Source: Akkermansia muciniphila
Lineage (GTDB): Bacteria > Verrucomicrobiota > Verrucomicrobiia > Methylacidiphilales > CAMAQI01
Length of the DNA: 64,000 nucleotides
Reading direction: 5' to 3'
Assembly (NCBI GenBank): GCA_945883905.1
Contig: CAMCYL010000003.1
Span: forward strand, 11 to 64,010
This document shows positions 1-64,000 of this stretch, piece after piece. Positions within the stretch are counted from its first letter, which is position 1. Each line of letters opens with the position of its first letter. A program made the position numbers and the translations under genes. The notes beneath the pieces are model-generated. The model worked only from the letters and a program-made list of their open reading frames with translations. It was not told the DNA's origin and ran no database searches.

Positions 1-142
1 TGAAATTAGAGCCCATAGTTGTGTTTCAATCCAATGGCTGGCAAAAGAACTTAAGATGAAAAATGAAAAATCCCTCAGAAACGGTATGAGTTTGTATCGT
101 ACTGGAAAATTGGGACAAAAGACATCATGACACGGGACCGGG

Positions 143-193
143 AAAAAAAGAGCTCCAAAATTTGTAAGCGGCCTTAATTTGGAACTTTTTTTT
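143..193 (-). terminator. Possible rho-independent terminator 3' of sdhB (weak, AT-rich hairpin flanked by A7 and T8 runs)
   Basis: A-run at 143-149, arms tccaaaatt (154-162) and aatttgga (176-183), T-run at 186-193. Read on the minus strand, the hairpin is followed by a T7 run just downstream of the sdhB stop at 256. Confidence 0.3.
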
Positions 194-255
194 CAAAGGG
201 ATATTTTTCGGATCCGCCCGACGGCCTTCAGCCTAATCGCCAATCGGATTGCGAT

Positions 256-1014
256 TTACTCAGATTCCGGTCTCTCCATCAGACTCGCGGTGATATAATC
301 ACGATTGAGTCGAGAGATAAACTCAAGTGGGATTCCCTTGGGGCAAACCGCTTCACATGCTCCGGTATTCGTACAGCCACCGAACCCTTGGGCATCCATG
401 ACCTCGACCATTTTAAGGGAGCGACGATTGCGTTCCGGTTGTCCTTGGGGAAGGAGTCCCAGATGGGTGACTTTTGCTGAGACAAAAAGCATCGCGGAGG
501 AGTTTTTACAGGCAGCGACGCAGGCCCCGCAACCGATACAATGGGCAGCATCAAAGGCGAGCTCTGCGGTTTCGCGACCAATCGGAAGGGCATTGGCGTC
601 TGGAGCCTGTCCGGTATTAACAGAGATAAAACCGCCGGCTTGGATGATCTTATCAAAGGCGCTGCGATCGGTGACGAGATCCTTGAGGATCGGAAAGGGC
701 TTCGCTCGAAACGGTTCGACCGTGATCGTCTCTCCGTCTTGGAAGCTGCGCATGTAAACTTGGCAGGAGGTGACTTTATCTTCAGGACCGTGGGGTTCGC
801 CATTGATGACGCAGGAGCAGGTTCCGCAGATGCCTTCGCGACAATCGTGATCAAAGGCGATCGGTTCCTTTCCGGCTTTTGTGAGGTCATCGTTAACGAC
901 ATCCAAGACCTCCATGAAGGATTGATTGGCATTGACGTTGTTTGCTTCGTAGGTCTCAAAGGACCCCGATGAAGTATGATCGGCCTGACGCCAGACTTTA
1001 AGTTTAAAATTCAT
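256..1014 (-). CDS. sdhB: Succinate dehydrogenase/fumarate reductase iron-sulfur subunit
   Basis: 252 aa with three Fe-S cysteine clusters: [11 protein letters not shown] (2Fe-2S), [13 protein letters not shown] (4Fe-4S) and [14 protein letters not shown] (3Fe-4S). Its start overlaps the sdhA stop by 4 nt. Confidence 0.95.
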
Positions 1015-2924
1015 TTGTAACTCCGTGTTGTGAGGTGAATCTCTTCGTAGGTCAGTTGTTCCGTATGACGAACAGGGATTTGATTTTTACCTTTGTACTC
1101 CCAGACTGCGGCATGAGCGAATTTTTCGTCATTGCGTTGGCACTCTCCCTCTTCGGTTTGATATTCTTCACGAAGGTGGCAGCCACAAGACTCTTCGCGT
1201 TCGAGTGCATCGCGACAAAGAAGTTCTCCGAGTTCAAGGAAATCAGCGACCCGTCCGGCCTTTTCGAGGGATTGATTAAGATTATTGGAGTCCCCGGGAA
1301 CTTTAACGTTTTTCCAGAAATCCTCACGAAGGGCTTGGATCAGAGAGATTGCCTTTGTCAGACCGGTCTTATTTCGGGCCATGCCGCAATGATCCCAGAG
1401 AATTTTTCCAAGTTCTTTATGGTATTCGTTGATCGTTTTTGTTCCGTTGATCGAGAGGAGTTGTTTAATCTCCTCACGAACGGCTTTTTCTGCGGCTTGT
1501 GCTTCTGGGCAATCGGTCGCAGGCGTTTTTTGTTTCTGGTTGGCGAGGTAGTCGCCGATGGTATAGGGAATGACAAAATAGCCATCGGCAAGGCCCTGCA
1601 TGAGGGCACTGGCTCCGAGGCGATTGGCTCCGTGATCAGAGAAATTGGCCTCTCCTAAGACGAAGAGCCCTGGGATGTTGCTCATGAGATTATAATCAAC
1701 CCAGAGTCCTCCCATGGTGTAGTGAATCGCAGGGTAGATTCGCATCGGCTGTTGGTAAGCGTTTTCCCCCGTGATCTCATGATACATATCAAAGAGATTG
1801 CTGTAGCGTTCGCGGACTGTTTTTTCGCCTAGTCGTTGAATCGCCTCGGCAAAGTCGAGATAAACGCCGAGTCCCCCAGGGCCGACTCCCCGTCCCTCAT
1901 CGCAAACTCGTTTCGCCGCTCGTGAGGCGATATCGCGCGGGGCAAGATTCCCGTAGCTTGGATACATTCGTTCAAGAAAATAATCACGATCGGTTTCCGG
2001 AATTTCGTGAGCGGCTCGTTTCTCCCCAACGGCTTTAGGAACCCAACAACGACCGTCGTTACGAAGGGATTCGGACATTAAGGTGAGCTTCGATTGATAG
2101 TCTCCAGAGACGGGAATACAGGTCGGATGAATCTGAGTGAAGCAAGGATTGGCGAAGCCCGCCCCCTTTTTGTGAGCGCGCCAGATCGCTGTAGCGTTTG
2201 ATCCCCTCGCATAAGTGGAGAGATAAAAGACGTTTCCGTATCCCCCTGTTCCGAGGATTACGGCATCCGCCATATGGGTTTCGATTTTTCCAGTGACGAG
2301 ATTACGAGTGACGATTCCTTTGGCATGCCCATCGACGAGAATGAGATCGAGCATTTCAGTGCGGGGGAACATCTGAACTTTTCCGAGGCCGATTTGGCGA
2401 CTGAGGGCGGAATAGGCCCCGATGAGAAGTTGTTGTCCAGTGGCTCCGCGTGAGTAAAAAGTACGAGAGACTTGAGATCCCCCGAAAGAGCGATTAGCGA
2501 GAAGTCCGCCGTATTCACGTCCGAAGGGAACCCCTTGGGCGGCGCATTGATCGATGATATTGATACTGACTTGGGCGAGTCGATAGACGTTGGCTTCGCG
2601 AGCGCGGAAATCACCCCCTTTGATGGTATCGTAGAAAAGACGTTTAATGCTATCGCCATCATTTTGATAGTTTTTAGCGGCGTTAATTCCCCCTTGAGCG
2701 GCAATCGAATGAGCACGTCGAGGGCTATCTTGGAAACAGAAGCATTTAACGTTGTATCCGAGTTCAGCCAGAGAGGCGGAGGCCGCCCCGCCCCCGAGTC
2801 CAGAGCCGACGACGATGACTTTATATTTTCGCTTATTCGCTGGATTTACCAACTTGAGATTCATCCGATGGGAGTCCCATTTCTTTTCAAGAGGACCAGA
2901 GGGGATTTTGGGATCGAGTTTCAT
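1011..2924 (-). CDS. sdhA: Succinate dehydrogenase/fumarate reductase flavoprotein subunit
   Basis: 637 aa. It has an FAD fold [17 protein letters not shown], the covalent-FAD histidine context [14 protein letters not shown], and a conserved C-terminal domain. Confidence 0.95.
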
Positions 2925-2974
2925 GGGGGATCTTTCGGTTGTATTTAAAAATGTTTTAAAATTTTTAAGAGGGA

Positions 2975-3655
2975 TTAGAAATCTTTGAGTTGAAAGAAAA
3001 TAGCGAGAGGAACTCCGCTCATCCCGACAAAGATGAGTCCTGCGAAAATTCGAGCTAAGTTCATTTGAAGGGGGAGATAACGTTTATCACTCCATCCAAG
3101 GGATCGGAACATACTTTGGAGTCCGTGACTTAAGTGAAGCGAGAGGAGTCCGACACCAACGACGTAGATTCCGACGAGCCACGGATTTTGGAAAGCATGA
3201 ACCACCATGGCGTAAACATCATGGCGACCTTTTAGATCTTGTTGAAAATATTCAGGAGTACCGGGGACCGTGCGGACGGTGAAGTGGAGGAGATGAAAAA
3301 TAATGAAACCTAAAACAATACAGCCACTCAGCGTCATCGATCGCGAGGCCCAAGTGGTGCCGAGGGTTTTAGATTCGGCATATTTTTCAGGGGCAGCCGC
3401 GCGATTGGCGATCGTGAGGGTGATCGCCGCCCAGAGATGAAGAGCGACAACGGCGAGGAGTCCTAAGCGGAATCCCCAGAGAACAAAGGCTTTGGATTGA
3501 ATGAGTTGTGCGTAATCGTTCAAGGCCTCGGCTCCAGCAAATACTTGCCAGTTACCCAACATATGGATGATCACAAAACCAAAGAGAAGGACTCCTGTGA
3601 AAGCCATGAGGATCTTCTTGCCGATTGTGGATTGAAAAAGTCGTTTGAGAATCAT
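2975..3655 (-). CDS. sdhC: Succinate dehydrogenase cytochrome b subunit (single-subunit b558-type membrane anchor)
   Basis: 226 aa, about 5 hydrophobic helices carrying His residues (IIHMLGN, ALHLWAA, FHLLHF, LHLSHG). It is the first gene of the sdhCAB operon. Confidence 0.85.
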
Positions 3656-3775
3656 GAGGGGGAGAGTATTTTTTAAGAGGGAAAAGTCAAAGAGAGAGAT
3701 GGCGAGGCGGAACGATTTTACTTCTGCTAATGGCTCACTCTGAATCTCTTATCGAGAAAAAGTAAAGATCTCAGT

Positions 3776-3804
3776 TTGACGAAAGTAAAAACACCCAGTA
3801 AGAT
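3776..3804 (+). promoter_or_regulatory. Sigma-70-like promoter candidate for the Sel1-repeat gene
   Basis: TTGACG (3776-3781), 17-nt spacer, TAAGAT (3799-3804). Only 6 nt separate the -10 from the GTG start at 3811. Confidence 0.3.
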
Positions 3805-3810
3805 CGTTTC

Positions 3811-4419
3811 GTGGAATGGATTAAACGGTCGTACACCGACATTAAAAATGGTGCAGAAGAGGGGAACCTTGATGCGATTTGTGCTTTGGGAATTTGTTAC
3901 AGCAAAGGCCTAGGAGTTACACAGGATTATAAGGTTGCATTTGATTACTTTAAAAAAGCAGCCAAGGGAGGGGATGTGGAGGCGACCTTTCAAATGGGGG
4001 TAGCCTATGCTCACGGTTTTGGGGTCGAGCAGAATTTCGTAGAATCGGTTAAATGGCTTTCATCGGCAGCCCATCAGGAGCATCCGGGGGCGCAAGATAG
4101 TTTGGGTGTGCGTTACGCGACGGGACAAGGGGTTACTCAGAATGATCGTGAAGCGATTGTTTGGTTTACAAAGGCGGCAGAAAAGGGATATGGGGTGGCT
4201 CAGTTTAATTTAGCGATTGCTTATGTTCAGGGACAAGGGGTTCCACAGGATTACTATCAGGCCTATATTTGGTTTTCATTAGCGGCCTTAAAAGGAGATT
4301 CGATGGCGGCGGATAGTCGCGATAGTGTTGCAGAGTGTTTGGAAGGGAAGCAACAACTTGAGGCCAACAAGATTATAAAAGAGAAGTTGGCAAAAGAGAT
4401 GTTGGCGAAGCCAAATTGA
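3811..4419 (+). CDS. Sel1-like (SLR/TPR-type) repeat protein
   Basis: 202 aa with about 36-aa repeats of the pattern A..WF.KAAE.G...AQ..LG..Y..G.GV.QD...A, seen at least 4 times. GTG start. Confidence 0.85.
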   Translation: MEWIKRSYTDIKNGAEEGNLDAICALGICYSKGLGVTQDYKVAFDYFKKAAKGGDVEATFQMGVAYAHGFGVEQNFVESVKWLSSAAHQEHPGAQDSLGVRYATGQGVTQNDREAIVWFTKAAEKGYGVAQFNLAIAYVQGQGVPQDYYQAYIWFSLAALKGDSMAADSRDSVAECLEGKQQLEANKIIKEKLAKEMLAKPN

Positions 4420-4444
4420 TTTAATTCTAAATAATCCCATTTCA

Positions 4445-4830
4445 TGCATTAGGAATTTAAAAAATGGAGCGCCGCCGGCTTGGCGGCATGGATCAGGGGT
4501 GGATTTAACCCCGAAAGCATCCGCATTGGCGTCAAGCTAACACAAAAAAAGACAGTTTTTTAACCGCGGGGTAAACGGAGGCCAACGGAGGAAAATTCAA
4601 TTCGCTATTTATTTGAATGCCAAATCAACTGCCTTTTTTTCCCTATTAAAAACAGTATTCACCTCCGTTTCCCTCCGCTTACCCCGCGGTTAAAATTGTA
4701 GTTTCTCTTCCCCTTAAGTTGACGGCTATGCGATCCGTCAGATGACGGACGGGGTTAAAGGGTGAGGAGGAAAAGTCAAAATACCCCCCCCTTCGCCCAT
4801 GCCGCCGGGCCGTCGGAGCTCCATTTCTTT
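4445..4830. repeat. Family-2 nested-palindrome intergenic element (full copy, about 385 bp)
   Basis: Outer inverted repeat aaatggagcgccgccggcttggcggcatgg (4462-4491) pairs with ccatgccgccgggccgtcggagctccattt (4798-4827). Inner inverted repeat ttaaccgcggggtaaacggaggccaacggagg (about 4559-4590) pairs with cctccgtttccctccgcttaccccgcggttaa (about 4662-4693). A further pair is ggatttaaccccg with cggggttaaaggg. A second partial copy lies at 41812-41892. Confidence 0.85.
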
Positions 4831-4888
4831 TTCACCATTCTGGTGACATACTTTAGCGATAAAATCGATTTCTAGCCCAGAATCGGGG

Positions 4889-6274
4889 TTAAATCGCCTC
4901 TAATAGCTTTTGATGGATTCCCCCAAAGCCGCCGTTACTAAAGATGACGACGATGTTGTTGGGTTGAAGTTGAGGGAGGATGGATTGAATAATGTGATCG
5001 ACGCTTGGTTCGTAAAAGGCTGCTTTGCCTTTCTTTTTTAAATCCTCGACGATTTTTTCTGGATTGAGTCGTTGATCGAGTGGAAGTTTTTCCAAGGAGG
5101 CGACCTGAGCAACGTAGATCCCATCGGCATAGCCGAGAGCTTGGGGAAGATCATCTTGAAAAACGGCTCGACGAGTGGTGTTGCTGCGGGGTTCAAAAAT
5201 TGCCCATATTTTTTGTCCCGGGTAGCGAACAAGCAGCGCTTTTAAGGTTTCGCGAATCGCGGTGGGGTGATGTCCAAAATCATCGATAAGAGTGATTCCT
5301 TTACGGACTCCACGGATCTCTTGGCGTCTTTTAATTCCTCCGAAGGAGAGGAGTCCGGACTTTATTTTTTCAAAAGGAATTTGATAAAAGTGGGCAGCGG
5401 CGATGGCCATTGCGGCATTTCGGACGTTGTATTCGCCGACCATGGGGAGATGAAAGGATTGTCCGAACATTTCGAAGGTGGAGCCGTCTGAGAGGAGTTT
5501 CAGGTTTTCGATTCTGGCTCCGGCCTGGGGAGAGAATCCAACGGAAAGAATGGGGGCTTGTGCGTGCGGGGTGACGGCAAGGGCATGGGGATCATCGGCG
5601 TTGACGAGGATCATTCCATTTCGAGGAACGATGTTCACGACCCGTTTGAAAGAGAGTTGGATTGCTTCCAGATTTTCGTAGATGTCGGCATGATCAAATT
5701 CGACATTATTAATAATGAGAAGTTCAGGGAGGTAGTGATTGAATTTACTCCGTTTATCAAAATAAGCGGTGTCGTATTCATCCCCTTCGATGATCCAATG
5801 CTTTCCCTCCTGTTTTTTGCAGCCTTGATCGAAATTCAAGGGAATGCCGCCGATCATGTAAGAGGGTTTTTCGCCCGCGTGTTCAAAGAGCCAGGCCGTG
5901 AGGGAAGTGGTCGTTGTTTTTCCGTGGGTTCCAGAGACGACAATGTTATGAGTTTTCCGGAGAAAATAAAATTTGAGAACCTCGGGGAGTGAGAGATAGA
6001 ATTTTTTTGATTCAAGTGCCGCTTCAAGTTCTGGATTACCTCGACTAATGGCGTTGCCAACGACGAGGATGGTATCATCTGCGGGAAGGTTTTCAGGTCG
6101 ATACCCTGCCATAATCTTGATTCCTTTTTGCTCAAGAAAAGTCGACATGGGGGGATAGATGTTTTCATCAGATCCAGAAACATTGTAACCGAGATCTTTG
6201 AGCATTGCGGCAACGGAGCCCATGGCGGTTCCGCAAATACCGAGAAAATGAAAGGATTGAGCTTGGGGTAACAT
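4889..6274 (-). CDS. mpl: UDP-N-acetylmuramate:L-alanyl-gamma-D-glutamyl-meso-diaminopimelate ligase (murein peptide ligase)
   Basis: 461 aa. The N-terminus FHFLGICGTAMGSVAAMLKDLGYNVSGSDENIYPPMSTFLEQKGI is Mpl-type (YPPMST..LE..GI), and it has the Mur-ligase P-loop GTHGKTTTTS. Confidence 0.85.
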   Translation of the reverse strand: MLPQAQSFHFLGICGTAMGSVAAMLKDLGYNVSGSDENIYPPMSTFLEQKGIKIMAGYRPENLPADDTILVVGNAISRGNPELEAALESKKFYLSLPEVLKFYFLRKTHNIVVSGTHGKTTTTSLTAWLFEHAGEKPSYMIGGIPLNFDQGCKKQEGKHWIIEGDEYDTAYFDKRSKFNHYLPELLIINNVEFDHADIYENLEAIQLSFKRVVNIVPRNGMILVNADDPHALAVTPHAQAPILSVGFSPQAGARIENLKLLSDGSTFEMFGQSFHLPMVGEYNVRNAAMAIAAAHFYQIPFEKIKSGLLSFGGIKRRQEIRGVRKGITLIDDFGHHPTAIRETLKALLVRYPGQKIWAIFEPRSNTTRRAVFQDDLPQALGYADGIYVAQVASLEKLPLDQRLNPEKIVEDLKKKGKAAFYEPSVDHIIQSILPQLQPNNIVVIFSNGGFGGIHQKLLEAI

Positions 6275-6327
6275 AAAACGGGAGAGAGAAAAAATAAAAC
6301 AGTAAAGAGATATAGAGAGGGTAGGGA

Positions 6328-7059
6328 TTAGTAATTCACTTCATCGACGAGGTGTTTTGAGGAGCGATGAGGGAGTGCCTTGGGTTTGGCTTTATCGAGG
6401 AGTTGATCGATTTCTTTCATGTGTAGATCAGGAAGTGGAAGGGAGTTATCCCACGCTTTGACGAGTTTTGAGATACCACAGGTCACGAGATTAAAGCGCC
6501 AGCGGATTGACTCAACGAGGTAGGGGTTAAAGCTGTAAAAGCCGAGATATTTGCGGTCTTGAGTTTTTTTGGCGTTATTAATTTGTCGGCAGACAAGTAC
6601 CGCTCGACTTTTATCGCTTTGGAACAGAACCAGGTGATAGTTCTGAAGCTTTTTGTGTTGCATCGGAATGAAATCGATATTTTTACGATTTTTAGGCGTT
6701 TTTCCGTAGGCCCAAATGCGAACGCAATCGGAATCTTTCGAGATACTTTCTAATAAGGTTTGGTACTGCTTAAAGTCTTCGAAGTCGGAGAAGCTGACGA
6801 TGAGGTCTCCCCCGCGGACCTCTGAGGAGAGATCGATAATCGCATTGCTGACGCCGAGAACGGTATCTGCATCAAGAACGTGATGGAGATCTGTATCCGG
6901 GATAACCACGGCTTCACCAAGAGTAATTTTTTTGTTTTTTTTGCGACTTTGATGGACACGGACAGCGCTCGGGGTCGACTTCTTTGGGCACAGATATTTC
7001 TTAATCGCCTTGTTAAATTTCTTGGCGGTTGCTTTTTCGCATTTAGTAACAGCTATCAT
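6328..7059 (-). CDS. Hypothetical protein with basic N-terminus and a possible DICT-like sensory domain
   Basis: 243 aa. The segment LIVSFSDFEDFKQYQTLLESISKDSDCVRIWAYGKTP...IDFIPMQHKKLQNYHLVLFQSDKSRAVLVCRQ resembles my recollection of the DICT-domain pattern. Co-directional, 97 bp downstream of the cyclase gene. Confidence 0.4.
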   Translation of the reverse strand: MIAVTKCEKATAKKFNKAIKKYLCPKKSTPSAVRVHQSRKKNKKITLGEAVVIPDTDLHHVLDADTVLGVSNAIIDLSSEVRGGDLIVSFSDFEDFKQYQTLLESISKDSDCVRIWAYGKTPKNRKNIDFIPMQHKKLQNYHLVLFQSDKSRAVLVCRQINNAKKTQDRKYLGFYSFNPYLVESIRWRFNLVTCGISKLVKAWDNSLPLPDLHMKEIDQLLDKAKPKALPHRSSKHLVDEVNY

Positions 7060-7156
7060 GATTATTCGGTTCGGTCAAAATTGATCCCATAGTAGTAATC
7101 TGGTATTTGGATTCGGGCAAATGATTTTTTTAAGAAATGTAAAATAAAAGTGAGGT

Positions 7157-7774
7157 TTAAGGAGCGGAAACAGGATCTTCCGACCAAAGATGCCCCATCG
7201 GCAGACGATAATAGGTATAAATTCCCTCTCCTTTTTTTCCTTCAACTCGGTAGGGACCTGTGAGTTCTTCGCAATCGACTCCGATGAGCTGCGCGGCATT
7301 GGGGCCGATATGACAGCGATTTCCACTACCACTGGAGGAGATTCGATGGGCATAGTTAATAGGGGGACCGATCAGTAAGATTTGTTCGCCGATCGCTTTA
7401 CTGGAGACTTGCGAGATATCCATCCATCCGTATTCGAGGGCAATTTTGAGGCTAGGACCTTCGGGGAAGGGCCATTCAAAATTACTGGTGGGATCGTTGA
7501 GAATAGAGCACTGTCGAGCCACTGCTTTTGCGATTTGAGCAGAGCATTCAAGAACTTCGGTTCTATTTTTAAGAATGGCAATAAAGGCATCTCCCATGAA
7601 CCCAATGACATGACCGTTATGAGATTCAACCGCATTGACTCCCTCTTTAAGGACATCGGCAATTCGTTTGGCGATATTTTCACCGAGCGATCGATCAACG
7701 AGAGTGGTGAATCCGTTGATGTCAACGAGCATAGCAAAGGCTTGGATCGAGCCATGGCGTGGAAAATCGGACAT
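7157..7774 (-). CDS. Standalone class III adenylate/guanylate cyclase catalytic-domain protein
   Basis: 205 aa. The metal-binding Asp contexts LVDINGFT and GFMGDAFIA are present. So is the Asn/Arg transition-state motif PINYAHR, the equivalent of VNxAAR. Confidence 0.75.
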   Translation of the reverse strand: MSDFPRHGSIQAFAMLVDINGFTTLVDRSLGENIAKRIADVLKEGVNAVESHNGHVIGFMGDAFIAILKNRTEVLECSAQIAKAVARQCSILNDPTSNFEWPFPEGPSLKIALEYGWMDISQVSSKAIGEQILLIGPPINYAHRISSSGSGNRCHIGPNAAQLIGVDCEELTGPYRVEGKKGEGIYTYYRLPMGHLWSEDPVSAP

Positions 7775-7857
7775 GACGGAAACTTAAGAACTATTTTGAA
7801 GAATCACAATGAATTTTTCTTCAGTGTTAGTTCTCACTTTAGGATTTAAATTCATAT

Positions 7858-8339
7858 CCGGCCAAAACGAATCTGGATTTGAGAGGGGAATTAGAGGAGG
7901 GGGATTGAAATTCTAAAACAGTTCTCGCGCAACGACGCGACGCCGCAACGTCAGAGAAGGAGAGGATCGTGAGCTCTTTCCTTTCGGCGCCTCCAGAGAA
8001 TCTCTCCCGTTTCTTTGAAAAAAGGATTTTCAAAAAACGATCGAGTTTCTCTGGAGGGGATCGGTTTCACCTCTCCTCGGAAAGAGCTCACGATCCTCTC
8101 AGTGGTAAATTCTCGGATTTTTTTGTATGAAATGGGGGGGAGTTCTGATCCCAAGAGCGTAAGCGATATATCCCTGTTTTTAAAAAGAGATCGAAAGCTC
8201 GTTTTCGAGAACTTTTTAAAAATAGGAAGGAGGCTCGCAAGAGCCGTGGTCAGAACGAAGGGGGAGGTAGGGATTTAACGTGGCGTCGTCGCGTCGTTGC
8301 GTGAGACAATGTATTTAAGTTTTTTAGTGGACAGTAATG
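7858..8339 (+). repeat. Family-1 nested inverted-repeat intergenic element, copy A (longest, about 480 bp)
   Basis: Long-range inverted repeat cgcaacgacgcgacgccgcaacgt (about 7927-7950) pairs with acgtggcgtcgtcgcgtcgttgcg (about 8278-8301). A perfect 22-bp inverted repeat gagaggatcgtgagctctttcc lies at 7960-7981 and 8079-8100. Further internal hairpins are present. The element is homologous to 10235-10522, 11956-12015 and, reverse-complemented, 33371-33740. Confidence 0.9.
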
Positions 8340-8377
8340 CTCTTTCCCATTTCTATTGAAAGTCAATCAGAAGATTC

Positions 8378-8845
8378 TCAGGAATGCATGAGACCAAAGA
8401 TCTCTTCGACTGCTTTTTTGCGGTAGGCAAAGATTTTCTCGAGTTGAGGGCGAACCAAAATTGGATGGGCCATCTGTCCCAACCAACCAAAGGAGAGGCC
8501 GTAATGAATTCGATCGGTGATTAAGGTTCCCCCGGGAATTTCTGTAAAGTGATGTTGGTGATGCCAAAAGCGATAGGGGCCAAACCGCTGTTCATCGACA
8601 AAGAGAAAGGGGGCCTCGACGTGGGAGATCTCCGTGATCCATTGGAGTCTGATTCCAGGAAAAGGAGAGACCCGATGCGTGATGATCATGCCTGGATGAA
8701 CCTCCTCTTTGCCGAGATGATGGGATTGAAATCCGAGAGCGGGGGGAGTGATTTTTGCGAGATTATTGGCATTGCTAAAAAAACGCCATAATTCTTGGAT
8801 CGGGACTGGGGCCTTTTGGGTGACTTCAAGTTCGTAAAGTTTCAT
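8378..8845 (-). CDS. SRPBCC-superfamily ligand-binding protein (cyclase/dehydrase-like)
   Basis: 155 aa. The pattern WRFFSNANNLAKITPP ... FVDEQRFGPYRFWHHQHHF is typical of this small SRPBCC family. Confidence 0.65.
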   Translation of the reverse strand: MKLYELEVTQKAPVPIQELWRFFSNANNLAKITPPALGFQSHHLGKEEVHPGMIITHRVSPFPGIRLQWITEISHVEAPFLFVDEQRFGPYRFWHHQHHFTEIPGGTLITDRIHYGLSFGWLGQMAHPILVRPQLEKIFAYRKKAVEEIFGLMHS

Positions 8846-9031
8846 CGAGAGGAGACTGACAGAGATTTAATCCCTGTCAAAGAAAGGGAATTTTAGAGGC
8901 GAATTCTTTTTCAGTGAGAGAAGCGTAACAAATTATCAAATAAGGGATGAAAACCGATGGAATACAAAATTGGGTTGTTTTAGCCTTGGGATTGTCTTAA
9001 GGTTTTTCTTCCTTTTAAAAAAAGAGTTTGA

Positions 9032-10162
9032 ATGAGTGACTTCTATTATTTTGATAACAATGCGACCACGGCGATTGCCCCTGAGGTATTTGAGGGGATG
9101 GTGCCGTTTTTGACGGAGCATTATGGGAATCCTTCGAGTGCCTACGGTTTTGGGAAGAGGGTTCGAATTGCCGTGGAACAGGCGAGGTCTCAGGTCGCTG
9201 CCCTGATTAATGCGGATCCGAGTGAGATCTATTTTACGAGTTGTGGAACGGAGGCGGATAATACGGCGATCTGGTCGGCCTTACGGTCATCAAAGAAAAA
9301 GCATATCATTACCTCCCAAGTCGAGCATTCGGCTATTTTGCATATGGGGGAAAATCTGGAGCAACAGGGATATGGAGTGACTTGGCTTGCGGTCCGCTCG
9401 GATGGAACGCTCGATTTAGCAGCGTTGGAGGAGTCGATTCGTCCGGATACCGCGGTAGTTTCATTGATGTGGGCGAATAATGAGACGGGGGTCCTTTTCC
9501 CGATTGAAAAAATTTCGGCAATCTGCCGCGAGAAAAAAGTTCTTTTTCATACCGATGCCGTTCAGACCCCTGGAAAAGTGAAGATTGATGTGAAGAGTGT
9601 TCCTGTTGATTTTTTAGCTCTTTCAGGACACAAGTTGCATGGTCCGAAGGGGGTTGGTGTTCTGTATGTGCGAAAAGGGGTTCCGTTGATACCCTTTCAG
9701 ATTGGCGGAGGGCAGGAGCGCGGTAAGCGTGCGGGGACCGAAAACGTTGCATCGATCATTGGATTAGGCAAAGCGGCGGAAGTGGCGCAGGAGGGGTTGA
9801 TTGAGGAGCAGACTCGAGTCCGAGCGATGCGAGATCGATTTGAAAATCGAATCCTTGAACTCATTTCCGGAGTACGAGTGAATGGAAATCGGGAGGAGCG
9901 ACTGCCGAATACCTCGAATCTCTGTTTTACGGGCGTCGATGCGCAAGATTTACTGGCGGCTTTAGATGCTCAGGGGATTTGTTGTTCTGCCGGTTCTGCT
10001 TGTACCACGGGATCGGTCGAGCCCTCGCATGTGTTGAGTGCGATGGGGGTTTCGGAGCGTGACGCTAAAAGTTCCTTGAGATTTTCCTTTAGTCATTTTA
10101 ATCAGGAATCGGAGATTGATCGGGCATTGGAGATTATTCCAAAAGTGGTCGGGAGTCTTTGA
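9032..10162 (+). CDS. nifS: Cysteine desulfurase, NifS-type (class V aminotransferase)
   Basis: 376 aa with PLP-lysine motif SGHKLHGPKG, active-site Cys loop CSAGSACTTGS, and N-terminal FDNNATT. Confidence 0.9.
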   Translation: MSDFYYFDNNATTAIAPEVFEGMVPFLTEHYGNPSSAYGFGKRVRIAVEQARSQVAALINADPSEIYFTSCGTEADNTAIWSALRSSKKKHIITSQVEHSAILHMGENLEQQGYGVTWLAVRSDGTLDLAALEESIRPDTAVVSLMWANNETGVLFPIEKISAICREKKVLFHTDAVQTPGKVKIDVKSVPVDFLALSGHKLHGPKGVGVLYVRKGVPLIPFQIGGGQERGKRAGTENVASIIGLGKAAEVAQEGLIEEQTRVRAMRDRFENRILELISGVRVNGNREERLPNTSNLCFTGVDAQDLLAALDAQGICCSAGSACTTGSVEPSHVLSAMGVSERDAKSSLRFSFSHFNQESEIDRALEIIPKVVGSL

Positions 10163-10234
10163 CGTCATCTCGATCAAGCGTGGATTTTGCCCATGTTTTA
10201 GGCAAAGTCTTTAGATTGAATTTTGTCGGATCGA

Positions 10235-10522
10235 CCGTCAAAAATAAGTTTTGATTTGATCGGTGAATTAGAGGAGGGGGATTGAAATCCTAAAGCAGTT
10301 CTCACGCCACGCCGCGACGCCGCAACGTCAGAGAGGGAGAGGATCGTGAGCTCTTTCCTATCGGCGCCTCCTTTGTCGACTACCGCCTCCCGAGAATCTC
10401 TCCCGTTTCTTTGAAAAAAGGATTTTCAAAAAACGATCGAGTTTCTCTGGAGGGGTTCGGTTTCACCTCTCCTCGGAAAGAGCTCACGATCCTCTCAGGG
10501 AGAAATTCTCAGATTTTTTATA
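10235..10522 (+). repeat. Family-1 element, copy B (left approximately 60 percent only; abuts the stop codon of the NtrC-type gene)
   Basis: It aligns with copy A from ccgtcaaaaat...gaattagaggagggggattgaaat through the 22-bp inverted-repeat pair (ggatcgtgagctctttcc / ggaaagagctcacgatcc) to aaattctcagatttttt. The right-hand part of copy A is missing. Confidence 0.85.
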
Positions 10523-11930
10523 GAATTTTTTTCAATGTGGCTTTATTGATTCCAAGGATTTTTGCGGCTTTGGATTCATCGTTGTCAGAGGCGTGAAGGG
10601 CGCGGATGGCGAGGGCTTTTTGGACGGTTTCGATCAGGGGGGAGTCGGCGTTTTGACGGAGGGATTCGAAGAGTTGATCGAAGAGCTGTTCTTGATTGGG
10701 GGTCGAGAAACTTTGAGGGGAGGAGGAGGCGGTGGAAGAGGCGGTTGTGACTCGGCCTTTTGTAAATTCTTTGGGGAGATGATGGGGGAGAATCGTGGAG
10801 CCGGAGGTCATGACCATGCAGCGTTGGAGGCCGTTTTCGAGTTCGCGGACATTTCCCGGCCAGGAATTCGATTGGAGGATCTCTAAGGCTTCCGCCGAGA
10901 TTTTGGAGGGGGAGTTGGGTGTTTTGAGGCGAATCTTATTCATGAAGTATTCGACGAGAAGAGGGATATCGCCCGTCCTTTCTCGGAGAGGGGGCAGATC
11001 GAGATGAACGACGTTGAGGCGGTAGTAGAGATCCTCTCTGAAACTTTTTTTCTCGACCATTGTGAGTAGATCTTTATTCGTCGCCGCGATAATCCGGACA
11101 TCGGTTTTCATCGATTCGTTATTTCCAAGGCGTGTGAATTCCCCTTCTTGGAGAACCCGTAGAAATTTAGCCTGAGTGGCAAGGGGCATTTCCCCGATTT
11201 CATCGAGGAAGAGAGTCCCGCCGTCGCATTGTTCGAATTTGCCGATGCGTTGATTCATCGCTCCGGTAAAGGCCCCTTTTTCGTGTCCGAAGAGTTCGCT
11301 TTCGAGAAGGTTATCGGGAATTGCGGCGCAATTGAGAGCGACGTAAATGTTTTTGAATCGAGGACTATTTTGATGAATGGCACGAGCGACAAGTTCTTTG
11401 CCGGTTCCACTTTCTCCGGTGATTAAAACGGTGGCGGGAGTGGAGGCGACTTGACCGATGATTTTATAGACCTCCTGCATGGGAGGCGCATTTCCGATAA
11501 TGGTTTGACGAAGCTCTTCGGCAGAAAGTTTTGTGGGAAAAGTGGTGACCTCTGTTTTTTGAGTGAGGGCGGCTTGAAGGGCTCGGGCGATGAGCGCTTT
11601 GAGTAAGGGGATATCAAACGGTTTTAAGATATAGTCGTAGGCTCCGAGCTTCATGGCTTCGATTGCGGTTTGTGAGGTCCCGTAAGCGGTCATGACGATG
11701 ACGATTTGCTTTGGGTTATGGAGTCGGAGTTCACGGAGTCCATCGAGTCCGTTGCGATTTCCCATCCGGATATCGGTGACAATCAGGTCTGGGTTTTCGG
11801 CTTTTGCGAGTTTAAGTCCGGATTCAGGGGAATCGGCGGTGAGGATTTCGATCGGCTCTTTTTCCAGGAGTCGTTTGAAGGAGTAGTGGACATCGGCTTC
11901 GTCATCGATGAGGAGCAGTTTTTGTTTCAC
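10518..11930 (-). CDS. Sigma-54-dependent response regulator (NtrC family: REC + AAA+ + Fis-type HTH)
   Basis: 470 aa. REC domain (LLIDDEADV...DLIVTDIRMGN), Walker A GESGTGKELVARAIH, GAFTGA motif ESELFGHEKGAFTGA, and C-terminal HTH SKAAKILGINKATLKKIL. No histidine kinase is adjacent. Confidence 0.95.
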   Translation of the reverse strand: MKQKLLLIDDEADVHYSFKRLLEKEPIEILTADSPESGLKLAKAENPDLIVTDIRMGNRNGLDGLRELRLHNPKQIVIVMTAYGTSQTAIEAMKLGAYDYILKPFDIPLLKALIARALQAALTQKTEVTTFPTKLSAEELRQTIIGNAPPMQEVYKIIGQVASTPATVLITGESGTGKELVARAIHQNSPRFKNIYVALNCAAIPDNLLESELFGHEKGAFTGAMNQRIGKFEQCDGGTLFLDEIGEMPLATQAKFLRVLQEGEFTRLGNNESMKTDVRIIAATNKDLLTMVEKKSFREDLYYRLNVVHLDLPPLRERTGDIPLLVEYFMNKIRLKTPNSPSKISAEALEILQSNSWPGNVRELENGLQRCMVMTSGSTILPHHLPKEFTKGRVTTASSTASSSPQSFSTPNQEQLFDQLFESLRQNADSPLIETVQKALAIRALHASDNDESKAAKILGINKATLKKIL

Positions 11931-11955
11931 AAAAACGGATATTAGGAGTCACTTC

Positions 11956-12015
11956 TGTCCAAAACAAGTTTTGATTTGCGATGGGAGCGCGTGAGACAAT
12001 GTCTTTAATATTTTT
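11956..12015 (+). repeat. Family-1 element, mini copy D (left end fused directly to right end)
   Basis: gtccaaaacaagttttgatttg (left-end homology) is followed after about 10 bp by gcgtgagacaatgtctttaata (right-end homology to 8299-8320). Confidence 0.7.
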
Positions 12016-12067
12016 CATTCAAACTGACCCCAACTGGACTGTGACCCCGGTGACTCCAGTGCACCGA

Positions 12068-12093
12068 GTCAGGCTGATGCCTGACGGCTTTTT
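12068..12093 (+). terminator. Intrinsic-terminator-like hairpin with no upstream plus-strand ORF
   Basis: gtcaggc (12068-12074), loop tgat, gcctgac (12079-12085), then ggcttttt (12086-12093). Confidence 0.4.
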
Positions 12094-12197
12094 GACTTTA
12101 AAAAATAAAAAATCCGCATGATGGGCTGAAGGGCTAAACGATTACTGCAGAGAAAAAGAAACTCGACTTAAAAAAATCTCTCTAGCACACTGTATAT

Positions 12198-12428
12198 ATG
12201 GTTAATATCCTCAAAGACATTACGGTCAAAGCCGTTCAATTACCACGACACCAACGTCTAGTGTTGGCAGGTTTTTTACTTGATATGGACGGGCCTGACC
12301 CCAAAGAGCTTGACCAAGCATGGGATGTCGAGATCAAAGAAAGAGTTAAGGCCTTTGATGCAGGCTTAATTCAATCAGATTCTATCGAAGTGATTCAAAA
12401 AAAGATGAAAATGCGCTTTGCGCAATGA
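12198..12428 (+). CDS. Putative addiction-module antitoxin component
   Basis: 76 aa. The pattern LPRHQRLVLAGFLLD...ELDQAWDVEIKERVKAFDAGLIQ matches the small 'addiction module component' antitoxin family. Its stop overlaps the toxin start (ATGA). Confidence 0.75.
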   Translation: MVNILKDITVKAVQLPRHQRLVLAGFLLDMDGPDPKELDQAWDVEIKERVKAFDAGLIQSDSIEVIQKKMKMRFAQ

Positions 12429-12721
12429 AGATAAAAATTATCCGACCTGCCAGTAATGAATTGATCAGGGCAGTTGAATACTACGAAAGTGAGCAAGCCG
12501 GTTTAGGGCTTCGATTTTGGAATGAAGTCGACGAATATATTCGGTGGATAAAGTCTAATGCCACTGTTCCTCGGCTTCGCTCAAATTTATATCGACGTGT
12601 GAATTTGAAAATATTTCCATATCATCTTGTGTATTCAATAAGAGAAAAGAATATCATCATTTGGGCTGTAGCTAACAGCCACAAGAAGCCCGAACATTGG
12701 AAATCAAGAATTAGGAAATAA
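12425..12721 (+). CDS. Type II toxin, RelE/ParE superfamily
   Basis: 98 aa. A.ELIRAVEYYESE...FPYHLVYSIREKNIIIWAVANSHKKPEHW is typical ParE/RelE-like. There is a 4-nt overlap with the upstream antitoxin. Confidence 0.8.
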   Translation: MKIKIIRPASNELIRAVEYYESEQAGLGLRFWNEVDEYIRWIKSNATVPRLRSNLYRRVNLKIFPYHLVYSIREKNIIIWAVANSHKKPEHWKSRIRK

Positions 12722-12942
12722 TTTGATCCTGGTTCAATTGCCTAGATTGCTCAGCCACCGTATAAAATACCCGCAGTCCTTCTTCTCTAAATATCTCTCA
12801 AACAATCGGAATAAACACCGAGTTTCCCAAATGCTGTAAATTTAGCTTATTTTTACATAAAAACAAGTAATATTATACAGTTATTATACAAGGGTATATC
12901 TTTATAATCAACGACTTACAACATTTTTTTTCATTTCTGGGC

Positions 12943-12988
12943 TTGACGATTGGGGAGGAAAGTGGTTAAAAGTGGGGGAAGCTGGAGA
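12943..12988 (+). promoter_or_regulatory. Candidate dcw (Pmra) promoter overlapped by four 10-bp-phased direct repeats (putative MraZ boxes)
   Basis: TTGACG at 12943-12948, 17-nt spacer, TTAAAA at 12966-12971. Phased units are attggggagg (12949), aaagtggtta (12959), aaagtggggg (12969) and aagctggaga (12979), with core A(G/T)TGG. Confidence 0.45.
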
Positions 12989-13010
12989 ACAATCCACAAA
13001 AAAAGAGAAT

Positions 13011-13436
13011 ATGGCCACCGGATACCAAGGTAATTTTGAGCGCTCCTTTGATCAAAAGGGACGGATGACCGTGCCCTCGGATTGGCGGACAACGGCTCAT
13101 GAAAAAAGATTGAGTGTGATTCCTTTTAAGGGTCATCTCCGGGTTTATCCGCAGATATGGGTCGATGCTCAACAGGAAAAGTTGAGTGGTTTGAAGATGA
13201 ATGATCCGAAGGTGAAGGCTTGGGGAGATCTTCAAAGTATCAGTCAAGCGGCGGAGGCCGATGATCAAGGGCGACTGATGGTTCGCAATGAGTTGCGAGA
13301 GGTTGCGGTTTTGTCGGGGAATTTATTGCTTTTGGGAAAAGGAAGTCATTTTGAGATCTGGACTCTGGAGGAGGGGCGTAAGCAGCTCCCTGCGAAGACG
13401 ACATTTGAGGATGTTGCGGGAGTCCTGGATCTTTAG
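13011..13436 (+). CDS. mraZ: Transcriptional regulator MraZ
   Basis: The N-terminus MATGYQGNFERSFDQKGRMTVPSDWR matches the first MraZ half-domain. A second half-domain is DDQGRLMVRNELRE. First gene of the dcw cluster. I prefer ATG 13011 over the ORF-track GTG 12972. Confidence 0.9.
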   Translation: MATGYQGNFERSFDQKGRMTVPSDWRTTAHEKRLSVIPFKGHLRVYPQIWVDAQQEKLSGLKMNDPKVKAWGDLQSISQAAEADDQGRLMVRNELREVAVLSGNLLLLGKGSHFEIWTLEEGRKQLPAKTTFEDVAGVLDL

Positions 13437-13520
13437 AGAACAATATGCGAGCGAGAAACTGGATCCAAATTCGACTGAAAATGAATCAGCGAGTTTGTCC
13501 TCTCCAAGGTTTCAAGGCGC

Positions 13521-14507
13521 GTGTGTGGAGTCAGTGTCGTGAATCCAAAACCCGTACATCATCCGGTCTTATTGGAGGCGTTTTTGGACGCCGTTCAGCC
13601 GAAGCCCGATGAGCGATGGATTGATGGGACCTTTGGTCGCGGCGGACATACGAATGCCTTATTGGAACGGGGAGTGAAAGTACTGGCGTTTGATCAAGAT
13701 GCGGAGGCCGAGGCCGCCGCGGTTTTGGTCAAGGAACGTTGGGGGGAGTCGTTTCACTTTTTCCGTGAGAATTTTCGGGAGATGAAGCGGGTGAGTGAGT
13801 CGGTGGGATGGGAGAAGGTGGAGGGGATTCTTTTGGATCTCGGAGTTTCATCTCCACAGTTCGATCAGGCGCATCGTGGATTTAGTTTTCGGATGGAGGG
13901 ACCTTTGGATATGCGGATGGATGAGCGTCAGTATTTAACGGCGGCGCGAATTATTTCCGGAGAGTCAGAGGAGGGGTTGAGTCGGATTTTTTGGGAGCTT
14001 GGTGAGGATCGGGATTCTCGAAAGATTGCTCGGGCCATTGTTCAGGCGCGGGAAGTGAATCCGATTGAGACGACGACGCAGTTAGCAGCGCTCGTGACGG
14101 CAACGGTGCCGTGGCGGAAGGCGAAGGGGATTCATCCGGCGACGCAAGTTTTTCAAGCCTTGCGGTTGAAGGTGAATGAGGAGATTTCGGTATTGGAGGA
14201 GGTTTTGCCTGAGGGAACCGCTCTTTTATCGGAGGAGGGACGGTTTGCGGTGATTAGTTTTCACTCGGGAGAGGATCGGAGAGTGAAGCGGTTTTTTCAA
14301 CAGCACGCAGCGGCGGAGTTGGAGAATCCGAAAAATGGTTGGTTGGAACCGAATCCGGAGCGTTGGTATGGACGGGTCAAACGATTTTTGCCTGAGGAAG
14401 TGGAATTAGAGCGTAATCCGAGATCGCGCAGTGCGCGACTGAGGGTGGCATGGAAAAGTTTAAAGGAAGAAAAAAAGAGGAAATATTATGAGCCGAAATC
14501 GAGTTAA
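13521..14507 (+). CDS. rsmH: 16S rRNA (cytosine1402-N4)-methyltransferase
   Basis: HHPVLLEAFLDAV, DGTFGRGGHT and LLDLGVSSPQFD motifs. The start is ambiguous: GTG 13521 or GTG 13539. Confidence 0.95.
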   Translation: MCGVSVVNPKPVHHPVLLEAFLDAVQPKPDERWIDGTFGRGGHTNALLERGVKVLAFDQDAEAEAAAVLVKERWGESFHFFRENFREMKRVSESVGWEKVEGILLDLGVSSPQFDQAHRGFSFRMEGPLDMRMDERQYLTAARIISGESEEGLSRIFWELGEDRDSRKIARAIVQAREVNPIETTTQLAALVTATVPWRKAKGIHPATQVFQALRLKVNEEISVLEEVLPEGTALLSEEGRFAVISFHSGEDRRVKRFFQQHAAAELENPKNGWLEPNPERWYGRVKRFLPEEVELERNPRSRSARLRVAWKSLKEEKKRKYYEPKSS

Positions 14508-14841
14508 AAGCAGTCAGTCCCTTAATCTGGCGACGGTTCTTTTTTGGGTCGTACTCGTGGGGATGATCGCCTCGTTGGGGGTGAGTTATCTCGTTTTAAA
14601 GAATCGAATTATTCGGATTGCGGAGGAGTCTCGAAAACAGGAGGTTGAGCTTTTGCGTTGGAAAGATCGGAATGCACAGCTTCAAGCGGCGATCCAGACC
14701 TTGCGTTCCCCCAAGGAATTGGAGAAGAAAATTTCTGGAATGGGACTTGTTCGGGTCTCTGAGTTGCAATGGATTCGGATGGATAATGTTCCGGAGACAA
14801 AGTTAGTCCGTGGAATGAATTTTGACGGAAGGGAACCCTAA
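14488..14841 (+). CDS. ftsL: Cell division protein FtsL-like (bitopic, coiled coil)
   Basis: 117 aa with a single TM helix (ATVLFWVVLVGMIASLGVSYLVL) followed by a heptad-like region. It sits in the conserved position between rsmH and ftsI. Confidence 0.65.
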   Translation: MSRNRVKSSQSLNLATVLFWVVLVGMIASLGVSYLVLKNRIIRIAEESRKQEVELLRWKDRNAQLQAAIQTLRSPKELEKKISGMGLVRVSELQWIRMDNVPETKLVRGMNFDGREP

Positions 14842-14844
14842 TCA

Positions 14845-16548
14845 ATGTCTTTGCGCGACCGAGCTTTGGTTTTGACCTGTTGTTTAGCGTTCGGCTTTAC
14901 GATCGTCTCGCTCCGGCTTGTGCAAATTCAGATTATGGATGGAGATCGCTTTCATCAAGAGGCGATTCGAAATCACTTTGAGCGGGTGGAGGTGACTCCG
15001 ACTCGAGGGATGATTTTAGATTCTCATGGGACGATTTTAGCGAAGACCCATGTCGTTTATGATCTTCGTCTCGATGGGAAGGAGCTAAAGAATCCGGAAC
15101 AGACTTTGCCGTTAATTGCAAAAATTTTAGAGATTCCGATAGCTCAGTTGAAGAGCGTTTATTCGCCGACCAAGCGTTTTGAGTTATTGAAAACAGGACT
15201 GACGGAGGAGACGGTTTCGGCGTTGAAGGCGTTGAAGTTGAAGTCACTGATTTTTCAACGGAAAGCGGTTCGTGCTTATCCGAATGGAGAGCATGCGAGT
15301 CATGCGATCGGTTTTGTGGATGGACAATGTTCGGGGGTGATGGGAATTGAGCGTTTGATGAATAAGGAGCTCAAAGGAGTTTCGGGAGAGCGCTGGATTG
15401 AGCGGGATGTACGCAAAAGAGAGATTGCCGCTTATCGTCGCAAGGATGTTCGTCCAGTGGATGGAATGAACGTTCAACTCACCTTGGATTTAGGGATTCA
15501 ACATGTGGTGGAGGAGTCGATCTCTCGTGTGATGGAGAAGACCAAGGCGAATGCCGTTTACTCGATCGTCATGCGACCCAAGACAGGGGAGATTTTAGCG
15601 ATGGCGAGTCGACCGAACTTTGATCCGAATCAAGGGGGAGCGAAGGAGTTGAGTCAGTTACGAAATCGTTGTTTAACGGATGTGGTGGAGCCTGGATCGA
15701 CCTTTAAGATCGTGACCTTGGCGGGGATTTTGCAAGAGGGGTTGATGAATTTGAATACTCAGATTTTTTGTGAGAATGGAAGTTTTTATTTTGGGGGGAG
15801 ATTACTGCATGATGATGAAGCGAATGGGGTTTTGACTGTGGAGGAGGTGCTTGCGCGTTCGAGTAATATTGGGTTTTGTAAGATGGGATTGGCTTTAGGG
15901 GATGAGCGACTTTATACCTATGCAAAACAGTTTGGGTTTGGGAGTTCGACGGGATTGATGCCGGGGCAAGGAGAGAGTGCTGGAATCTTAAATCCGTTGC
16001 ATCGTTGGACGAAGGTTTCGATTTCACGAATACCGATGGGACATGAGATTGGGGTGACGCCGATTCAGATGGTGAGTTCGTATGCGGCGATTGCGAATGG
16101 GGGTCGACTCATGGAGCCGAGATTGATTCGTTCGATTTCCGATAATCAAGGGAGAGTCTTGAAGGCCTTTCCTCCGCATGTGATTCGTCAAGTCGTGCAG
16201 GAGAAAACAGCGGATTTAGTTTCCGAGGCATTAACACGCGTTCTGTCCTCTGAGGGAACAGGAAAGCGGGCGAATGTTCCTGGATTTAATGTGGCGGGAA
16301 AAACGGGGACGGCACAGAAGGTGATCAATGGGACTTACTCGAAGGAGAAATATCTGGCCTCATTTATTGGGTTCATGCCTCAGGAGAATCCGGAGTTTGT
16401 TATTTTAGTGATGGTCGATGAGCCGAAGGGACGGGAGTATCATGGAGGGCAAGTGGCGGCTCCTGCCTTTGCGGAGATGGCGACTCAAATTGCGCAGTCG
16501 TTGAATTTAGTCCCTCGGAGTGCTCCGGCAACCAAGGCGGCTTTATGA
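14845..16548 (+). CDS. ftsI: Peptidoglycan D,D-transpeptidase FtsI (PBP3)
   Basis: 567 aa with an N-terminal TM helix and the motifs STFK (PGSTFKIVT), SSN (ARSSNIG) and KTG (AGKTGTAQ). Confidence 0.95.
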   Translation: MSLRDRALVLTCCLAFGFTIVSLRLVQIQIMDGDRFHQEAIRNHFERVEVTPTRGMILDSHGTILAKTHVVYDLRLDGKELKNPEQTLPLIAKILEIPIAQLKSVYSPTKRFELLKTGLTEETVSALKALKLKSLIFQRKAVRAYPNGEHASHAIGFVDGQCSGVMGIERLMNKELKGVSGERWIERDVRKREIAAYRRKDVRPVDGMNVQLTLDLGIQHVVEESISRVMEKTKANAVYSIVMRPKTGEILAMASRPNFDPNQGGAKELSQLRNRCLTDVVEPGSTFKIVTLAGILQEGLMNLNTQIFCENGSFYFGGRLLHDDEANGVLTVEEVLARSSNIGFCKMGLALGDERLYTYAKQFGFGSSTGLMPGQGESAGILNPLHRWTKVSISRIPMGHEIGVTPIQMVSSYAAIANGGRLMEPRLIRSISDNQGRVLKAFPPHVIRQVVQEKTADLVSEALTRVLSSEGTGKRANVPGFNVAGKTGTAQKVINGTYSKEKYLASFIGFMPQENPEFVILVMVDEPKGREYHGGQVAAPAFAEMATQIAQSLNLVPRSAPATKAAL

Positions 16549-18014
16549 GGTTGGATCAATTACAGGCATTGTTGCCTCAAGCCATTTTTAAGGGAGAACT
16601 TCAAGGGGAGATTCAGGGGTTAAGCTATGACTCTCGTCGGATTCGATTGGGGGATCTCTTTTTTGCATGGAAAGGGGAAAAATCGGATGGGCATCAATAT
16701 TTACTTCAAGCTTTTGAGAAGGGGGCTGTCGGAGTGGTTGTCGAAAAAATATCGTCGGCGTTGCCTCCTCGATTTTTGCAGATTGAGGTGAAGCGTGTTC
16801 GTGAGACACTGGCTCGTGTGGCTGCGGCTTTTCATGGGGAGCCGAGTCAGAAGATCGCTTTAGTGGGAGTCACGGGAACCAACGGAAAAACGACGGTTGC
16901 TTTTTTAACCAAACATCTTCTTCAAGCGAGTGGATGGAATTCAGGATTGATCGGGACAATTCGTTACGAAATTGGCGATCGTGTGATCCCTTCGACGCGA
17001 ACGACTCCGGAGGGCTCTGATTTACAAGATCTTTTTTCGCAAATGGTGAGAGATGGGGCCCGAGCCGCGGTCATGGAGGTTTCCTCCCATGCTTTAGATC
17101 AGGGGCGAGTGGCGGGAACGAAGTTTCAGGTCGGAATTTTTACAAATCTGACGCAAGATCATTTAGATTATCACGGATCGATCGAGAACTATTTTCATTC
17201 TAAGTTAGGACTTTTTTCGGGATTAGAATCCGGAGCTTGTGCGGTTATAAATCTCGATGATCCCCGAGCGAAGACAGTTCTTCAGTCCCTTCCCTCCCAT
17301 GTCACTCCTTTTACCGTGAGTGTTGAGGCGCATTCGGAGGCGATGTTGTTTGCTCGTAAGGTGGTTTGTCATACAGGGGGAACAGAGTTTGAGTTGATCT
17401 ATCAAGGGGCGACCTTTGCGATTTCGACCCCACTTTTGGGGATGTTTAATGTGGCAAATACCCTTTGTGCGATGGCGGCGGCTTTGGCATTAGGGATTTC
17501 GACGGAGAAGATGATCGATCATTTATTGACGATCCCTCAAGTTCCGGGACGACTTGAAAAAGTGATTCGTCGAGATGGACTTACGGCGGTCGTCGATTAT
17601 GCCCATACGGAGGATGCGTTGCGAAAAACATTAATGACCCTTCGGGATTTAAATCCGAGAAAGTTAGTGGTGGTCATCGGCTGTGGGGGCAATCGAGATG
17701 TGACGAAGCGTCCGAAGATGGCGCGGACGGCAGTGGAGTTGGCCGATCTTGCGATCTTTACCTCCGATAATCCACGTAATGAATCGATCACGGCGATTTT
17801 AGATCAAATGGAGTCCGGAGTTTTGGGATCGAAGAACTATCTTAAAATTGAAGATCGAAAAGCGGCGATTGTAAAGGCGTTGAGCGAGGCTGAATCGAGT
17901 GATCTCATTTGTGTTGCGGGGAAGGGACATGAAGTGACTCAGGAAGTCGGGGGGCGATATCTTTCTTTTGATGATTGCGAAGTCGTTCGTGAGTGCATGG
18001 GGGATCTTGTATGA
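16545..18014 (+). CDS. murE: UDP-N-acetylmuramoyl-L-alanyl-D-glutamate--2,6-diaminopimelate ligase
   Basis: 489 aa with P-loop GVTGTNGKTT and a DNPR motif (TSDNPRNE) indicating meso-DAP specificity. Confidence 0.95.
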   Translation: MRLDQLQALLPQAIFKGELQGEIQGLSYDSRRIRLGDLFFAWKGEKSDGHQYLLQAFEKGAVGVVVEKISSALPPRFLQIEVKRVRETLARVAAAFHGEPSQKIALVGVTGTNGKTTVAFLTKHLLQASGWNSGLIGTIRYEIGDRVIPSTRTTPEGSDLQDLFSQMVRDGARAAVMEVSSHALDQGRVAGTKFQVGIFTNLTQDHLDYHGSIENYFHSKLGLFSGLESGACAVINLDDPRAKTVLQSLPSHVTPFTVSVEAHSEAMLFARKVVCHTGGTEFELIYQGATFAISTPLLGMFNVANTLCAMAAALALGISTEKMIDHLLTIPQVPGRLEKVIRRDGLTAVVDYAHTEDALRKTLMTLRDLNPRKLVVVIGCGGNRDVTKRPKMARTAVELADLAIFTSDNPRNESITAILDQMESGVLGSKNYLKIEDRKAAIVKALSEAESSDLICVAGKGHEVTQEVGGRYLSFDDCEVVRECMGDLV

Positions 18015-19393
18015 GAGAGGTCTCTTTTGAGCAACTGGCCGAGGGGATGCAAGGAACGCTTGTTCGAGGTTCAGGCATTGTCACTCGTTTGCATACGGAT
18101 ACGAGAACGATTCGTGGCGGAGACTGTTTTGTTGCGTTGAAGGGCGAGAATTTTGACGGTCATCATTACGTTTTAGGGAGTGCTGAAGGGGGAGCGGTGG
18201 CGGCGGTCGTTTCTAAGATTCCAGAGGGAGATTTTCCTGAATCCTTTGGATTTATTCTCGTGGATGATCCGTTGAAGGCGCTTCAGCGCTATGCACAGTT
18301 TTATCGTCAGAGTTTGAAGGTTCGAGTCGTGGGGATTACGGGGAGCAGTGGAAAGACGAGCACAAAAGAATTTATTAAATCGGTTCTTTCTCAAAAATTT
18401 AAAACCGTCGCAACGGTTGGAAACTTAAATAATCATATTGGGGTTCCTTTGACGCTGCTTTCGTTAGAGGCTGAAACGGAGTGGGCGGTGGTGGAGATGG
18501 GAATGAATCATCCTGGAGAAATTGAGCCGTTGGCAGTGATGAGTCAGCCGGAGTTCGGGGTGATCACTCGAATTGGTCAAGCTCATCTTGAGAATTTTAA
18601 AAACATTCAAGGGATTGCGCAGGAGAAATCGGAGTTACTTCGTTTTCTTAAGCCGACGGGGAAGGCCTTTATTCCGAGTGAAGATTCTTTTTGTTCTTAT
18701 CTCAGTGGACGGACGGTCGCTTCGATTATTTATGTGGGAGAGTCGAGTTCCTCTGGATGGAAAGCGAGTGAGATTCGAGTGACGGCTCAGGGGATTGATT
18801 TTCAGTTAGAGCATAACGGCGCACGGATTCCAGTGCAACTTTCGCTTTGGAATCGGGTGATGATTCAGAATGCGCTCTTGGCAGCGGCGGTGGGATGGGA
18901 GGCTGGACTGACGATGGAGCAAATTGTGAGTGGACTTCAAAAAGTTGAACTTCCTGGGCAAAGAATGAAGGTTTTTCGGAATACGGGAGGGATTTGGATT
19001 AATGATGCTTACAATGCCAATCCGGAGTCGATGGCGGCGGCCGTTGATACCTTAATGGAAATTCCCTTTGAGGGGGTGCGAGTGGCGGTTTTAGGCAGTA
19101 TGGGAGAGTTGGGGGTTCAAGCGGAGTTGCTTCATCGGGAGGTTGGATCCTATGCCGCTCGACGTGGGGTCAGTCAAGTGGTTGCGGTGGGTCCGATGGC
19201 GGAGTCGATTGCGGAAGGGGTTCGTCATGTGACGGAATCGAACACGAAAGTGGTGACTGCGATCGATGCGGAAGAATCGATTCAAATTTTAGAGTCTTCA
19301 AATGAAAAACGAGCGGTGTTGGTAAAGGGGTCTCGATTTATGAAATTGGAAACCGTGGTGGAGCATTTCACTGGTCAAGGGGGGGGACACTAA
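18011..19393 (+). CDS. murF: UDP-N-acetylmuramoyl-tripeptide--D-alanyl-D-alanine ligase
   Basis: P-loop GITGSSGKTSTKE. I prefer ATG 18011 (ATGA overlap with the murE stop) to the ORF-track start at 17993. Confidence 0.92.
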   Translation: MREVSFEQLAEGMQGTLVRGSGIVTRLHTDTRTIRGGDCFVALKGENFDGHHYVLGSAEGGAVAAVVSKIPEGDFPESFGFILVDDPLKALQRYAQFYRQSLKVRVVGITGSSGKTSTKEFIKSVLSQKFKTVATVGNLNNHIGVPLTLLSLEAETEWAVVEMGMNHPGEIEPLAVMSQPEFGVITRIGQAHLENFKNIQGIAQEKSELLRFLKPTGKAFIPSEDSFCSYLSGRTVASIIYVGESSSSGWKASEIRVTAQGIDFQLEHNGARIPVQLSLWNRVMIQNALLAAAVGWEAGLTMEQIVSGLQKVELPGQRMKVFRNTGGIWINDAYNANPESMAAAVDTLMEIPFEGVRVAVLGSMGELGVQAELLHREVGSYAARRGVSQVVAVGPMAESIAEGVRHVTESNTKVVTAIDAEESIQILESSNEKRAVLVKGSRFMKLETVVEHFTGQGGGH

Positions 19394-19394
19394 G

Positions 19395-20495
19395 ATGTTT
19401 TACTATCTCCATCAATGGGCGACGGATTTGGGATTTCTGAATGTCTTTCGTTATGTGAGCTTTCGCGCCATTGGGGCTGCCTTGACGGCATTGATTCTCT
19501 GTTGGTGTTTAGGGCCGATGACGATTCGTCTATTGACTCGTTTAAAGTTAGGTCAACCGCTTCGGGGAAAAGAGGAGGTTCATAAGCTTGCTGATTTACA
19601 TAGCGCTAAAAAAGGGACTCCAACAATGGGAGGGCTTCTCATTTTATTATCCGTGACGATATCGACTTTATTATGGGCACGCTTAGATCAAATGGTGCTT
19701 TGGTTAGCGCTGTTGGGAATGCTTGTTTTAGGGGGCGTTGGCTTTGCTGATGATTATCTCAAAGTTGCAAAGAAAAAATCGGATGGAATTCCCGGTCGCG
19801 TCAAGTTGGCGGGTCAATTTTTAGTGGCCTTAGGAGTTGCCATCGCGCTGATGGGAAATCCATTGCATCGTGAGGCTTGTGAGATGGTTTTTGTTCCATT
19901 TATGAAATCACCGCTATTGACGGAGATTGGTTGGTGGGTGATTCCGTTTTTTGCGATTGTGGTGATGGGAACTTCGAATGCGGTGAATTTGACCGATGGC
20001 CTCGATGGTCTTGCCTCCGGTTGCACTGTTACAGTGATGCTTGTTTTTGCTGTTTTTTCCTATCTCTCTGGGCATGCGGATCTGGCTAAATATTTATATA
20101 TTCCCCATACCCCTGGAGCGGGAGAGCTTGCGGTATTTTGTGCTGCGATGGCGGGGGCGGCACTTGGCTTTCTTTGGTATAACTGTCATCCGGCCCAAGT
20201 TTTTATGGGAGATACGGGATCGCTCGCAATTGGGGGAGGTCTTGGGGTGGTGGCGATTTGTATTAATCAAGAGTTACTATTAATCATTGCGGGAGGTGTT
20301 TTTGTGATGGAAGCAGGATCGGTGTTACTTCAGGTCGCTTCCTTTAAACTCACTGGAAAACGGATTTTTGCGATGTCGCCGATCCACCATCATTTTGAAT
20401 TGAAGGGCTGGAAAGAGACGATGGTCGTGACTCGTTTCTGGATTTTGAGTTTTCTTTTTGCCGTCATTGCACTTTCAACATTGAAATTAAGATAA
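19395..20495 (+). CDS. mraY: Phospho-N-acetylmuramoyl-pentapeptide transferase
   Basis: 366 aa polytopic membrane protein with NAVNLTDGLDGLA and MGDTGSLAIGG motifs. Confidence 0.95.
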   Translation: MFYYLHQWATDLGFLNVFRYVSFRAIGAALTALILCWCLGPMTIRLLTRLKLGQPLRGKEEVHKLADLHSAKKGTPTMGGLLILLSVTISTLLWARLDQMVLWLALLGMLVLGGVGFADDYLKVAKKKSDGIPGRVKLAGQFLVALGVAIALMGNPLHREACEMVFVPFMKSPLLTEIGWWVIPFFAIVVMGTSNAVNLTDGLDGLASGCTVTVMLVFAVFSYLSGHADLAKYLYIPHTPGAGELAVFCAAMAGAALGFLWYNCHPAQVFMGDTGSLAIGGGLGVVAICINQELLLIIAGGVFVMEAGSVLLQVASFKLTGKRIFAMSPIHHHFELKGWKETMVVTRFWILSFLFAVIALSTLKLR

Positions 20496-20496
20496 A

Positions 20497-21825
20497 ATGA
20501 ATATACACGGTCAACATCTTTTGATTCTAGGGCTCGGGGTGAGTGGTTTTGAGGCCGCTCGGCTTGCTCGTGGAGAAGGAGCGCATGTGACCGTGTGTGA
20601 TGAGGCGATGCGTCCGGCGATTCGAGAGAAAGGACTGACTTTAGAAAAAGAGGGGATTAGCGTTCATTTGGGAGGTAGGTTGCAAGAGAGTCATTACGAT
20701 CTCGTGGTCGTGAGTCCTGGGATTGATTTGCAATCGGAGTTCGCCAAGAGCGTGATTCCTGCGGGGGTTCCTGTGATCGGAGAGCTGGAATTTTCTTCCT
20801 GTTTTTGTAAGGTTCCTTTTATTGCGATTACGGGGACGAACGGCAAAACGACGACGACGGAACTTATTTCTGCCGCCCTTATCAAAGCGGGCAAAAAAAC
20901 CGAGGCCGTCGGTAATATTGGGAAAGCGTTATCGACCGTCGTCAAAGATTCTCAAGAGTTCGACTATTTTGTCGTTGAAGTCAGTTCCTTTCAATTAGAG
21001 ACGATTAAAACTTTTTCCCCTCATGTTGCGTTGCATTTAAATTTAACGCCGGATCATTTAGATCGTTATGAGTCGATGCAAGACTATGGACGTGCAAAAG
21101 AGCGGATTTTTGAGAATCAAAAATCGACCGATTTTGCAGTGGTGAATTCGAAATTGATTCTTTCCCCGTTTCAATCCAAGAAAGTTACATTTAGCGGAGT
21201 TGATGCAACGGCCGACTATCGATTCGACAATGGAGTTCTGATTGCGGGTTCGGAACGAATCATGAGCATGGATAAAACTCAACTTTTGGGAATGCATAAT
21301 GTTGAGAATATTTTAGCGACTTTAGCGACAACCGATTTACTCGGTATTCAGCGTCAGTCCGTTATTGAGGCGATCTGTGAGTATCGTCCAAAACCGCATC
21401 GTTGCGAGCGCATTGGAGAATTTGAAGGAATTCTTTATATTAATGATTCGAAGGGAACCAATGCCGATGCGGTGGAAAAGGCGCTGAGTTCTTTGAGTCG
21501 GCCTGTGGTTTTGATTGCGGGGGGTAAAGATAAAGGATTTACCTTTACGCAGTTGCGTACAGTGATTTCGCAAAAAGTGAAACATGCGGTGCTCATTGGA
21601 GAGACCCAAGAGAAAATTGCAAAAGAGTGGGATCAAGTTGTTCCGCTAGAAAAAGCGTTGACCCTTCGCGAGGCGATTGAGCGGGCGCGCCGTGCGGCTT
21701 CTCGTGGAGATATTATTTTACTTTCACCTGGGTGTTCGAGCTTCGATATGTTTCGAAGCTATGAAGATCGAGGAGATCAATTTCGTCAAGAGGTCTTGGC
21801 GATGCATCAATCCAAAAAAACCTAA
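20497..21825 (+). CDS. murD: UDP-N-acetylmuramoylalanine--D-glutamate ligase
   Basis: 442 aa with N-terminal Rossmann fold LILGLGVSG and P-loop ITGTNGKTTTTE. Confidence 0.95.
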   Translation: MNIHGQHLLILGLGVSGFEAARLARGEGAHVTVCDEAMRPAIREKGLTLEKEGISVHLGGRLQESHYDLVVVSPGIDLQSEFAKSVIPAGVPVIGELEFSSCFCKVPFIAITGTNGKTTTTELISAALIKAGKKTEAVGNIGKALSTVVKDSQEFDYFVVEVSSFQLETIKTFSPHVALHLNLTPDHLDRYESMQDYGRAKERIFENQKSTDFAVVNSKLILSPFQSKKVTFSGVDATADYRFDNGVLIAGSERIMSMDKTQLLGMHNVENILATLATTDLLGIQRQSVIEAICEYRPKPHRCERIGEFEGILYINDSKGTNADAVEKALSSLSRPVVLIAGGKDKGFTFTQLRTVISQKVKHAVLIGETQEKIAKEWDQVVPLEKALTLREAIERARRAASRGDIILLSPGCSSFDMFRSYEDRGDQFRQEVLAMHQSKKT

Positions 21826-21842
21826 CCGACTGGAGTAAATAT

Positions 21843-22688
21843 ATGGAAAATGAAAATCAACAACAATCGAGTTCGTCGAATGGCGGCGGACTGAAACTGA
21901 TGACGGTCTTTATCGTCGTCCTTGCTCTTCACGTTCTCGTGATTGGGGGCGTAAGCGCTTATAGCCTTCTCAAAGGAAACACTGAGCCTGTTGCTCTTGA
22001 AGAAAATAAAGAGGTCACTCCCACAGCGACTGAGAGTCCTGCTTTAGATGCGGCCGCTCCTGTGGTCGCCGAAAGTAATGGAACGACTTCTGTGATCGCC
22101 CCTGAGGTGACTCCGACGATTGCTCCTGTGATTGCGGCGCCTGAGCATGCCATTGTATCCGATCCGATTGTCTCCGCTCCTGTGGTTGAATCGACTCCTG
22201 TTCAAGAGATTGCATCGACTTCGAGCTATCATGTCGCCAAAGGGGACACCCTCAGCAAAATCGCACGACTTCACGGTATGAAAGTGGCTGAGCTCAAATC
22301 CTTAAACGGAATGAAATCGGACAACTTAAAGATTGGCCAAGAGTTGAAGGTCAAATCGGGAGGTGCTGTGGCTTCAGTGGCTCCAACATCGACCATCAAG
22401 TCAGATACCGTTATTTCAACGCCTGCTCCAGTCGCATCAAAAGCGACTTCGATTTCGAGTTATGTTGTTGAAAAAGGGGATACCTTGACCAAGATTGCAA
22501 AGCAATACAATACAACCCCTTCTGCGATCATGGCGGCCAATAAATTAGCGGATGCTCGTAAATTGAAAATTGGAATGAAGCTTAATATTCCTTCCAAAGT
22601 TCGTCAGCAAGTGAGTGAGCAACAGGCTCCCTCGTCAACTTTAGAGAAGACAACAAGCACCAACGCTGATTTTGCGATGGCTCAGTAA
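21843..22688 (+). CDS. Bitopic membrane protein with two C-terminal LysM peptidoglycan-binding domains
   Basis: 281 aa. It has a short N-terminal tail, a TM helix (LMTVFIVVLALHVLVIGGVSAY) and an A/P/V-rich linker. The two LysM repeats are YHVAKGDTLSKIARLHGMKVAELKSLN...LKIGQELKV and YVVEKGDTLTKIAKQYNTTPSAIMAAN...LKIGMKLNIP. Confidence 0.85.
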   Translation: MENENQQQSSSSNGGGLKLMTVFIVVLALHVLVIGGVSAYSLLKGNTEPVALEENKEVTPTATESPALDAAAPVVAESNGTTSVIAPEVTPTIAPVIAAPEHAIVSDPIVSAPVVESTPVQEIASTSSYHVAKGDTLSKIARLHGMKVAELKSLNGMKSDNLKIGQELKVKSGGAVASVAPTSTIKSDTVISTPAPVASKATSISSYVVEKGDTLTKIAKQYNTTPSAIMAANKLADARKLKIGMKLNIPSKVRQQVSEQQAPSSTLEKTTSTNADFAMAQ

Positions 22689-22723
22689 ATTTTTATTCTA
22701 AAAATTTACAAACTTAGAAACTT

Positions 22724-23872
22724 ATGATTCAACGAAACGTAGGATATCTTCTATTAGTGATGACGCTTGCGCTCATCTCTGTGGGAGTGGTCATGCTTTT
22801 GAGCACGAGTGGTCGTTTGGCCATGGATGTTCATGCGGATCTCTACGCGCCGTTGCGAAAGCAGATGGTCTGGCTTGTTTTGGGGTCGATCGTCTGCGTG
22901 GTTGTTTCTCGTTTGGATTATCATTGGATCCTTCAGCGCTCCTGGATCTGGGTCGCCTCCTCTGCGTTGTTGATGGGGATGTGTCTGGTTCCTCATATTG
23001 GCAAAAAAGCCAAAGGAGCGGCTCGTTGGATTGAGGTCGGTGGGTTTACGCTCCAACCGTCTGAACTTGGGAAGGTTGCCTTTATTTGTTTCCTCGCCTG
23101 GTGGCTTGGTCAAAACCAAAGACGAATTCACGAGTTCGGGCGGGGGGTTGCGGTTCCTGTCGCCGTCTTCGGAGTTTTTGCGATCATTCTCGCTAAATTT
23201 CAACATGACTTGGGATATACCGTTTTAATGGGAGCGATCCTTTTTAGTATGCTCGTCTGTGCGGGGATTCGTTGGTATTACTTAGCTCCGATTCCCTTTC
23301 TCGGTATTGGCGGAATTCTTGGGATCGCTTGGCTGATGCCGGAACGCCAAGGGCGTTTATTGGCCTTCATGGATATTGAAAAATATAAACAAGGGGATGG
23401 GTGGCAAGTTTATCAAGCATTGGTTGCCTTGGGCTCTGGAGGAACAGAGGGACTTGGACTTGGAAATAGTCGCCAAAAAATGTTTTGGCTTCCGGAGGCT
23501 CATACCGATTTTGTTTTTCCGATTTTAGGGGAGGAGTTGGGCGTATGGGTCGCTCTTATCGTCGTTTTTTGTTTTTTAGTGATGACTCTTTGTAGTGGAT
23601 GGATCTCGATGAATGCTCCCGATGCGACAGGTGTTTTATTAGGCATTGGGATCAGCACATTGTTCGCCGTGCAATCGCTGATGAATCTATCGGTGGTGAC
23701 GGGTTTAATGCCGAACAAAGGGGTTCCGCTTCCCTTTATTAGTTATGGGGGATCGAGTCTCATGATGTGGATGGTCTGTATCGGTATTCTTTTTAATTTA
23801 CAACGACAAGGGGTCCATGAGTCCGATCAAAGAGCCCCTGAACCTCTCAAAAAGGCAACGATCCGATTATGA
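22724..23872 (+). CDS. ftsW: SEDS-family peptidoglycan glycosyltransferase FtsW
   Basis: 382 aa polytopic protein with PSELGKVAF, HTDFVFPILGEELG and PFISYGGSS motifs. Confidence 0.9.
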   Translation: MIQRNVGYLLLVMTLALISVGVVMLLSTSGRLAMDVHADLYAPLRKQMVWLVLGSIVCVVVSRLDYHWILQRSWIWVASSALLMGMCLVPHIGKKAKGAARWIEVGGFTLQPSELGKVAFICFLAWWLGQNQRRIHEFGRGVAVPVAVFGVFAIILAKFQHDLGYTVLMGAILFSMLVCAGIRWYYLAPIPFLGIGGILGIAWLMPERQGRLLAFMDIEKYKQGDGWQVYQALVALGSGGTEGLGLGNSRQKMFWLPEAHTDFVFPILGEELGVWVALIVVFCFLVMTLCSGWISMNAPDATGVLLGIGISTLFAVQSLMNLSVVTGLMPNKGVPLPFISYGGSSLMMWMVCIGILFNLQRQGVHESDQRAPEPLKKATIRL

Positions 23873-24963
23873 AGCCGCTTCGAATCGCCATTGCTTGTGG
23901 AGGAACAGGAGGCCATCTTTTTCCTGGAATCGCGATTGCCCAAGCGTTGCATCAACGGGGACATGAGGTTCTGCTTCTTGTTTCTGCGAAGCAGATCGAT
24001 GCGGTTGCCCTTAAAGATTATCCGGAATTTCGGGCAGAAGTTGTTCCTGGAATGGGATGGACTGGGATTAGTCCACAAGCGATACGATTTTTATATAAAG
24101 TATTACAGGCACGAACCGTCTGTCGCAGATTATTTAAATCTTTTAAACCTGATGCTGTTTTGGGGATGGGGGGATTCACGAGTGCGGTTCCATTATTAGT
24201 GGGACGTCGGATGAAAGCCGCCACATATCTTCATGAATCGAATGCAATACCGGGACGAGTCACGAAGCTTTTAGCGAATCAAGTTTCTCAGGTTTTTCTC
24301 GGATTTGGAGCCTGTGAATTTTATTTAGCGGGAGCGAATACCGTGATTACGGGAACGCCGTTGAGAAAAGATTTGATTCGAATCAATCGGGAGGAGGCCC
24401 TCCTGCAGCTGGGACTTGATCCCCGATTGAAAACAATTTTGGTAATGGGGGGAAGTCAAGGGGCTCGAGGGGTTAATGAAATGGTTTTGAAATCGATTCC
24501 GCTTTGGGAACGAGAAAAAGATCAGTGGCAATTTATTCATCTGACGGGAGAAATGGATGCCACGATCGTTGATATTAATTATCGTCGCTGTCGTTTAAAT
24601 GCTTACGTCAAAGCCTTTTCAGCCAATATGGGGCTTTTATTAAGTGCTTCCGATTTAGTCATCAGTCGCTCCGGTGCCAGTAGTTTAACAGAGATTTCAG
24701 CCTTCGGGTTGCCGAGCATCTTAATTCCTTTTCCTGCTGCCATTGATGATCATCAGACTTTAAATGCTCGAGTCTTTTCAGTCGTGGGAGCCGCATATTT
24801 AGAGCCACAATCAAAGCTTACGCCTCAGGGACTCGATCAAAAGGTTTCTGAAATTCTTCATCAGGGAGAACATTTAGAGTCGATGCGGGTCGCGGCTCAT
24901 TCGCTTTTTACCTCAGATGCTGCCGAAAGAATTGCTCTTGAAATTGAAAAGGGGGCGAGATGA
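23869..24963 (+). CDS. murG: Undecaprenyldiphospho-muramoylpentapeptide beta-N-acetylglucosaminyltransferase
   Basis: 364 aa with GGTGGHLFPGIAIAQAL and GGSQGARGVN motifs. Confidence 0.95.
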   Translation: MKPLRIAIACGGTGGHLFPGIAIAQALHQRGHEVLLLVSAKQIDAVALKDYPEFRAEVVPGMGWTGISPQAIRFLYKVLQARTVCRRLFKSFKPDAVLGMGGFTSAVPLLVGRRMKAATYLHESNAIPGRVTKLLANQVSQVFLGFGACEFYLAGANTVITGTPLRKDLIRINREEALLQLGLDPRLKTILVMGGSQGARGVNEMVLKSIPLWEREKDQWQFIHLTGEMDATIVDINYRRCRLNAYVKAFSANMGLLLSASDLVISRSGASSLTEISAFGLPSILIPFPAAIDDHQTLNARVFSVVGAAYLEPQSKLTPQGLDQKVSEILHQGEHLESMRVAAHSLFTSDAAERIALEIEKGAR

Positions 24964-27242
24964 CAACGATTCGGGAGATCCTTGCTCTGAGTCATTCGCG
25001 GATCCATCTTTTGGGGGTTGCGGGCAGTGGAATGAGTGGGCTTGCTCGAATTCTTTTACAGATGGGATATCAAGTTTCCGGATCAGATCTTCAACGGACA
25101 CGTACGATTGAAAAGCTGATCGATCGGGGGTTACGGTTTTCGCAAGGACATGAAAAAGAGGAGCTTGATTCTGTGAATCTCGTCGTTTACTCCTCCGCGA
25201 TTCGTCAGGATAATCCGGTGCGTCGTTTAGCGGGAGAGCGAGAGATCGCTTGCGTTCGTCGGGCGGAGTGCCTCGCGGTTTTATCGGAGCAAAAACAGCC
25301 ACTTGTCGTGGCTGGAATGCATGGAAAAACGACAACCTCTTCAATGCTCGCCTATGTTCTTCGCTCGGCAGGATGGCGATGTGCGCATTATATTGGAGCA
25401 GAAATTCCGATTCTTGGAGAAAGTGCCTCGATGGGGGAGGGAGAACATTTTGTAATCGAAGCGGATGAAAGTGATGGAACGATCACGCTCTTTAAGCCGA
25501 GGCACTCATTACTTCTGAATATTGAAGAGGAGCATCTCGATCATTACGGAAACTTAGAGGCGATTCTCAAAACATTTCGTGAGTTTATCTCGAATACAAC
25601 AGGGAAAGTGGTTTATTGTGCCGATGATAAAAACACGTTACTCCTTTGTTCCCATCATCCAACCGCGGTGAGCTATGGATTTGGTAGTCAATCGGATTAC
25701 CGAGCGATTGAAGTTCGCAGCCAAAACTTCTCCTCTCAGTTTCAAGTTCAAGGGCGGGGTCAGATTTTAGGGACTGTTGTGCTTCAGATTCCTGGAATGC
25801 AAAATGTGAGCAATGCGTTAGGCGTTGTTGCATTAGCCACGGAATTAGGGGTTCCTTTTGATTCAATTACCCAAGCGCTTCAGGAATTTCGAGGAGCGAA
25901 TCGTCGCTTTGAGGTCAAATTTAGAAATCAGGAATTTATGGTGGTGGATGACTACGCGCATCATCCTACTGAAATTAAAGCAACACTTTCTGCCGCAAAA
26001 GCGGGAGGATGGAAACGAGTCATCGCTCTCTTTCAACCGCATCGCTATACACGCACCCAACTTTTATTTGAGGAATTCATTAATGCTTTTCAAGATGCTC
26101 ATTTAGTTTTTATCACCGACATTTGTGCGGCAAGTGAAATGCCGATCGAAAATGTCAACGGTAAAGGTTTATCGGAAGCGATCAAGAAATCGGGAAAAGT
26201 GGAGAAGGTGGAGTTTGAGTCGAATCTTCAAACTTTACGCAAACGAGTTTCGCGAGAGATGCAACCGGGAGATCTTTTGTTAACGCTCGGGGCAGGAAAT
26301 ATTCATCAAGTGGCTCTCTCGCTTGCTCAAGAGCTCAATTGGTTTAGCGAGATGGGAAAGTTGATTGGATCGGATTCTAAGATCCTTCGACAAGAGCCGA
26401 TGAGTAAGCACACCTCGATGCGTATTGGGGGGCCTGCTCAGTTTTGGTTTGAGCCTGCGAATGAAAATGATCTGGTCGCGATCGTGCGTTATGCGCATGA
26501 GCATTCGATTCCAGTGACTGTGATTGGACGGGGTTCAAATCTACTTGTTCGTGATGGAGGAATCTCCGGAATTTGTATTCATTTAGGGCACCCTTATTTT
26601 AGTGAAATTATCCGGGAGGGAGAAAACTTAAGAGTCGGAGCAGGTGCTCGTCTTAAAGCGATTACGACAGAGGCCCGTCGGGCACAGATCGGAGGTCTCG
26701 AATATCTTGAGGGAATTCCAGGAAATCTTGGAGGGGCCTTGCGGATGAATGCTGGGGCAATGCAAGGATGGACCCTCGATAATATTGTGGAAGTGAAGAT
26801 GCTCGATCTTCAAGGTCATTGGCATCGGAAATCACGTGAAGAGATCGAGGTCGCCTATCGCTCTGTTCCTCTTTTTAAAACTCATATTGCGGTGAGTGCT
26901 TTGGTTGCGGGAAAAAGTTCGACGAATGAAGCGATCGAGGAACGTTTGAAACAGTACAGTGCCAAACGATGGGATTCTCAACCCGCAGCACCGAGTGCAG
27001 GGTGTATTTTTAAAAATCCAACGGAAGCACCGGCAGGAAAGCTTGTGGATGAATTGGGACTTAAAAATCGGCAGGTAGGCAAGGCACGTGTTTCTGAAGT
27101 TCACGGAAACTTTATTGTCAATGATGGGGGCGCAACGGCGAGTGAGGTGCTGCAGCTTATCTCTGAAATTCAAGAGACCGTCAGATCACAGCGTCAAATC
27201 CATTTAGAGACGGAAGTCGTGATTATGGGAGAGGATTTATGA
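24960..27242 (+). CDS. murC/murB: Bifunctional MurC-MurB fusion (UDP-N-acetylmuramate--L-alanine ligase + UDP-N-acetylenolpyruvoylglucosamine reductase)
   Basis: 760 aa. Residues 1 to about 455 are MurC (LLGVAGSGMSGLARILLQMGYQVSGSD, P-loop GMHGKTTTSSM). From about residue 470 it is MurB (EPMSKHTSMRIGGPAQFWFEP, GRGSNLLV, SAGCIFKNP, GNFIVN). The reading frame is continuous. Confidence 0.95.
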   Translation: MTTIREILALSHSRIHLLGVAGSGMSGLARILLQMGYQVSGSDLQRTRTIEKLIDRGLRFSQGHEKEELDSVNLVVYSSAIRQDNPVRRLAGEREIACVRRAECLAVLSEQKQPLVVAGMHGKTTTSSMLAYVLRSAGWRCAHYIGAEIPILGESASMGEGEHFVIEADESDGTITLFKPRHSLLLNIEEEHLDHYGNLEAILKTFREFISNTTGKVVYCADDKNTLLLCSHHPTAVSYGFGSQSDYRAIEVRSQNFSSQFQVQGRGQILGTVVLQIPGMQNVSNALGVVALATELGVPFDSITQALQEFRGANRRFEVKFRNQEFMVVDDYAHHPTEIKATLSAAKAGGWKRVIALFQPHRYTRTQLLFEEFINAFQDAHLVFITDICAASEMPIENVNGKGLSEAIKKSGKVEKVEFESNLQTLRKRVSREMQPGDLLLTLGAGNIHQVALSLAQELNWFSEMGKLIGSDSKILRQEPMSKHTSMRIGGPAQFWFEPANENDLVAIVRYAHEHSIPVTVIGRGSNLLVRDGGISGICIHLGHPYFSEIIREGENLRVGAGARLKAITTEARRAQIGGLEYLEGIPGNLGGALRMNAGAMQGWTLDNIVEVKMLDLQGHWHRKSREEIEVAYRSVPLFKTHIAVSALVAGKSSTNEAIEERLKQYSAKRWDSQPAAPSAGCIFKNPTEAPAGKLVDELGLKNRQVGKARVSEVHGNFIVNDGGATASEVLQLISEIQETVRSQRQIHLETEVVIMGEDL

Positions 27243-28138
27243 GCTTAAAGAAAATTGCCGTATTTAAAGGGGGACCGTCCAAAGAACGTGAAGTCTCTTT
27301 GAGAACAGGAAGTGCGATCGCAGAGGCGTTGCGAACGAAGGGGTATGAAATCGAGGAGGTCGATATCAGGGGATCTGAATGGATCGTTTCTCCTGATATT
27401 CAGTTTGTATTTATCGCTCTTCACGGAACCTTTGGAGAGGATGGACAGATTCAACATCTCTTAGATCAGCGTGGAATTCCCTATACAGGATGTGGAGCGA
27501 AGGCGAGTGAGCTCGCCTTTGATAAAGAGAAAAGTAAAGCGTGCTTTAAGATCTCCCAGGTTCCAACTCCGGAAGGGGAATCGTTACAAGAAGGGGAGAG
27601 GACTTCGCTTCATGCTCCCTTGGTTTTTAAACCGGCTTGTGAGGGATCGAGTATCGGATTGGAGATGGTCCATCGAGAGGAGGAGATCGAGGCGGCTTTT
27701 CGTCGTGCTTGTCAGTATGGAAAAATTATTTTGGCGGAAAAAATGATTCAAGGTCGGGAGTTAACGGTCGGCGTTTTAGATGGGACTCCTTTACCGATCG
27801 TTGAGATTTGTCCTAAAACAGGAACTTACGATTATCAAACAAAATATACCGTGGGATCGTCCGAGTATAGCTGTCCGGCGGCACTTTCAGAAAAAACGAC
27901 TTTAGCCGTACAAGCGGCGGCTCAAAAAGCCTACAACGCATTGGGTTGCGAGGTTTATGCGCGAGTCGATGTTCTCATTGATCGGGAAGAGAATCCCTGG
28001 GTGCTTGAAGTGAATACAATTCCCGGAATGACGGAGACCAGTCTTCTCCCAAAAGCGGCAAAAGCGGCGGGAATTGAGTTTCCTGAACTGTGTGAGCGAA
28101 TCCTTCTTTTAAGTGAAAAAAAATACCGGAAAAACTGA
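27239..28138 (+). CDS. ddl: D-alanine--D-alanine ligase
   Basis: 299 aa ATP-grasp protein with HGTFGEDGQIQHLLDQRGIPYTG, KPACEGSSIG and EVNTIPGMTETS. Confidence 0.95.
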   Translation: MSLKKIAVFKGGPSKEREVSLRTGSAIAEALRTKGYEIEEVDIRGSEWIVSPDIQFVFIALHGTFGEDGQIQHLLDQRGIPYTGCGAKASELAFDKEKSKACFKISQVPTPEGESLQEGERTSLHAPLVFKPACEGSSIGLEMVHREEEIEAAFRRACQYGKIILAEKMIQGRELTVGVLDGTPLPIVEICPKTGTYDYQTKYTVGSSEYSCPAALSEKTTLAVQAAAQKAYNALGCEVYARVDVLIDREENPWVLEVNTIPGMTETSLLPKAAKAAGIEFPELCERILLLSEKKYRKN

Positions 28139-29004
28139 TGAAAAAATCACTCTTTGTAACTCCTAAGCGCCGAGATGTTCATACGCTCTATTCAGAGACT
28201 AAAAAAATGCATCTTCAAAAAAAGTTGCGCCAAGGATCGATTTGGTTATTGGGATCGATTTTAATTTTTGCGGTTGTGGGCTGGTTTACTCATTGGGGAG
28301 TTCAAAAAGTGATTCAACATTTTGTCATGGATAATCCTCGTTATAATCTCACGGAGATCGAGGTGGAACTCCAGGGATCGCTTCAAAAGCGAGATATTAT
28401 TCGTGCGGCAAAAGTGGAGGTGGGAATGGCCCTGATGAAAATTGATCTTCGTCAGGTTCAGCTTGATATCGAAAAAATGCCTTATGTCGCAGAGGCTCGA
28501 TTGACTCGACATCTTCCCAATAAATTAATAATTCGAGTCAAAGAGAGAGTTCCGATGGCGCGTTGGACCTATTCCGGTTCGGCGACGCATTTAAGAGAGG
28601 TCTACACGATTGATCGCGATGGGGTTTTGATTCGTTCTCGTTCGAATGAGCAGCAAAATCTTCCGGAGATCACAGGATTTAAATTATCGGATCCGGAGCC
28701 CGGATTAAAGATTGAGAACAATGAAGTTCTTGCGGCGATTCAGTTATTAAAAGTGATGGAGCGTCCCGCACTTCGGGGAGTCATGAGCGTTCGATCGATC
28801 GATGTCTCCTCCCCTTATTCTTTACATCTTCTTTCAGGGGAGGGAATGGTCGCTCAATTTAGGACGACGATCATCGATCAACAACTCGAACGACTCGCAA
28901 AAATTATTGAAATTTCACGTCAAAAAGAGAACCCCATTGCAACGATCGATCTGACGCTAGATCGGAATGTGCCAGTGACGTTTATGAATCGCGGAGAAAT
29001 TTAA
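28138..29004 (+). CDS. ftsQ: Cell division protein FtsQ (POTRA domain)
   Basis: 288 aa with an N-terminal TM helix (IWLLGSILIFAVVGWF) and a POTRA-like region (ITEIEVELQGSLQKRDII...). It is in the conserved position. Confidence 0.75.
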   Translation: MKKSLFVTPKRRDVHTLYSETKKMHLQKKLRQGSIWLLGSILIFAVVGWFTHWGVQKVIQHFVMDNPRYNLTEIEVELQGSLQKRDIIRAAKVEVGMALMKIDLRQVQLDIEKMPYVAEARLTRHLPNKLIIRVKERVPMARWTYSGSATHLREVYTIDRDGVLIRSRSNEQQNLPEITGFKLSDPEPGLKIENNEVLAAIQLLKVMERPALRGVMSVRSIDVSSPYSLHLLSGEGMVAQFRTTIIDQQLERLAKIIEISRQKENPIATIDLTLDRNVPVTFMNRGEI

Positions 29005-29029
29005 ATCGAGTCGAAACAAGGAGAAGAGT

Positions 29030-30259
29030 ATGTTCTGGAAAAAAGAGAGAAATATCGTTGTCGCAGCAGAAATTGGAAGTTGTAAGGTCGCCGTGGCGGT
29101 CTCAGAACTTCGTGAGGATGGCTCGTTGTTTTTAATGGCGGTCGGTGAGGCTCCTTCGGGGAAGGTCCGAAAATGCGAAATTACCGACTTTCAAACCTCC
29201 CAAGATTGTTTGAAAGATGCACTCCGAGATGCGGAAGAGAAAACCGATGTCGCGATTCAAGAGCTTTATCTGGCTTTAAGTGGGGCCCATATCCGCTCGG
29301 TGAATACGCGTGTTTCAACCTCCATTGAGCATGAGGGAGATGAGATTCGCGATCTCGATATCGAAGTACTTCGTCAACAAGCACAGGATTATCCCGCTCC
29401 CGCAGAGGCCGTTTTACTGCATGATCTTCTTCGCCATTATTATTTGGAGGATGGATCAACGGTTCCGAATCCAGTGGGACTCTCCTCTAAGAAGGTTTTT
29501 GCCGACTATCATCTTGTCTATGGCATGGCGACTCGACTTCAAACAACTTTGCGCTGTGTGAAAGATCTTTCGATCGATGTTCCCGGTTATGCCTTAAGTT
29601 CTTACGCAACCGCTCAATCGGTCCTCACTCATGCTCAAAAGCAAAGCGGTTCGATTGTGATCAATTGCGGAGGGGGAGTCACTGATTATATTGCTTATGT
29701 CAGAGGGGCGGTCGTGCATACCGGTGTTTTAGGCGTCGGAGGGGAGCATTTAACCAGTGATCTTTCCATCGGTCTTAAAATCTCCTTTGCAAAGGCAGAG
29801 GAACTGAAGAAAAAAGAGGGGGCCGTTTATTTTGATAGCTCTTTAGAAAATGAAATTGCGATTCGAGATTTAAATTTTAGTGATCGTCATATTTATCGTG
29901 AATCAATGGTGACGATTCTTGCGGCACGCCAAGAGGAGATGTTTAAAATCATTCTCGAAGAACTTTCCGAACAGGCATTCTGGGGAGAGTTTAATGGAAC
30001 GATTTACTTGACCGGCGGGGCCTCGCAAATGAGAGGTCTTCTTGACCTTGCCGATGAAATTTTTCCGCATCCGGTTGAGATGGCGAAACAGAAGCCGATG
30101 GAAGGAGATCAGTCGTATTTAAATCGCCCCGATCTCGCTACGGTTTTTGGACTTCTTCAATATGCTCGATCCGATCAAATGTATAATCCTCCGATACGGG
30201 GATGGAGTCGGATGCAACAATCGTTTCGCAAAGTGTTAAGTGTTCTAAAACTACTGTGA
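29030..30259 (+). CDS. ftsA: Cell division protein FtsA (actin-like ATPase)
   Basis: 409 aa with VVAAEIGSCKVAVAV (phosphate 1), INCGGGVTDY, LTGGASQMRGL, and a C-terminal amphipathic tail. Confidence 0.9.
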   Translation: MFWKKERNIVVAAEIGSCKVAVAVSELREDGSLFLMAVGEAPSGKVRKCEITDFQTSQDCLKDALRDAEEKTDVAIQELYLALSGAHIRSVNTRVSTSIEHEGDEIRDLDIEVLRQQAQDYPAPAEAVLLHDLLRHYYLEDGSTVPNPVGLSSKKVFADYHLVYGMATRLQTTLRCVKDLSIDVPGYALSSYATAQSVLTHAQKQSGSIVINCGGGVTDYIAYVRGAVVHTGVLGVGGEHLTSDLSIGLKISFAKAEELKKKEGAVYFDSSLENEIAIRDLNFSDRHIYRESMVTILAARQEEMFKIILEELSEQAFWGEFNGTIYLTGGASQMRGLLDLADEIFPHPVEMAKQKPMEGDQSYLNRPDLATVFGLLQYARSDQMYNPPIRGWSRMQQSFRKVLSVLKLL

Positions 30260-30278
30260 GTGTAAAAAAGGAATCTCT

Positions 30279-31694
30279 ATGATTGATCTACGTGGAAAGC
30301 ATGAAAAACAGATGAGTGGTGTGACTTCAAAACCTCGTTTCCGTGTCCTCGGATTAGGACGTGCGGGGATTTCGATCTTGGATCGTTTAGTGCTTGGGGG
30401 GCTTGAGCATTTAGATATGGTTGCGCTTGATACCGATGAGCAAACTTTATTAAGTACGGTTTTACAACGTCGCTTGCTTTTAGGGGAAAAAATAGCGGGG
30501 GGACTGGGATGTTGGGGCGATGCGCAACGCGGTTATGAAATTGCCCAAGTGGAACAAGATTCTTTGAGGCTGATTCTCGATGGCTGTGACTATCTTTTAA
30601 TCGCTGTGGGTTTTGGAGGGGGAACCGGAGGGGGAGTTCTTCCAAAGATTTTAGAGATGGCACAGGCAGAGCGAGTTCAAACCGTGGTCTTTGGTACCCT
30701 TCCGTATGCCTGTGAAGGAGAGGGACGTACGACTCTGGCCTTAGAGCAATTGCATCAGGCTCGAAATTTTGCCGATTGTGTTCTCACCTCCTCTCACGAA
30801 CGATTAACTCCATTTTTTACCAGAGAGGCGAATCATCGAAAGGGATACGAATGGATGCATCAGATTGAATCAAAAGTAATCTATAGTATTCTCATGCTTT
30901 TGGAACAACCGGGGCTTTTTCCTCTCAGTTTTGCCGATTTACGAAGTCTTTACGGACGACTTCAAGGAAGTCAGACCAGTGAAAACTGTTTGATTGGATA
31001 TGCCGAGGGAACTCTTGGCGTGGATAACGAGGCCTTATTGGATGATCTTTTAGAGGGACCTTTACTCGCCGGTGAAGATGTTTGGCGCGAGATGGATCAT
31101 GCCTTACTTTCTGTGAGCGGAGGTAAAGAACTTTCAGTGCTCGAAATTCAGGAGATCATGCGACAGATCCAAAACCGTTTTGGTCGCCCGATTCCAGTGG
31201 CTGTGAGCGCCCATTTTGAGGGACCTCAGGATGGAAAAATCCGACTGACCTTGATGCTGGCAAAAACAATCGAAGTGGAGATCTCTGAACCGGTTAAAGA
31301 GCGAAAGAGTTCACTTCCTGTATCGGTTAAACAGGATCTTTCACTCTCGGCGAGAGTCGATTTTGAACCGGTGATTATTTTAGAGATGCCAGAACAGTTC
31401 GATTCAACTCCTGTTTTAGTCCCCACCACTCCCGTGACGCAGAGGAGTGAGGCGGGTGAAAGGGTTCCTGTTTTAGAGGAGAGTGCCCCGGCTGAATTTG
31501 CTTTTGAAATGGGGGAGGCATCTGGGGTCACTGCAAAGAGCAAAAAATCAAAATCGAAAAAAGTGAAACAAGCGGAGCTCTCCTTGGAAGTTCCGAACCG
31601 CGGTCGATTTGAAAAGGCCTCCGAAACCTTCTGGAAAGGGGAAAACCTCGATCAACCGACCTTTAAAAGACGTTCCTTGTACGTTCGACTTTAA
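30279..31694 (+). CDS. ftsZ: Divergent FtsZ
   Basis: 471 aa with tubulin signature GGGTGGG (aa 113-119, nt 30615-30635). Several loops are non-canonical: GLGRAG for GVGGGG, GLGCWGDAQRG for G.GAGANPEVG, and LSFAD for NVDFAD. A long acidic/Pro-rich linker follows, then the C-terminal peptide LDQPTFKRR (compare DIPAFLR). The alternative start is ATG 30312. The 3' end overlaps convergent cimA by 32 bp. Confidence 0.85.
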   Translation: MIDLRGKHEKQMSGVTSKPRFRVLGLGRAGISILDRLVLGGLEHLDMVALDTDEQTLLSTVLQRRLLLGEKIAGGLGCWGDAQRGYEIAQVEQDSLRLILDGCDYLLIAVGFGGGTGGGVLPKILEMAQAERVQTVVFGTLPYACEGEGRTTLALEQLHQARNFADCVLTSSHERLTPFFTREANHRKGYEWMHQIESKVIYSILMLLEQPGLFPLSFADLRSLYGRLQGSQTSENCLIGYAEGTLGVDNEALLDDLLEGPLLAGEDVWREMDHALLSVSGGKELSVLEIQEIMRQIQNRFGRPIPVAVSAHFEGPQDGKIRLTLMLAKTIEVEISEPVKERKSSLPVSVKQDLSLSARVDFEPVIILEMPEQFDSTPVLVPTTPVTQRSEAGERVPVLEESAPAEFAFEMGEASGVTAKSKKSKSKKVKQAELSLEVPNRGRFEKASETFWKGENLDQPTFKRRSLYVRL

Positions 31695-33249
31695 TGAGAT
31701 AAAATTCGATACTATCGGTGAGCGCCAGCCATGAGGCATCGATGATATTATCGGAGACCCCGACGGTGTTCCATGTTTGAGTGCCGTTGCTCGATTCGAT
31801 GAGAACTCGAGTCTTTGCGGCCGTTCCCGCATTCGAATTTAAGATCCGAACTTTATAATCAGTCAAACGGATCTCCGCAATTTTAGGATAATATTTAACG
31901 AGCGCCGCTCTCAGAGCTGCATCCAATGCGTTAATCGGTCCGTCTCCTTCCGAAACGGTATAAAGCGTTTCGCCGTTGATTTGAATCTTCACGGTTGCTT
32001 CGCAGGCATCAAACGGATGTTCTGATTTGCGACGAAAGGAAACATGATACTCGACTAATTCAAAGAACGATTTCTGTTTCTGTAACGCTTTGCGAATCAG
32101 GAGTTCAAAGGAGGCATCTGCCGCCTCAAATTCATAGCCTTTGTTTTCAAGACTCTTGACTTGATCCAAGATGACTTTGGTTTCAGGGGCTTTTTCATCT
32201 AGTGCAATCTTAAGTTCCCGTGCCTTCAACATGACATTGGTACGACCGGAAAGTTCGCCAATGAGAATGCGCTGGGCGTTGCCGACGAGTTCCGGAGTAA
32301 TATGTTCGTAGCTCGTGGAGGTTTTATTGATCGCATTGACATGGGTTCCCCCCTTATGGGCAAAAGCGGCGGTTCCGACAAAGGGGGCACGGATATTGTG
32401 GCGTTGGTTGGCGATCTCATCGACATAAAGCGAGAGCTCCCGAAGTTTTTGCAGACTTTCTACGGAGACCACCGGATACCCCATTTTCAATTGAAGATTG
32501 GGAATCACCGAGATCAGATTGCAGTTTCCGACCCGCTCTCCAAATCCGTTCATGGTTCCTTGGACTTGTAACGCTCCTTCCTGAATTGCGGCGAGGGCAT
32601 TGGCAACGCCACAACCGCTATCATCGTGGGTATGAATTCCTAATTTTGTCGAAACAAGAGGGATCAAATGACGAACGACCTCTGCGACTTGTGAGGGAAG
32701 AGTGCCTCCATTTGTATCACAAAGTACCACGTAATCCGCTCCCGCCTGTGCCGCCGCTTGTAGGCATTGGGTGGCATATTCTGGAGAATCTTTAAAACCG
32801 TCGAAGGCATGTTCGGCATCGTAAATAACTTCTCGTCCATGAGATTTCAAAAAACGAACGGTATCTGCGATCATTGCGAGGTTTTCTTGAGGAGTCGTTC
32901 TTAAAACCTCGGTGACGTGGAGAAGCCAGGTTTTTCCGTAGATCGTGACTACAGGAGTTTCTGATTCCAAGAGAAGTCGGACTTGGGGGTCCTCTTCGAC
33001 TTTGACTCCCGCTTTACGTGTACTTCCAAAGGCGGCGAGCTTTGCTTTTTTAAGTTTTAACGATTTTGCCTGTTGAAAAAAATCGATATCCTTGGGATTA
33101 GATCCCGGCCATCCCCCTTCAATATAATGGACCCCAAAAAGATCGAGACGCTCGGCAATTCGAATCTTGTCGGCTAACGATAGATTGATTCCCTCTCCCT
33201 GCGTTCCATCCCGCAGTGTCGTATCGTAGATCGTGACCTGATTTTGCAT
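31663..33249 (-). CDS. cimA: (R)-citramalate synthase (IPMS/homocitrate synthase family)
   Basis: 528 aa. The N-terminus VTIYDTTLRDGTQGEGINLSLADKIRIAERLDLFGVHYIEGGWPGSNPKD is CimA-type, and HTHDDSGCGVANAL is present. Confidence 0.88.
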   Translation of the reverse strand: MQNQVTIYDTTLRDGTQGEGINLSLADKIRIAERLDLFGVHYIEGGWPGSNPKDIDFFQQAKSLKLKKAKLAAFGSTRKAGVKVEEDPQVRLLLESETPVVTIYGKTWLLHVTEVLRTTPQENLAMIADTVRFLKSHGREVIYDAEHAFDGFKDSPEYATQCLQAAAQAGADYVVLCDTNGGTLPSQVAEVVRHLIPLVSTKLGIHTHDDSGCGVANALAAIQEGALQVQGTMNGFGERVGNCNLISVIPNLQLKMGYPVVSVESLQKLRELSLYVDEIANQRHNIRAPFVGTAAFAHKGGTHVNAINKTSTSYEHITPELVGNAQRILIGELSGRTNVMLKARELKIALDEKAPETKVILDQVKSLENKGYEFEAADASFELLIRKALQKQKSFFELVEYHVSFRRKSEHPFDACEATVKIQINGETLYTVSEGDGPINALDAALRAALVKYYPKIAEIRLTDYKVRILNSNAGTAAKTRVLIESSNGTQTWNTVGVSDNIIDASWLALTDSIEFYLIKVERTRNVF

Positions 33250-33370
33250 AAGGGGATCAGAAATAGCTCATTTTCACCAAAAGACAAGGATCAGGCGAAG
33301 CTGCCTTTTACTCATGGGAGAGGGGAACCCGATTCAATCACGCTCACTCGACTTCTCGCCTTGTTCAAAA

Positions 33371-33740
33371 CATTAGTGTCCAGCTAAAACAAAAAAAACT
33401 TAAATACATTGTCTCACGCAATGACGCCACGACGCTACGTTAAATTCCTACCCCCCCCTCGTTCTGACCACGGCTCCTCTGAGCCTCCTCCCTATTTTTA
33501 AAAAGTTCTCGAAAACGAGCTTTCGAGCGCTTTTTTAAAAACAGGGATCTATCGCTTACGCTCTTGGGGTCAGAACTTCCACCCCCCTTCATAAAAAACA
33601 ATCCGAGAATTTTCCTTTGAGGAGATCACGATCCTCTCCCTCTCTGACGTTGCGGCGTAGCGTCGTTGCGCGAGAACTGCTTTAGGATTTCAATCCCCCT
33701 CCTCAAATTCACCTCTGAAATCCAGAGTTGTTTTGGACGG
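33371..33740 (-). repeat. Family-1 element, copy C (reverse orientation, about 370 bp, lacks the 22-bp-inverted-repeat hairpin module)
   Basis: Its reverse complement aligns end-to-end with copy A (ccgtccaaaac...gaggagggggattgaaatcctaaagcagttctcgcgcaacgacgc ... gcgtgagacaatgtatttaagtttttt...ctggacactaatg). The exception is about 120 bp corresponding to 7974-8093. Confidence 0.9.
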
Positions 33741-33754
33741 TAGAGTGTTCAAAA

Positions 33755-35635
33755 TTATTTTTTTAACTGAAGTTTTTTTCTTTTTCGATGGCGATGGAGT
33801 TCGATGCTTGCAACAAGCAGGAGGAGGAGGATTCCTCCGATGATATTATCCGATTCAGGAATTGCGCTGGAAAGAGCCACGAGCTCATTGCCAACGAGAG
33901 TGGCCCCCACTCCATAACCTGAAAACTGGATTTGAGTGAGAAAGGCGGGAGTGAATCCGCTGGTATTGGTAAAATAAAGTCGATCGGTTCCCCCCGCGGT
34001 CCAGTTGCTCACCGTCAGAATCGATCCTCCGACGCGATTAATCGAGGCGAAGGTAAGCGTGCTCGCTCCGGCTCCCATGTCGATCGTGGAATTCGTAGAG
34101 AGTGTCAGGGCCCCCATGGTTTCTGACATCGTGCCGGAGGCGGCGATCGTTCCACCGTTGAGATTTACAGTGGCGGCGTTATTGATTCGATCGGAGACAC
34201 CCGTTCCACTGAGGAGAAGAGTGCTGCCGGCATTGATCGTAAGGGCGCTTGTTGATCCGAGCGCATTTGTGACGGAGGCGTTGAGGGTTCCTCCTGAGAT
34301 CGTTGTGGCGCCAGTGTAGGTATTGGCTCCAGAGAGCGTCATCGTTCCAGTCCCCGTTTTCGTAACCGTTCCCGCTCCAGAGATCACTCCTGAAAGAGTC
34401 GTTGAGCTATTGTTTCCTCCGGTGGTGAGTGCTCCCCCGGTTCCGAGGACAACCGATCCACTCCCGCCGACCGATCCGACAGTTTCGGTTCGAGCATTGA
34501 GATTCCAACGGCCATCACTATTGAGGGTGAGGCTCGAACTATTGCTAATCACCTGATTTCGAGAGTTTTGGAGAGTCGCTGAATTAGCAGCGCCAATCCC
34601 ATCCCCGATGATAATGTTCCCAAGGATTCCGCTATTGGCATTTGCGGTGGTATTGAGGACAAGCGTTCCATTATTAATTGTGGTCGTTCCCGTATAGGTG
34701 TTATTCGCTGCATTAAAAGTGGCGGTCCCCGTTCCCTCTTTGATTACATTTCCAGTTCCAGTGATTGAGGAGTTAACCGAAAAAGCTCCTGTATTCGCAT
34801 TGAGCGTCAAGGTGTTGGCTCCGAGGGCGATGGAGTCTAATGTCGTGCTGTTTCCAAGTGTAAAAGTTCCGGTGGAAGCGGTGATTGTGGAGTTTCCGCC
34901 AAGCGTAATATTGCCGTTTACAGCGGCGCTTCCTCCTGAATTTCGAAGCGCCCCAAGACCTGCAGAGCCCGTCCCTGTGATCGTGAGATTTTCAGCGTTA
35001 TTGAGAGAAATCCCGGAATTAAGTTGAAGGGTCGCTCCAGATTGAACCTCGGTTCCTGCGGCTCCTGATCCAAGTGCATTATTCTTAGCGACAGCGAGAA
35101 TTCCGCTCGAGACCGTCGTGAGACCGGTATAAGTATTATTTCCAGAGAGCGTTGCTGTCCCAGAGCTTGTTTTTGTAATTCCACCGACTCCGGAGAGCTT
35201 TCCTGAAAGCGTCAGGGCTCCGGTTCCCGTACCACTGAGCGTTGTCGTGCTCAATAAATTGAGAGCATTACTCAGGCTTCCTGTGAATGTCGAATTTTGA
35301 ACAATCGTCGGAGCGGTTCCCGCCATATTAAGGGAATTGCCGCTGACCGAAAAGTTAGCGGTCATTCCTGAGCTAAAGGTGAGTGAATTGATTCGAAAAT
35401 TATTAGCGATATTTTGAACGGTCGCCGGTCGAATTCCTCCTGAAAAAACAATCGCCGTCGTTGAAGAGGATACAGGGAGAACGTTTGGATTCCAATTATC
35501 AGCTTTATTCCAGTTGGCGTTCACCCCTCCGCCATCCCAAATTTGAGCTGGAAGCGGGATTATTAAAATTGCGGTAAAAAGGATAGGGTACAGAATTTTA
35601 CGTCGAAGGGATGAAATGAACGCTGGATTACCCAT
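33755..35635 (-). CDS. Secreted autotransporter-associated beta-strand-repeat protein with PEP-CTERM-like C-terminal anchor
   Basis: 626 aa with a signal peptide (ILYPILFTAILIIPLPAQI). Many repeats have the form GTGTLTLSG.NTYTG.TT...GTL. The C-terminus is IPESDNIIGGILLLLLVASIELHRHRKRKK, that is a PE-motif, a TM helix and a basic cluster. Confidence 0.8.
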   Translation of the reverse strand: MGNPAFISSLRRKILYPILFTAILIIPLPAQIWDGGGVNANWNKADNWNPNVLPVSSSTTAIVFSGGIRPATVQNIANNFRINSLTFSSGMTANFSVSGNSLNMAGTAPTIVQNSTFTGSLSNALNLLSTTTLSGTGTGALTLSGKLSGVGGITKTSSGTATLSGNNTYTGLTTVSSGILAVAKNNALGSGAAGTEVQSGATLQLNSGISLNNAENLTITGTGSAGLGALRNSGGSAAVNGNITLGGNSTITASTGTFTLGNSTTLDSIALGANTLTLNANTGAFSVNSSITGTGNVIKEGTGTATFNAANNTYTGTTTINNGTLVLNTTANANSGILGNIIIGDGIGAANSATLQNSRNQVISNSSSLTLNSDGRWNLNARTETVGSVGGSGSVVLGTGGALTTGGNNSSTTLSGVISGAGTVTKTGTGTMTLSGANTYTGATTISGGTLNASVTNALGSTSALTINAGSTLLLSGTGVSDRINNAATVNLNGGTIAASGTMSETMGALTLSTNSTIDMGAGASTLTFASINRVGGSILTVSNWTAGGTDRLYFTNTSGFTPAFLTQIQFSGYGVGATLVGNELVALSSAIPESDNIIGGILLLLLVASIELHRHRKRKKLQLKK

Positions 35636-35641
35636 GGGGTA

Positions 35642-35670
35642 AGTTTATCTCGCTCTTCGAAGCCTGTCAA
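35642..35670 (-). promoter_or_regulatory. Sigma-70-like promoter candidate for the repeat-protein gene
   Basis: On the minus strand: TTGACA (35670-35665), 17-nt spacer, TAAACT (35647-35642). Six nt (tacccc) then precede the ATG at 35635. Confidence 0.35.
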
Positions 35671-35757
35671 AAGAGATTCTAGCTCGATGGAGTCTTTTAA
35701 CCCAGGTTCTCATATTTTCTGCTTTCGTTTTTTGTAAAAAAATGGCTCTTTGGAGGA

Positions 35758-36825
35758 ATGATTCAAGTTTACGCCCCTGGAAGAGCTGAGGTATTGGGAA
35801 ACCACACCGATTACAATGACGGTCTTGTTTTATCGATTGCGGTGGATCGAGGAACAACGATTAAAGGAGCGCCTCGGTATGATGGCAAAATTAAACTGAT
35901 CGCCTCCGATCTTCAGGAGGAGATTCTTTTAGATCTTTCCGAGATTCGCCCTCAAGTCACCAAGGAGTGGGGGAATTATGTTTTAGGAGTTTACGACCAG
36001 TTTGTGAAACGAGGCGTTCCTCCAAAAGGATTTGAGATAGAGATCTCGAGTAATCTTCCGATGGGGGCAGGACTCAGTAGCAGCGCTGCGTTAGAGGTGG
36101 CGACGGCGCTTTTTTTACAGCAACTTTATCAGACTCGTTTTGATAAGTTGGAACTCGCCAAGATCGGACAGGCGGCGGAGCACCAATTCGTGGGAGTGAA
36201 GTGTGGATTACTGGATCAGATCTCGAGTCTTTTTGGAAAGAAAGATCATTTGATTTATATCGATTGTCGAACCTTTGAAGTCCGCACGATTCCGATTCCT
36301 TCAGGAGTTCAATTTGTGATTGCGAACTCAAAGGTGAAACATGCGCTCGTCACGGGTGAATATAACGAACGTCGCGAGTCGTGTGAAGCGGCCGCGAAAT
36401 CGTTAGAGGTTCGTGCCCTTCGGGATGTGACCCCCGAATTTTTAGAGAAAAATCGGGTGAGACTCTCTTTGAATGCATTAAAACGGGCTCGGCATGTTGT
36501 GGGGGAGATCGATCGTGTTCAAAGAGCGGAGAAGGCATTAGAAAAATCGGAGATTGCTGCTTTTGGGAAATTGATGTGGGAGTCTCACGAAAGTTCGGTT
36601 CAAAATTTCGAAAATTCCTGTCAAGCGTTAGATCATTTAATCACGGCATCAAAGAAAGTGAAAGGCTGTTATGGGGGTCGTTTAAGTGGAGGGGGATTTG
36701 GCGGTGCCACGGTTAATTTAGTGGAGAGCGGTGCGGTAGAGTCCTTTACTCAAAAAATGACTCAAGCGTGGAAGACAACGGAATGTTTAGTGACGAGCGC
36801 CTGCGATGGGGCCTCGGTTTTATAG
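35758..36825 (+). CDS. galK: Galactokinase
   Basis: 355 aa with galactokinase signature GRAEVLGNHTDYNDG and GHMP motif PMGAGLSSSAALEVA. GGAGGA lies upstream of the ATG. Confidence 0.9.
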   Translation: MIQVYAPGRAEVLGNHTDYNDGLVLSIAVDRGTTIKGAPRYDGKIKLIASDLQEEILLDLSEIRPQVTKEWGNYVLGVYDQFVKRGVPPKGFEIEISSNLPMGAGLSSSAALEVATALFLQQLYQTRFDKLELAKIGQAAEHQFVGVKCGLLDQISSLFGKKDHLIYIDCRTFEVRTIPIPSGVQFVIANSKVKHALVTGEYNERRESCEAAAKSLEVRALRDVTPEFLEKNRVRLSLNALKRARHVVGEIDRVQRAEKALEKSEIAAFGKLMWESHESSVQNFENSCQALDHLITASKKVKGCYGGRLSGGGFGGATVNLVESGAVESFTQKMTQAWKTTECLVTSACDGASVL

Positions 36826-36842
36826 AAGGAGAGGAGCGAGCG

Positions 36843-37874
36843 ATGGCAAAAATAATTGATGGAGCACTCGATTTAAAACAGCTTCAAGAGTTTCAAGATC
36901 TTCTTAAAAAAGAGAAGTTACTTTTATTTGAAATTCCAGAGGCCCGTCAGCAACTCCGGCTTTGGCTGTGTTCTTCCGATCAACAAGAGATTAAAAAGAA
37001 AATTTTTTCGATTAAGGGACTCCAACAGCTGGATCAATTGCTTTTAAATCCGGAATCAAAAGCGGTGGAGATTTTAGAGGCCCTTGAAGTCGGAAATGTG
37101 TGGAGCGAGTGTTGGCAAGAGCCGCGTCTTGCGGCGGAAAGAGCGAACGGCAAAGCGGCTAAGGCATGGATGAAGGTTTATCAAAAATCGATTGAGGTAC
37201 GAAACGAAGTCTGTTTGCGGTATGTTAATTTTTCAGGCTGGATTGCGGATCGTTATTGCTCCTCCCTTTTAGATCGTGAGGAACTTCAATCCCAGGCCTT
37301 TATCGGATTGATTCGGGCCTGCGAGCGTTTTGATCCGAGTCGGGGAACCTCGTTTGCGAACTACGCAAAAATATGGATGCGAGATTTTGTCATGTATACC
37401 GTTCGTCGTCAGAGTGTCGTGGCGCCTGGTGCTCAACATTATAAAGAGCTCTCGCGACTGGATAAAATGACCGCAGAACTTTCTGCCAAATTGGGGCGAG
37501 AGCCCTTTCCGGAGGAGATTGCAGATCAATTGGGTTACAGCGTTGAAAAATTAGAAGAGCTTCAAGGATCTTATTTGACGGTGACGTCACTTGATTTGCC
37601 TTTGGATGGGGAGGGGGAGGGGGGAGATACTTTAGAGAGTGTGATTGGATCGGAGGGGGTTGCTCCCTTTGAGCGAATGGAGCGAGAGAAAATCGCCGCT
37701 CGCCTCTCAGAACATTTAAAGGGCCTCACGGCGATGGAGCGTGCGATTTCTGGTTTTCGTTGGACGAACCAGATTGAAAGCGGAATGAAGATTGAGCCGT
37801 TACCTGTCGTCGAAGCGATTCATCGAATGAAAAAATACTCCTTTGATTGTTTCAGAAAAGAGATTGTGGGTTAG
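36843..37874 (+). CDS. Sigma-70-family RNA polymerase sigma factor with novel N-terminal extension
   Basis: Region 2 is AFIGLIRACERFDPSRGTSFANYAKIWMRDFV. Region 3 is LGREPFPEEIADQLGYSVEKLEEL. Region 4.1-like is LTAMERAISGFRW. I prefer ATG 36843 with the GGAGAGGAG Shine-Dalgarno sequence; the ORF-track start 36768 would overlap galK. Confidence 0.8.
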   Translation: MAKIIDGALDLKQLQEFQDLLKKEKLLLFEIPEARQQLRLWLCSSDQQEIKKKIFSIKGLQQLDQLLLNPESKAVEILEALEVGNVWSECWQEPRLAAERANGKAAKAWMKVYQKSIEVRNEVCLRYVNFSGWIADRYCSSLLDREELQSQAFIGLIRACERFDPSRGTSFANYAKIWMRDFVMYTVRRQSVVAPGAQHYKELSRLDKMTAELSAKLGREPFPEEIADQLGYSVEKLEELQGSYLTVTSLDLPLDGEGEGGDTLESVIGSEGVAPFERMEREKIAARLSEHLKGLTAMERAISGFRWTNQIESGMKIEPLPVVEAIHRMKKYSFDCFRKEIVG

Positions 37875-37890
37875 TTTTTTTGAAGGAAAG

Positions 37891-37922
37891 CTTCTCCCCT
37901 TCGCGTTAACGAAGGGGAGAAG
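37891..37922. terminator. Perfect 13-bp stem hairpin between the sigma-factor gene and the rnpB 3' end
   Basis: cttctccccttcg (37891-37903), loop cgttaa, cgaaggggagaag (37910-37922). There is no clean U-tract on either strand. Confidence 0.4.
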
Positions 37923-37944
37923 ATGAATTCAATCGATGAGGATT

Positions 37945-38322
37945 GAAAGGGGAGCGATAAGCCGAATTTTGTCGGCACCTCACTTGCGTGAGATGCGGGC
38001 TGTCATTCCTCTAGGCGACCTGAACCCGAGGTGACCGTTCCTTGCGGAGCGATAGGCAGGCGACCCAGCACCTCTGTTTGGTCTTGCACCCTGTGGGGTT
38101 TCTCGTGCCCCCGCGATTACTCTTGGGGCGGTGGGCTCTTACCCCGCCTTTTCACCCTTACCCCTCGATTACTCGACGGGCGGTTTATTCTCTGTGATAC
38201 TGTCCGTCATCTCCTTCTTTCGAAGGAAATGCCCGTGTTTAACACACGGCGCAGTGCCTTGTGGTGTTCGGACTTTCCTCTTCCTCCCCAAAGGGAGAAA
38301 GCGACAGCCTGCTCCCCTCGTA
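37945..38322 (-). ncRNA. rnpB: RNase P RNA, bacterial type A
   Basis: The minus strand carries three conserved blocks. GAGGAAAGTCCGAACACC is the reverse complement of about 38264-38281. TAAGGGTGAAAAGGCGGGGTAAGAGCCCACC is the reverse complement of about 38131-38161. ACAAAATTCGGCTTATCGC is the reverse complement of about 37955-37973. P1 pairing is GAGGGGAGC (5' end) with GCTCCCCTT (3' end). Ends are accurate to about +/-10 nt. Confidence 0.92.
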
Positions 38323-38501
38323 TTCTCTCTCCGTTCATGATTGAGCTCAAGTGTAAAAATTTTCTTTAGAATTGAATTCACGATTGATCGAGCTAGATTC
38401 GGGCGATGGTTCATCGTCATCTCGATCATCAGAATTTTACTTTGGCGGCGATAGAAGACCTGATTTCTCGAGGAAAAATGTCAGTGAAAAAGTAAGGATT
38501 C

Positions 38502-40733
38502 ATGGAGATTTGTCATTCTTTCGCTCGAATTGTTCCTGAGCTTTCACTGGATCGTGCTTTCGACTATTCGATTCCCGATTTTTTGATCGGAACGGTCAAG
38601 GTGGGGTCGAAAGTGAAGGTTCCTTTTGGAAATCGTACTTTGGTTGGTTATGTTTTGGAGCTGAGAGATCGAGCGGAGGTTGAGAAGACGAAATCGATTT
38701 TGGAGGTCATGGGAGAGGGTCCTTTTTTGCCCTCTGCCCTTTTAGAAATGGCGCAGTGGATGAAGCATTATTATTGTGCCTCTCTAGGCTCAGTCATGAT
38801 GACCTTGATGCCGAAATCAGTTCGTCATGCCGATGCGAAATTTAAGGAACGTCTTTGGATTGCGAAGGTTGAAGGGATTCCCGCGAAGACCGTCGCTCAA
38901 GAGATTCAACGCGCCACAAAGCAGCGCGAAGCATGGGAATTTCTTCAATTAAAATCTGAGGGATGGTTGAGTGATTTTACAAAAGAGGCTGGAATCTCGG
39001 CCGCAACATGGAGGGCGTTGGAGGATCGTGGATTTATCACGATTCATTCGAAGACCGAGGAACGGTTGCCATGGATGGAGATGCCAACACAGCCCTTTTT
39101 GCCATTGGTGCTTCATCCCGAGCAACAACAGGCTCTCGACATGATTTTAAAGGAGATGCAGGAGCTGCAACCGAAGCCGATTTTAATTCATGGAATTACG
39201 GGAAGTGGAAAAACAGAGGTTTATCTCCAGGCGATTCATGAGGTGATTCGATTGGGAAAGCGAGCGATTGTTTTGGTTCCTGAGATCTCTTTAACTCCTC
39301 AAACAATGGAGCGATTTCATGGGCGGTTTTTAGGAGAGAAAGTTCGAATCGCGGTATTACATAGTCATCTCTCCGATGGAGAGCGTCATGATCAATGGCA
39401 TCAAATTCGAGAGGGTCGGGCGCAAATTGTAATTGGGGCTCGATCGGCAATCTTTGCGCCGATGCCGGACTTGGGATTAATCGTCGTCGATGAGGAGCAT
39501 GAGAGTTCTTATAAACAAGAGGAAAACCCTCACTATCATGCTCGCGATTTAGCCGTTTTACGCGGACATCTTGAGAAAATTCCTGTGGTTCTGGGCTCGG
39601 CGACTCCTTCTTTGGAATCGATGTTAAGAGTCGAGGAGGGGAAGTATTTAAAGATTCGACTCAATCGTCGTGCCGGGGCAGAGAGTTTGCCGGTGATTCA
39701 TCTGGTCGATCTAAAAAAAGATTTTGGCAAGAAAGGCAAAAAACAGTCGATGCTTTCTGACACCTTGATCGCGGCGGTGCAGGCTCGTTTAGATCGCGGG
39801 GAACAGTCTCTCTTATTTTTAAACCGCAGAGGTTACTCCTCCTCGATTCAATGCCCTCAATGTGGAGTGGTTCAAGAGTGTAACCATTGTTCGGTCTCCT
39901 TGACTTATCATCGCAATAAAAATCGGCTTCAATGTCATTTGTGTGGGGAGGGCAAGGGAATGCCGAGAAGTTGTCCAAGTTGTGGATTTGATGATTATGC
40001 TCAATCGAGACATGGCACGGAGAAGATCGAAGAGGTCGTGGCCGCCGCATTTCCGAAGGCGAGAATTTGTCGAATTGATTCCGATACGATGAATACAAAA
40101 CATGCCTTGCATCATGCCTTGAAAGCGGTCAGCGATCGGGAGGTTGATATTTTGATCGGAACGCAAATGATTACGAAGGGACTTCATTTTCCATGGGTGA
40201 CCTGTGTGGGGGTGATTGATTCCGATTTGGCGTTACAGATCCCCGACTATCGATCGAGTGAACGGGTTTTTCAGACCTTGATGCAGGTGGCAGGGAGGTC
40301 GGGACGGAGTGATTTGCCAGGGGAGGTTTATATTCAAACCAAGATGCCTTTTCATCCGGCGATTCAGTTTGCTCGCCATCATGATATCGATGGATTTTAT
40401 GAGCAGGAGTTAGAATTTCGAAGAACGGTTGGATTTCCTCCCTATTGTCGATCGATCTTAATTGAGTGGAAGGGAAAACATGAAGAGCTGAGTCAACGGG
40501 TTTCAGATCTTCAATCGGAGGAGATTCGCAAGGCAGTGGCTCCTTATGGAGAGGCCGGTTTTGTTTCTCCAGCACCACTTCATAAAGTGAAGGATCTTTA
40601 CCGGTTTCATCTTTTTATTAAATCGAGAGATCATTTTGCAATGGTGAATGTGTTGCGTCCCTTGTTAGAGCGTTTTCAAAAGAGTAAAGAGGTCCAGATC
40701 AAGATTGATGTCGATCCGTATCATTTAACGTAA
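38502..40733 (+). CDS. priA: Primosomal protein N' (replication restart helicase PriA)
   Basis: 743 aa with Walker A GITGSGKTEVY, DEEH box VVDEEHE, and the Cys-rich zinc region CPQCG...CNHC...CHLCG...CPSCG. Confidence 0.95.
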   Translation: MEICHSFARIVPELSLDRAFDYSIPDFLIGTVKVGSKVKVPFGNRTLVGYVLELRDRAEVEKTKSILEVMGEGPFLPSALLEMAQWMKHYYCASLGSVMMTLMPKSVRHADAKFKERLWIAKVEGIPAKTVAQEIQRATKQREAWEFLQLKSEGWLSDFTKEAGISAATWRALEDRGFITIHSKTEERLPWMEMPTQPFLPLVLHPEQQQALDMILKEMQELQPKPILIHGITGSGKTEVYLQAIHEVIRLGKRAIVLVPEISLTPQTMERFHGRFLGEKVRIAVLHSHLSDGERHDQWHQIREGRAQIVIGARSAIFAPMPDLGLIVVDEEHESSYKQEENPHYHARDLAVLRGHLEKIPVVLGSATPSLESMLRVEEGKYLKIRLNRRAGAESLPVIHLVDLKKDFGKKGKKQSMLSDTLIAAVQARLDRGEQSLLFLNRRGYSSSIQCPQCGVVQECNHCSVSLTYHRNKNRLQCHLCGEGKGMPRSCPSCGFDDYAQSRHGTEKIEEVVAAAFPKARICRIDSDTMNTKHALHHALKAVSDREVDILIGTQMITKGLHFPWVTCVGVIDSDLALQIPDYRSSERVFQTLMQVAGRSGRSDLPGEVYIQTKMPFHPAIQFARHHDIDGFYEQELEFRRTVGFPPYCRSILIEWKGKHEELSQRVSDLQSEEIRKAVAPYGEAGFVSPAPLHKVKDLYRFHLFIKSRDHFAMVNVLRPLLERFQKSKEVQIKIDVDPYHLT

Positions 40734-40746
40734 AGAAGCGGGAGCG

Positions 40747-41727
40747 CTAAAGATCGACGATTCCACTTAAAATAGAGTGAATTTTGCCGTGATCGTCGCG
40801 GAGGAGGAGAGTGCCATTGGATTCGAGGTCGAGGGCGGTTCCTTGAATCGGTCCTTGTGCCGTATTTACGAGGATCGATTGACCGAGGTTGAGGCATTTC
40901 AATTTCCAGAGTTCGATCATTTCGTTGAACGGTCGAGAGAGGTTTTTTTGAAAGGTTTGAATCCAATCGACTAAGAAATCGGCACGACGAATGATTTGGT
41001 TCGATTCGATGAGAAGCGAACTTGCTTTGGTCTGAAGTTCTTCTGGGAAATCCGTGGATTGATGGGTCAGGTTAATACCAAGACCGAGAATTGCGAAGGG
41101 GTTCTGGAATTGATCGAGATGGGATTCGGTGAGAATGCCAGCAAGTTTCCGTTTTTCGATCATGAGATCGTTCGGCCATTTGATTTGAAGGTCAAGATGA
41201 GTGAGTCGCTCCGCCGTTTGCAAAGTGGAAACGGCGGCGATAATCGTGAGTCGCGAGTAGGAATCAACTGGGAAATCGGGACGGAGAAGGAGGGAGAGAT
41301 AGAGTCCGAGTTCGGGACGGCTACTCCAGATTCGTCCGTGGCGTCCACGTCCTGCGGTTTGAGTGTTTGCGATCACGAGTGTTCCATGAGGAGCTCCTTG
41401 AAGCCCCTCTCGTTTGATGAAATCCATCGTTGATTGTGTTTCGTTGAGATGAAAGAGAGACCAAGTGAAGTCAAGGGGAAGCTGCGTGCGAACTTCGTCG
41501 AGATGGAGTGAGAAGGAGCGTTGGAGAAGACGAATTCCATGAGTCGGATGCGTTTCGATGGAGTAACCCCATGTGGTGAGTGTTTGGAGTAGAGCGCTGA
41601 GGGTGGATTCCGGGCAAGAGAGTTTTTGGAGGAGATAAGTTCGGGATAGGAAATCGGAGGGGGTCTGGAAAAGAAGGCGGAGAAGCGGGGCTTCTTTTGC
41701 TGCGTGGGAAGGGAAGGGGGAGTTCAT
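40747..41727 (-). CDS. birA: Bifunctional biotin--[acetyl-CoA-carboxylase] ligase / repressor-type BirA
   Basis: 326 aa with an N-terminal wHTH-like region and the biotin-ligase motif TAGRGRHGRIWSS, plus KWPNDL. Confidence 0.88.
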   Translation of the reverse strand: MNSPFPSHAAKEAPLLRLLFQTPSDFLSRTYLLQKLSCPESTLSALLQTLTTWGYSIETHPTHGIRLLQRSFSLHLDEVRTQLPLDFTWSLFHLNETQSTMDFIKREGLQGAPHGTLVIANTQTAGRGRHGRIWSSRPELGLYLSLLLRPDFPVDSYSRLTIIAAVSTLQTAERLTHLDLQIKWPNDLMIEKRKLAGILTESHLDQFQNPFAILGLGINLTHQSTDFPEELQTKASSLLIESNQIIRRADFLVDWIQTFQKNLSRPFNEMIELWKLKCLNLGQSILVNTAQGPIQGTALDLESNGTLLLRDDHGKIHSILSGIVDL

Positions 41728-41811
41728 GGGTCAAATGGATTGATGGGGATCTTTTAAGAAGGCCAGAATGCTTGAAAAATAGCTTTGATACAAAGAATTT
41801 AACCCAGTTCT

Positions 41812-41892
41812 TGCATTAGGAATTAAAAAATGGAGCGCCGGCGGCTCGACGGCATGGGCGAAGGGGGGCATTTTAATCTTTTCTTCCTCGAG
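41812..41892. repeat. Family-2 element, partial copy (one terminal inverted repeat plus about 36 bp)
   Basis: tgcattaggaattaaaaaatggagcgccggcggctcgacggcatgg matches 4445-4491. The following gcgaaggggggcattttaatcttttcttcctc matches the reverse complement of 4764-4797. Confidence 0.8.
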
Positions 41893-41945
41893 CTTTGTGA
41901 GCGTTGTTCGGTTGCGAGAAATAGTATTGAGAGAGAGAATGATCC

Positions 41946-43013
41946 TCAGATGAGATCGGGAGGGAGTTGGGGGTGGAGTTTTTTAATCTCTTGAACTTTG
42001 TCTCGGTGACAGACGAGGATGGCGTCGGGGGTTTCAACGACGACGAGGTTATCGACTCCACAAAGGGCAACGGAGCGGGAGGAGGAGTGAACAATATTGG
42101 AGTGTGAGTCGATGGAGTAGACCTTTCCTAAAAAAAGATTTTTGTCGGAATCGGAACCGAGGTGATCTTGGACCGCATTCCAAGAGCCGACGTCATCCCA
42201 GTCAAAGGCGGTTTTGGCGGCGATTACGCGGCGTGCTTTTTCCATGATGGCGTAGTCGATCGAGATTTTAGGGAGTTTAACAAAGCGGGTTTCGAGGTAG
42301 GACTCCGGATTTTGAAGGGGGTATTCGCGAATGAAAGTGGCAAACTCAGGAACGAGGCGCATTGATTCTTGCAGGTAGGTTTCGGCCTTCCAGAGGAAGA
42401 TGCCGGCGTTCCAACCGTGTTTTCCGGATTCGAGATATTGTTTCGCCGTGGCAGGATCCGGCTTTTCGATAAAACGAGCGACCTCCACAAAAGGGGTTTT
42501 TTCTTTGCCTGCGGAGTGGGCGGTACCGTACTCAAGATAACCGAAGCCGGTGGAGGCGTAGCGGGGAGGAATTGCGAAAGTGATGAAGGCCTCTTCGGTG
42601 TCGAGGAGTTGGAGACTATCTTGCAGATGTTTGCGAAAAGTGGGAACCCCTTGAATGAGGGCATCGGAAGGGAAGAGACCGATCCGAGCGTTGGGGTTGC
42701 GTTGATAGGCGATGGCGGTGGCGAGTGCGGTGGCGGGACCGGTATCCCGTTTTGCCGGTTCGATGACGATTTGGGATTCGGGGAAATGAGGGACGGCGAG
42801 CTTAAGCTCTTCGAGTTGCGTTTTATTGGTGAGAATGAAGAGGTTTTCAGGAGGAATGAGATCGGTGAAGCGAGCAAGGGTCTCTTCGAGGAGCGTTTTT
42901 TTGGAGAAGAGACGGAGCAGATGCTTCGGTTTCCGTTGGCGGCTCAAGGGCCAGAAACGTTCACCACTTCCTCCAGCCATAATAAAGATAAAGGTATCGT
43001 TGAAAAGAGACAT
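41946..43013 (-). CDS. manC: Mannose-1-phosphate guanylyltransferase
   Basis: 355 aa with the nucleotidyltransferase N-terminus IMAGGSGERFWPLSRQRKPKHLL and FIEKPD. Confidence 0.88.
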   Translation of the reverse strand: MSLFNDTFIFIMAGGSGERFWPLSRQRKPKHLLRLFSKKTLLEETLARFTDLIPPENLFILTNKTQLEELKLAVPHFPESQIVIEPAKRDTGPATALATAIAYQRNPNARIGLFPSDALIQGVPTFRKHLQDSLQLLDTEEAFITFAIPPRYASTGFGYLEYGTAHSAGKEKTPFVEVARFIEKPDPATAKQYLESGKHGWNAGIFLWKAETYLQESMRLVPEFATFIREYPLQNPESYLETRFVKLPKISIDYAIMEKARRVIAAKTAFDWDDVGSWNAVQDHLGSDSDKNLFLGKVYSIDSHSNIVHSSSRSVALCGVDNLVVVETPDAILVCHRDKVQEIKKLHPQLPPDLI

Positions 43014-43058
43014 CCCCCCATTGATAAAATATTGTAAGCAAAATGCACGAAATTTCTA

Positions 43059-44114
43059 GTGGAGGAATTTTGGATTGCTGCTTATTTGAGAGTTATGAAT
43101 CATTGGCAGAATTTGAAGGGATTGAATCTTTATGCGCGAATTTGTGTTGGGAGTGTGATTTTTTTAATCGTTCTGGGGGCGATTGTGACCAGTAAAGGAG
43201 CGGGATTGACCGTACCGGATTGGCCGCAGAGCTATGGGTATAATATGTTTTTATTTCCCTATGAACGATGGGTTGGCGGGGTCTTTTGGGAGCATTCCCA
43301 TCGGCTTGTAGCGAGTGGAATTGGATTGATGACCGTGATTTTGGCGATTTGGATTTGGAGAGTTGATCCGCGTCGATGGATGAAAGGGTTTGGTATTTTT
43401 GCGGTTTTACTCGTCATTTTTCAAGGGATTTTAGGGGGAGTGCGTGTGGTTTGGTTGAAGGATGAATTAGGGCTCGTGCACGGTTGCACGGCGCAGTTGT
43501 TTTTGGCGGTGATTGGATTGATTGCTCTTTTTACCTCTAAAATTTGGATTGAGCGGACGGCATGTCCGGCCTTATCGAAGGGTTCTGTTCGTTTCGTCGG
43601 GTTGGTGGTGGTATTGATTTTTATTCAATTGACGATGGGAGCGACGATGCGTCATGAGCATAAAGGGCTTTCGATCCCCGATTTTCCGAAGGCCTATGGG
43701 CAGTGGTGGCCGAGAATTTCCCCTGAGCAATTGAGCGTGATTAATCAGGAGCGTTTGGCGAGTGGACATCCGGAAACCACCTTAATGTTAATTCATCTTC
43801 AGATGGGACATCGAATGATGGCCTATTTGTTAACCGTTTTAATGATCGGGATTGTTTTGAAATGGGGGAGGAATTTAGGAATTCCTCCGATTTTGAAAAA
43901 GGGAATTTTGCTTTGGGGCACGGGCGTGGGAATTCAGGTGATTTTGGGGATTTTGACCATTTGGACCGATCGAGGTTTAGAAGTGACCTCTGCCCATGTG
44001 GCGATGGGGGCTTGGACCTTATTATTGGGAGTTTTGATTCTCGTTTATTCAGGCGCGATTACGGGGATGTGGGGAACAGTTGAAGAAAATAAAAAGGCTT
44101 TTGAGAGGGATTAA
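43059..44114 (+). CDS. ctaA: Heme A synthase (COX15/CtaA family)
   Basis: 351 aa, about 8 TM helices, with DWPQSYGYNMFLFP and the conserved His motifs EHSHRL, MRHEH and HLQMGHR. GTG start. Confidence 0.8.
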   Translation: MEEFWIAAYLRVMNHWQNLKGLNLYARICVGSVIFLIVLGAIVTSKGAGLTVPDWPQSYGYNMFLFPYERWVGGVFWEHSHRLVASGIGLMTVILAIWIWRVDPRRWMKGFGIFAVLLVIFQGILGGVRVVWLKDELGLVHGCTAQLFLAVIGLIALFTSKIWIERTACPALSKGSVRFVGLVVVLIFIQLTMGATMRHEHKGLSIPDFPKAYGQWWPRISPEQLSVINQERLASGHPETTLMLIHLQMGHRMMAYLLTVLMIGIVLKWGRNLGIPPILKKGILLWGTGVGIQVILGILTIWTDRGLEVTSAHVAMGAWTLLLGVLILVYSGAITGMWGTVEENKKAFERD

Positions 44115-44179
44115 ATTGATTTTAAGGGTTTTTTTGAATGAATTGCAAAAAAAAAATTATCGATTAAGGTAAACCTAAG

Positions 44180-44392
44180 ATGTCCGAAATTATTTTTGAA
44201 ATTAAAGAAGATGAGATTGAGGGGGGGTATGTGGCGACCGCCCTTGGATACGGGATTCATACTCAATCAGACAATCTTCAAGAGCTTCGGAAAAACGTTA
44301 GAGAGGCGGTTGACTGTTATTTTGATGATCACGTTGTTTCCCCGCAAGTAATTCGTTTACATTTTGTTAAAGACGAAGTCTTTGCTCGATGA
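44180..44392 (+). CDS. hicB: HicB-family antitoxin (short form)
   Basis: 70 aa. EDEIEGGYVATALGYGIHTQSDNLQELRKNVREAVDCYFDD is a HicB-like RNase H-fold N-domain. There is a 4-nt overlap with hicA. Confidence 0.7.
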   Translation: MSEIIFEIKEDEIEGGYVATALGYGIHTQSDNLQELRKNVREAVDCYFDDHVVSPQVIRLHFVKDEVFAR

Positions 44393-44631
44393 AAATTCCC
44401 AGAAGTGTTAATGGTTCAGAACTTGTTAAATCCCTTAAGGTTCTAGGCTATTACGTTTCAAGACAAAAGGGTTCACACATTCGAATCACAACTCAATTAG
44501 ATGGGGAGAATCATGAGGTTATTCCACATCATAGTCCGATTAAAATAGGAACTCTTTCGAGTATTCTTAAAAGTGTTGCGATGCATCATAATATTTCTGT
44601 TGATGAATTAATTGAAAAACTAGAGATTTGA
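44389..44631 (+). CDS. hicA: HicA-family mRNA interferase toxin
   Basis: 80 aa. SELVKSLKVLGYYVSRQKGSHIRIT...HEVIPHHSPIKIGTLSSILK is HicA/YcfA-like, with a conserved His in KGSH. Confidence 0.8.
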   Translation: MKIPRSVNGSELVKSLKVLGYYVSRQKGSHIRITTQLDGENHEVIPHHSPIKIGTLSSILKSVAMHHNISVDELIEKLEI

Positions 44632-44738
44632 GCCCTTTTTTAATAGGGGCATTTGAGGGGATTTTGAATTATTTTTTTATTTTGAAGGATTTCAAAAAAC
44701 TCCGTGCTTCTGGGGGTGAGCGGTGATATCTCTTAGGG

Positions 44739-45620
44739 ATGACCGAGGAACAGTTTATTGAGTCGCTCACGACAGGATGGAAAACGAAGAATGCGCAATT
44801 AGTAGGAGTGGGAGATGATTGTGCGGTGGTGAGAGCTTCCGGATCTGGTTTCGGCTCTGCATTGCTTTTAAAAGCAGATGCGGTCGTAGAGGGGGTTCAT
44901 TTTTTAAGGACGGCGGATCCGATGTTGATTGGACGAAAAGCCTTAGCACGAGCGGTGAGTGATGTGGCTGCGATGGGGGGGGTGCCGCGGTATGCCTTAG
45001 TGACGTTAGGGTTGCCGAGTGGATTTCAGCCGGTTCGAATCCAAAAAATTTATAAAGGGATCACGGCCTTAGCGAAGGAGTGGAAAATTGAACTTCTTGG
45101 AGGGGAGACCACACGGACAAGGGATTTAGTTCTTTCGATTTCTTTGGTGGGCGAATGTTCCGGATATGATCCGGTTTTGAGGTCGACGGCGAAAGAGGGG
45201 GATGAGATTTGGGTGTCGGGGTTCCTCGGAAATACCCAGACGGTGAAGCATTTTACATTCGAGCCACGAGTGCGTGAGGGGAAATGGTTGGCAGAGAAAA
45301 AGATCGCCTCCTCGATGATGGATTTGAGCGATGGATTGGGCCTCGATCTCCCGCGATTGGCAAGAGCTTCGGGTCTTTCCTTTGAATTGGCCTTAGATCA
45401 GATTCCGTGTGCCAAGGGGGCCACGTTGAAGCAGGCCTTTCGGGAGGGAGAGGATTATGAGTTGTTGTGGACGGTATCTCCGGAGAAGAAGGAGTGGAGA
45501 AAAAAATTTCCTTTTGCGACCAAGATCCAAAAAATTGGGGTCATGAAAAAGAGATCTTTTAAGATCGCTGAATCGGTGAAAGAGTTATTGCATGGATACG
45601 ATCATTTGCAGAAGCGTTGA
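44739..45620 (+). CDS. thiL: Thiamine-monophosphate kinase
   Basis: 293 aa with the AIR-synthase-related fold motifs VGDDCAVV, SDVAAMGG and GGETT. Confidence 0.85.
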   Translation: MTEEQFIESLTTGWKTKNAQLVGVGDDCAVVRASGSGFGSALLLKADAVVEGVHFLRTADPMLIGRKALARAVSDVAAMGGVPRYALVTLGLPSGFQPVRIQKIYKGITALAKEWKIELLGGETTRTRDLVLSISLVGECSGYDPVLRSTAKEGDEIWVSGFLGNTQTVKHFTFEPRVREGKWLAEKKIASSMMDLSDGLGLDLPRLARASGLSFELALDQIPCAKGATLKQAFREGEDYELLWTVSPEKKEWRKKFPFATKIQKIGVMKKRSFKIAESVKELLHGYDHLQKR

Positions 45621-46005
45621 GGAGACGATCCAATGGGGGGCAGAGCAGATGGCCCCTCGATTATTTCAAGGAGCAGTGATTGCATTAACGGGAGATTTGG
45701 GAGCAGGAAAAACGCATTTAGTGAAGGGAATCGCAAGAGGGTTGGGATATGAGGGAGAGGTGACGAGTCCGACTTTTACCTTATTGCACGAATATTTAGG
45801 GGGCCGATTACCGTTGTATCATTTGGATTTATATCGAATTCAGGGGGCTCAGGAGGCGGTCCGATTTGGCGTGGAGGATTATCTTCCCTCAGAGGGAGTG
45901 ACGATCTTGGAGTGGCCTGAAAGAATCGAGTCTTTGCTTCCGGTACAGACCCAGTGGTGGAGAATTCAGATTTTGGAGGATCAATCACGGGAGATTAGGA
46001 TTTGA
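45592..46005 (+). CDS. tsaE: tRNA threonylcarbamoyladenosine biosynthesis ATPase TsaE
   Basis: 137 aa with LTGDLGAGKTHLVKGIARGLG, TSPTFTLLHEY and HLDLYRI. Confidence 0.9.
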   Translation: MDTIICRSVEETIQWGAEQMAPRLFQGAVIALTGDLGAGKTHLVKGIARGLGYEGEVTSPTFTLLHEYLGGRLPLYHLDLYRIQGAQEAVRFGVEDYLPSEGVTILEWPERIESLLPVQTQWWRIQILEDQSREIRI

Positions 46006-46523
46006 TTGTCTCAGAGGAGTTTATTGCTAGCGTCCGAGGGATGGATCAACAATTACTCAAACTCTTGGAGGAGAATGCTTTAGTTTCACCGGAAACATTG
46101 GCAAAGCAACTGAATCTCTCCGTCGATGAGGTCAAATCTCGAATTAAACATCTTGAAGAGGCGAAGATTATTTTAGCCTATAAAGCGATTGTTGATGATG
46201 ATAAGGCGGAGTTCCAAACCGTGAAGGCGGTGATTGAGGTTCGGATCACTCCTGAGCGAGGAGGGGGATTTAATCGTCTTTCCGATCGAATTGCTCGCTA
46301 TCCGGAGGTCACCTCCTGTTTCTTAATGAGTGGGGGTTACGATCTTTTAGTTTTTGTAGAGGGGCGCACATTAAAAGAGGTGGCGATGTTTGTCTCGGAA
46401 AAGCTGTCAACAATCCAAGGAGTACTCTCGACCGCAACCCATTTCACGCTCAAGACGTATAAGGAGCAAGGGGTGATGATTGAGCAGGAGATCAGTGAGG
46501 AGCGCTTAAAGGTCTCTCCTTAA
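46002..46523 (+). CDS. Lrp/AsnC-family transcriptional regulator
   Basis: It has a wHTH (MDQQLLKLLEENALVSPETLAKQLNLSVDEVKSRIKHLEE) and a RAM/ACT-like C-domain. The start is ambiguous: TTG 46002 or ATG 46041. Confidence 0.85.
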   Translation: MIVSEEFIASVRGMDQQLLKLLEENALVSPETLAKQLNLSVDEVKSRIKHLEEAKIILAYKAIVDDDKAEFQTVKAVIEVRITPERGGGFNRLSDRIARYPEVTSCFLMSGGYDLLVFVEGRTLKEVAMFVSEKLSTIQGVLSTATHFTLKTYKEQGVMIEQEISEERLKVSP

Positions 46524-46574
46524 AGAATCAAAGGATTGAATTGTTAAAATTGTAATTTTTATCATGAGATTGAT

Positions 46575-47756
46575 ATGAGTGTGAAGAGGATAGTGTCGAC
46601 GACCGATTTTGTGGCGAACCATGTGCGTTCGATTCCGCGATCCGGGATTCGTGATTTTTTTGAAATCGTTCAGTCGATGTCCGATGTGGTTTCACTCGGA
46701 ATTGGAGAGCCGGATTTTGTAACCCCGTGGCATATCCGCGAAGCGGCCATCTATGCTTTGGAAAAGGGAAAGACCGGTTATACTTCGAATTTGGGATTGC
46801 CTCGACTCCGAAAAAGCATTGCTCGATATGTTCGTCAGAATTATCAAGTGGACTATGATGCATTGAGTGAGGTCTTGGTCGCCGTGGGGGTTTCGGAGGC
46901 GATGGATATTGCGTTGCGTGCGGTCATTAATCCGGGAGATGAGGTTCTTTATCATAGTCCCTGCTATGTTTCATATAGTCCGAGTATTCTCTTAGCCCAT
47001 GGAAAACCGGTGGAGATTCCGACATTGGCGGAGGATCATTTTAAACTCCGTCCAGAGGCGTTGAAGGAAAAGATGACCTCGAAGAGTAAGGTATTGATTT
47101 TGAATTTTCCGACCAATCCAACCGGTGCGGTGATGAGTCGTGAGGAGCTTCTATCGATTGCGGAAGTATGCGAGAAGCATGATTTACTCGTGATTACCGA
47201 TGAGATCTATTCGGAGTTAAGTTATGGAGGAGAGCATTGTTCAATCGCTTCATTACCAGGGATGAGAGAGCGGTGCATTTTTCTTCATGGGTTTTCAAAG
47301 GCTTTTGCGATGACTGGATTTCGAGTGGGATATGCCTGTGCTCCCGTGGCTTTGATTGAGGCGATGATGAGGATTCATCAATATGCGATGCTCTGTGCTC
47401 CAATTGTCAGTCAAGAGGCGGCGATTGAGGCGTTAGAAAATGGTCAAGCCGAGATGGTTCAGATGCGAGAGCAGTATCAGCTTCGCCGTAATTTTTTATT
47501 AAACTCCTTTCGAGAGATTGGGATTCCCTGTTTTAATGCGCAGGGGGCCTTTTATTTATTTCCACGAATTGATCAAACAGGATTAAATTCCCGGGAGTTT
47601 GCCGTTCGACTTTTAGAGGAACATCGAGTGGCGGTGGTTCCTGGAAATGCTTTTGGAGTGAGTGGTGAGGGCCATGTTCGTTGTAGCTATGCAACGGGAA
47701 TGGATCAACTCGAGGTGGCAGTGGAACGGATTGGAAAATTTGTGAGGTCATTATGA
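46575..47756 (+). CDS. Pyridoxal-phosphate-dependent aminotransferase, class I/II
   Basis: 393 aa with PLP-lysine context FSKAFAMTGFRVGY and NFPTNPTGAV. Confidence 0.9.
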   Translation: MSVKRIVSTTDFVANHVRSIPRSGIRDFFEIVQSMSDVVSLGIGEPDFVTPWHIREAAIYALEKGKTGYTSNLGLPRLRKSIARYVRQNYQVDYDALSEVLVAVGVSEAMDIALRAVINPGDEVLYHSPCYVSYSPSILLAHGKPVEIPTLAEDHFKLRPEALKEKMTSKSKVLILNFPTNPTGAVMSREELLSIAEVCEKHDLLVITDEIYSELSYGGEHCSIASLPGMRERCIFLHGFSKAFAMTGFRVGYACAPVALIEAMMRIHQYAMLCAPIVSQEAAIEALENGQAEMVQMREQYQLRRNFLLNSFREIGIPCFNAQGAFYLFPRIDQTGLNSREFAVRLLEEHRVAVVPGNAFGVSGEGHVRCSYATGMDQLEVAVERIGKFVRSL

Positions 47757-48616
47757 TATTATTATTAGGAGGATCAGGGTACGTTGGAGAGGCTTTCCAA
47801 AAGCAATTGAGCCGGCGTGGAATTATTTTTGCTTCGATCGCTCGGCGGGACTGTGACTACACTCAACCGGAAACGCTTCGTGAACTCATTCGGAAAACGA
47901 AACCGCATTTTTTGATTAATAGTGCCGGTTATACAGGAAAACCGAATGTTGATGGTTGCGAGCTGGATAAAGAGAATTGTTTGCTGGGGAATGCAGTGTT
48001 GCCGGGAGTGATTGCTCGCGTTTGTGCAGAGGAAAAGTTGGTTTGGGGTCATGTTTCCTCCGGTTGTATCTATACAGGGGAGCGTCCGGATGGAAGTGGG
48101 TTTAGAGAAGAGGACTTACCGAATTTTAGTTTTCGAACGAATAACTGTAGTTTTTATAGTGGGACGAAAGCGATGGGGGAGGAGCTGCTCGGGGGGTATC
48201 CGGACTGTTACATTTGGCGTTTAAGAATGCCCTTTAATGAGATTGATGGACCTCGTAATTATATCACCAAATTAATGCGTTATGATAAGATTGTGGAGTT
48301 TACGAATTCACTCTCTCATTTAGATGAGTTTGTGAACGCCTGCTGGGAGACGTGGGAACGACGAGTTCCGTTTGGGATTTATAATGTTGTGAATCCTGGG
48401 CCGGTAACAACGAAAGGAGTTGTGGAGCAAATGATTAAAGCCGGAGTTTCGAATAAGAATTTTCAATTTTTCAAGGATGAAGCTGAGTTTATGAAAGTGG
48501 CAGCAAAGGCTCCGCGTTCGAATTGTGTTCTTGATGCCTCGAAGCTTTTGAAATGTGGAATCAAGATGAGTGATGGGTATGAGGCGGTTGAGCGGGCGTT
48601 AAAAATTTGGGTTTAA
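47753..48616 (+). CDS. NAD(P)-dependent nucleotide-sugar 4-keto-reductase of the RmlD / NRS-ER-like family
   Basis: 287 aa with Rossmann fold ILLLGGSGYVG. GKPNVDGCE, GSGFREEDLPNF, FYSGTKAMGEELL, WRLRMPFNEIDGPRNYITKL and APRSNCVLDASKL resemble, from memory, the plant NRS/ER rhamnose 3,5-epimerase/4-reductase family. Confidence 0.7.
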   Translation: MILLLGGSGYVGEAFQKQLSRRGIIFASIARRDCDYTQPETLRELIRKTKPHFLINSAGYTGKPNVDGCELDKENCLLGNAVLPGVIARVCAEEKLVWGHVSSGCIYTGERPDGSGFREEDLPNFSFRTNNCSFYSGTKAMGEELLGGYPDCYIWRLRMPFNEIDGPRNYITKLMRYDKIVEFTNSLSHLDEFVNACWETWERRVPFGIYNVVNPGPVTTKGVVEQMIKAGVSNKNFQFFKDEAEFMKVAAKAPRSNCVLDASKLLKCGIKMSDGYEAVERALKIWV

Positions 48617-48670
48617 TTCCAATGCCTTTCGGTAATTCCTTAAGGAATTGCCGAAATTTTCCTCTGTAGT

Positions 48671-50023
48671 TCATCTTTTTTTTGTGATTTTGAAGAGGAC
48701 ATTCCCTTTTTTATAAGTATTTTTGAGAAGACGATTCCAACCGGAGACGGGTTTTCGAATGGCTCTTGGACAAGAACGTTTTCGTCTTTTTTTTGAGCAT
48801 TGAGACTGAAGAAGTTTGATAAGTCTGGAATGGAGGGTGGCGACTTTATCGGATTCAATGAGATCATGGAGCAGAGACCAGAGAGAGACAAATGCCCTGA
48901 TGAGATGGAGAGTTTTGATAAAGCTGATTTCCAAGAGGGAAGAGGGGAAGGATAGCGAGCAGGCGTTTCTGGCTTGTGCAACAATGCGTTGAGCGATGAG
49001 AAGACAGGCGATTTCTTGTGCGGCGGTGACAAGCGTATGGCTCAAGAGTAAGTCGGATCGACGAAGATCGACCTTGAGTTCTTTGTAGGCGGATTCGTGT
49101 TCCCATCGTTTTGCGTAAAGGGGAATGAGTTCTAAAGCCGGATAAACAAGAGGATCGAGAAGATTAGTCCAAAAGCGAACTCGGATCCATTTTCCGACGC
49201 GGGGTTTAATAAGGGCATGGATTTCACGTAAGAGGATCTTTTTTTGAGATGTATTGTCAAGAGTCTCGATGATCAAGGAGCCGTCGTTCAAAACGTAAAG
49301 CGTTTTAGATTTGGTGTTGGATTTGACTCGAATGAGAAAGGAGGGCTTGGCCTCTAAAGCGAGCAAGCCCGAGATTGTTTTTGGGCAACCATAGTATCGA
49401 TCAGCGATGAGAAGTTAATCGTTTTTTAAATGGGATGAAAGTTGAGAGGAAAGAGCCATTTCAGATTCACCTTCAATGCCGATTTGAGCGGCGAGCGGAT
49501 TATGGGTGCCGAGTTCATAAAGGGCGGAAAGTGAGATCTTTGAAAACGCGGATCCATTTCTTCTGGAGGGGTGTTTGATGGTCATTTTTTTGATTTGAGC
49601 AGAGTTGATCAAGCTCCACTGGGTTCCATCGGTTCCAACAAGCCGGAATGTTTTATAAAAAGAGTCCGGATTGGATTGAGGTTGGGCTAGAGGGCAAAGA
49701 ACTCGCTCAAGCAAGGAGTGGAAAAATGGAAATCCTAGGAGTTGACGTCGTTGACTTAGAGAGCTGTCACAAATTTTTGTTCCCGAGAGTTGGCGCACAT
49801 GGGAGGAGAGTGTCCCCGAACCTTGAAGAACATGAAAAACCATCGAAGCGATCAAAGAAAAAAGACTTAAAACAGAAGGAGCTCCCGCGGAAGATTTTTT
49901 TTGTTGTCGATGAAGAGCCAAAAGGGATCGGGGATGAATGAGCTTGGAGAAGAGGGAGAGAAAGTTGTTTTCGGAAAAAATGGAGGAAGAGATTGACGAA
50001 GGGGGGTGTTGTGATATAGTCAT
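48671..50023 (-). pseudogene. DDE transposase (IS4-like) interrupted by a single in-frame TAA
   Basis: The ORFs 49415-50023 and 48671-49366 are in the same frame. The TAA at 49415-49417 is followed immediately by LLIADRYYG, the first catalytic Asp context. The downstream part contains YAKRWEHESAYKELK, a Y-(2)-R-(3)-E-(6)-K-like motif. Confidence 0.85.
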
Positions 50024-50055
50024 ATAACTATATAAACGTATAACAAAAAGGAACT

Positions 50056-50250
50056 ATGGGCTACAAGACAAAAATCCAAAAAGTGGAAAGACCAACCAAC
50101 CAATCCTACTACGCCAACATCCCCTCGGCACTTGCGCAAGCCATGGGAATCGACAAAGGCGAAGAGTTCGAGTGGGAAATCGAAAATAAAAACCTGCTCC
50201 TGCTCAAGCGGAGCACCGTACTACCCCTAAAAAAACTCAAAAAAACTTAA
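50056..50250 (+). CDS. Small AbrB/SpoVT/MazE-like DNA-binding protein encoded inside the IS (passenger ORF)
   Basis: 64 aa. YYANIPSALAQAMGIDKGEEFEWEIENKNLLLLKR fits the swapped-hairpin AbrB pattern, and AAGGA lies 6 nt upstream of the ATG. The ORF sits between the transposase start and IRR, divergent from the transposase. Confidence 0.5.
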   Translation: MGYKTKIQKVERPTNQSYYANIPSALAQAMGIDKGEEFEWEIENKNLLLLKRSTVLPLKKLKKT

Positions 50251-50319
50251 TTCCACGAATGAAATTTCGGTAATTCCATTCGGAATTACCGAAAGGCATT
50301 GGGTTTAATTCCCTTTCCT

Positions 50320-51636
50320 CTAGTCCGTTTTTTTTTGATATTTTTCGATCGCTTTTTGACGCCATTGTTCCCCGATTTTTTCAGCCTGAAGACGGTTGGA
50401 TTTCCAGAGAGGAATCGAAGCTTCAAACTCTTTTTCATCAAGGAGGGGGGTGAAGAGTTCGCTTTTTGCTTTTTCTTCTGGAGAGAGCGAGAGGTATTGT
50501 CGCCATGCTTGTTGCAGCTCAGAATGGGGATCAATTAGAGTTCGTCCCATGAGTTCATTGAGGGCTGTCCATCGTTGACTGGCTTTTGGAGAGTCGTAGA
50601 GAAAGGCCGGAGGATCGCTCAAAAAAGTGGGATTAATTTGCTGAAGGAGAGTGCTTTTACTTTGGAGGGAGGGGAGGATGGGGATTCTGGTAATTCCGTA
50701 GTGAACAGGACCTCCGCGTTGACCGATCGGAAGAACCCAGAGGGATTGACCTTTTTCAGAGAGTACGAAATCGATAAAACGTTGTGCGGCATCGAGATGG
50801 GGGGCTCCCCTAAAGAGGGCGATCCCATCGGGGATTAAAAGCGATTGATTTTGAGGATAAATATAGCGGACTTTGTCGGAACCGAGAGCGCCTTGAAGGG
50901 CGAGGGCATTGAGATCGATGGAGAGGGCGTGAGTGGCATTTCCGAGAGAGACCTCTTTGGTGGAGATCGAGGCGCTTTGGGAGAATGATTTTGCGTTGGC
51001 CGCCATTCTCATCAAGATACTCCAACCCTTTTCCCAACCGTAAGATTGAAGAATCATTTCGTAGATCATGTGGGCGCTTCCGCTTTTACGCGGCTCGACT
51101 AAAGAGAGGAGTCCTTTGAACTCCGGTTGTGCGAGATCCTCCCACTGTTGGACGGGAGGGAGTTTTTTGAGTTTGGCTAAAGGGATGTTTTCAAAAATTC
51201 CGAACGTGGAGAGAGCGGTGGCATAATAGTTTCCCTCGGAATCTTGAAGAGGGATTCCATGGAGGGCTTGAGGGAAGGAATTTGCAATTTCTTCAGAGAG
51301 AAAATAAGGAGCGAGATGCCCTTTATTTTTTTGATTTTCGAACGGATCGATGCCCCCTCCCCAGAAGAGATCAATTCCACAGGTGTTAGGATTTTTGGCG
51401 TAGAGGGCATCGATCGCTTTTTCGATTTGGGAGGTCCCTCCAATGTCACGCCAGCGAATCGTGATTCTTTTTCCTTGAGTTTGAAAATAATGCTCTTGAA
51501 AAGCACGCGTAAATTCCTTTTGGATTCCATCCCAGTGAGGAGAGACAATGATTAACTCATTTTCCTCTGCGAAAATCGTGGTGAGGGAGGAAGAAAGAGC
51601 GAGGAGAACAATGACCGTCAGGGTCCAGAGTCTCAT
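50320..51636 (-). CDS. Periplasmic ABC-transporter substrate-binding protein (iron(III)/solute-binding family 1-like), orphan
   Basis: 438 aa with a signal peptide (LWTLTVIVLLALSSSLTTIFA) and a type 2 PBP-like pattern (LIIVSPHWDGIQKEF..., DLFWGGG). No permease or ATPase gene is adjacent. Confidence 0.65.
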   Translation of the reverse strand: MRLWTLTVIVLLALSSSLTTIFAEENELIIVSPHWDGIQKEFTRAFQEHYFQTQGKRITIRWRDIGGTSQIEKAIDALYAKNPNTCGIDLFWGGGIDPFENQKNKGHLAPYFLSEEIANSFPQALHGIPLQDSEGNYYATALSTFGIFENIPLAKLKKLPPVQQWEDLAQPEFKGLLSLVEPRKSGSAHMIYEMILQSYGWEKGWSILMRMAANAKSFSQSASISTKEVSLGNATHALSIDLNALALQGALGSDKVRYIYPQNQSLLIPDGIALFRGAPHLDAAQRFIDFVLSEKGQSLWVLPIGQRGGPVHYGITRIPILPSLQSKSTLLQQINPTFLSDPPAFLYDSPKASQRWTALNELMGRTLIDPHSELQQAWRQYLSLSPEEKAKSELFTPLLDEKEFEASIPLWKSNRLQAEKIGEQWRQKAIEKYQKKTD

Positions 51637-51649
51637 TTCAAGAGAGCAA

Positions 51650-51862
51650 TTACGCCGGTCCTGCAGATTCGTCAGCTTCTATAATAGAGTCCAACGCTTG
51701 TCGGAAATCTTTGAGTCCGGGAGCCGGGATAATAATCGTATCCCGACGACCATTCACATCTTCGGTGATTCTTAAAAAACGTCCTCTCGGATTCTGTTTG
51801 AGATCAAAAAAGAAACACTTGCGTTCTACTGTAATTTTTTCACTTCGCATCAACTCATCCAT
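51650..51862 (-). CDS. Bacterial PUR-alpha-like (single PUR repeat, DUF3276-type) nucleic-acid-binding protein
   Basis: 70 aa. SEKITVERKCFFFDLKQNPRGRFLRITEDVNGRRDTIIIPAPGLKDFRQAL matches the PUR-repeat pattern (RK.F.FDLKEN.RGRFLRI.E....R..I.IP..G...F). Confidence 0.8.
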   Translation of the reverse strand: MDELMRSEKITVERKCFFFDLKQNPRGRFLRITEDVNGRRDTIIIPAPGLKDFRQALDSIIEADESAGPA

Positions 51863-52026
51863 AAAATATCCCTCCTAATTACTGACATAAAAGACCCTAG
51901 TGGATTATGGAAAGAAGTCAAAAAATTATTATTAGTACTATTGTTACATTGGAGAAACTATTTTTTTAAGATTATACCCTCGGAGGGGTTGTCGACTGGA
52001 GGGGGGATCTCCCAGAGAGAGGGACT

Positions 52027-52722
52027 ATGAATTTAACAATATTAGGGGCTATTTTTGTTTTAGGGGGCTTGCTCGGCTGTGCCTCAACCTCCTCTGAACC
52101 GGTGAGAATTGATCCAGGGGCTGTGATTCAAAAGAATTACGATTATTCCGCACCTGCAGATATCGATCGACAATCGAAGCCGGTTTGGATCCTGCCGATG
52201 ATGAATCAAGGCTGGGTTCCTGCTAAAATCGATCCTCAAAGCGGCGATTGGATGGGGGGGCACTATCAAGCGACGATCATTCAAGAGGGACATTGGGCAA
52301 CGTTGGAGGAGGCGGAGCAGTCGGGTAGACCGTATATAAGATCAGGGGAGGGACAACCGATCGTTCCGCCTTTATCGACTCCTGGTTCTTCTCAAGGAGG
52401 GGCGGAATTGGATTTAGCGCATTTAGAATCGCGAATCACGAACCTCGAACGGGAGCCGAGGGAGTCGATACCGGTCCCTCCAAAGGAGGAATCGCCGCGG
52501 AAGGGGAACTGGGTGGAGGTTCCCCCTCAAAAGGCGGGAACAGTCGAGACTCATGAGATGGGAAATCAGCGAAAGTTGATTATTCGCTATCGGGAGAATG
52601 ACGAAGTGGAGATTCAGTATGGATCGAAGCAATATGTGAGGAAATTACCGCATTCGAATGCGGTTCTGAGGATCACGATACCGGAGGGGACTCAGTCAGA
52701 GCAAGGCTCCCCATCGAATTAG
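52027..52722 (+). CDS. Hypothetical lipoprotein
   Basis: 231 aa with the lipobox LGGLLGC at the end of a signal peptide. I recognise no family. Confidence 0.55.
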   Translation: MNLTILGAIFVLGGLLGCASTSSEPVRIDPGAVIQKNYDYSAPADIDRQSKPVWILPMMNQGWVPAKIDPQSGDWMGGHYQATIIQEGHWATLEEAEQSGRPYIRSGEGQPIVPPLSTPGSSQGGAELDLAHLESRITNLEREPRESIPVPPKEESPRKGNWVEVPPQKAGTVETHEMGNQRKLIIRYRENDEVEIQYGSKQYVRKLPHSNAVLRITIPEGTQSEQGSPSN

Positions 52723-52843
52723 GAATAGCAAAGAGGATCGGCGGATTATGGAAAATAAAATTTATAGTCGAGTGAATCGATCGAGATCTTTACTGTTGAA
52801 TCTTTATTCGAATCGAGGAGTATGGAGTAAGCAGGAAGATAAT

Positions 52844-53938
52844 ATGGGCGATTTTGGAAAATTGAATAAAATAAAACTATCTGGTTTTAAATCGATACGG
52901 GAGATGGAATTAGATCTCACCTCGCTTAATATTTTGATCGGTCCGAATGGAGTTGGGAAATCGAATTTTATCCATTTTTTTAGGTTTATGAATCAGCTTC
53001 GCTCAAAAGAGCTGCAGATTTATGTTTCTCAAAAGGGAACTGCAGAGAGATTTCTTCATTTTGGTGAAAAGGAGACAAAGTCGATTCAGGCGCATCTTCA
53101 ATTTGATCCGAATGAATATAAAGTTGAATTAGTTCCGACCCAAGAGGGAAAGCTTATTTTTAAAAGTGAGGAGGTCATTTTTAATGCCGATAAGATCCGC
53201 TATCAAGGAGGGATCAAGCGATTTTCCTTAGCCAATGCGGGACAAGAGGAGTCTGGATTGCCGCCACCGAGTACGTTGACAGCAGCAAGTCATGTGTCTG
53301 GATATATCGCTGATTGGAAAATCTATCACTTTCATGATACAAGTGATACCTCTGCACTAAAAAAAGTTTCGAATATCAATGATAATGTGCGCTTGAGTCC
53401 TCAGGGCGAAAATCTTGCGGCATTTCTGTTTTCGATTCAGAGGACCACGGAGTACCAGAAGATTGTCGAGACCATTCAACGGGTTGCTCCTTTTTTTCAA
53501 GATTTTATTTTAATTCCTGACAAAAATAATATCGATCAAATCCGGCTTCGATGGAAGCATAAGGGGTCAGATTCCTATTTTGATGCGAATAGTCTTTCAG
53601 ATGGAACGTTACGATTCATTTGTTTAACGACTCTCTTGTTGCAGCCTTATCATCCAACAGTCATTTTATTGGATGAACCAGAACTCGGTTTGCACCCTTA
53701 TGCGATTCATTTATTGGCTGCGATGATTAAAAGTGCTTCAACAAAAACGCAGATCATTGCCTCCACTCAATCGGTGACCTTAGCGAATCAGTTTGAGTGG
53801 CAAAACATCGTGATTGTAGAGCAAAAAGACGGCGCTTCACATTTTAGTCGCCTCGAAGAAAGTGATGTTAAAATCTGGCTTGATGACTATAAAATGGGAG
53901 AGCTTTGGGAGAAAAACCTCATTCGAGGAACTCCTTAA
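52844..53938 (+). CDS. ABC-type (AAA_15/AAA_21-like, SMC/OLD-related) ATPase
   Basis: Walker A is GPNGVGKSNF (nt about 52940-52969). The signature-like motif is LSDGTLRFICL and Walker B is VILLDEPELGLHP, followed by IIASTQS. I prefer ATG 52844 with the AGGAAG Shine-Dalgarno sequence over the ORF-track ATG 52748. Confidence 0.85.
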   Translation: MGDFGKLNKIKLSGFKSIREMELDLTSLNILIGPNGVGKSNFIHFFRFMNQLRSKELQIYVSQKGTAERFLHFGEKETKSIQAHLQFDPNEYKVELVPTQEGKLIFKSEEVIFNADKIRYQGGIKRFSLANAGQEESGLPPPSTLTAASHVSGYIADWKIYHFHDTSDTSALKKVSNINDNVRLSPQGENLAAFLFSIQRTTEYQKIVETIQRVAPFFQDFILIPDKNNIDQIRLRWKHKGSDSYFDANSLSDGTLRFICLTTLLLQPYHPTVILLDEPELGLHPYAIHLLAAMIKSASTKTQIIASTQSVTLANQFEWQNIVIVEQKDGASHFSRLEESDVKIWLDDYKMGELWEKNLIRGTP

Positions 53939-54540
53939 TGAAAAGAGTGGGAGTGAGTGCGGAGGGGGCAACCGAATTGGAGTTTATTAAACGAGTCATC
54001 GCTCCTTATTTTTATGAAAACAATAGAGCCTATATTACTCCTGTTGATATGGGGGGTAATGTTTCAATTCAAAGAGCGGGTGATGAAATTAAAAAGCTTT
54101 TGAGAGGATTTGATGTTGTCACAACGCTTTACGACTTTTATGGCTTCAAAGGTAAAGGAGTGAGAACTGTTGAGATGTTGGAAGAGGATTTAATGAAAGC
54201 GGCAGAGTGCACCTCCAAGGGTTTATTTATTCCTTATATTCAAATCTACGAATTTGAAGCCCTTGTCATCAGCGATCCTGAATCTTTATGCAATCAAATG
54301 GGATCGATTTCTAAAACGGAAGAAAATGAAATTCAGGCGTTTATCGATCAAAAAGGGGGGGCAGAGAAGGTAAACGATAGTAAGGAGACAACGCCTTCAA
54401 ATCGAATTTTAAAATTATTTCCTCAATACGAAAAAAAACTCCATGGACCTCCTATTTGTCAGAAAATTGGAATGAAAGTTCTGAGGGAGAGATGTCCTCG
54501 GTTTAATCAGTGGATTGAAAAAATAAACAGGGGTCTTTAG
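53938..54540 (+). CDS. DUF4276-family protein (predicted Toprim-like nuclease partner)
   Basis: It has N-terminal VSAEGATELEFIKRVIAPYF (the EGxTE motif) and TTLYDFYGF. FIPYIQIYEFEALVISDP matches the family hallmark as I recall it (FIPYIQLHEFEALLF). C-terminal PSNRILKLFPQYEKKLHGPPICQKIG...CPRFNQWIEKI is also present. The ATG at 53938 overlaps the ATPase stop (TAATG). Confidence 0.75.
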   Translation: MKRVGVSAEGATELEFIKRVIAPYFYENNRAYITPVDMGGNVSIQRAGDEIKKLLRGFDVVTTLYDFYGFKGKGVRTVEMLEEDLMKAAECTSKGLFIPYIQIYEFEALVISDPESLCNQMGSISKTEENEIQAFIDQKGGAEKVNDSKETTPSNRILKLFPQYEKKLHGPPICQKIGMKVLRERCPRFNQWIEKINRGL

Positions 54541-54561
54541 TTTGGACTCAAAATCTATTTC

Positions 54562-55692
54562 ATGGGTTCAAAAATTATCTTAATAACGCACGAGTTCGCT
54601 CCTTATCGAGGGGGGGTGGCAACGTATTGTGAAGAGGTCGCTCGTGCTGCGGTGCGGTTGGGGTATGAGATTGAGGTTTGGACGCAGGGGAATTCGCAAG
54701 AGGATGATCGGTTTCCCTTTTTGGTGCGGCGTTTGCCAGGGGTCGGAAACTTAAGGCCTCTTTCACTGTTTTTATTCGCTTTTTCACTTCTTTGGAGGAC
54801 TGAGGATCTCAAGGGAGCTCGTGTTTATCTTCCGAGTCGGGGCTCTCAATGGGTTTATATGAATCTTTACCGACTTTTCGGTTGGAATCCGGGGAGAGAG
54901 ATGATCACGACGTTTCATGGAACCGAAATCTTACGCTATGCGCGAAATAGTTGGTTAAGAAAGTGTGCGGATTTATTTTTTACAGGATCAGTCCATCGAT
55001 TGACCACGGCCTCGCATTATTCAGTGCAGTTGCTTCAAGAGAAGGGATTTGGAGCTTGGACTGCCGAGATAAAGGTGGCTCCGTGTGCGCTGAAGTACGA
55101 TTTTCAACGCATTGAAGGTCGGTCGCTTCGTCAAGAGAAAGAGCCTTTAAATGAGTTTCGAGTTTTGACCTTAGCGCGGGTGCATCCTCGCAAGGGGCAG
55201 GGGGAGGTCGCTAAGGCTTTGGGGGGTCTACCATTAGAACTTCGCGCTCGTGTGATTTATCAAATTGCGGGAAAAGGGGATAAAGATTATTTAGATCAGG
55301 TGGTGAATCAGTGTCAGAGGTCCGGAGTTTGCTGCGAGGTTTTGGGGGAGATTGCCGAGAATAAAATTGCAGAGACTTATCAGAACTGTGATCTCTATGT
55401 GATGACAAGCCATTCACTTGCAGAAAGTGTGGAGGGATTCGGAATGACCTACTTAGAGGCGAGCTTCTTTCAGAGACCGGTCATCGGTTATCGAACGGGA
55501 GGAGTAGCGGAGGCTGTGATCGATGAAAAAACCGGATTTTTGGTCGAGGAGGGAGATCTTCAAGGATTAACAAACGCAATCAAGCGGATCTTGATGAATC
55601 CGATTTTGGCGCGTGACATGGGAGAGGCGGGGCGTAAACATGCTCTCTCATTTTCATGGGAAAGAACGGCACAAATACTTTTTGGAGTATGA
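54562..55692 (+). CDS. Glycosyltransferase family 4 (GT-B, Glycos_transf_1)
   Basis: 376 aa with ITHEFAPYRGGVATY and the E-x7-E region EGFGMTYLEASFFQRPVIGYRTGGVAEAV. Confidence 0.88.
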   Translation: MGSKIILITHEFAPYRGGVATYCEEVARAAVRLGYEIEVWTQGNSQEDDRFPFLVRRLPGVGNLRPLSLFLFAFSLLWRTEDLKGARVYLPSRGSQWVYMNLYRLFGWNPGREMITTFHGTEILRYARNSWLRKCADLFFTGSVHRLTTASHYSVQLLQEKGFGAWTAEIKVAPCALKYDFQRIEGRSLRQEKEPLNEFRVLTLARVHPRKGQGEVAKALGGLPLELRARVIYQIAGKGDKDYLDQVVNQCQRSGVCCEVLGEIAENKIAETYQNCDLYVMTSHSLAESVEGFGMTYLEASFFQRPVIGYRTGGVAEAVIDEKTGFLVEEGDLQGLTNAIKRILMNPILARDMGEAGRKHALSFSWERTAQILFGV

Positions 55693-55702
55693 AAGGATTC
55701 GA

Positions 55703-56398
55703 ATGTTAAAAAAATCTAATTTTTACTACGCTTTAACGTGGTTCTTTGGCCGTCCAATTTTGGATTGGGGGATGAATATCCATTCGACGGGAGGAGAAAA
55801 TCTTCCGGAAAAAGGGCCCGTTTTATTGCTCTCGAATCATATTAGTCACTTTGATCCTCCGCTGGTAGGGTATGGCCTCCGTCGGGCGGTCGATTTTTTA
55901 GCGAGTGCGGAGTTTTTTGAGAACAAATGGGTGAATCGATTTTTTAGATCGATTAATACCTATCCTTTTAAACGAGATCAGGCACAGGATTTAACGGCAA
56001 TGCGTTGGGTTCGAACGAGTTTAAATGAGGATCGGGTCGTTTGTATTTTTCCGGAGCGAGGAATTCGTTACGGGGAAAAGTCGGTTTTAGCCGGGAAATT
56101 ATTTCCCCCTGGAACGGCAGAGGTTGCATTTCGCTGGGGAGTGACGGTTATTCCGACGGTTGTATTAGGAAGTGATCATTTTTACACGTTAAAGGCGTGG
56201 AAGAATCGACAGTCGGTGTATGTGACTTATTTGCCAGCAATTCATCCCCAAGATTTTAAGAGTGCGGCTGAGATGAATCGAGCGATTGGAGAATCGATGC
56301 ATCAAGAGGTTCGTCGTTTGAAGCGGATTTATGATCTGAATGAAAGTATTATGCCGATTGCTGCAGAAGAACATTGGGGAAAGCCAGTTCCTGCTTAA
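55703..56398 (+). CDS. plsC: 1-acyl-sn-glycerol-3-phosphate acyltransferase family protein
   Basis: HX4D motif LLSNHISHFDPP and FPERG. I prefer ATG 55703 (after AAAGGA) to the ORF-track start 55613, which overlaps the glycosyltransferase gene. Confidence 0.82.
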   Translation: MLKKSNFYYALTWFFGRPILDWGMNIHSTGGENLPEKGPVLLLSNHISHFDPPLVGYGLRRAVDFLASAEFFENKWVNRFFRSINTYPFKRDQAQDLTAMRWVRTSLNEDRVVCIFPERGIRYGEKSVLAGKLFPPGTAEVAFRWGVTVIPTVVLGSDHFYTLKAWKNRQSVYVTYLPAIHPQDFKSAAEMNRAIGESMHQEVRRLKRIYDLNESIMPIAAEEHWGKPVPA

Positions 56399-56428
56399 GT
56401 TTTAAAATTTCCGACCGATAACGGTAGG

Positions 56429-56800
56429 ATGAGCTCTCTTTTTAAAGTTTCTCCTGCAAAAAAAACCAGCCAAGCGATGGCTCGTTGTATTTTATTGGGG
56501 GTTGGGGGGATTGTTTCGACCTATTTAATCTCAGAAGTGGTTCCCTTTTATGGGGCAGATATCCCTTTTTCTTTTCATTTAACCTGTGGCTTAGTCGTGG
56601 CAGTTATTCTGTTGGCGACCTTGACCGCGCTCTATCGTCTGTCTCTTCCTTCCTCTTTTTCAGTTGAGAATTCTAATTTCATAAAAAAGCCTTTGAAATC
56701 GACTCATTCCGCTGATCGCTCGATTCGAACACAGCGATCTCCGTTAGTGGTTCCGTTGAGTTTCAATAAAAATGAGATCGCTTGGTTTGAGCGGAACTAA
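56429..56800 (+). CDS. Hypothetical small membrane protein
   Basis: 123 aa with two hydrophobic helices (CILLGVGGIVSTYLI, LTCGLVVAVILLATLTAL). I recognise no family. Confidence 0.4.
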   Translation: MSSLFKVSPAKKTSQAMARCILLGVGGIVSTYLISEVVPFYGADIPFSFHLTCGLVVAVILLATLTALYRLSLPSSFSVENSNFIKKPLKSTHSADRSIRTQRSPLVVPLSFNKNEIAWFERN

Positions 56801-56845
56801 TTTTACCGCTTTTCCTTTTTCATCGTTTCGCTAATCCGATTAGGA

Positions 56846-57475
56846 ATGAATCCGTGGTTTTTATTCAGCATCGCCTTTGTTTTGGGCTCAGTTCCGTTTG
56901 GATATTGGGTGGGGAAAAGTCAAGGCATCGATATTCGTCAGCATGGCAGTGGTAATATTGGATCGACAAATGTCGCCCGGGTCATGGGAAAAAAGTGGGG
57001 ACTACTTGTTTTTATACTCGATTTTTTCAAAGGATGGAGTGCGGTCATTTTAATGACGAAGTCAGCACTTTTCTTGGATCCGGAAACGTTACCCCTCTGG
57101 AGCGCCGCCGCCGCAATTGCGGTCATTTTAGGTCATAATTATACCCCTTGGCTGCGGTTTAAAGGGGGGAAAGGAATTGCGACCTCCGCCGGAGTTTTGT
57201 TGGCCATGATGCCGTGGGCTTTATCTGCCGGCTTATTGAGTTGGATTTTTCTTATGAAAGTGACCAAAACGGTTTCAATTGCCTCGCTCACGGCCTGCAT
57301 CGTCGTTCCTTGTTCCGCTTGGTTTTTATATCCAGGAGAGAAGGTCCTTTTTGGATTTGCGGTTATAGCCGGTGCGATGGGAATTTGGCGGCATCGCTCG
57401 AATATTCGACGCTTAATCTCAGGAGAGGAATTTACCTTTAAAAAGGAAGAGTCAAAAGCTGAGGGAGAATCTTGA
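56846..57475 (+). CDS. plsY: Glycerol-3-phosphate acyltransferase PlsY
   Basis: 209 aa with GSVPFGYWVGKSQGIDIRQHGSGNIGSTNVARVMGKKWG and FKGGKGIATSAG. Confidence 0.95.
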   Translation: MNPWFLFSIAFVLGSVPFGYWVGKSQGIDIRQHGSGNIGSTNVARVMGKKWGLLVFILDFFKGWSAVILMTKSALFLDPETLPLWSAAAAIAVILGHNYTPWLRFKGGKGIATSAGVLLAMMPWALSAGLLSWIFLMKVTKTVSIASLTACIVVPCSAWFLYPGEKVLFGFAVIAGAMGIWRHRSNIRRLISGEEFTFKKEESKAEGES

Positions 57476-58356
57476 AGATTGGACTCTTAGGGGCGGGGGC
57501 CTGGGGGGGAGCGATCGGAGAGAAGATCCGAGGCCAAGGACATTCGGTGGTGGTCCATCACCACGGGGAATCAAACTGGAAAGAGAGTTTTGAGGCCTTG
57601 ATTTTAGGGCTTCCTGTACAGCATGTGAGATCCACCTTGAGTCGCTTTTCAGACCCGGCGGTCCCCATTCTCAGTTTAAGTAAAGGCATGGAGATTGGAA
57701 CGCATCAACGAGTCAGTCAGATGATTCTCGATACCTATCCGAAATCAAAGTGTGGGGTTTTGTCTGGTCCGACCTTTGCAGAGGAGGTGGTGCAAGGATT
57801 GCCAGCGGTGGCGGTGATTGCGAGTGATTGCAGTGAAACCAGAGTATTTTTTCACGACCTTTTGCATGACTCTCGATTACGACTTTATAGCTCCTCTGAT
57901 GTCGTTGGTGTGGAACTTGGGGGAGCCCTTAAAAATGTCTATGCGATTGCTGCCGGAGTTTGTCGGGAATTGAAATTGGGTGAGAATGCTTGGGCGGGAC
58001 TATTAACTCGTTGCTTAGCTGAGATGACTCGGATTGGAATGAGCCTTGGAGGAAGACCTGAGACCTTTGCGGGATTAAGTGGGGTGGGGGATTTGATGCT
58101 GACGGCATCCAGTGATAAGAGTCGGAATTTTCGGGTTGGTCAGCAGATAGTTCGAGGGGAGATCCTCGAGGATCTTTTGGGGAAAATAGGAGGCGTAGCG
58201 GAGGGAGTCTCCACGGCTAAGGCAATCTATAGTGATGATCGGATCCCTGCCGAGTCCAAGCCGATTGCGATTGAGGTGTATCGAATCTTGTATGAGGGAA
58301 AATCGCCGGCCTCTGCCGTAAAATCATTGATGGAGCGTGCAAAAACTTCGGAATAA
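57472..58356 (+). CDS. gpsA: NAD(P)H-dependent glycerol-3-phosphate dehydrogenase
   Basis: 294 aa with IGLLGAGAWGGAIG, SGPTFAEEV and GALKNVYAIAAG. The TTG start overlaps the plsY stop. Confidence 0.9.
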   Translation: MKIGLLGAGAWGGAIGEKIRGQGHSVVVHHHGESNWKESFEALILGLPVQHVRSTLSRFSDPAVPILSLSKGMEIGTHQRVSQMILDTYPKSKCGVLSGPTFAEEVVQGLPAVAVIASDCSETRVFFHDLLHDSRLRLYSSSDVVGVELGGALKNVYAIAAGVCRELKLGENAWAGLLTRCLAEMTRIGMSLGGRPETFAGLSGVGDLMLTASSDKSRNFRVGQQIVRGEILEDLLGKIGGVAEGVSTAKAIYSDDRIPAESKPIAIEVYRILYEGKSPASAVKSLMERAKTSE

Positions 58357-58385
58357 AAGGGCGGGCAAAGGACTCTTACCTGCGT

Positions 58386-58898
58386 ATGAAAAAAATAATA
58401 GGATTGAGTTTGGGATTGTTTCTCTGTTGGGCTTGTGGGGGAGATCCACAAATCAAGAAAGAGAACTCCTCCCATTCACTTCCGCTGAGTGGAGTAAAGC
58501 GTATGGATCGAATTATTAAAACGGAAGAGGAGTGGAAGAAGCAATTAACGGCCGAACAGTTTGAAGTCGCCCGAGCAAAGGGGACGGAGCGCGCATTTTG
58601 CGGGAAGTTGACCGATCATAAGGAGGAGGGGATTTATAAGTGTGTTTGTTGCGATCTTCCTCTTTTTTCATCGAAACATAAATTTCATTCAGGAACCGGA
58701 TGGCCCAGTTTTTTTGATGTGATTGATCGAAATAATGTAGCGACAGAGAGCGATCATAAATACGGAATGAATCGAACAGAGATTCTTTGCGCCCGGTGTG
58801 ATGCTCATTTAGGCCACGTCTTTGAGGATGGTCCTGCTCCTACAGGATTGCGTTACTGTTTGAATTCAGTCTCGATGGTTTTTAAGGCAGGGCTTTAA
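58386..58898 (+). CDS. msrB: Peptide-methionine (R)-S-oxide reductase MsrB, exported/lipoprotein form
   Basis: 170 aa with a signal/lipobox (LGLFLCWAC), zinc cysteines CVCCDLPLF and CARCDAHLGHVF, and catalytic RYCLNS. Confidence 0.93.
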   Translation: MKKIIGLSLGLFLCWACGGDPQIKKENSSHSLPLSGVKRMDRIIKTEEEWKKQLTAEQFEVARAKGTERAFCGKLTDHKEEGIYKCVCCDLPLFSSKHKFHSGTGWPSFFDVIDRNNVATESDHKYGMNRTEILCARCDAHLGHVFEDGPAPTGLRYCLNSVSMVFKAGL

Positions 58899-58952
58899 TT
58901 TAGAAGTGCAAAAAAGCGCTCGGCATCGCTGGGCCAAGGGAGAATTTCGTTG

Positions 58953-59393
58953 TTAATCAATAAGCCAATCGGAAGCCTTAAAGCATTTAAAAAGTTCAAA
59001 GTCGCGCCAGTTTGTTGTGACGATCGTTTTGACTCCAGCGGTTGAGTACGTAGCGGCGAGGTAAGTATCTAAGATGCGTTTGCGACCCAGATTAAATTCT
59101 TTCATCCATTGAAGAAAAAGATGATTACTTTCGGCGGATGGGTAAATCACTCGGAACTCTTCTACCGACTCAAAATGATCCGCCCATTTCAGAGCCTCTG
59201 ACATTTCAAAGGGTCGCTCGAATCGTTTTGAGTCAGTGACGATATGCAGCCACTCTTGGAGAACTTGTGGAGCAAGAAGAGCTCCTCCTTTTATATTTTT
59301 AAGGGATCGATCATAAAATCGCCATGCCTGTGGATGAGATTCATGTTCTTGAATCGCCAAAGCGATCAAAAAAGAGGTATCAATCCCAATCAT
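58953..59393 (-). CDS. vapC: PIN-domain toxin VapC
   Basis: 146 aa with N-terminal MIGIDTSFLIAL (first acidic residue) and the C-terminal TTNWRDF region. It overlaps vapB by 14 nt. Confidence 0.8.
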   Translation of the reverse strand: MIGIDTSFLIALAIQEHESHPQAWRFYDRSLKNIKGGALLAPQVLQEWLHIVTDSKRFERPFEMSEALKWADHFESVEEFRVIYPSAESNHLFLQWMKEFNLGRKRILDTYLAATYSTAGVKTIVTTNWRDFELFKCFKASDWLID

Positions 59394-59619
59394 ACAACAT
59401 CTCCCCCATCAAATCATCAGAGCCTCGTAGAGGAGTTAATATTTTTTTTACCGATCGGGGGCGGAGTGTTTCCAATGATCCGGTCTGTTTTATTTTAGAG
59501 TGGCGATAGTCCTCCATGGCCTCCCGAATAAGCTCTGAGGTCGTTCGATCCTGTTGCTTTGAAAAAGCTTGAAAAGCAGCATAAACGGGCTCGGATACAT
59601 TAATTGTTATTGCTTTCAT
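59380..59619 (-). CDS. vapB: Ribbon-helix-helix (CopG/VapB-type) antitoxin
   Basis: 79 aa with an RHH N-terminus: MKAITINVSEPVYAAFQAFSKQQDRTTSELIREAMEDY. Confidence 0.75.
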   Translation of the reverse strand: MKAITINVSEPVYAAFQAFSKQQDRTTSELIREAMEDYRHSKIKQTGSLETLRPRSVKKILTPLRGSDDLMGEMLYDWD

Positions 59620-59638
59620 ACATTAAATATAATGTATG
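59617..59638. promoter_or_regulatory. Palindromic candidate operator at the vapB start
   Basis: catacatta (59617-59625), spacer aata, taatgtatg (59630-59638). This is a 9-bp perfect inverted repeat whose left arm contains the vapB start codon (cat at 59617-59619). Confidence 0.4.
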
Positions 59639-59669
59639 ATTAAGGGGGGTCAACTAAGATTTAGGTCAT

Positions 59670-59707
59670 AGAAAGAAATAGGGCGATTGAACTGAATCAA
59701 TCGCCCT
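59670..59707 (-). terminator. Rho-independent terminator of the PfkB-family kinase gene
   Basis: A perfect 10-bp stem: agggcgattg (59680-59689) pairs with caatcgccct (59698-59707), with an 8-nt loop. On the minus strand the stem is followed by atttctttct. Confidence 0.6.
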
Positions 59708-59735
59708 GATATCGGTTTTCAATAGATGAGAGTTC

Positions 59736-60635
59736 TTAAATCGAGGTGAGCCCTTTGTAGGTCTCAAGGCGATTTTGAATTTCAGTCATCTTGAGGCTCT
59801 CAAGGCGTTTTAAGCTGAAGGCTTCGACGTTGTAGGAAGCGACGATCGTTCCTCGAAGGACGGCCTCTTTGAGAACTTGAAAATCAACAGTTTTTTGTTG
59901 AGCGCAATATCCAGCAAGTCCGCCAGCGAAGCAATCGCCAGCCCCTGTCGGATCAGGAACACGGGTTAATGGAAAAGCGGGAACGGCAAACAGTTGATCC
60001 GGCCCAAAAAGGAGACAACCGTGTTCCCCTTTTTTAATCGCAACAAATCGAGGCCCCATCTTTTGGATTTCATGTCCAGCGACCACGGTATTCGTAACCC
60101 CAGTGAGAAGTTTTGCCTCGCTATCATTGAGGATCAACATATCGACTCGTTTAATGAGATTGAGGAGATCGGCTTTCGCAATGTTAATCCAGAGATCCAT
60201 TGTATCTGCAATGACGAAACGAGGCTTCTCCATCTGATCGAGAACCATCGATTGAAGAGCGGGAGCGATATTGGCAAGGAGGACGATCTCACTCTGACGA
60301 TAGCTTTCAGGAACTTTAGGCTCAAATTTTTCAAAAACATTGAGAGCGATTGAAAGCGTGTTGCGATTGTTCATATCCACTTCATATTCGCCGGACCAAC
60401 GGAAAGTGAGACCCTCAGCGATTTCGAGGCCGGTGGTATCGATTCCCTTGGATTGATAAAGCTTCCGATATTGATCAGGAAAATCATTTCCGACCACGCC
60501 GACGAGATTCACCGGATTAAAAAAGCTAGCGGCGACCGCGGCATAGGAGGCAGAGCCTCCGAGAAGATCTCGATGCGACTCCTCTGCGGTTTTAACATCA
60601 TCAATTCCAACTGATCCAACGACGAGTACTGACAT
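59736..60635 (-). CDS. PfkB-family carbohydrate/nucleoside kinase
   Basis: 299 aa with N-terminal VVGSVGIDD and the ATP/anion-hole motif DPTGAGDCFAGGLAG. Confidence 0.88.
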   Translation of the reverse strand: MSVLVVGSVGIDDVKTAEESHRDLLGGSASYAAVAASFFNPVNLVGVVGNDFPDQYRKLYQSKGIDTTGLEIAEGLTFRWSGEYEVDMNNRNTLSIALNVFEKFEPKVPESYRQSEIVLLANIAPALQSMVLDQMEKPRFVIADTMDLWINIAKADLLNLIKRVDMLILNDSEAKLLTGVTNTVVAGHEIQKMGPRFVAIKKGEHGCLLFGPDQLFAVPAFPLTRVPDPTGAGDCFAGGLAGYCAQQKTVDFQVLKEAVLRGTIVASYNVEAFSLKRLESLKMTEIQNRLETYKGLTSI

Positions 60636-60689
60636 GGGGGGCTCCTTTTGTTAGAGGCAAAGTGATACAGGAAAAAGGAGAGTCGTAAA

Positions 60690-61622
60690 TCACGGAAAAA
60701 TACATATCTCCCCCAATTTCGCTTCTCTGTATTCGAGAATTTTTTGAGCTAATCGTTTCCCCAGCTCTTGAGGGGTTTGGGATTCGATGAAAGCCTTTTC
60801 TCGACGTTGGTTTTTTTTGCCATCAGACCAATAGCCTTCGAGATGAAGTCGATCCCCTTCTGTTGTTGCCAAAGCCGCAATCGGTTGAGCGCAGCCTCCG
60901 CCGAGTGCGAGAAGGAAAGAGCGCTCAGCGCTCACGTGGGCTCGGGTGATGGGACAATCGAGAGGAAGAAGAAGTGCGGTAAGAGGATCGTTTAATCGCA
61001 TCTGAATCCCAAGAGCCCCCTGCCCAGGAGCCGGAAGCATTTGTGAGGGGAGAAGAGGGGTGGCGATCAGTTCTTGGAGATCAGGGCGAAGTCGGTTAAG
61101 TCCCGCTTCAGCAAGAATAATTCCAGACCAATCCTGATTTTCGCGAAGCTTGCGAAGTCGTGTATCGATGTTCCCTCGAATATCGACGATTTGTAGATCA
61201 GGACGAAGAAGGTGGAGTTGGGTGATTCGTCGTGGACTTCCTGTCGCGATAGCGGCCTTTAACGGGAGTGTCTGTAGATTGTAGTTTTCTTTTGTAATCA
61301 GTAGATCCAATGGGGATTCACGTTTAGGAATCAAGGCAACTGCGAGCCCTTGGGGATCTTCGACGGGAAGATCTTTAAGGCTATGAACAGCGAGATCGAT
61401 CTCGCCTTGCAGGAGGGCGACTTCAAGTTCTTTAGTGAAGATCCCCTTGCCTGCCGGCAGTTCTTTTTGCGATTGTAAGGCCCACGAATCTCCGGTGGTT
61501 CTAATAATCTTAAGATCGATCTCCCAATCCGGAAGAAGCGATTGAATCCGAGCTTGGAAGAGTTTCGTCTGGGTTAAAGCAAGGGGAGAGCCCCGAGTCC
61601 CAATGACGAGTTTCTTTTGCAT
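60690..61622 (-). CDS. hemC: Porphobilinogen deaminase (hydroxymethylbilane synthase)
   Basis: 310 aa with IGTRGSPLALTQT, HSLKDLP, RGNIDTRLRKL and the cofactor Cys context LGGGCAQPIAA. Confidence 0.95.
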   Translation of the reverse strand: MQKKLVIGTRGSPLALTQTKLFQARIQSLLPDWEIDLKIIRTTGDSWALQSQKELPAGKGIFTKELEVALLQGEIDLAVHSLKDLPVEDPQGLAVALIPKRESPLDLLITKENYNLQTLPLKAAIATGSPRRITQLHLLRPDLQIVDIRGNIDTRLRKLRENQDWSGIILAEAGLNRLRPDLQELIATPLLPSQMLPAPGQGALGIQMRLNDPLTALLLPLDCPITRAHVSAERSFLLALGGGCAQPIAALATTEGDRLHLEGYWSDGKKNQRREKAFIESQTPQELGKRLAQKILEYREAKLGEICIFP

Positions 61623-61734
61623 GGAATATTAGAGTTCCCACGAAGTGACAAAGGGAGGATTCACTCTGTTCATGATGTAACTCAAAAAATGAATTCTCTT
61701 TGCTCCCTTGAGACTTCGTTGTGAAACCGTTCCT

Positions 61735-63825
61735 TTAAGCCGGAGCCCCTTGGAAGCCAGGAAGGAGGCCGTCCTCCTTTTTCGGTTTAGAAACCGGAGG
61801 ATTTTCGGGGAGGGGCTCGGAAGGGGTTGGATTGATGGGCGGATCGATTTTTTTAATCGGCGGGTTACTCATTTTTCCCTCTTTAATTAAATCGATCACA
61901 TTTTGACCATCGAGAACTTCATAGTCTAAGAGCGCTTGTGTAATGAGCTCCATTTTATCGCGGTTCGTTAAAATCATCTCTTTGGCACGAGCATACGCGG
62001 AGCTCACGAGTTCAAGGACCTCTTTATCGATCAATTGAGCGGTCGCTTCACTATAACTTCGTTGTGAGCTGAGATCTCGACCAAGGAAGGTCATGTTGGA
62101 ATCGGCACCATAGTGGATCATTCCCAATTTTTCACTCATTCCCCAATCGCAAACCATTTTCTTCGCATACCACGTGGCCATATTGATATCCCCTGAGGCC
62201 CCGCTACTAATATCGCCGATGAATACCTCCTCGGCGACTCGACCTCCCATGGTAACGCAAAGGTCATCGATGATCTTTCTGCGAGAATGTCCCAAGAGAT
62301 CCTCTTTCGGAAGCATCATCGTGACGCCTAAAGCAGGACCACGAGGAATGATGGAGACTTTGTGAAGTGGATCGGTGTGATCAAGAAGAACATTTAGAAG
62401 TGCATGACCCGCCTCATGATAAGCGGTGATCTTTTTCTGCTCCTCAGTCATCGCCATGCTCCGACGTTCGCGTCCCCAACGGACCTTATCGCGAGACTCC
62501 TCGAGTTCACTTTGACCGATCGACTCCTTCCCACGACGAACCGCAAGAAGGGCCGCTTCATTTAAAAGATTCGCGAGTTCCGCTCCAGAGAATCCAGGGG
62601 TTCCACGGGCAATGAGTCCCAGTTCCGCCTTTACATCGAGCTTCACTTTATTGGCGTGAACCTTGAGAATCTCTTCGCGACCTTTAATATCAGGAAGATT
62701 AATCATCACCTCACGATCAAAACGACCGGGACGAAGTAATGCCGGATCCAAAACATCTTTACGATTTGTGGCGGCAATCATGATGATCCCCTCTTGGGTA
62801 TCGATTCCATCCATCTCGACGAGCATTGCATTGAGGGTCTGCTCCCGTTCATCGTGACCTCCCCCCATTCCACTACCACGGGCCCGTCCCACGGCATCGA
62901 TCTCATCGATGAAGATCAGACAAGGGGCATTTTTGCGGCCTTGCTCAAACATATCACGAACACGAGAGGCACCGACCCCAACGAACATTTCAACAAAATC
63001 AGAACCGCTAATGCTAAAAAAGGGAACGTCCGCTTCACCCGCAATCGCTTTAGCGATCAAGGTTTTTCCGGTTCCCGGAGGTCCGACCATGAGAATTCCC
63101 TTGGGAATTCGACCCCCCAGCTTCGAGAATTTTTTGGGGTCTTTTAGGAAGTCAACGATTTCGTGAACCTCATCTTTCGCCTCTTCCACACCAGCGACAT
63201 CTTTGAAGGTAATTTTCTTTTTATCTCGCGAGAGTAACTTCGCTCTGCTTTTCCCAAAACTAAAAGCTCCCTTGCCGGCCATTTTGATCTGTTGGCGGAA
63301 AAGAAAATAGAGAATCAGGATGAACAGAATAAAAGGAAGAGTGCTAATAAGGATCTGCTCCCATTTATGTTCATTGAGTTTTGAGTCAAGATCCGGATAG
63401 CCATTCGCGGCAAGGAAGGTATTGAGATCGCGATTCCAATCGGTATCAATAATTGTTTGGAAATTAGTCGAAACCGGTTTTCCCGTTTTTTCATCCTTTT
63501 TAAGATATTTCCCTTCGAGATAAGATTTGCCGGTGTTTTCACGAACAAAGGCCAACGATTCAATCGTCTTTTGACCGCTCTCCTTTTGAGTTCGAATCAT
63601 CTCCTTAAATTTAGAGAGTTGAATCTCCTCGGTGACGCCGATCGGCTTTTGGAAAAAATAAAAAGCGAGGATAATGGCAGCGAAACAAGAGATAAAAAGG
63701 AAGACCCCCTTCATCGATTCGTTATCTCCATCCCCGTCATTGGAGTTTTTCGGTTTCGGACGCTTACGAACCGGCGGTTTTTCAGTTTTCGACTTCTTAG
63801 GAAATTTGACTTCTGGATCAGACAT
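61735..63825 (-). CDS. ftsH: ATP-dependent zinc metalloprotease FtsH
   Basis: Walker [19 protein letters not shown], Walker [12 protein letters not shown] region [19 protein letters not shown], and zinc site HEAGHAL. I prefer ATG 63825 (MSDPEV...); the ORF-track start is 63885. Confidence 0.93.
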
Positions 63826-64000
63826 ATGGGAGAACGTAGGGGCTCCGAAGGGGAATGCAAATCCGAAATCGATAAACGGCAACAATATCGCTGTTTTTTT
63901 GATTCAATTGCTCTGCAATCGGTTTTCTTAGTTTCTCGATCGAATAGGGATCAATCTGTTTTATTAAATTGCTTTTGAGTTGTCCCTAAAATCAAAATCG

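Follow-up and report, generated by a model that had tools for sequence, protein, structure and literature searches.

The REP, REPIN and BIME elements of Enterobacteria and Pseudomonas are extragenic, non-coding, variable between species and free of target-site duplications (PMC3733652). The REP unit is defined as an imperfect palindrome of 20-40 nt that is tagged by GTAG or CGTC, and REP dimers form long hairpins in head-to-head and tail-to-tail arrangements that are also found nested inside larger palindromes (PMC3733652). The extragenic, non-coding and species-variable character and the lack of target-site duplications were shared by Family 1, a group of elements located in a 64-kb stretch of chromosomal DNA that was analysed as a whole (the window). 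As with REPs and REPINs, the units were found alone or as inverted dimers, in mosaics with other modules and nested in palindromes. They differed from REP and REPIN units in that the arms were direct 8-nt repeats, not stem-loops, and carried no GTAG or CGTC tag; an 18-nt A/T-rich motif was followed by the 8-nt repeats, and Family 1 added approximately 330 bp of palindromic cargo. No RAYT gene, the partner of REP elements, was present among the window ORFs scanned.

ERIC (IRU) elements resemble Family 1 in that they are imperfect palindromes over their whole length (at least 100 nt), lie in transcribed intergenic regions in either orientation and occur as size variants produced by internal insertions and deletions. 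They belong to an unrelated taxon and are unrelated in sequence, and Family 1 is three to four times longer; furthermore, ERIC copies follow a single consensus, whereas the hairpin subfamilies described here have only a terminal motif in common. The Correia/NEMIS elements of Neisseria and the RUP elements of Streptococcus are similar to Family 1 as small, non-autonomous, multi-copy intergenic elements that have inverted-repeat ends and internal-deletion variants and can influence how nearby genes are expressed. They have clear terminal inverted repeats that match an IS family, together with target duplications (TA or other); neither feature was seen in Family 1. PATEs, which are derived from IS200/IS605, are likewise dependent on hairpins, without terminal inverted repeats at their very ends and without target duplication. 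In contrast to Family 1, where the four copies had no constant flanking word, PATEs retain two distinct subterminal hairpins and are inserted beside a fixed tetra- or pentanucleotide. The best-supported conclusion was that Family 1 falls within the known class of dispersed palindromic repeats and does not represent a new class unless its mechanism of propagation proves to be new. It is reasonably probable that Family 1 is a non-coding palindromic DNA repeat of composite structure, which belongs to a superfamily of intergenic hairpins specific to Verrucomicrobiota and of the REP/REPIN, ERIC or BIME kind.

Four related copies were present, and the term family refers to these four copies in one 64-kb window. 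They were 85-96% identical, all intergenic and all composed of nested inverted repeats. A census of the window with blastn and nhmmer confirmed the copies essentially where a first-pass annotation of the DNA had placed them, and the near-identical blocks that it had quoted as common to the copies were correct. No fifth copy was detected in the window by nhmmer and sensitive blastn with each copy as the query. The copies and the insertion in copy B were as follows.

7858 to 8343, plus strand: copy A, the full-length composite element, located with repeat finders and blastn
10219 to 10522, plus strand: copy B, comprising the outer-left module, the left arm (10293-10328) and module H2 (10337-10496)
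10372 to 10390, plus strand: 19-bp insertion specific to copy B, with flanking 7-bp direct repeat CGCCTCC
11950 to 12040, plus strand: copy D, a short form in which approximately 33 nt of the outer-left module are joined to GCGTGAGACAATGTCTTTAA (11989-12008), followed by a diverged right outer segment
33365 to 33745, minus strand: copy C, the full element minus the apical part of H2

Copies A and C were 89% identical over their whole length, with 40 differences in a 366-nt alignment (blastn E values of 3e-83 and 5e-43), and had both boundaries in common, which were roughly constant (CCGTCC at the start of the left end and CTAATG at the close of the right end). Copy B matched the left 285 nt of A from 10235-10522 (E 4e-95), the similarity from 10219 onward being weak, and it was truncated in a T-run exactly at the stop codon of a sigma54 response-regulator gene. 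In copy C approximately 120 nt had gone from the apex of the hairpin that occupies 7960-8100 in A, while its base was kept.

The internal organization of copy A was resolved into the following modules.

7858 to 7915, plus strand: outer-left module (CCGGCCAAAAC...GAGGAGGGGGATTGAAATTCT), common to A, B and C, with its first 33 nt or so also in D
7916 to 7951, plus strand: left arm of the core palindrome, in which the motif AAAACAGTTCTCGCGC is followed by the 8-nt periodic stem CGCAACGA CGCGACGC CGCAACGT; assigned by arm alignment and an arm-profile match
7960 to 8100, plus strand: module H2, a perfect 22-bp stem (7960-7981 with 8079-8100) around an imperfect palindrome (7990-8057)
8173 to 8226, plus strand: module H3, a palindrome with A/T flanks (TTTTTAAAAAG..TCGAAAGCTCGTTTTCGA..CTTTTTAAAAA) that resembles a terminator on either strand
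8232 to 8245, plus strand: small hairpin GGCTC-GCAA-GAGCC, with the loop AGAG in copy C
8278 to 8318, plus strand: right arm of the core palindrome, with the conserved block GCGTGAGACAATGTATTTAA at its end; the best arm-profile match (E 2.7e-4)
8319 to 8343, plus strand: right outer segment GTTTTTTAGTGGACAGTAATG; homology with C stops after TAATG

Module H2 was found in A and B (96% identical), and the base of its stem alone in C. The GC-rich long-range stem that the first-pass annotation had described as enclosing about 330 bp was real: positions 7923-7951 pair with 8278-8306 over 29 nt (90% complementary), 326 nt apart. The small hairpin was also as reported, with the stem kept and the loop changed in C (GGCTC-AGAG-GAGCC). 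The proposed outermost terminal inverted repeats were borne out only at GTCC...GGAC, an inverted repeat of approximately 5 nt; the remainder was weak and not truly complementary, and the long inverted repeats were internal. Both strands folded far more stably than shuffled sequences (z-scores of -8.0 and -11.5 for A and -3.6 and -7.7 for C), as would be expected of a DNA palindrome whether or not it is transcribed.

Two ORFs of 87 aa and 61 aa, both with a TTG start, were present in the element. A concatenated six-frame translation (863 aa) had no homologue among 5.8 billion proteins, in agreement with the earlier view that these ORFs are artefacts and that no credible ORF is encoded. An Rfam search of the window returned only RNase P at gathering score, and Family 1 matched no described RNA family, even at E values up to 10; the best match on copy A was to SSRC8_2 (20 bits against a threshold of 72), and matches to miRNA hairpins were due to chance. 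In the related loci the same search returned only a tRNA. Exact matches were absent both for the left block GAGGAGGGGGATTGAAATYCTAAA in species-representative genomes and JGI metagenomes and for the right block TTGCGTGAGACAATGTMTTTAA in metagenome and viral contigs, collections that do not include the source species. Plasmids and phages gave no Family 1 match by distant-mode blastn. When the conserved motif was inspected by eye, no sigma54 promoter, sigma70 promoter, IHF site or integron attC signature fitted it, and no promoter-like site was found within copy A.

In the test for selection on structure, stems were set on one copy by Watson-Crick pairs alone and the other copy was scored. Stems defined on A contained 5 G.U, 2 A.C and 3 other mismatches when scored in C; stems defined on C contained 3 G.U, 3 A.C and 9 other mismatches when scored in A. 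Transitions and transversions between A and C were equal in number (20:20). Divergence at paired sites was 5.7%, compared to 10.9% overall, exactly the halving to be expected if only changes in the other lineage can show in stems defined on one copy. A single double change was found in the stems between A and C, and it gave a wobble pair. RNAalifold analysis of A and C kept every varied pair through G.U; this result was discarded, since the structure is chosen to maximise pairs. There was no evidence on either strand for the maintenance of pairing, and no covariation between A and C, at the low power given by two to three copies. The substitutions between copies looked neutral, with pairs broken between A and C in the manner predicted for neutral decay. 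The first-pass annotation had taken the retention of stems alongside variable loops as a sign of structural selection; that argument was not supported, since pair-breaking changes were also found in the Watson-Crick stem test.

The window was ordinary chromosome, with succinate dehydrogenase genes, murC, ftsZ, citramalate synthase, priA and birA, and it included the following features.

13.5 to 31.7 kb: division and cell-wall cluster
37942 to 38320: RNase P RNA

Copy A was situated between a cyclase-domain gene (7157..7774, minus strand) and an SRPBCC gene (8378..8845, minus strand) and was antisense to both. Copy B lay between convergent gene ends, beside the sigma54 response-regulator gene (10518..11930, minus strand), which was intact when compared to its 81%-identical orthologue; copy D began 26 nt upstream of the start of the same gene. 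Copy C was located between a PATR-repeat gene (33755..35635, minus strand) and the citramalate synthase gene (31663..33249, minus strand), in the same sense as both. Both kinds of orientation relative to the flanking genes were therefore represented, with no orientation or gene-context bias. No transposase or recombinase was present among the window ORFs scanned. A composite transposon formed by B and D around the regulator gene was considered and rejected, since D has a left and a right end, both oriented as in B. Among genome representatives, the NifS-like protein had its nearest counterparts in Verrucomicrobiota (Chthoniobacterales) MAGs, at only 62% identity; closer relatives were found in a large protein collection (86-88% for NifS and 82-93% for CimA).

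The contigs of relatives that were analysed were those encoding close relatives of NifS and CimA. Superfamily hairpins were found in every related Verrucomicrobiota contig fetched, and the GC-stem arms were not unique to the source genome. From the outside to the inside, the arms consisted of an A/T-rich motif of approximately AAAGACAWTTnTCACsGC and then GC-rich stems that repeat about every 8 nt. Examples of the periodic stems were CGCAAAGG CGCAAAGC in an arm from contig L082 and, from L085, CGCAGAGG CGCAGAGA CACAGAGG in one hairpin and CGCGGAGG TAACGGAG in another. The members identified in the window and in the relatives' contigs are listed below; for L093, L094, L091 and L086 the arm-profile matches are members outside the training set (E 0.004-0.09).

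Window, 4545 to 4705, no strand assigned: superfamily member with arms AAAGACAGTTTTTTAACCGCGGGGTAAACGGAGG... and an inverted partner, nested in a larger palindrome (4459-4829)
L082, 7966-8098: superfamily hairpin
L085, 7906-8100, 11152-11353, 13128-13253 and 20765-20889: superfamily hairpins
L086, 789-816: superfamily hairpin (arm profile E 0.0075)
L093, 5430-5823: superfamily hairpin (arm profile at 5795-5823, E 0.004)
L094, 2690-2874 and 7049-7077: superfamily hairpins, the latter at the contig end (arm profile E 0.03)
L091, 34-63: arm-profile member (E 0.09)

Close subfamily relatives of the window member at 4545-4705 were found at L093 5430-5823 and L085 7904-8101. The two arms within one element were 70-76% identical over 52-63 nt, and far more so in the stem core; arms from different elements were 51-67% identical, which is near the alignment baseline. 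Paired arms were found in nine elements, solo arms in copy D and at L096 8895-8935, and a tail-to-tail dimer at L096 9660-9800. The occurrence of the arm alone and in both paired arrangements indicates that it behaves as a unit, as described for REP elements (PMC3733652). Other short modules, such as CTTAAGTTGACGCCTATGCGA and the hairpin CTGTGCCATTCCCCATTCCATGGGGACAGTGGCTCTTAGTG, were located beside the hairpins in several genomes, indicating that the elements are mosaics. The interior of Family 1 had no counterpart in approximately 150 kb from relatives. When 14 hairpins were sorted by intergenic type, about 7 were in tandem, 3-4 in convergent and 3 in divergent regions; a count by hand placed such hairpins in roughly 30% of the intergenic regions of L085.

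In the isolate LW23 (61% GC, NifS 68% identical), the intergenic DNA beside nifS contained TCACGCAACG three times within 1 kb, in the form of a solo unit and a tail-to-tail dimer whose motifs point towards the loop. The same sequence had four matches in the other 95 loci, approximately 2 of which would be expected by chance from about 1.2 Mb of genome-scan loci. The link to LW23 consists of 10-12-nt matches plus the architecture.

In relatives, different superfamily members occupied the positions orthologous to the four copies. At site A, synteny of the cyclase and SRPBCC genes was clear (SRPBCC 91% identical), and the L082 spacer contained a 130-nt superfamily hairpin. At site D the regulator orthologue was 81% identical, and L085 had a 200-nt hairpin upstream of it. 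At site B, downstream of nifS, superfamily hairpins were found in L085 and L087 and an unrelated inverted repeat in L086. Upstream of cimA, at site C, L094 had a hairpin with arms AAGGCAGTTTTTCACCACGGCG... and L093 had other palindromes; the core palindrome was absent from L091 and L095. The sequence CCTGTCAAAAACGATTCTGCTTTTGAGGCTGATGGG, upstream of cimA in the latter two contigs, is probably the counterpart of the left segment of Family 1. The match was weak (E of approximately 0.4 against 1.4 Mb, with a profile built from the window copies only); in a permutation test within the orthologous spacer, the observed score was reached by 6 of 500 shuffles for L091 and 1 of 500 for L095. Since about 30% of the intergenic regions in L085 hold a hairpin, the co-occupancy of four sites is only mildly unlikely by chance and is suggestive, not decisive.

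The orthologous part of the spacer next to cimA aligned at approximately 70% identity with that of the closest relative, whose CimA is 93% identical. Compared with the 89% identity of A and C, this value indicates that the copies within the genome are younger than the species split, or have been homogenised. The copies were mosaic relative to one another: copy B followed C at the diagnostic sites of the left block, resembled D in AAGTTTTGATTTG and matched A over the 136-nt H2 segment (96%). Such a pattern is indicative of exchange between copies, by recombination or gene conversion. The size variants were centred on palindromes: the H2 stem retained its base on both sides in C, and one terminus of the core was left in D. 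Such variants are the expected product of centre-out deletion of long palindromes, with nested insertion into hairpin loops as a possible alternative. Comparison of flanking sequences revealed no target-site duplication at A, B, C, D or at six well-bounded superfamily hairpins, and there was no constant word before the left ends of the four copies.

The first-pass annotation had left the choice between a MITE-like transposon and a family of large structured RNAs. Repeated non-coding DNA was upheld in the first of these readings, but a strict MITE was not, given the lack of target-site duplications at the four copies, the outer inverted repeat of approximately 5 nt and the absence of a transposase among the window ORFs scanned. 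A classical MITE, derived by internal deletion from a DDE-type insertion sequence and mobilised at its terminal inverted repeats by a cut-and-paste mechanism, would account for small, non-coding, multi-copy elements, for the boundaries common to A and C, for D as an ends-only derivative and for the motif of about 18 nt at the outer end of the hairpin arms, which resembles a transposase-binding terminal inverted repeat. We consider it improbable, because the six other well-bounded hairpins also had no target-site duplications, the long repeats are internal, the conserved motif in LW23 faces the loop and not the outside, and the plasmid, phage and viral collections contained no match. Large structured RNAs of 370-480 nt, expressed from the G-rich strand, are a very improbable reading. 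The predicted folds were very stable, RNAalifold kept the varied pairs of A and C through G.U and one stem had changed its loop from GCAA to AGAG, but pair-breaking changes were as numerous as pair-keeping changes in the Watson-Crick test and the opposite strand folded even better relative to shuffles. Furthermore, whole modules were present or absent among the copies, which lie in both orientations, the interior was absent from the relatives, and neither a promoter-like site in A nor an Rfam match was found. It is scarcely credible that Family 1 is an inverton, in which recombination between the 29-nt inverted repeats would flip a 326-bp promoter segment located upstream of a gene. Inverted repeats do flank a few hundred bp of intergenic DNA immediately upstream of genes; against this, A and C do not differ in how the interior is oriented relative to the arms, the interior contains no promoter-like site, no recombinase was present among the window ORFs scanned, and in the relatives just a short loop separates arms of the same type.

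Selection for cis-acting hairpins, which would serve as bidirectional terminators, stabilisers of mRNA 3' ends or insulators, with Family 1 having overwritten older variants, is unlikely as the explanation of the family. At each of the four orthologous sites one or more relatives had a superfamily hairpin, which could mean that these are conserved functional sites under homogenisation, and the terminal motif was conserved among relatives with 68-93% protein identity. An A-rich border on one side and a T-rich border on the other are also consistent with such a role, as is the terminator-consensus scan, which scored H3 in copy C on both strands (33508-33527). The same scan of the A region gave one site only, in the left arm (7940-7925, minus strand), no more than in shuffled sequences, and the T-runs were offset from the GC stems and did not follow them directly. 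Three of the 14 hairpins separated divergently transcribed genes, a position in which a terminator would serve no purpose, and the distribution as a whole was the usual intergenic mix. In addition, stems of 30-50 bp with 330 bp of cargo far exceed the needs of termination, the stem substitutions between A and C were not biased towards the keeping of pairs, and the hairpin density in L085 reduces the weight of the co-occupied sites. A selected role as terminator or insulator is possible and is compatible with the repeat reading; the two are not exclusive.

In the favoured reading, Family 1 is a lineage-specific palindromic DNA repeat of the hairpin superfamily that was amplified recently in the source genome, recombines there and is prone to deletions driven by its palindromes. 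The basic unit is an arm of approximately 35-45 nt, made up of the A/T-rich terminal motif and two or three 8-nt periodic GC-rich repeats, and two arms in inverted orientation form a long hairpin. Family 1 has an arm pair (7916-7951 and 8278-8318) around about 330 bp of palindromic modules, set between a 55-nt left and a 25-nt right segment. This composite would have been duplicated in the source genome after the split from the nearest sampled relatives, with segments exchanged among the copies by recombination or gene conversion. Centre-out deletions may subsequently have removed the top of H2 from C, the entire stretch that separates the left segment from the right block in D, and the right half from B. 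Spread could have been due to a trans-acting enzyme of the RAYT or IS200/IS605 type, which would recognise single-stranded hairpins and leave no target duplication, or to the repair of breaks at hairpin loci templated by an ectopic copy. Read-through transcripts would acquire very stable hairpins, which could stall or terminate transcription or stabilise the RNA; no sign of selection for such effects was seen. A broader proposal, which we regard as distinctly unlikely, is that the arms constitute an undescribed, order-wide Verrucomicrobiota superfamily with a dedicated enzyme or host protein that recognises them, and that Family 1 is actively spreading into existing hairpins and so builds hierarchical nests without target duplication. 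If true, such propagation, whether by hairpin-targeted insertion or by break-repair copying between hairpin loci, would differ from both the RAYT-REP and the DDE-MITE modes.

As a result of these elements, housekeeping genes (cimA, nifS and the sigma54 regulator) carry very stable hairpins in their untranslated regions, and the repeats coincide with differences in gene order between close relatives. Recognition of the superfamily prevents its mis-annotation as ORFs or novel RNAs and provides a strain-typing marker for an uncultured Verrucomicrobiota clade, and the isolate LW23 is a culturable system in which mobility and effects on transcription can be tested. Family 1 repeats also break short-read assemblies of the lineage. 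In the public Logan assembly of run ERR5863113, which represents the same organism, the same NifS gene was located on a 1,987-bp contig, the ends of which fell inside the right block of A and the left block of B; this is the typical break of a short-read assembly at repeats.

Comparison of the region at 8846-12200 with L082 and L085, both contigs of related Verrucomicrobiota, revealed that the differences in gene order between the window and these close relatives fell exactly around the repeats. When compared to these contigs, the window had no accA separating nifS from the SRPBCC gene. In L085 the sigma54 regulator adjoins accA; in the window it was located 3' of nifS, between copies B and D of Family 1, the palindromic intergenic repeat. 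Copy B was shown to carry 19 bp more than copy A at 10372-10390, comprising 12 nt (TTTGTCGACTAC) and a second CGCCTCC. Either slippage duplication or a footprint could account for this insertion.

A separate and conserved hairpin module, CTGTGCCATTCCCCATTCCATGGGGACAGTGGCTCTTAGTG, was found in two related genomes beside hairpins of the superfamily, the long intergenic hairpins whose arms share a terminal motif. It was located at the following positions:
L082 820-866, hairpin module
L082 7892-7935, hairpin module
L093 5855-5900, hairpin module

Family 1 may retain a remnant of this module in its right outer end (GGACAGTAATGCTCTT).

A second nested palindrome, of approximately 400 bp, was observed 3' of murC at 4429-4830, and consisted of the following parts:
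4459-4502 and 4786-4829, outer arms, AAAAAATGGAGCGCCGCCGGC...
approximately 4510-4540 and 4712-4741, symmetric copies of the module TTGACGCCNATGCG
4545-4705, superfamily hairpin at the centre

The outer arm of this palindrome was also present as a solo copy at 41796-41868. In isolate LW23, which has a genome of 61% GC, hairpins were located on either side of nifS (contig L096, 8760-8850 and 11609-11705), with arms made up of periodic CTTGGCG / CGCCAAGG repeats. Just downstream of these hairpins, an integrase gene and a series of small ORFs, probably a prophage, came after a tRNA gene (12307-12380).

A 47-nt segment occurred twice in the window, at 48613-48659 and 50262-50308, the two copies being inverted relative to each other. 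Each copy contained its own palindrome (TTTCGGTAATTCC..GGAATTNCCGAAA), and the pair enclosed 1.6 kb with two ORFs, 48671-49366 (-) and 49415-50023 (-), neither of which had a match in Pfam. The segment from 48613 to 50308 looks like a small, hairpin-bounded cassette.

The GC skew of the + strand was positive in nearly all 2-kb bins across the window, with a maximum of 0.33, even in bins where minus-strand genes dominated; it fell to approximately 0 in two places: the 32-34 kb interval, which holds the inverted copy C, and the right end of the window. Rfam gave a single match within the window, with a score of 223 bits:
37942-38320 (-), bacterial RNase P class A RNA

Three long spacers contained no ORF of at least 110 aa, no Rfam match and no repeat-family member:
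44115-44738, spacer of 624 bp
51637-52026, spacer of 390 bp
59394-59735, spacer of 342 bp

An AAA_21 ATPase (396 aa) adjoined a DUF4276 protein (211 aa) at 52748-54540 (+), an arrangement that also occurs in candidate anti-phage systems. At 12198-12721 lay a ParE-type toxin, preceded by a small ORF.

Follow-up and report, generated by a model that had tools for sequence, protein, structure and literature searches.

The question raised by positions 52844 to 54540 of the analyzed stretch of DNA (64,000 nucleotides, hereafter the window) is whether two overlapping genes, one for an ABC-type ATPase and one for a DUF4276 protein, form an undescribed anti-phage system, for which the original prediction had named them the best candidate. 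The ORFs of 364 and 200 amino acids (aa), their overlap and the motifs quoted for them were all confirmed in the sequence and its translation. The ATPase gene is localized on the plus strand at 52844-53938, with the start codon ATG at 52844 and the stop codon TAA at 53936-53938, and the DUF4276 gene follows on the same strand from the ATG at 53938 to 54540, the A of TAATG at 53936-53940 being common to both ORFs. This 1-nt stop/start overlap, indicating translational coupling of the two genes, is preceded by GAGGA at 53925-53929, 5' of the second start, a plausible candidate ribosome-binding site for the DUF4276 gene.

A Shine-Dalgarno-like AGGAAG (52833-52838) lies 5' of the ATPase start within the upstream intergenic leader (52723-52843, plus strand), which also includes the nonconserved 5' extension of a longer ORF. 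This alternative ORF of 396 aa, used by public gene calls (P0121), begins with ATG at 52748. The start at 52844 is the better choice, because homologues of the ATPase are 363 to 367 aa long and indels in the alignment with the closest relative, genome L003, break the frame of the extension. The same alignment contains a conserved block approximately 15 to 50 nt 5' of the ATPase ATG. Around the pair, scans for promoters and terminators yielded hits no more numerous than in shuffled sequence.

Both proteins matched models of PADLOC-DB v2.0.0 over their full length, the ATPase HEC-01A (PDLC04175, E = 1.1e-143, 476.7 bits, protein residues 6-364 on model positions 5-362 of 363) and the DUF4276 protein HEC-01B (PDLC04188, E = 2e-55, residues 1-197 on positions 12-224 of 230). 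Five further HEC-01B models matched the DUF4276 protein, and no other PADLOC family did. The claim of an undescribed system fails on these full-length matches: the pair is a new copy of the named candidate anti-phage system HEC-01 (Hma-embedded candidate 01), not a new system. Both consist of adjacent genes in one orientation, the first for an ABC ATPase and the second for a small protein of TOPRIM-like type. Unlike in the discovery context of HEC-01, this copy lies outside any Hma or restriction-modification (RM) system, and the models do not require such embedding.

The accompanying expectation that DUF4276 had no place in any named or tested system was also not borne out, as phage tests of HEC-01 have been published and the domain is used by MADS and Menshen; it has been described as a member of the Toprim superfamily, as Mad4 of MADS, and as the effector domain of Menshen NsnC. 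Payne et al. [quoted passage not shown] A later cold-seep study (10.1101/2024.09.26.614923) reports protection of E. coli B by another HEC-01 representative against one or more of the phages T4, T5, and T7, with no magnitude given for HEC-01 in the text consulted. No publication on the mechanism or structure of HEC-01 was found in the literature searched. The system is therefore named already and characterized in part; profile models exist, phages have been tested twice, and the fold assignment is in the literature, so that the discovery value of the present copy is small.

The prediction of an ABC-type ATPase was supported for HEC-01A, a compact Rad50/SMC/OLD-like protein with Pfam matches to AAA_21 (6.9e-31), AAA_15 (1.3e-16), and SMC_N (9.4e-14). 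It carries Walker A GPNGVGKSNF at aa 33-42 (Walker A coordinates 52940-52963) with the lysine K39, the ABC-signature-like LSDGTLRF at aa 251-258 (53594-53617), and Walker B ILLDEPELGLHP at aa 274-285 (53663-53698) with D277 and E278. At the H-loop position, located by alignment to STHS of GajA, the sequence is TQS (53765-53773) and Gln309 replaces His. K39, S252, and D277-E278 are invariant among 75 HEC-01A orthologues, and Gln309 is likewise invariant, a universal H-loop Gln that adds to the description of the family. The AF2 model (pLDDT 90.1) has no long coiled coil, and in Foldseek it matched PtuA, Rad50, SMC heads, Ts OLD, and GajA, the similarity to Rad50 and SMC heads (TM 0.56-0.60) being at least equal to that to defense ATPases. 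Among the other PADLOC models, those of AriA reached E-values of 1.5e-29 and 9e-18, against 1e-143 for the HEC-01A model, and Old (1.5e-17) and GajA (1.6e-16) gave partial matches only; the phmmer match to AriA was confined to aa 247-321.

The second protein, HEC-01B, had been assigned to DUF4276 and to a Toprim/OLD-like fold, and both assignments held. DUF4276 is its sole Pfam match (3.5e-39, 191 of 192 model positions covered), and it contains the motifs EGATE (aa 9-13), TTLYDFY (aa 62-68), and FIPYIQIYEFEALVISDP (aa 97-114). [quoted passage not shown] What is added here is that HEC-01B resembles these regions and not AriB of PARIS. AriB is a DUF4435 protein, no PADLOC AriB model matched HEC-01B, and 8ux9, the entry used for the PARIS comparison, was not among its top 50 fold matches.

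Invariance in HEC-01B was read from two alignments, one of 45 sequences and one of 9 diverse sequences. The invariant residues are E9, E13, G40, D66, E105, E107, E143, R156, and K166, with E9 (Glu after beta1) and G40 (Gly after beta2) invariant in both sets. Class 2 OLD and HEC-01B agree in the order of their conserved residues, from the E-x3-E pair through a Gly behind beta2 and an Asp behind beta3 to an acidic x-E that opens the helical part and a Lys inside the helical domain; the metal-site ligands of Bp OLD are E400, E404, Gly, D455, T506-x-E508, and K562. In HEC-01B, the putative additional ligands E13, E105-x-E107, and K166 or R156 are invariant and stand in the order expected of the OLD ligands. 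This mapping relies on order and secondary structure because a profile search of the HEC-01B family against PDB sequences gave no residue-level alignment and nothing meaningful, the OLD similarity being undetectable by sequence. The conserved set of E9 and E13 (within 53962-53976), D66 (54133-54135), E105 and E107 (54250-54258), and K166 (54433-54435), which likewise extends the published account, comprises the predicted metal ligands of HEC-01B.

The DxD motif after beta3 is not intact in HEC-01B, since Y68 follows the invariant D66 in place of the second Asp. Every aligned sequence has D-[FYM]-[YQ] here, with Gln in L003, and the second Asp of the OLD motif is never present. In Bp OLD, the corresponding D457 touches metal A only via water, and single mutants are tolerated. 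A role of Tyr68 as a topoisomerase-like catalytic tyrosine was considered and dropped on account of the Gln in the closest relative. Because of the degenerate D-x-Y/Q motif and the Gln in place of the H-loop His, the catalytic details of HEC-01 may differ from those of the systems used as models.

In composition, the pair was found to be AT-rich, as the original prediction had judged by eye. The GC contents of the ATPase gene (0.399) and the DUF4276 gene (0.385) are the two lowest among the 51 long ORFs of the window (mean 0.474, sd 0.028), and GC3 is 0.38 and 0.35, compared to 0.466 (sd 0.049). The flanking genes are a lipoprotein gene upstream and GT4/plsC/plsY/gpsA downstream. The long plus-strand run ascribed to the locus begins only at the lipoprotein gene (52027) and ends with msrB (58898), and the SBP and PurA-like genes directly upstream of it are on the minus strand. 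No target-site duplication and no att-like repeat were seen at the insertion junctions. The genes of the window belong to core metabolism and the cell wall, and in this Verrucomicrobiota (Methylacidiphilales-like) genome the pair stands alone among housekeeping genes. Homologues of the GT4 gene product include Verrucomicrobiota and Methylacidiphilales proteins, but none from a cultured Methylacidiphilum was among the close matches, and the assignment to that genus is uncertain. The PADLOC scan of the 64-kb window gave no genuine defense hit around the pair and no defense island; hits to DndA/SspA, RtcR, and IetA were rejected as housekeeping look-alikes, i.e., NifS, an NtrC-type regulator, and FtsH.

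The GT4 glycosyltransferase gene starts 22 nt 3' of HEC-01B on the same strand, and its product exceeds the cut-off of PF20706 GT4-conflict (30.0 bits versus 26), which would suit a larger system that includes it, e.g., a defense operon linked to nucleic-acid or surface glycosylation. Such a system is exceedingly improbable. The generic Glycos_transf_1 model scores far higher (104 bits), the order of the GT4, acyltransferase, plsY, and gpsA genes is kept in the genomes L083, L084, and L086, which lack the pair, and no GT4 homologue adjoins the pair in the other 79 genome loci. Based on the synteny in the relatives without the pair, the GT4 gene was rejected as a part of the HEC-01 system.

The description of the pair as a two-gene insert was corroborated by the sister genome L083, in which the synteny is identical and the site is empty; in another relative, a small nuclease gene of the PDDEXK_3 type occupies the site. 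The divergence of the pair from L003 resembles that of the flanking genes, which suggests vertical inheritance since the split from L003 and stable residence, not rapid turnover. Such inheritance, together with a window of core metabolism and cell wall genes, mostly housekeeping neighbors in 43 genomes, and an ATPase model at least as similar to Rad50 and SMC heads as to defense ATPases, would also be compatible with a housekeeping module for repair or processing of nucleic acid on the host chromosome, comparable to Rad50/Mre11 or RecF/RecR. We regard this role as very unlikely, given that the pair is missing from the syntenic L083 and its place is taken elsewhere by a small nuclease gene of another kind, that its GC is the lowest of the window and homologues are found on plasmids, that a conserved functional partner or operon context is lacking, and that the nearest homologues outside the lineage are only 50 to 70% identical and dispersed among many phyla.

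Across genomes, the anticipated adjacency is conserved. All 79 testable genomes, drawn from more than 10 phyla, have the ATPase gene directly 5' of the DUF4276 gene in the same orientation. Among 78 related loci, the stop of the first gene overlaps the start of the second in 73, by 1 to 8 nt in 72 and by 19 nt in one, with the 4-nt NTGA overlap in 47 of the overlapping loci. No third gene recurs beside the pair in 43 genomic loci. HEC-01 as a strictly two-gene, translationally coupled unit over this phylogenetic range is a further addition to what was published. The family comprises approximately 4,100 clusters at 50% identity, and the nearest homologues outside the own lineage are approximately 60% (HEC-01A) and 45 to 50% (HEC-01B) identical. 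Thirteen plasmid records carry a HEC-01B homologue, always with the ATPase gene alongside, and with the empty site in L083 and the low GC these copies make the distribution patchy. No phage copy of HEC-01B was detected by tblastn against 50,697 phage records, and a search of BFVD by fold gave nothing beyond one weak match, which was RloB-like.

The neighbors of the pair are mostly housekeeping genes, without a defense island in most of the 43 genomic loci. A minority of loci have the pair flanked by methylase and ResIII-type genes, consistent with the published occurrence of HEC-01 inside Hma and RM systems. The frequent location of HEC-01 outside defense islands may be the reason that island-based screens overlooked it and that its role has not been settled.

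On the small mobilizable plasmid pTR11_2, the pair adjoins vapBC in an accessory/stability region. This neighborhood would be in line with an addiction or stability module resembling a toxin-antitoxin (TA) system, in which HEC-01B would be the toxic nuclease and HEC-01A its ATP-dependent neutralizer, with the pair maintained because losing it would harm the cell and with phage defense incidental or absent. The tight overlap of the two genes, their stable maintenance amid housekeeping genes in two lineages, and the one negative phage screen point the same way, as do the Pfam label of AAA_21 ('putative AbiEii toxin, Type IV TA system') and the PDB entry 8v45, which calls AriA an 'antitoxin.' The two roles are, however, not mutually exclusive, since PARIS operates in exactly this manner and is a defense system; moreover, one report of phage protection exists for HEC-01 and some loci are inside RM/Hma-like operons. 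As the primary function, addiction is considered unlikely.

A defense function is preferred, and it is likely that the pair is a self-contained, horizontally mobile module of the HEC-01 family, composed of an ABC ATPase and an OLD-like Toprim nuclease, with a mechanism like that of PARIS, OLD, and Gabija. By analogy with these systems, the most likely scheme comprises complex formation, a trigger, cleavage of DNA or tRNA/RNA, and an abortive outcome. The overlapping genes would yield the two proteins in a fixed proportion, leading to a complex in which the ATPase would keep the nuclease inactive. A cue from a phage or mobile element would alter the ATP-bound state of the ATPase, and the nuclease, released or activated, would cut nucleic acid by a two-metal mechanism via the predicted ligand residues. 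The infection would be stopped, with host growth paid as the price.

Against the defense model stand the negative phage screen in K-12, which is the only systematic one, the mostly housekeeping neighborhoods, the vertical inheritance with L003, and the absence of phage-borne copies from the records searched. Together with the D-x-Y/Q motif and an ATPase reduced to the head, whose invariant H-loop Gln suggests a slow-hydrolysis, switch-like enzyme, these observations leave room for a mode of action other than that of PARIS and OLD, with another target or role, e.g., exclusion of plasmids or other nonphage elements or a stress-triggered RNA/tRNA nuclease, under a type of regulation so far not seen among OLD-like systems. 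To this we assign a small chance, and the PARIS/OLD/Gabija-like defense module remains the preferred reading.

Of these model systems, PARIS (AriA/AriB; class 4 OLD-like) also consists of two genes, for an ABC ATPase of the AAA_15/21 group and a separate Toprim nuclease, and the logic of an ATPase that senses and sequesters and a nuclease that acts as the effector is probably shared with the pair. They differ in that the AriA hexamer is built by coiled-coil insertions, which the 364-aa head of HEC-01A lacks, and in that phages and satellites are the usual carriers of PARIS; OLD contrasts with HEC-01 likewise in phage carriage. The ATPases of OLD and GajA belong to the same broad class as HEC-01A, but in both systems the ATPase and Toprim parts are fused in one polypeptide, compared to two overlapping genes here, and the UvrD/GajB-type helicase partner of class 2 OLD and Gabija is not found beside the pair.

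MADS (Mad3/Mad4) and Menshen (NsnB/NsnC) also combine an AAA_15/21-type ABC ATPase with a Toprim protein of the DUF4276 family as the presumed effector. MADS is a multigene system that includes a methyltransferase, and no methylase or mad genes were found near the pair or in the window. Menshen has the three genes NsnA, NsnB, and NsnC, with no NsnA or NsnC in the window. HEC-01B did not match PADLOC mad4 or NsnC at E <= 0.01. HEC-01A scored 94.3 bits on the NCBIfam model antiphage_MADS3 (MAD3), compared to its cut-off of 420, and matched PADLOC NsnB at 1.7e-21.

The gene pair at 52844 to 54540 adds a member, here in a Verrucomicrobiota genome, to HEC-01, a candidate family that had already been catalogued, and is not a previously undescribed system. 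The upstream gene (HEC-01A; ATG 52844 to TAA 53938, plus strand, 364 aa) and the downstream gene (HEC-01B; ATG 53938 to TAG 54540, plus strand, 200 aa) share one base in the TAATG at 53936 to 53940. Their translations contain every motif quoted in the original prediction, namely, Walker A GPNGVGKSNF, signature-like LSDGTLRF, and Walker B ILLDEPELGLHP in HEC-01A, and EGATE, TTLYDFY, and FIPYIQIYEFEALVISDP in HEC-01B. Pfam matched HEC-01A to AAA_21 (6.9e-31), AAA_15, and SMC_N and identified HEC-01B as DUF4276, as proposed (3.5e-39, 191 of 192 model positions). In PADLOC-DB v2.0.0, the HEC-01A model covered the ATPase end to end (PDLC04175, E = 1.1e-143), with far weaker matches from the AriA, mad3, AbiLi, NsnB, Old, and GajA models (1e-29 to 1e-14), and its partner matched only HEC-01B models (PDLC04188, E = 2e-55). 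Public gene callers use a longer HEC-01A (P0121; ATG 52748, 396 aa), which judging by homologues and by alignment to the closest relative, L003, begins 32 codons too early (52748 to 52843). The start at ATG 52844 was preferred because homologues measure 363 to 367 aa, the 5' extension is disrupted by indels in L003, and AGGAAG lies 5 nt before this ATG.

In the description by Payne et al. (bioRxiv 10.1101/2024.01.29.577857), HEC-01 consists of an ABC ATPase together with an associated TOPRIM protein and has a metal-binding site in common with the Burkholderia OLD nuclease. DUF4276 was placed in the Toprim superfamily by the Menshen study (PMC12065111), according to which Mad4 of MADS is also a DUF4276 homologue, and the PARIS paper (PMC11464382) counts "MADS3-4" among the ABC-ATPase plus TOPRIM systems. 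The notion that DUF4276 belongs to no named or tested system was therefore wrong; what was seen in the sequence held, and the interpretation held in part, the claim of a previously undescribed system giving way to HEC-01. The experimental record of the family is conflicting. A representative in E. coli K-12 ΔRM protected against none of the phages tested (Payne et al., 10.1101/2024.01.29.577857), whereas a later cold-seep study (10.1101/2024.09.26.614923) reports HEC-01 among four candidates protecting E. coli B from one or more of T4, T5, and T7. No mechanism or solved structure of HEC-01 was found in the literature searched or in the PDB.

A genome scan for HEC-01B relatives, with one genome per species, returned at least 580 loci, of which the best 80 were kept. 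The predicted co-location and translational coupling recurred throughout: in 79 of the 80 loci HEC-01A immediately preceded its partner in the same orientation, the remaining locus having just 68 bases of contig upstream, and the two genes overlapped in 73 of 78 loci among the best 80 (4 nt, NTGA, in 47; 7 nt in 19; 8 nt in 4; 1 nt in 2; 19 nt in 1). The best 80 loci were spread over Pseudomonadota, Campylobacterota, Chloroflexota, Thermodesulfobacteriota, Nitrospinota, Nitrospirota, Acidobacteriota, Gemmatimonadota, Latescibacterota, Cyanobacteriota, Spirochaetota, Verrucomicrobiota, and others. When 1.84 billion representatives were searched with a profile, 4,128 clusters matched at E ≤ 1e-3, and 2,935 did so at E ≤ 1e-10. 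The pair is also mobile, with HEC-01B copies on 13 plasmid records at 28 to 35% identity. Among the 11 annotated in PLSDB, an "AAA family ATPase" lay at or overlapping the match in nine and directly upstream in the one checked of the other two. The plasmids include a mobilizable one of 11 kb from Acinetobacter, on which the pair neighbors vapBC and tet(39), and one from Nostoc, where it adjoins an AIPR gene. Phage records gave no HEC-01B matches, and no viral predicted structure matched.

In a census of 43 loci, covering two genes on each side, no third gene recurred and the neighbors were largely housekeeping genes. RM or Hma-like genes made up a minority (N6_N4_Mtase, 3; ResIII, 3; N6_Mtase, 2; RE_endonuc, 2; Type_ISP_C, 1), and Fic, nucleotidyltransferase, and transposase neighbors occurred twice each. 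In four proteobacterial loci (L008, L043, L060, and L069; approximately positions 5400 to 14000 of each) the pair was flanked by same-strand genes of ~600 to 1150 aa, a setting that would be consistent with the Hma or RM surroundings in which HEC-01 was discovered, unlike the context in the window; the methylase and ResIII-type matches are those counted over the census neighbors as a whole.

The AT-rich character noted by eye was confirmed by computation, with the pair having the lowest GC content (0.399 for HEC-01A and 0.385 for HEC-01B) among 51 long ORFs in the window (mean, 0.474; standard deviation, 0.028). L003, from a MAG titled Methylacidiphilum sp. Phi and the closest locus among the best 80 of at least 580, aligned collinearly with 50351 to 58888 in a single alignment at 76% identity, with the pair in the same place (protein identity, 84% for HEC-01A and 74% for HEC-01B). 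Both values fall inside the range of the flanking genes (54 to 99%, mostly 76 to 89%). The related locus L083 (GCA_945877805.1), whose glycosyltransferase gene GT4 is equally similar (77%), shares the gene order SBP, PurA-like, lipoprotein, GT4, acyltransferase, plsY, gpsA, and msrB; its lipoprotein-GT4 gap is ~48 bp (6953 to 7000) and the pair site is empty, in agreement with the proposed two-gene insert. In locus L086, a 140-aa PDDEXK_3 gene occupies this position (3034 to 3456). The pair was thus inserted at a small variable spot, the lipoprotein-GT4 gap, whose intergenic stretches on either side of the pair in the window are 52723 to 52843 and 54541 to 54561; no repeats or att-like sequences were seen at the junctions. 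It was acquired before the window lineage split from that of L003, and its base composition is still foreign. A GT4-linked operon including the pair was refuted by the same synteny: GT4 keeps its gene order in relatives lacking the pair and was ruled out as part of the system. GT4 itself (54562 to 55692, plus strand), which has the look of a housekeeping gene, scored 30 bits against PF20706 "GT4-conflict" (cut-off, 26), likely an over-call, since the gene is syntenic with plsC, plsY, and gpsA in pair-less relatives.

The HEC-01A model (pLDDT 90.1) matched ABC ATPases (E = 1e-13 to 1e-11, TM 0.43 to 0.60), including PtuA-type ATPases of Septu and retron systems, Rad50 and SMC heads, Thermus OLD, and GajA; with Pfam, this supported an ABC-type ATPase. 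In the model it is head-only; its first insert is rich in beta structure, and two short helices stand in for the coiled coils of its relatives. K39, S252-D-G, and D277-E278 were invariant in 75 orthologues (27 to 100% identity). The H-loop position, set by alignment to GajA STHS, was Gln in all 75. Here this Gln, in place of the histidine of ABC ATPases, lies in TQS (aa 308 to 310; 53765 to 53773) and may slow or alter ATP hydrolysis.

An AlphaFold2 model of HEC-01B built from 45 homologues (mean pLDDT 94.6, pTM 0.90) supported the suggested Toprim/OLD-like fold. Its sole Foldseek PDB matches below E = 0.01 were C-terminal regions of class 2 OLD nucleases from Xanthomonas (6njv, E = 4.9e-4, TM 0.51) and Burkholderia (6nk8, E = 9e-4, TM 0.55), each aligned over ~220 columns spanning the Toprim core and helical domain; the PARIS nuclease AriB (8ux9) was absent from the top 50. 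Residues E9, G10, E13, G40, D66, E105, E107, E143, R156, and K166 were invariant in the 45 close homologues and nine diverse ones, including plasmid copies at 30 to 36% identity. In the predicted secondary structure, E9 and E13 immediately follow beta1, G40 follows beta2, D66 ends beta3, E105-x-E107 opens the first helix past beta4, and K166 lies within the helical domain. This is the order of E400, E404, the invariant Gly, D455, T506-x-E508, and K562 in Burkholderia OLD, mapped by order and not by superposition. In none of the homologues aligned did the canonical DxD have its second Asp: the position (DFY, aa 66 to 68; 54133 to 54141) is Tyr family-wide and Gln in L003. In Burkholderia OLD this Asp contacts metal A via water alone and tolerates single substitutions, so by analogy the change need not abolish activity. 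Because the Menshen paper (PMC12065111) reports DxD in its DUF4276 domains, DUF4276 clades may vary at this position.

The evidence best supports an OLD/PARIS-type logic divided between two genes. By analogy, the two proteins would be produced together and probably associate, an infection cue would lead the ATPase to gate the HEC-01B nuclease, and the latter would then cleave nucleic acid through two-metal chemistry. Family membership, the folds, the conserved catalytic residues, the coupling of the genes, and mobility were shown, and the complex, trigger, substrate, and outcome are inferred. The modeled fold hints weakly at OLD-like action on DNA rather than AriB-like tRNA cleavage. Weighing against a simple defense role are the negative screen in E. 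coli K-12 ΔRM, the housekeeping neighborhoods, vertical retention since the split from L003, and absence from phages. That the pair is an addiction module is compatible with the divided OLD/PARIS-type logic, and the patchy occurrence of the pair, its low GC, and its plasmid copies speak against a repair function. The additions to HEC-01 are modest: an effector that is OLD-like and not AriB-like, D-x-Y/Q for DxD, the H-loop Gln, strict two-gene coupling, and an often non-island context.

The genes in the remainder of the window serve core metabolism and synthesis of the cell wall (sdhAB, mur genes, priA, nifS, an ntrC-type regulator, and ftsH). The other PADLOC matches in the window, with DndA/SspA, RtcR, and IetA models down to 5e-151, were housekeeping look-alikes (a cysteine desulfurase, a sigma-54 activator, and FtsH; ftsH at 61735 to 63885); as isolated single-protein matches to ordinary housekeeping proteins, they do not point to defense systems. 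Two adjacent ORFs (231 and 202 aa; 48671 to 50023, minus strand) resemble a split IS4-type DDE transposase, the first with a weak DDE_Tnp_1 match (E = 6e-5) and the second with no Pfam match, and are probably a decayed insertion sequence; neither occurs in L003 or L083, the relatives with shared synteny. Adjoining them, a 64-aa AbrB/MazE-like (SpoVT-type) ORF (50056 to 50250, plus strand) with no obvious toxin partner was confined to the lineage of the window itself (L001) and is absent from L003. The sole other conflict-type module noticed near the pair, ~9 kb upstream, was a toxin-antitoxin pair of HicB-like (70 aa) and HicA (80 aa) genes with a 4-nt overlap (44180 to 44631, plus strand). 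A 70-aa PurA-family (PUR-alpha-like ssDNA/RNA-binding) protein (51650 to 51862, minus strand) was unusually conserved, being 98.6% identical to its L003 orthologue, compared to ~77% for its neighbors.
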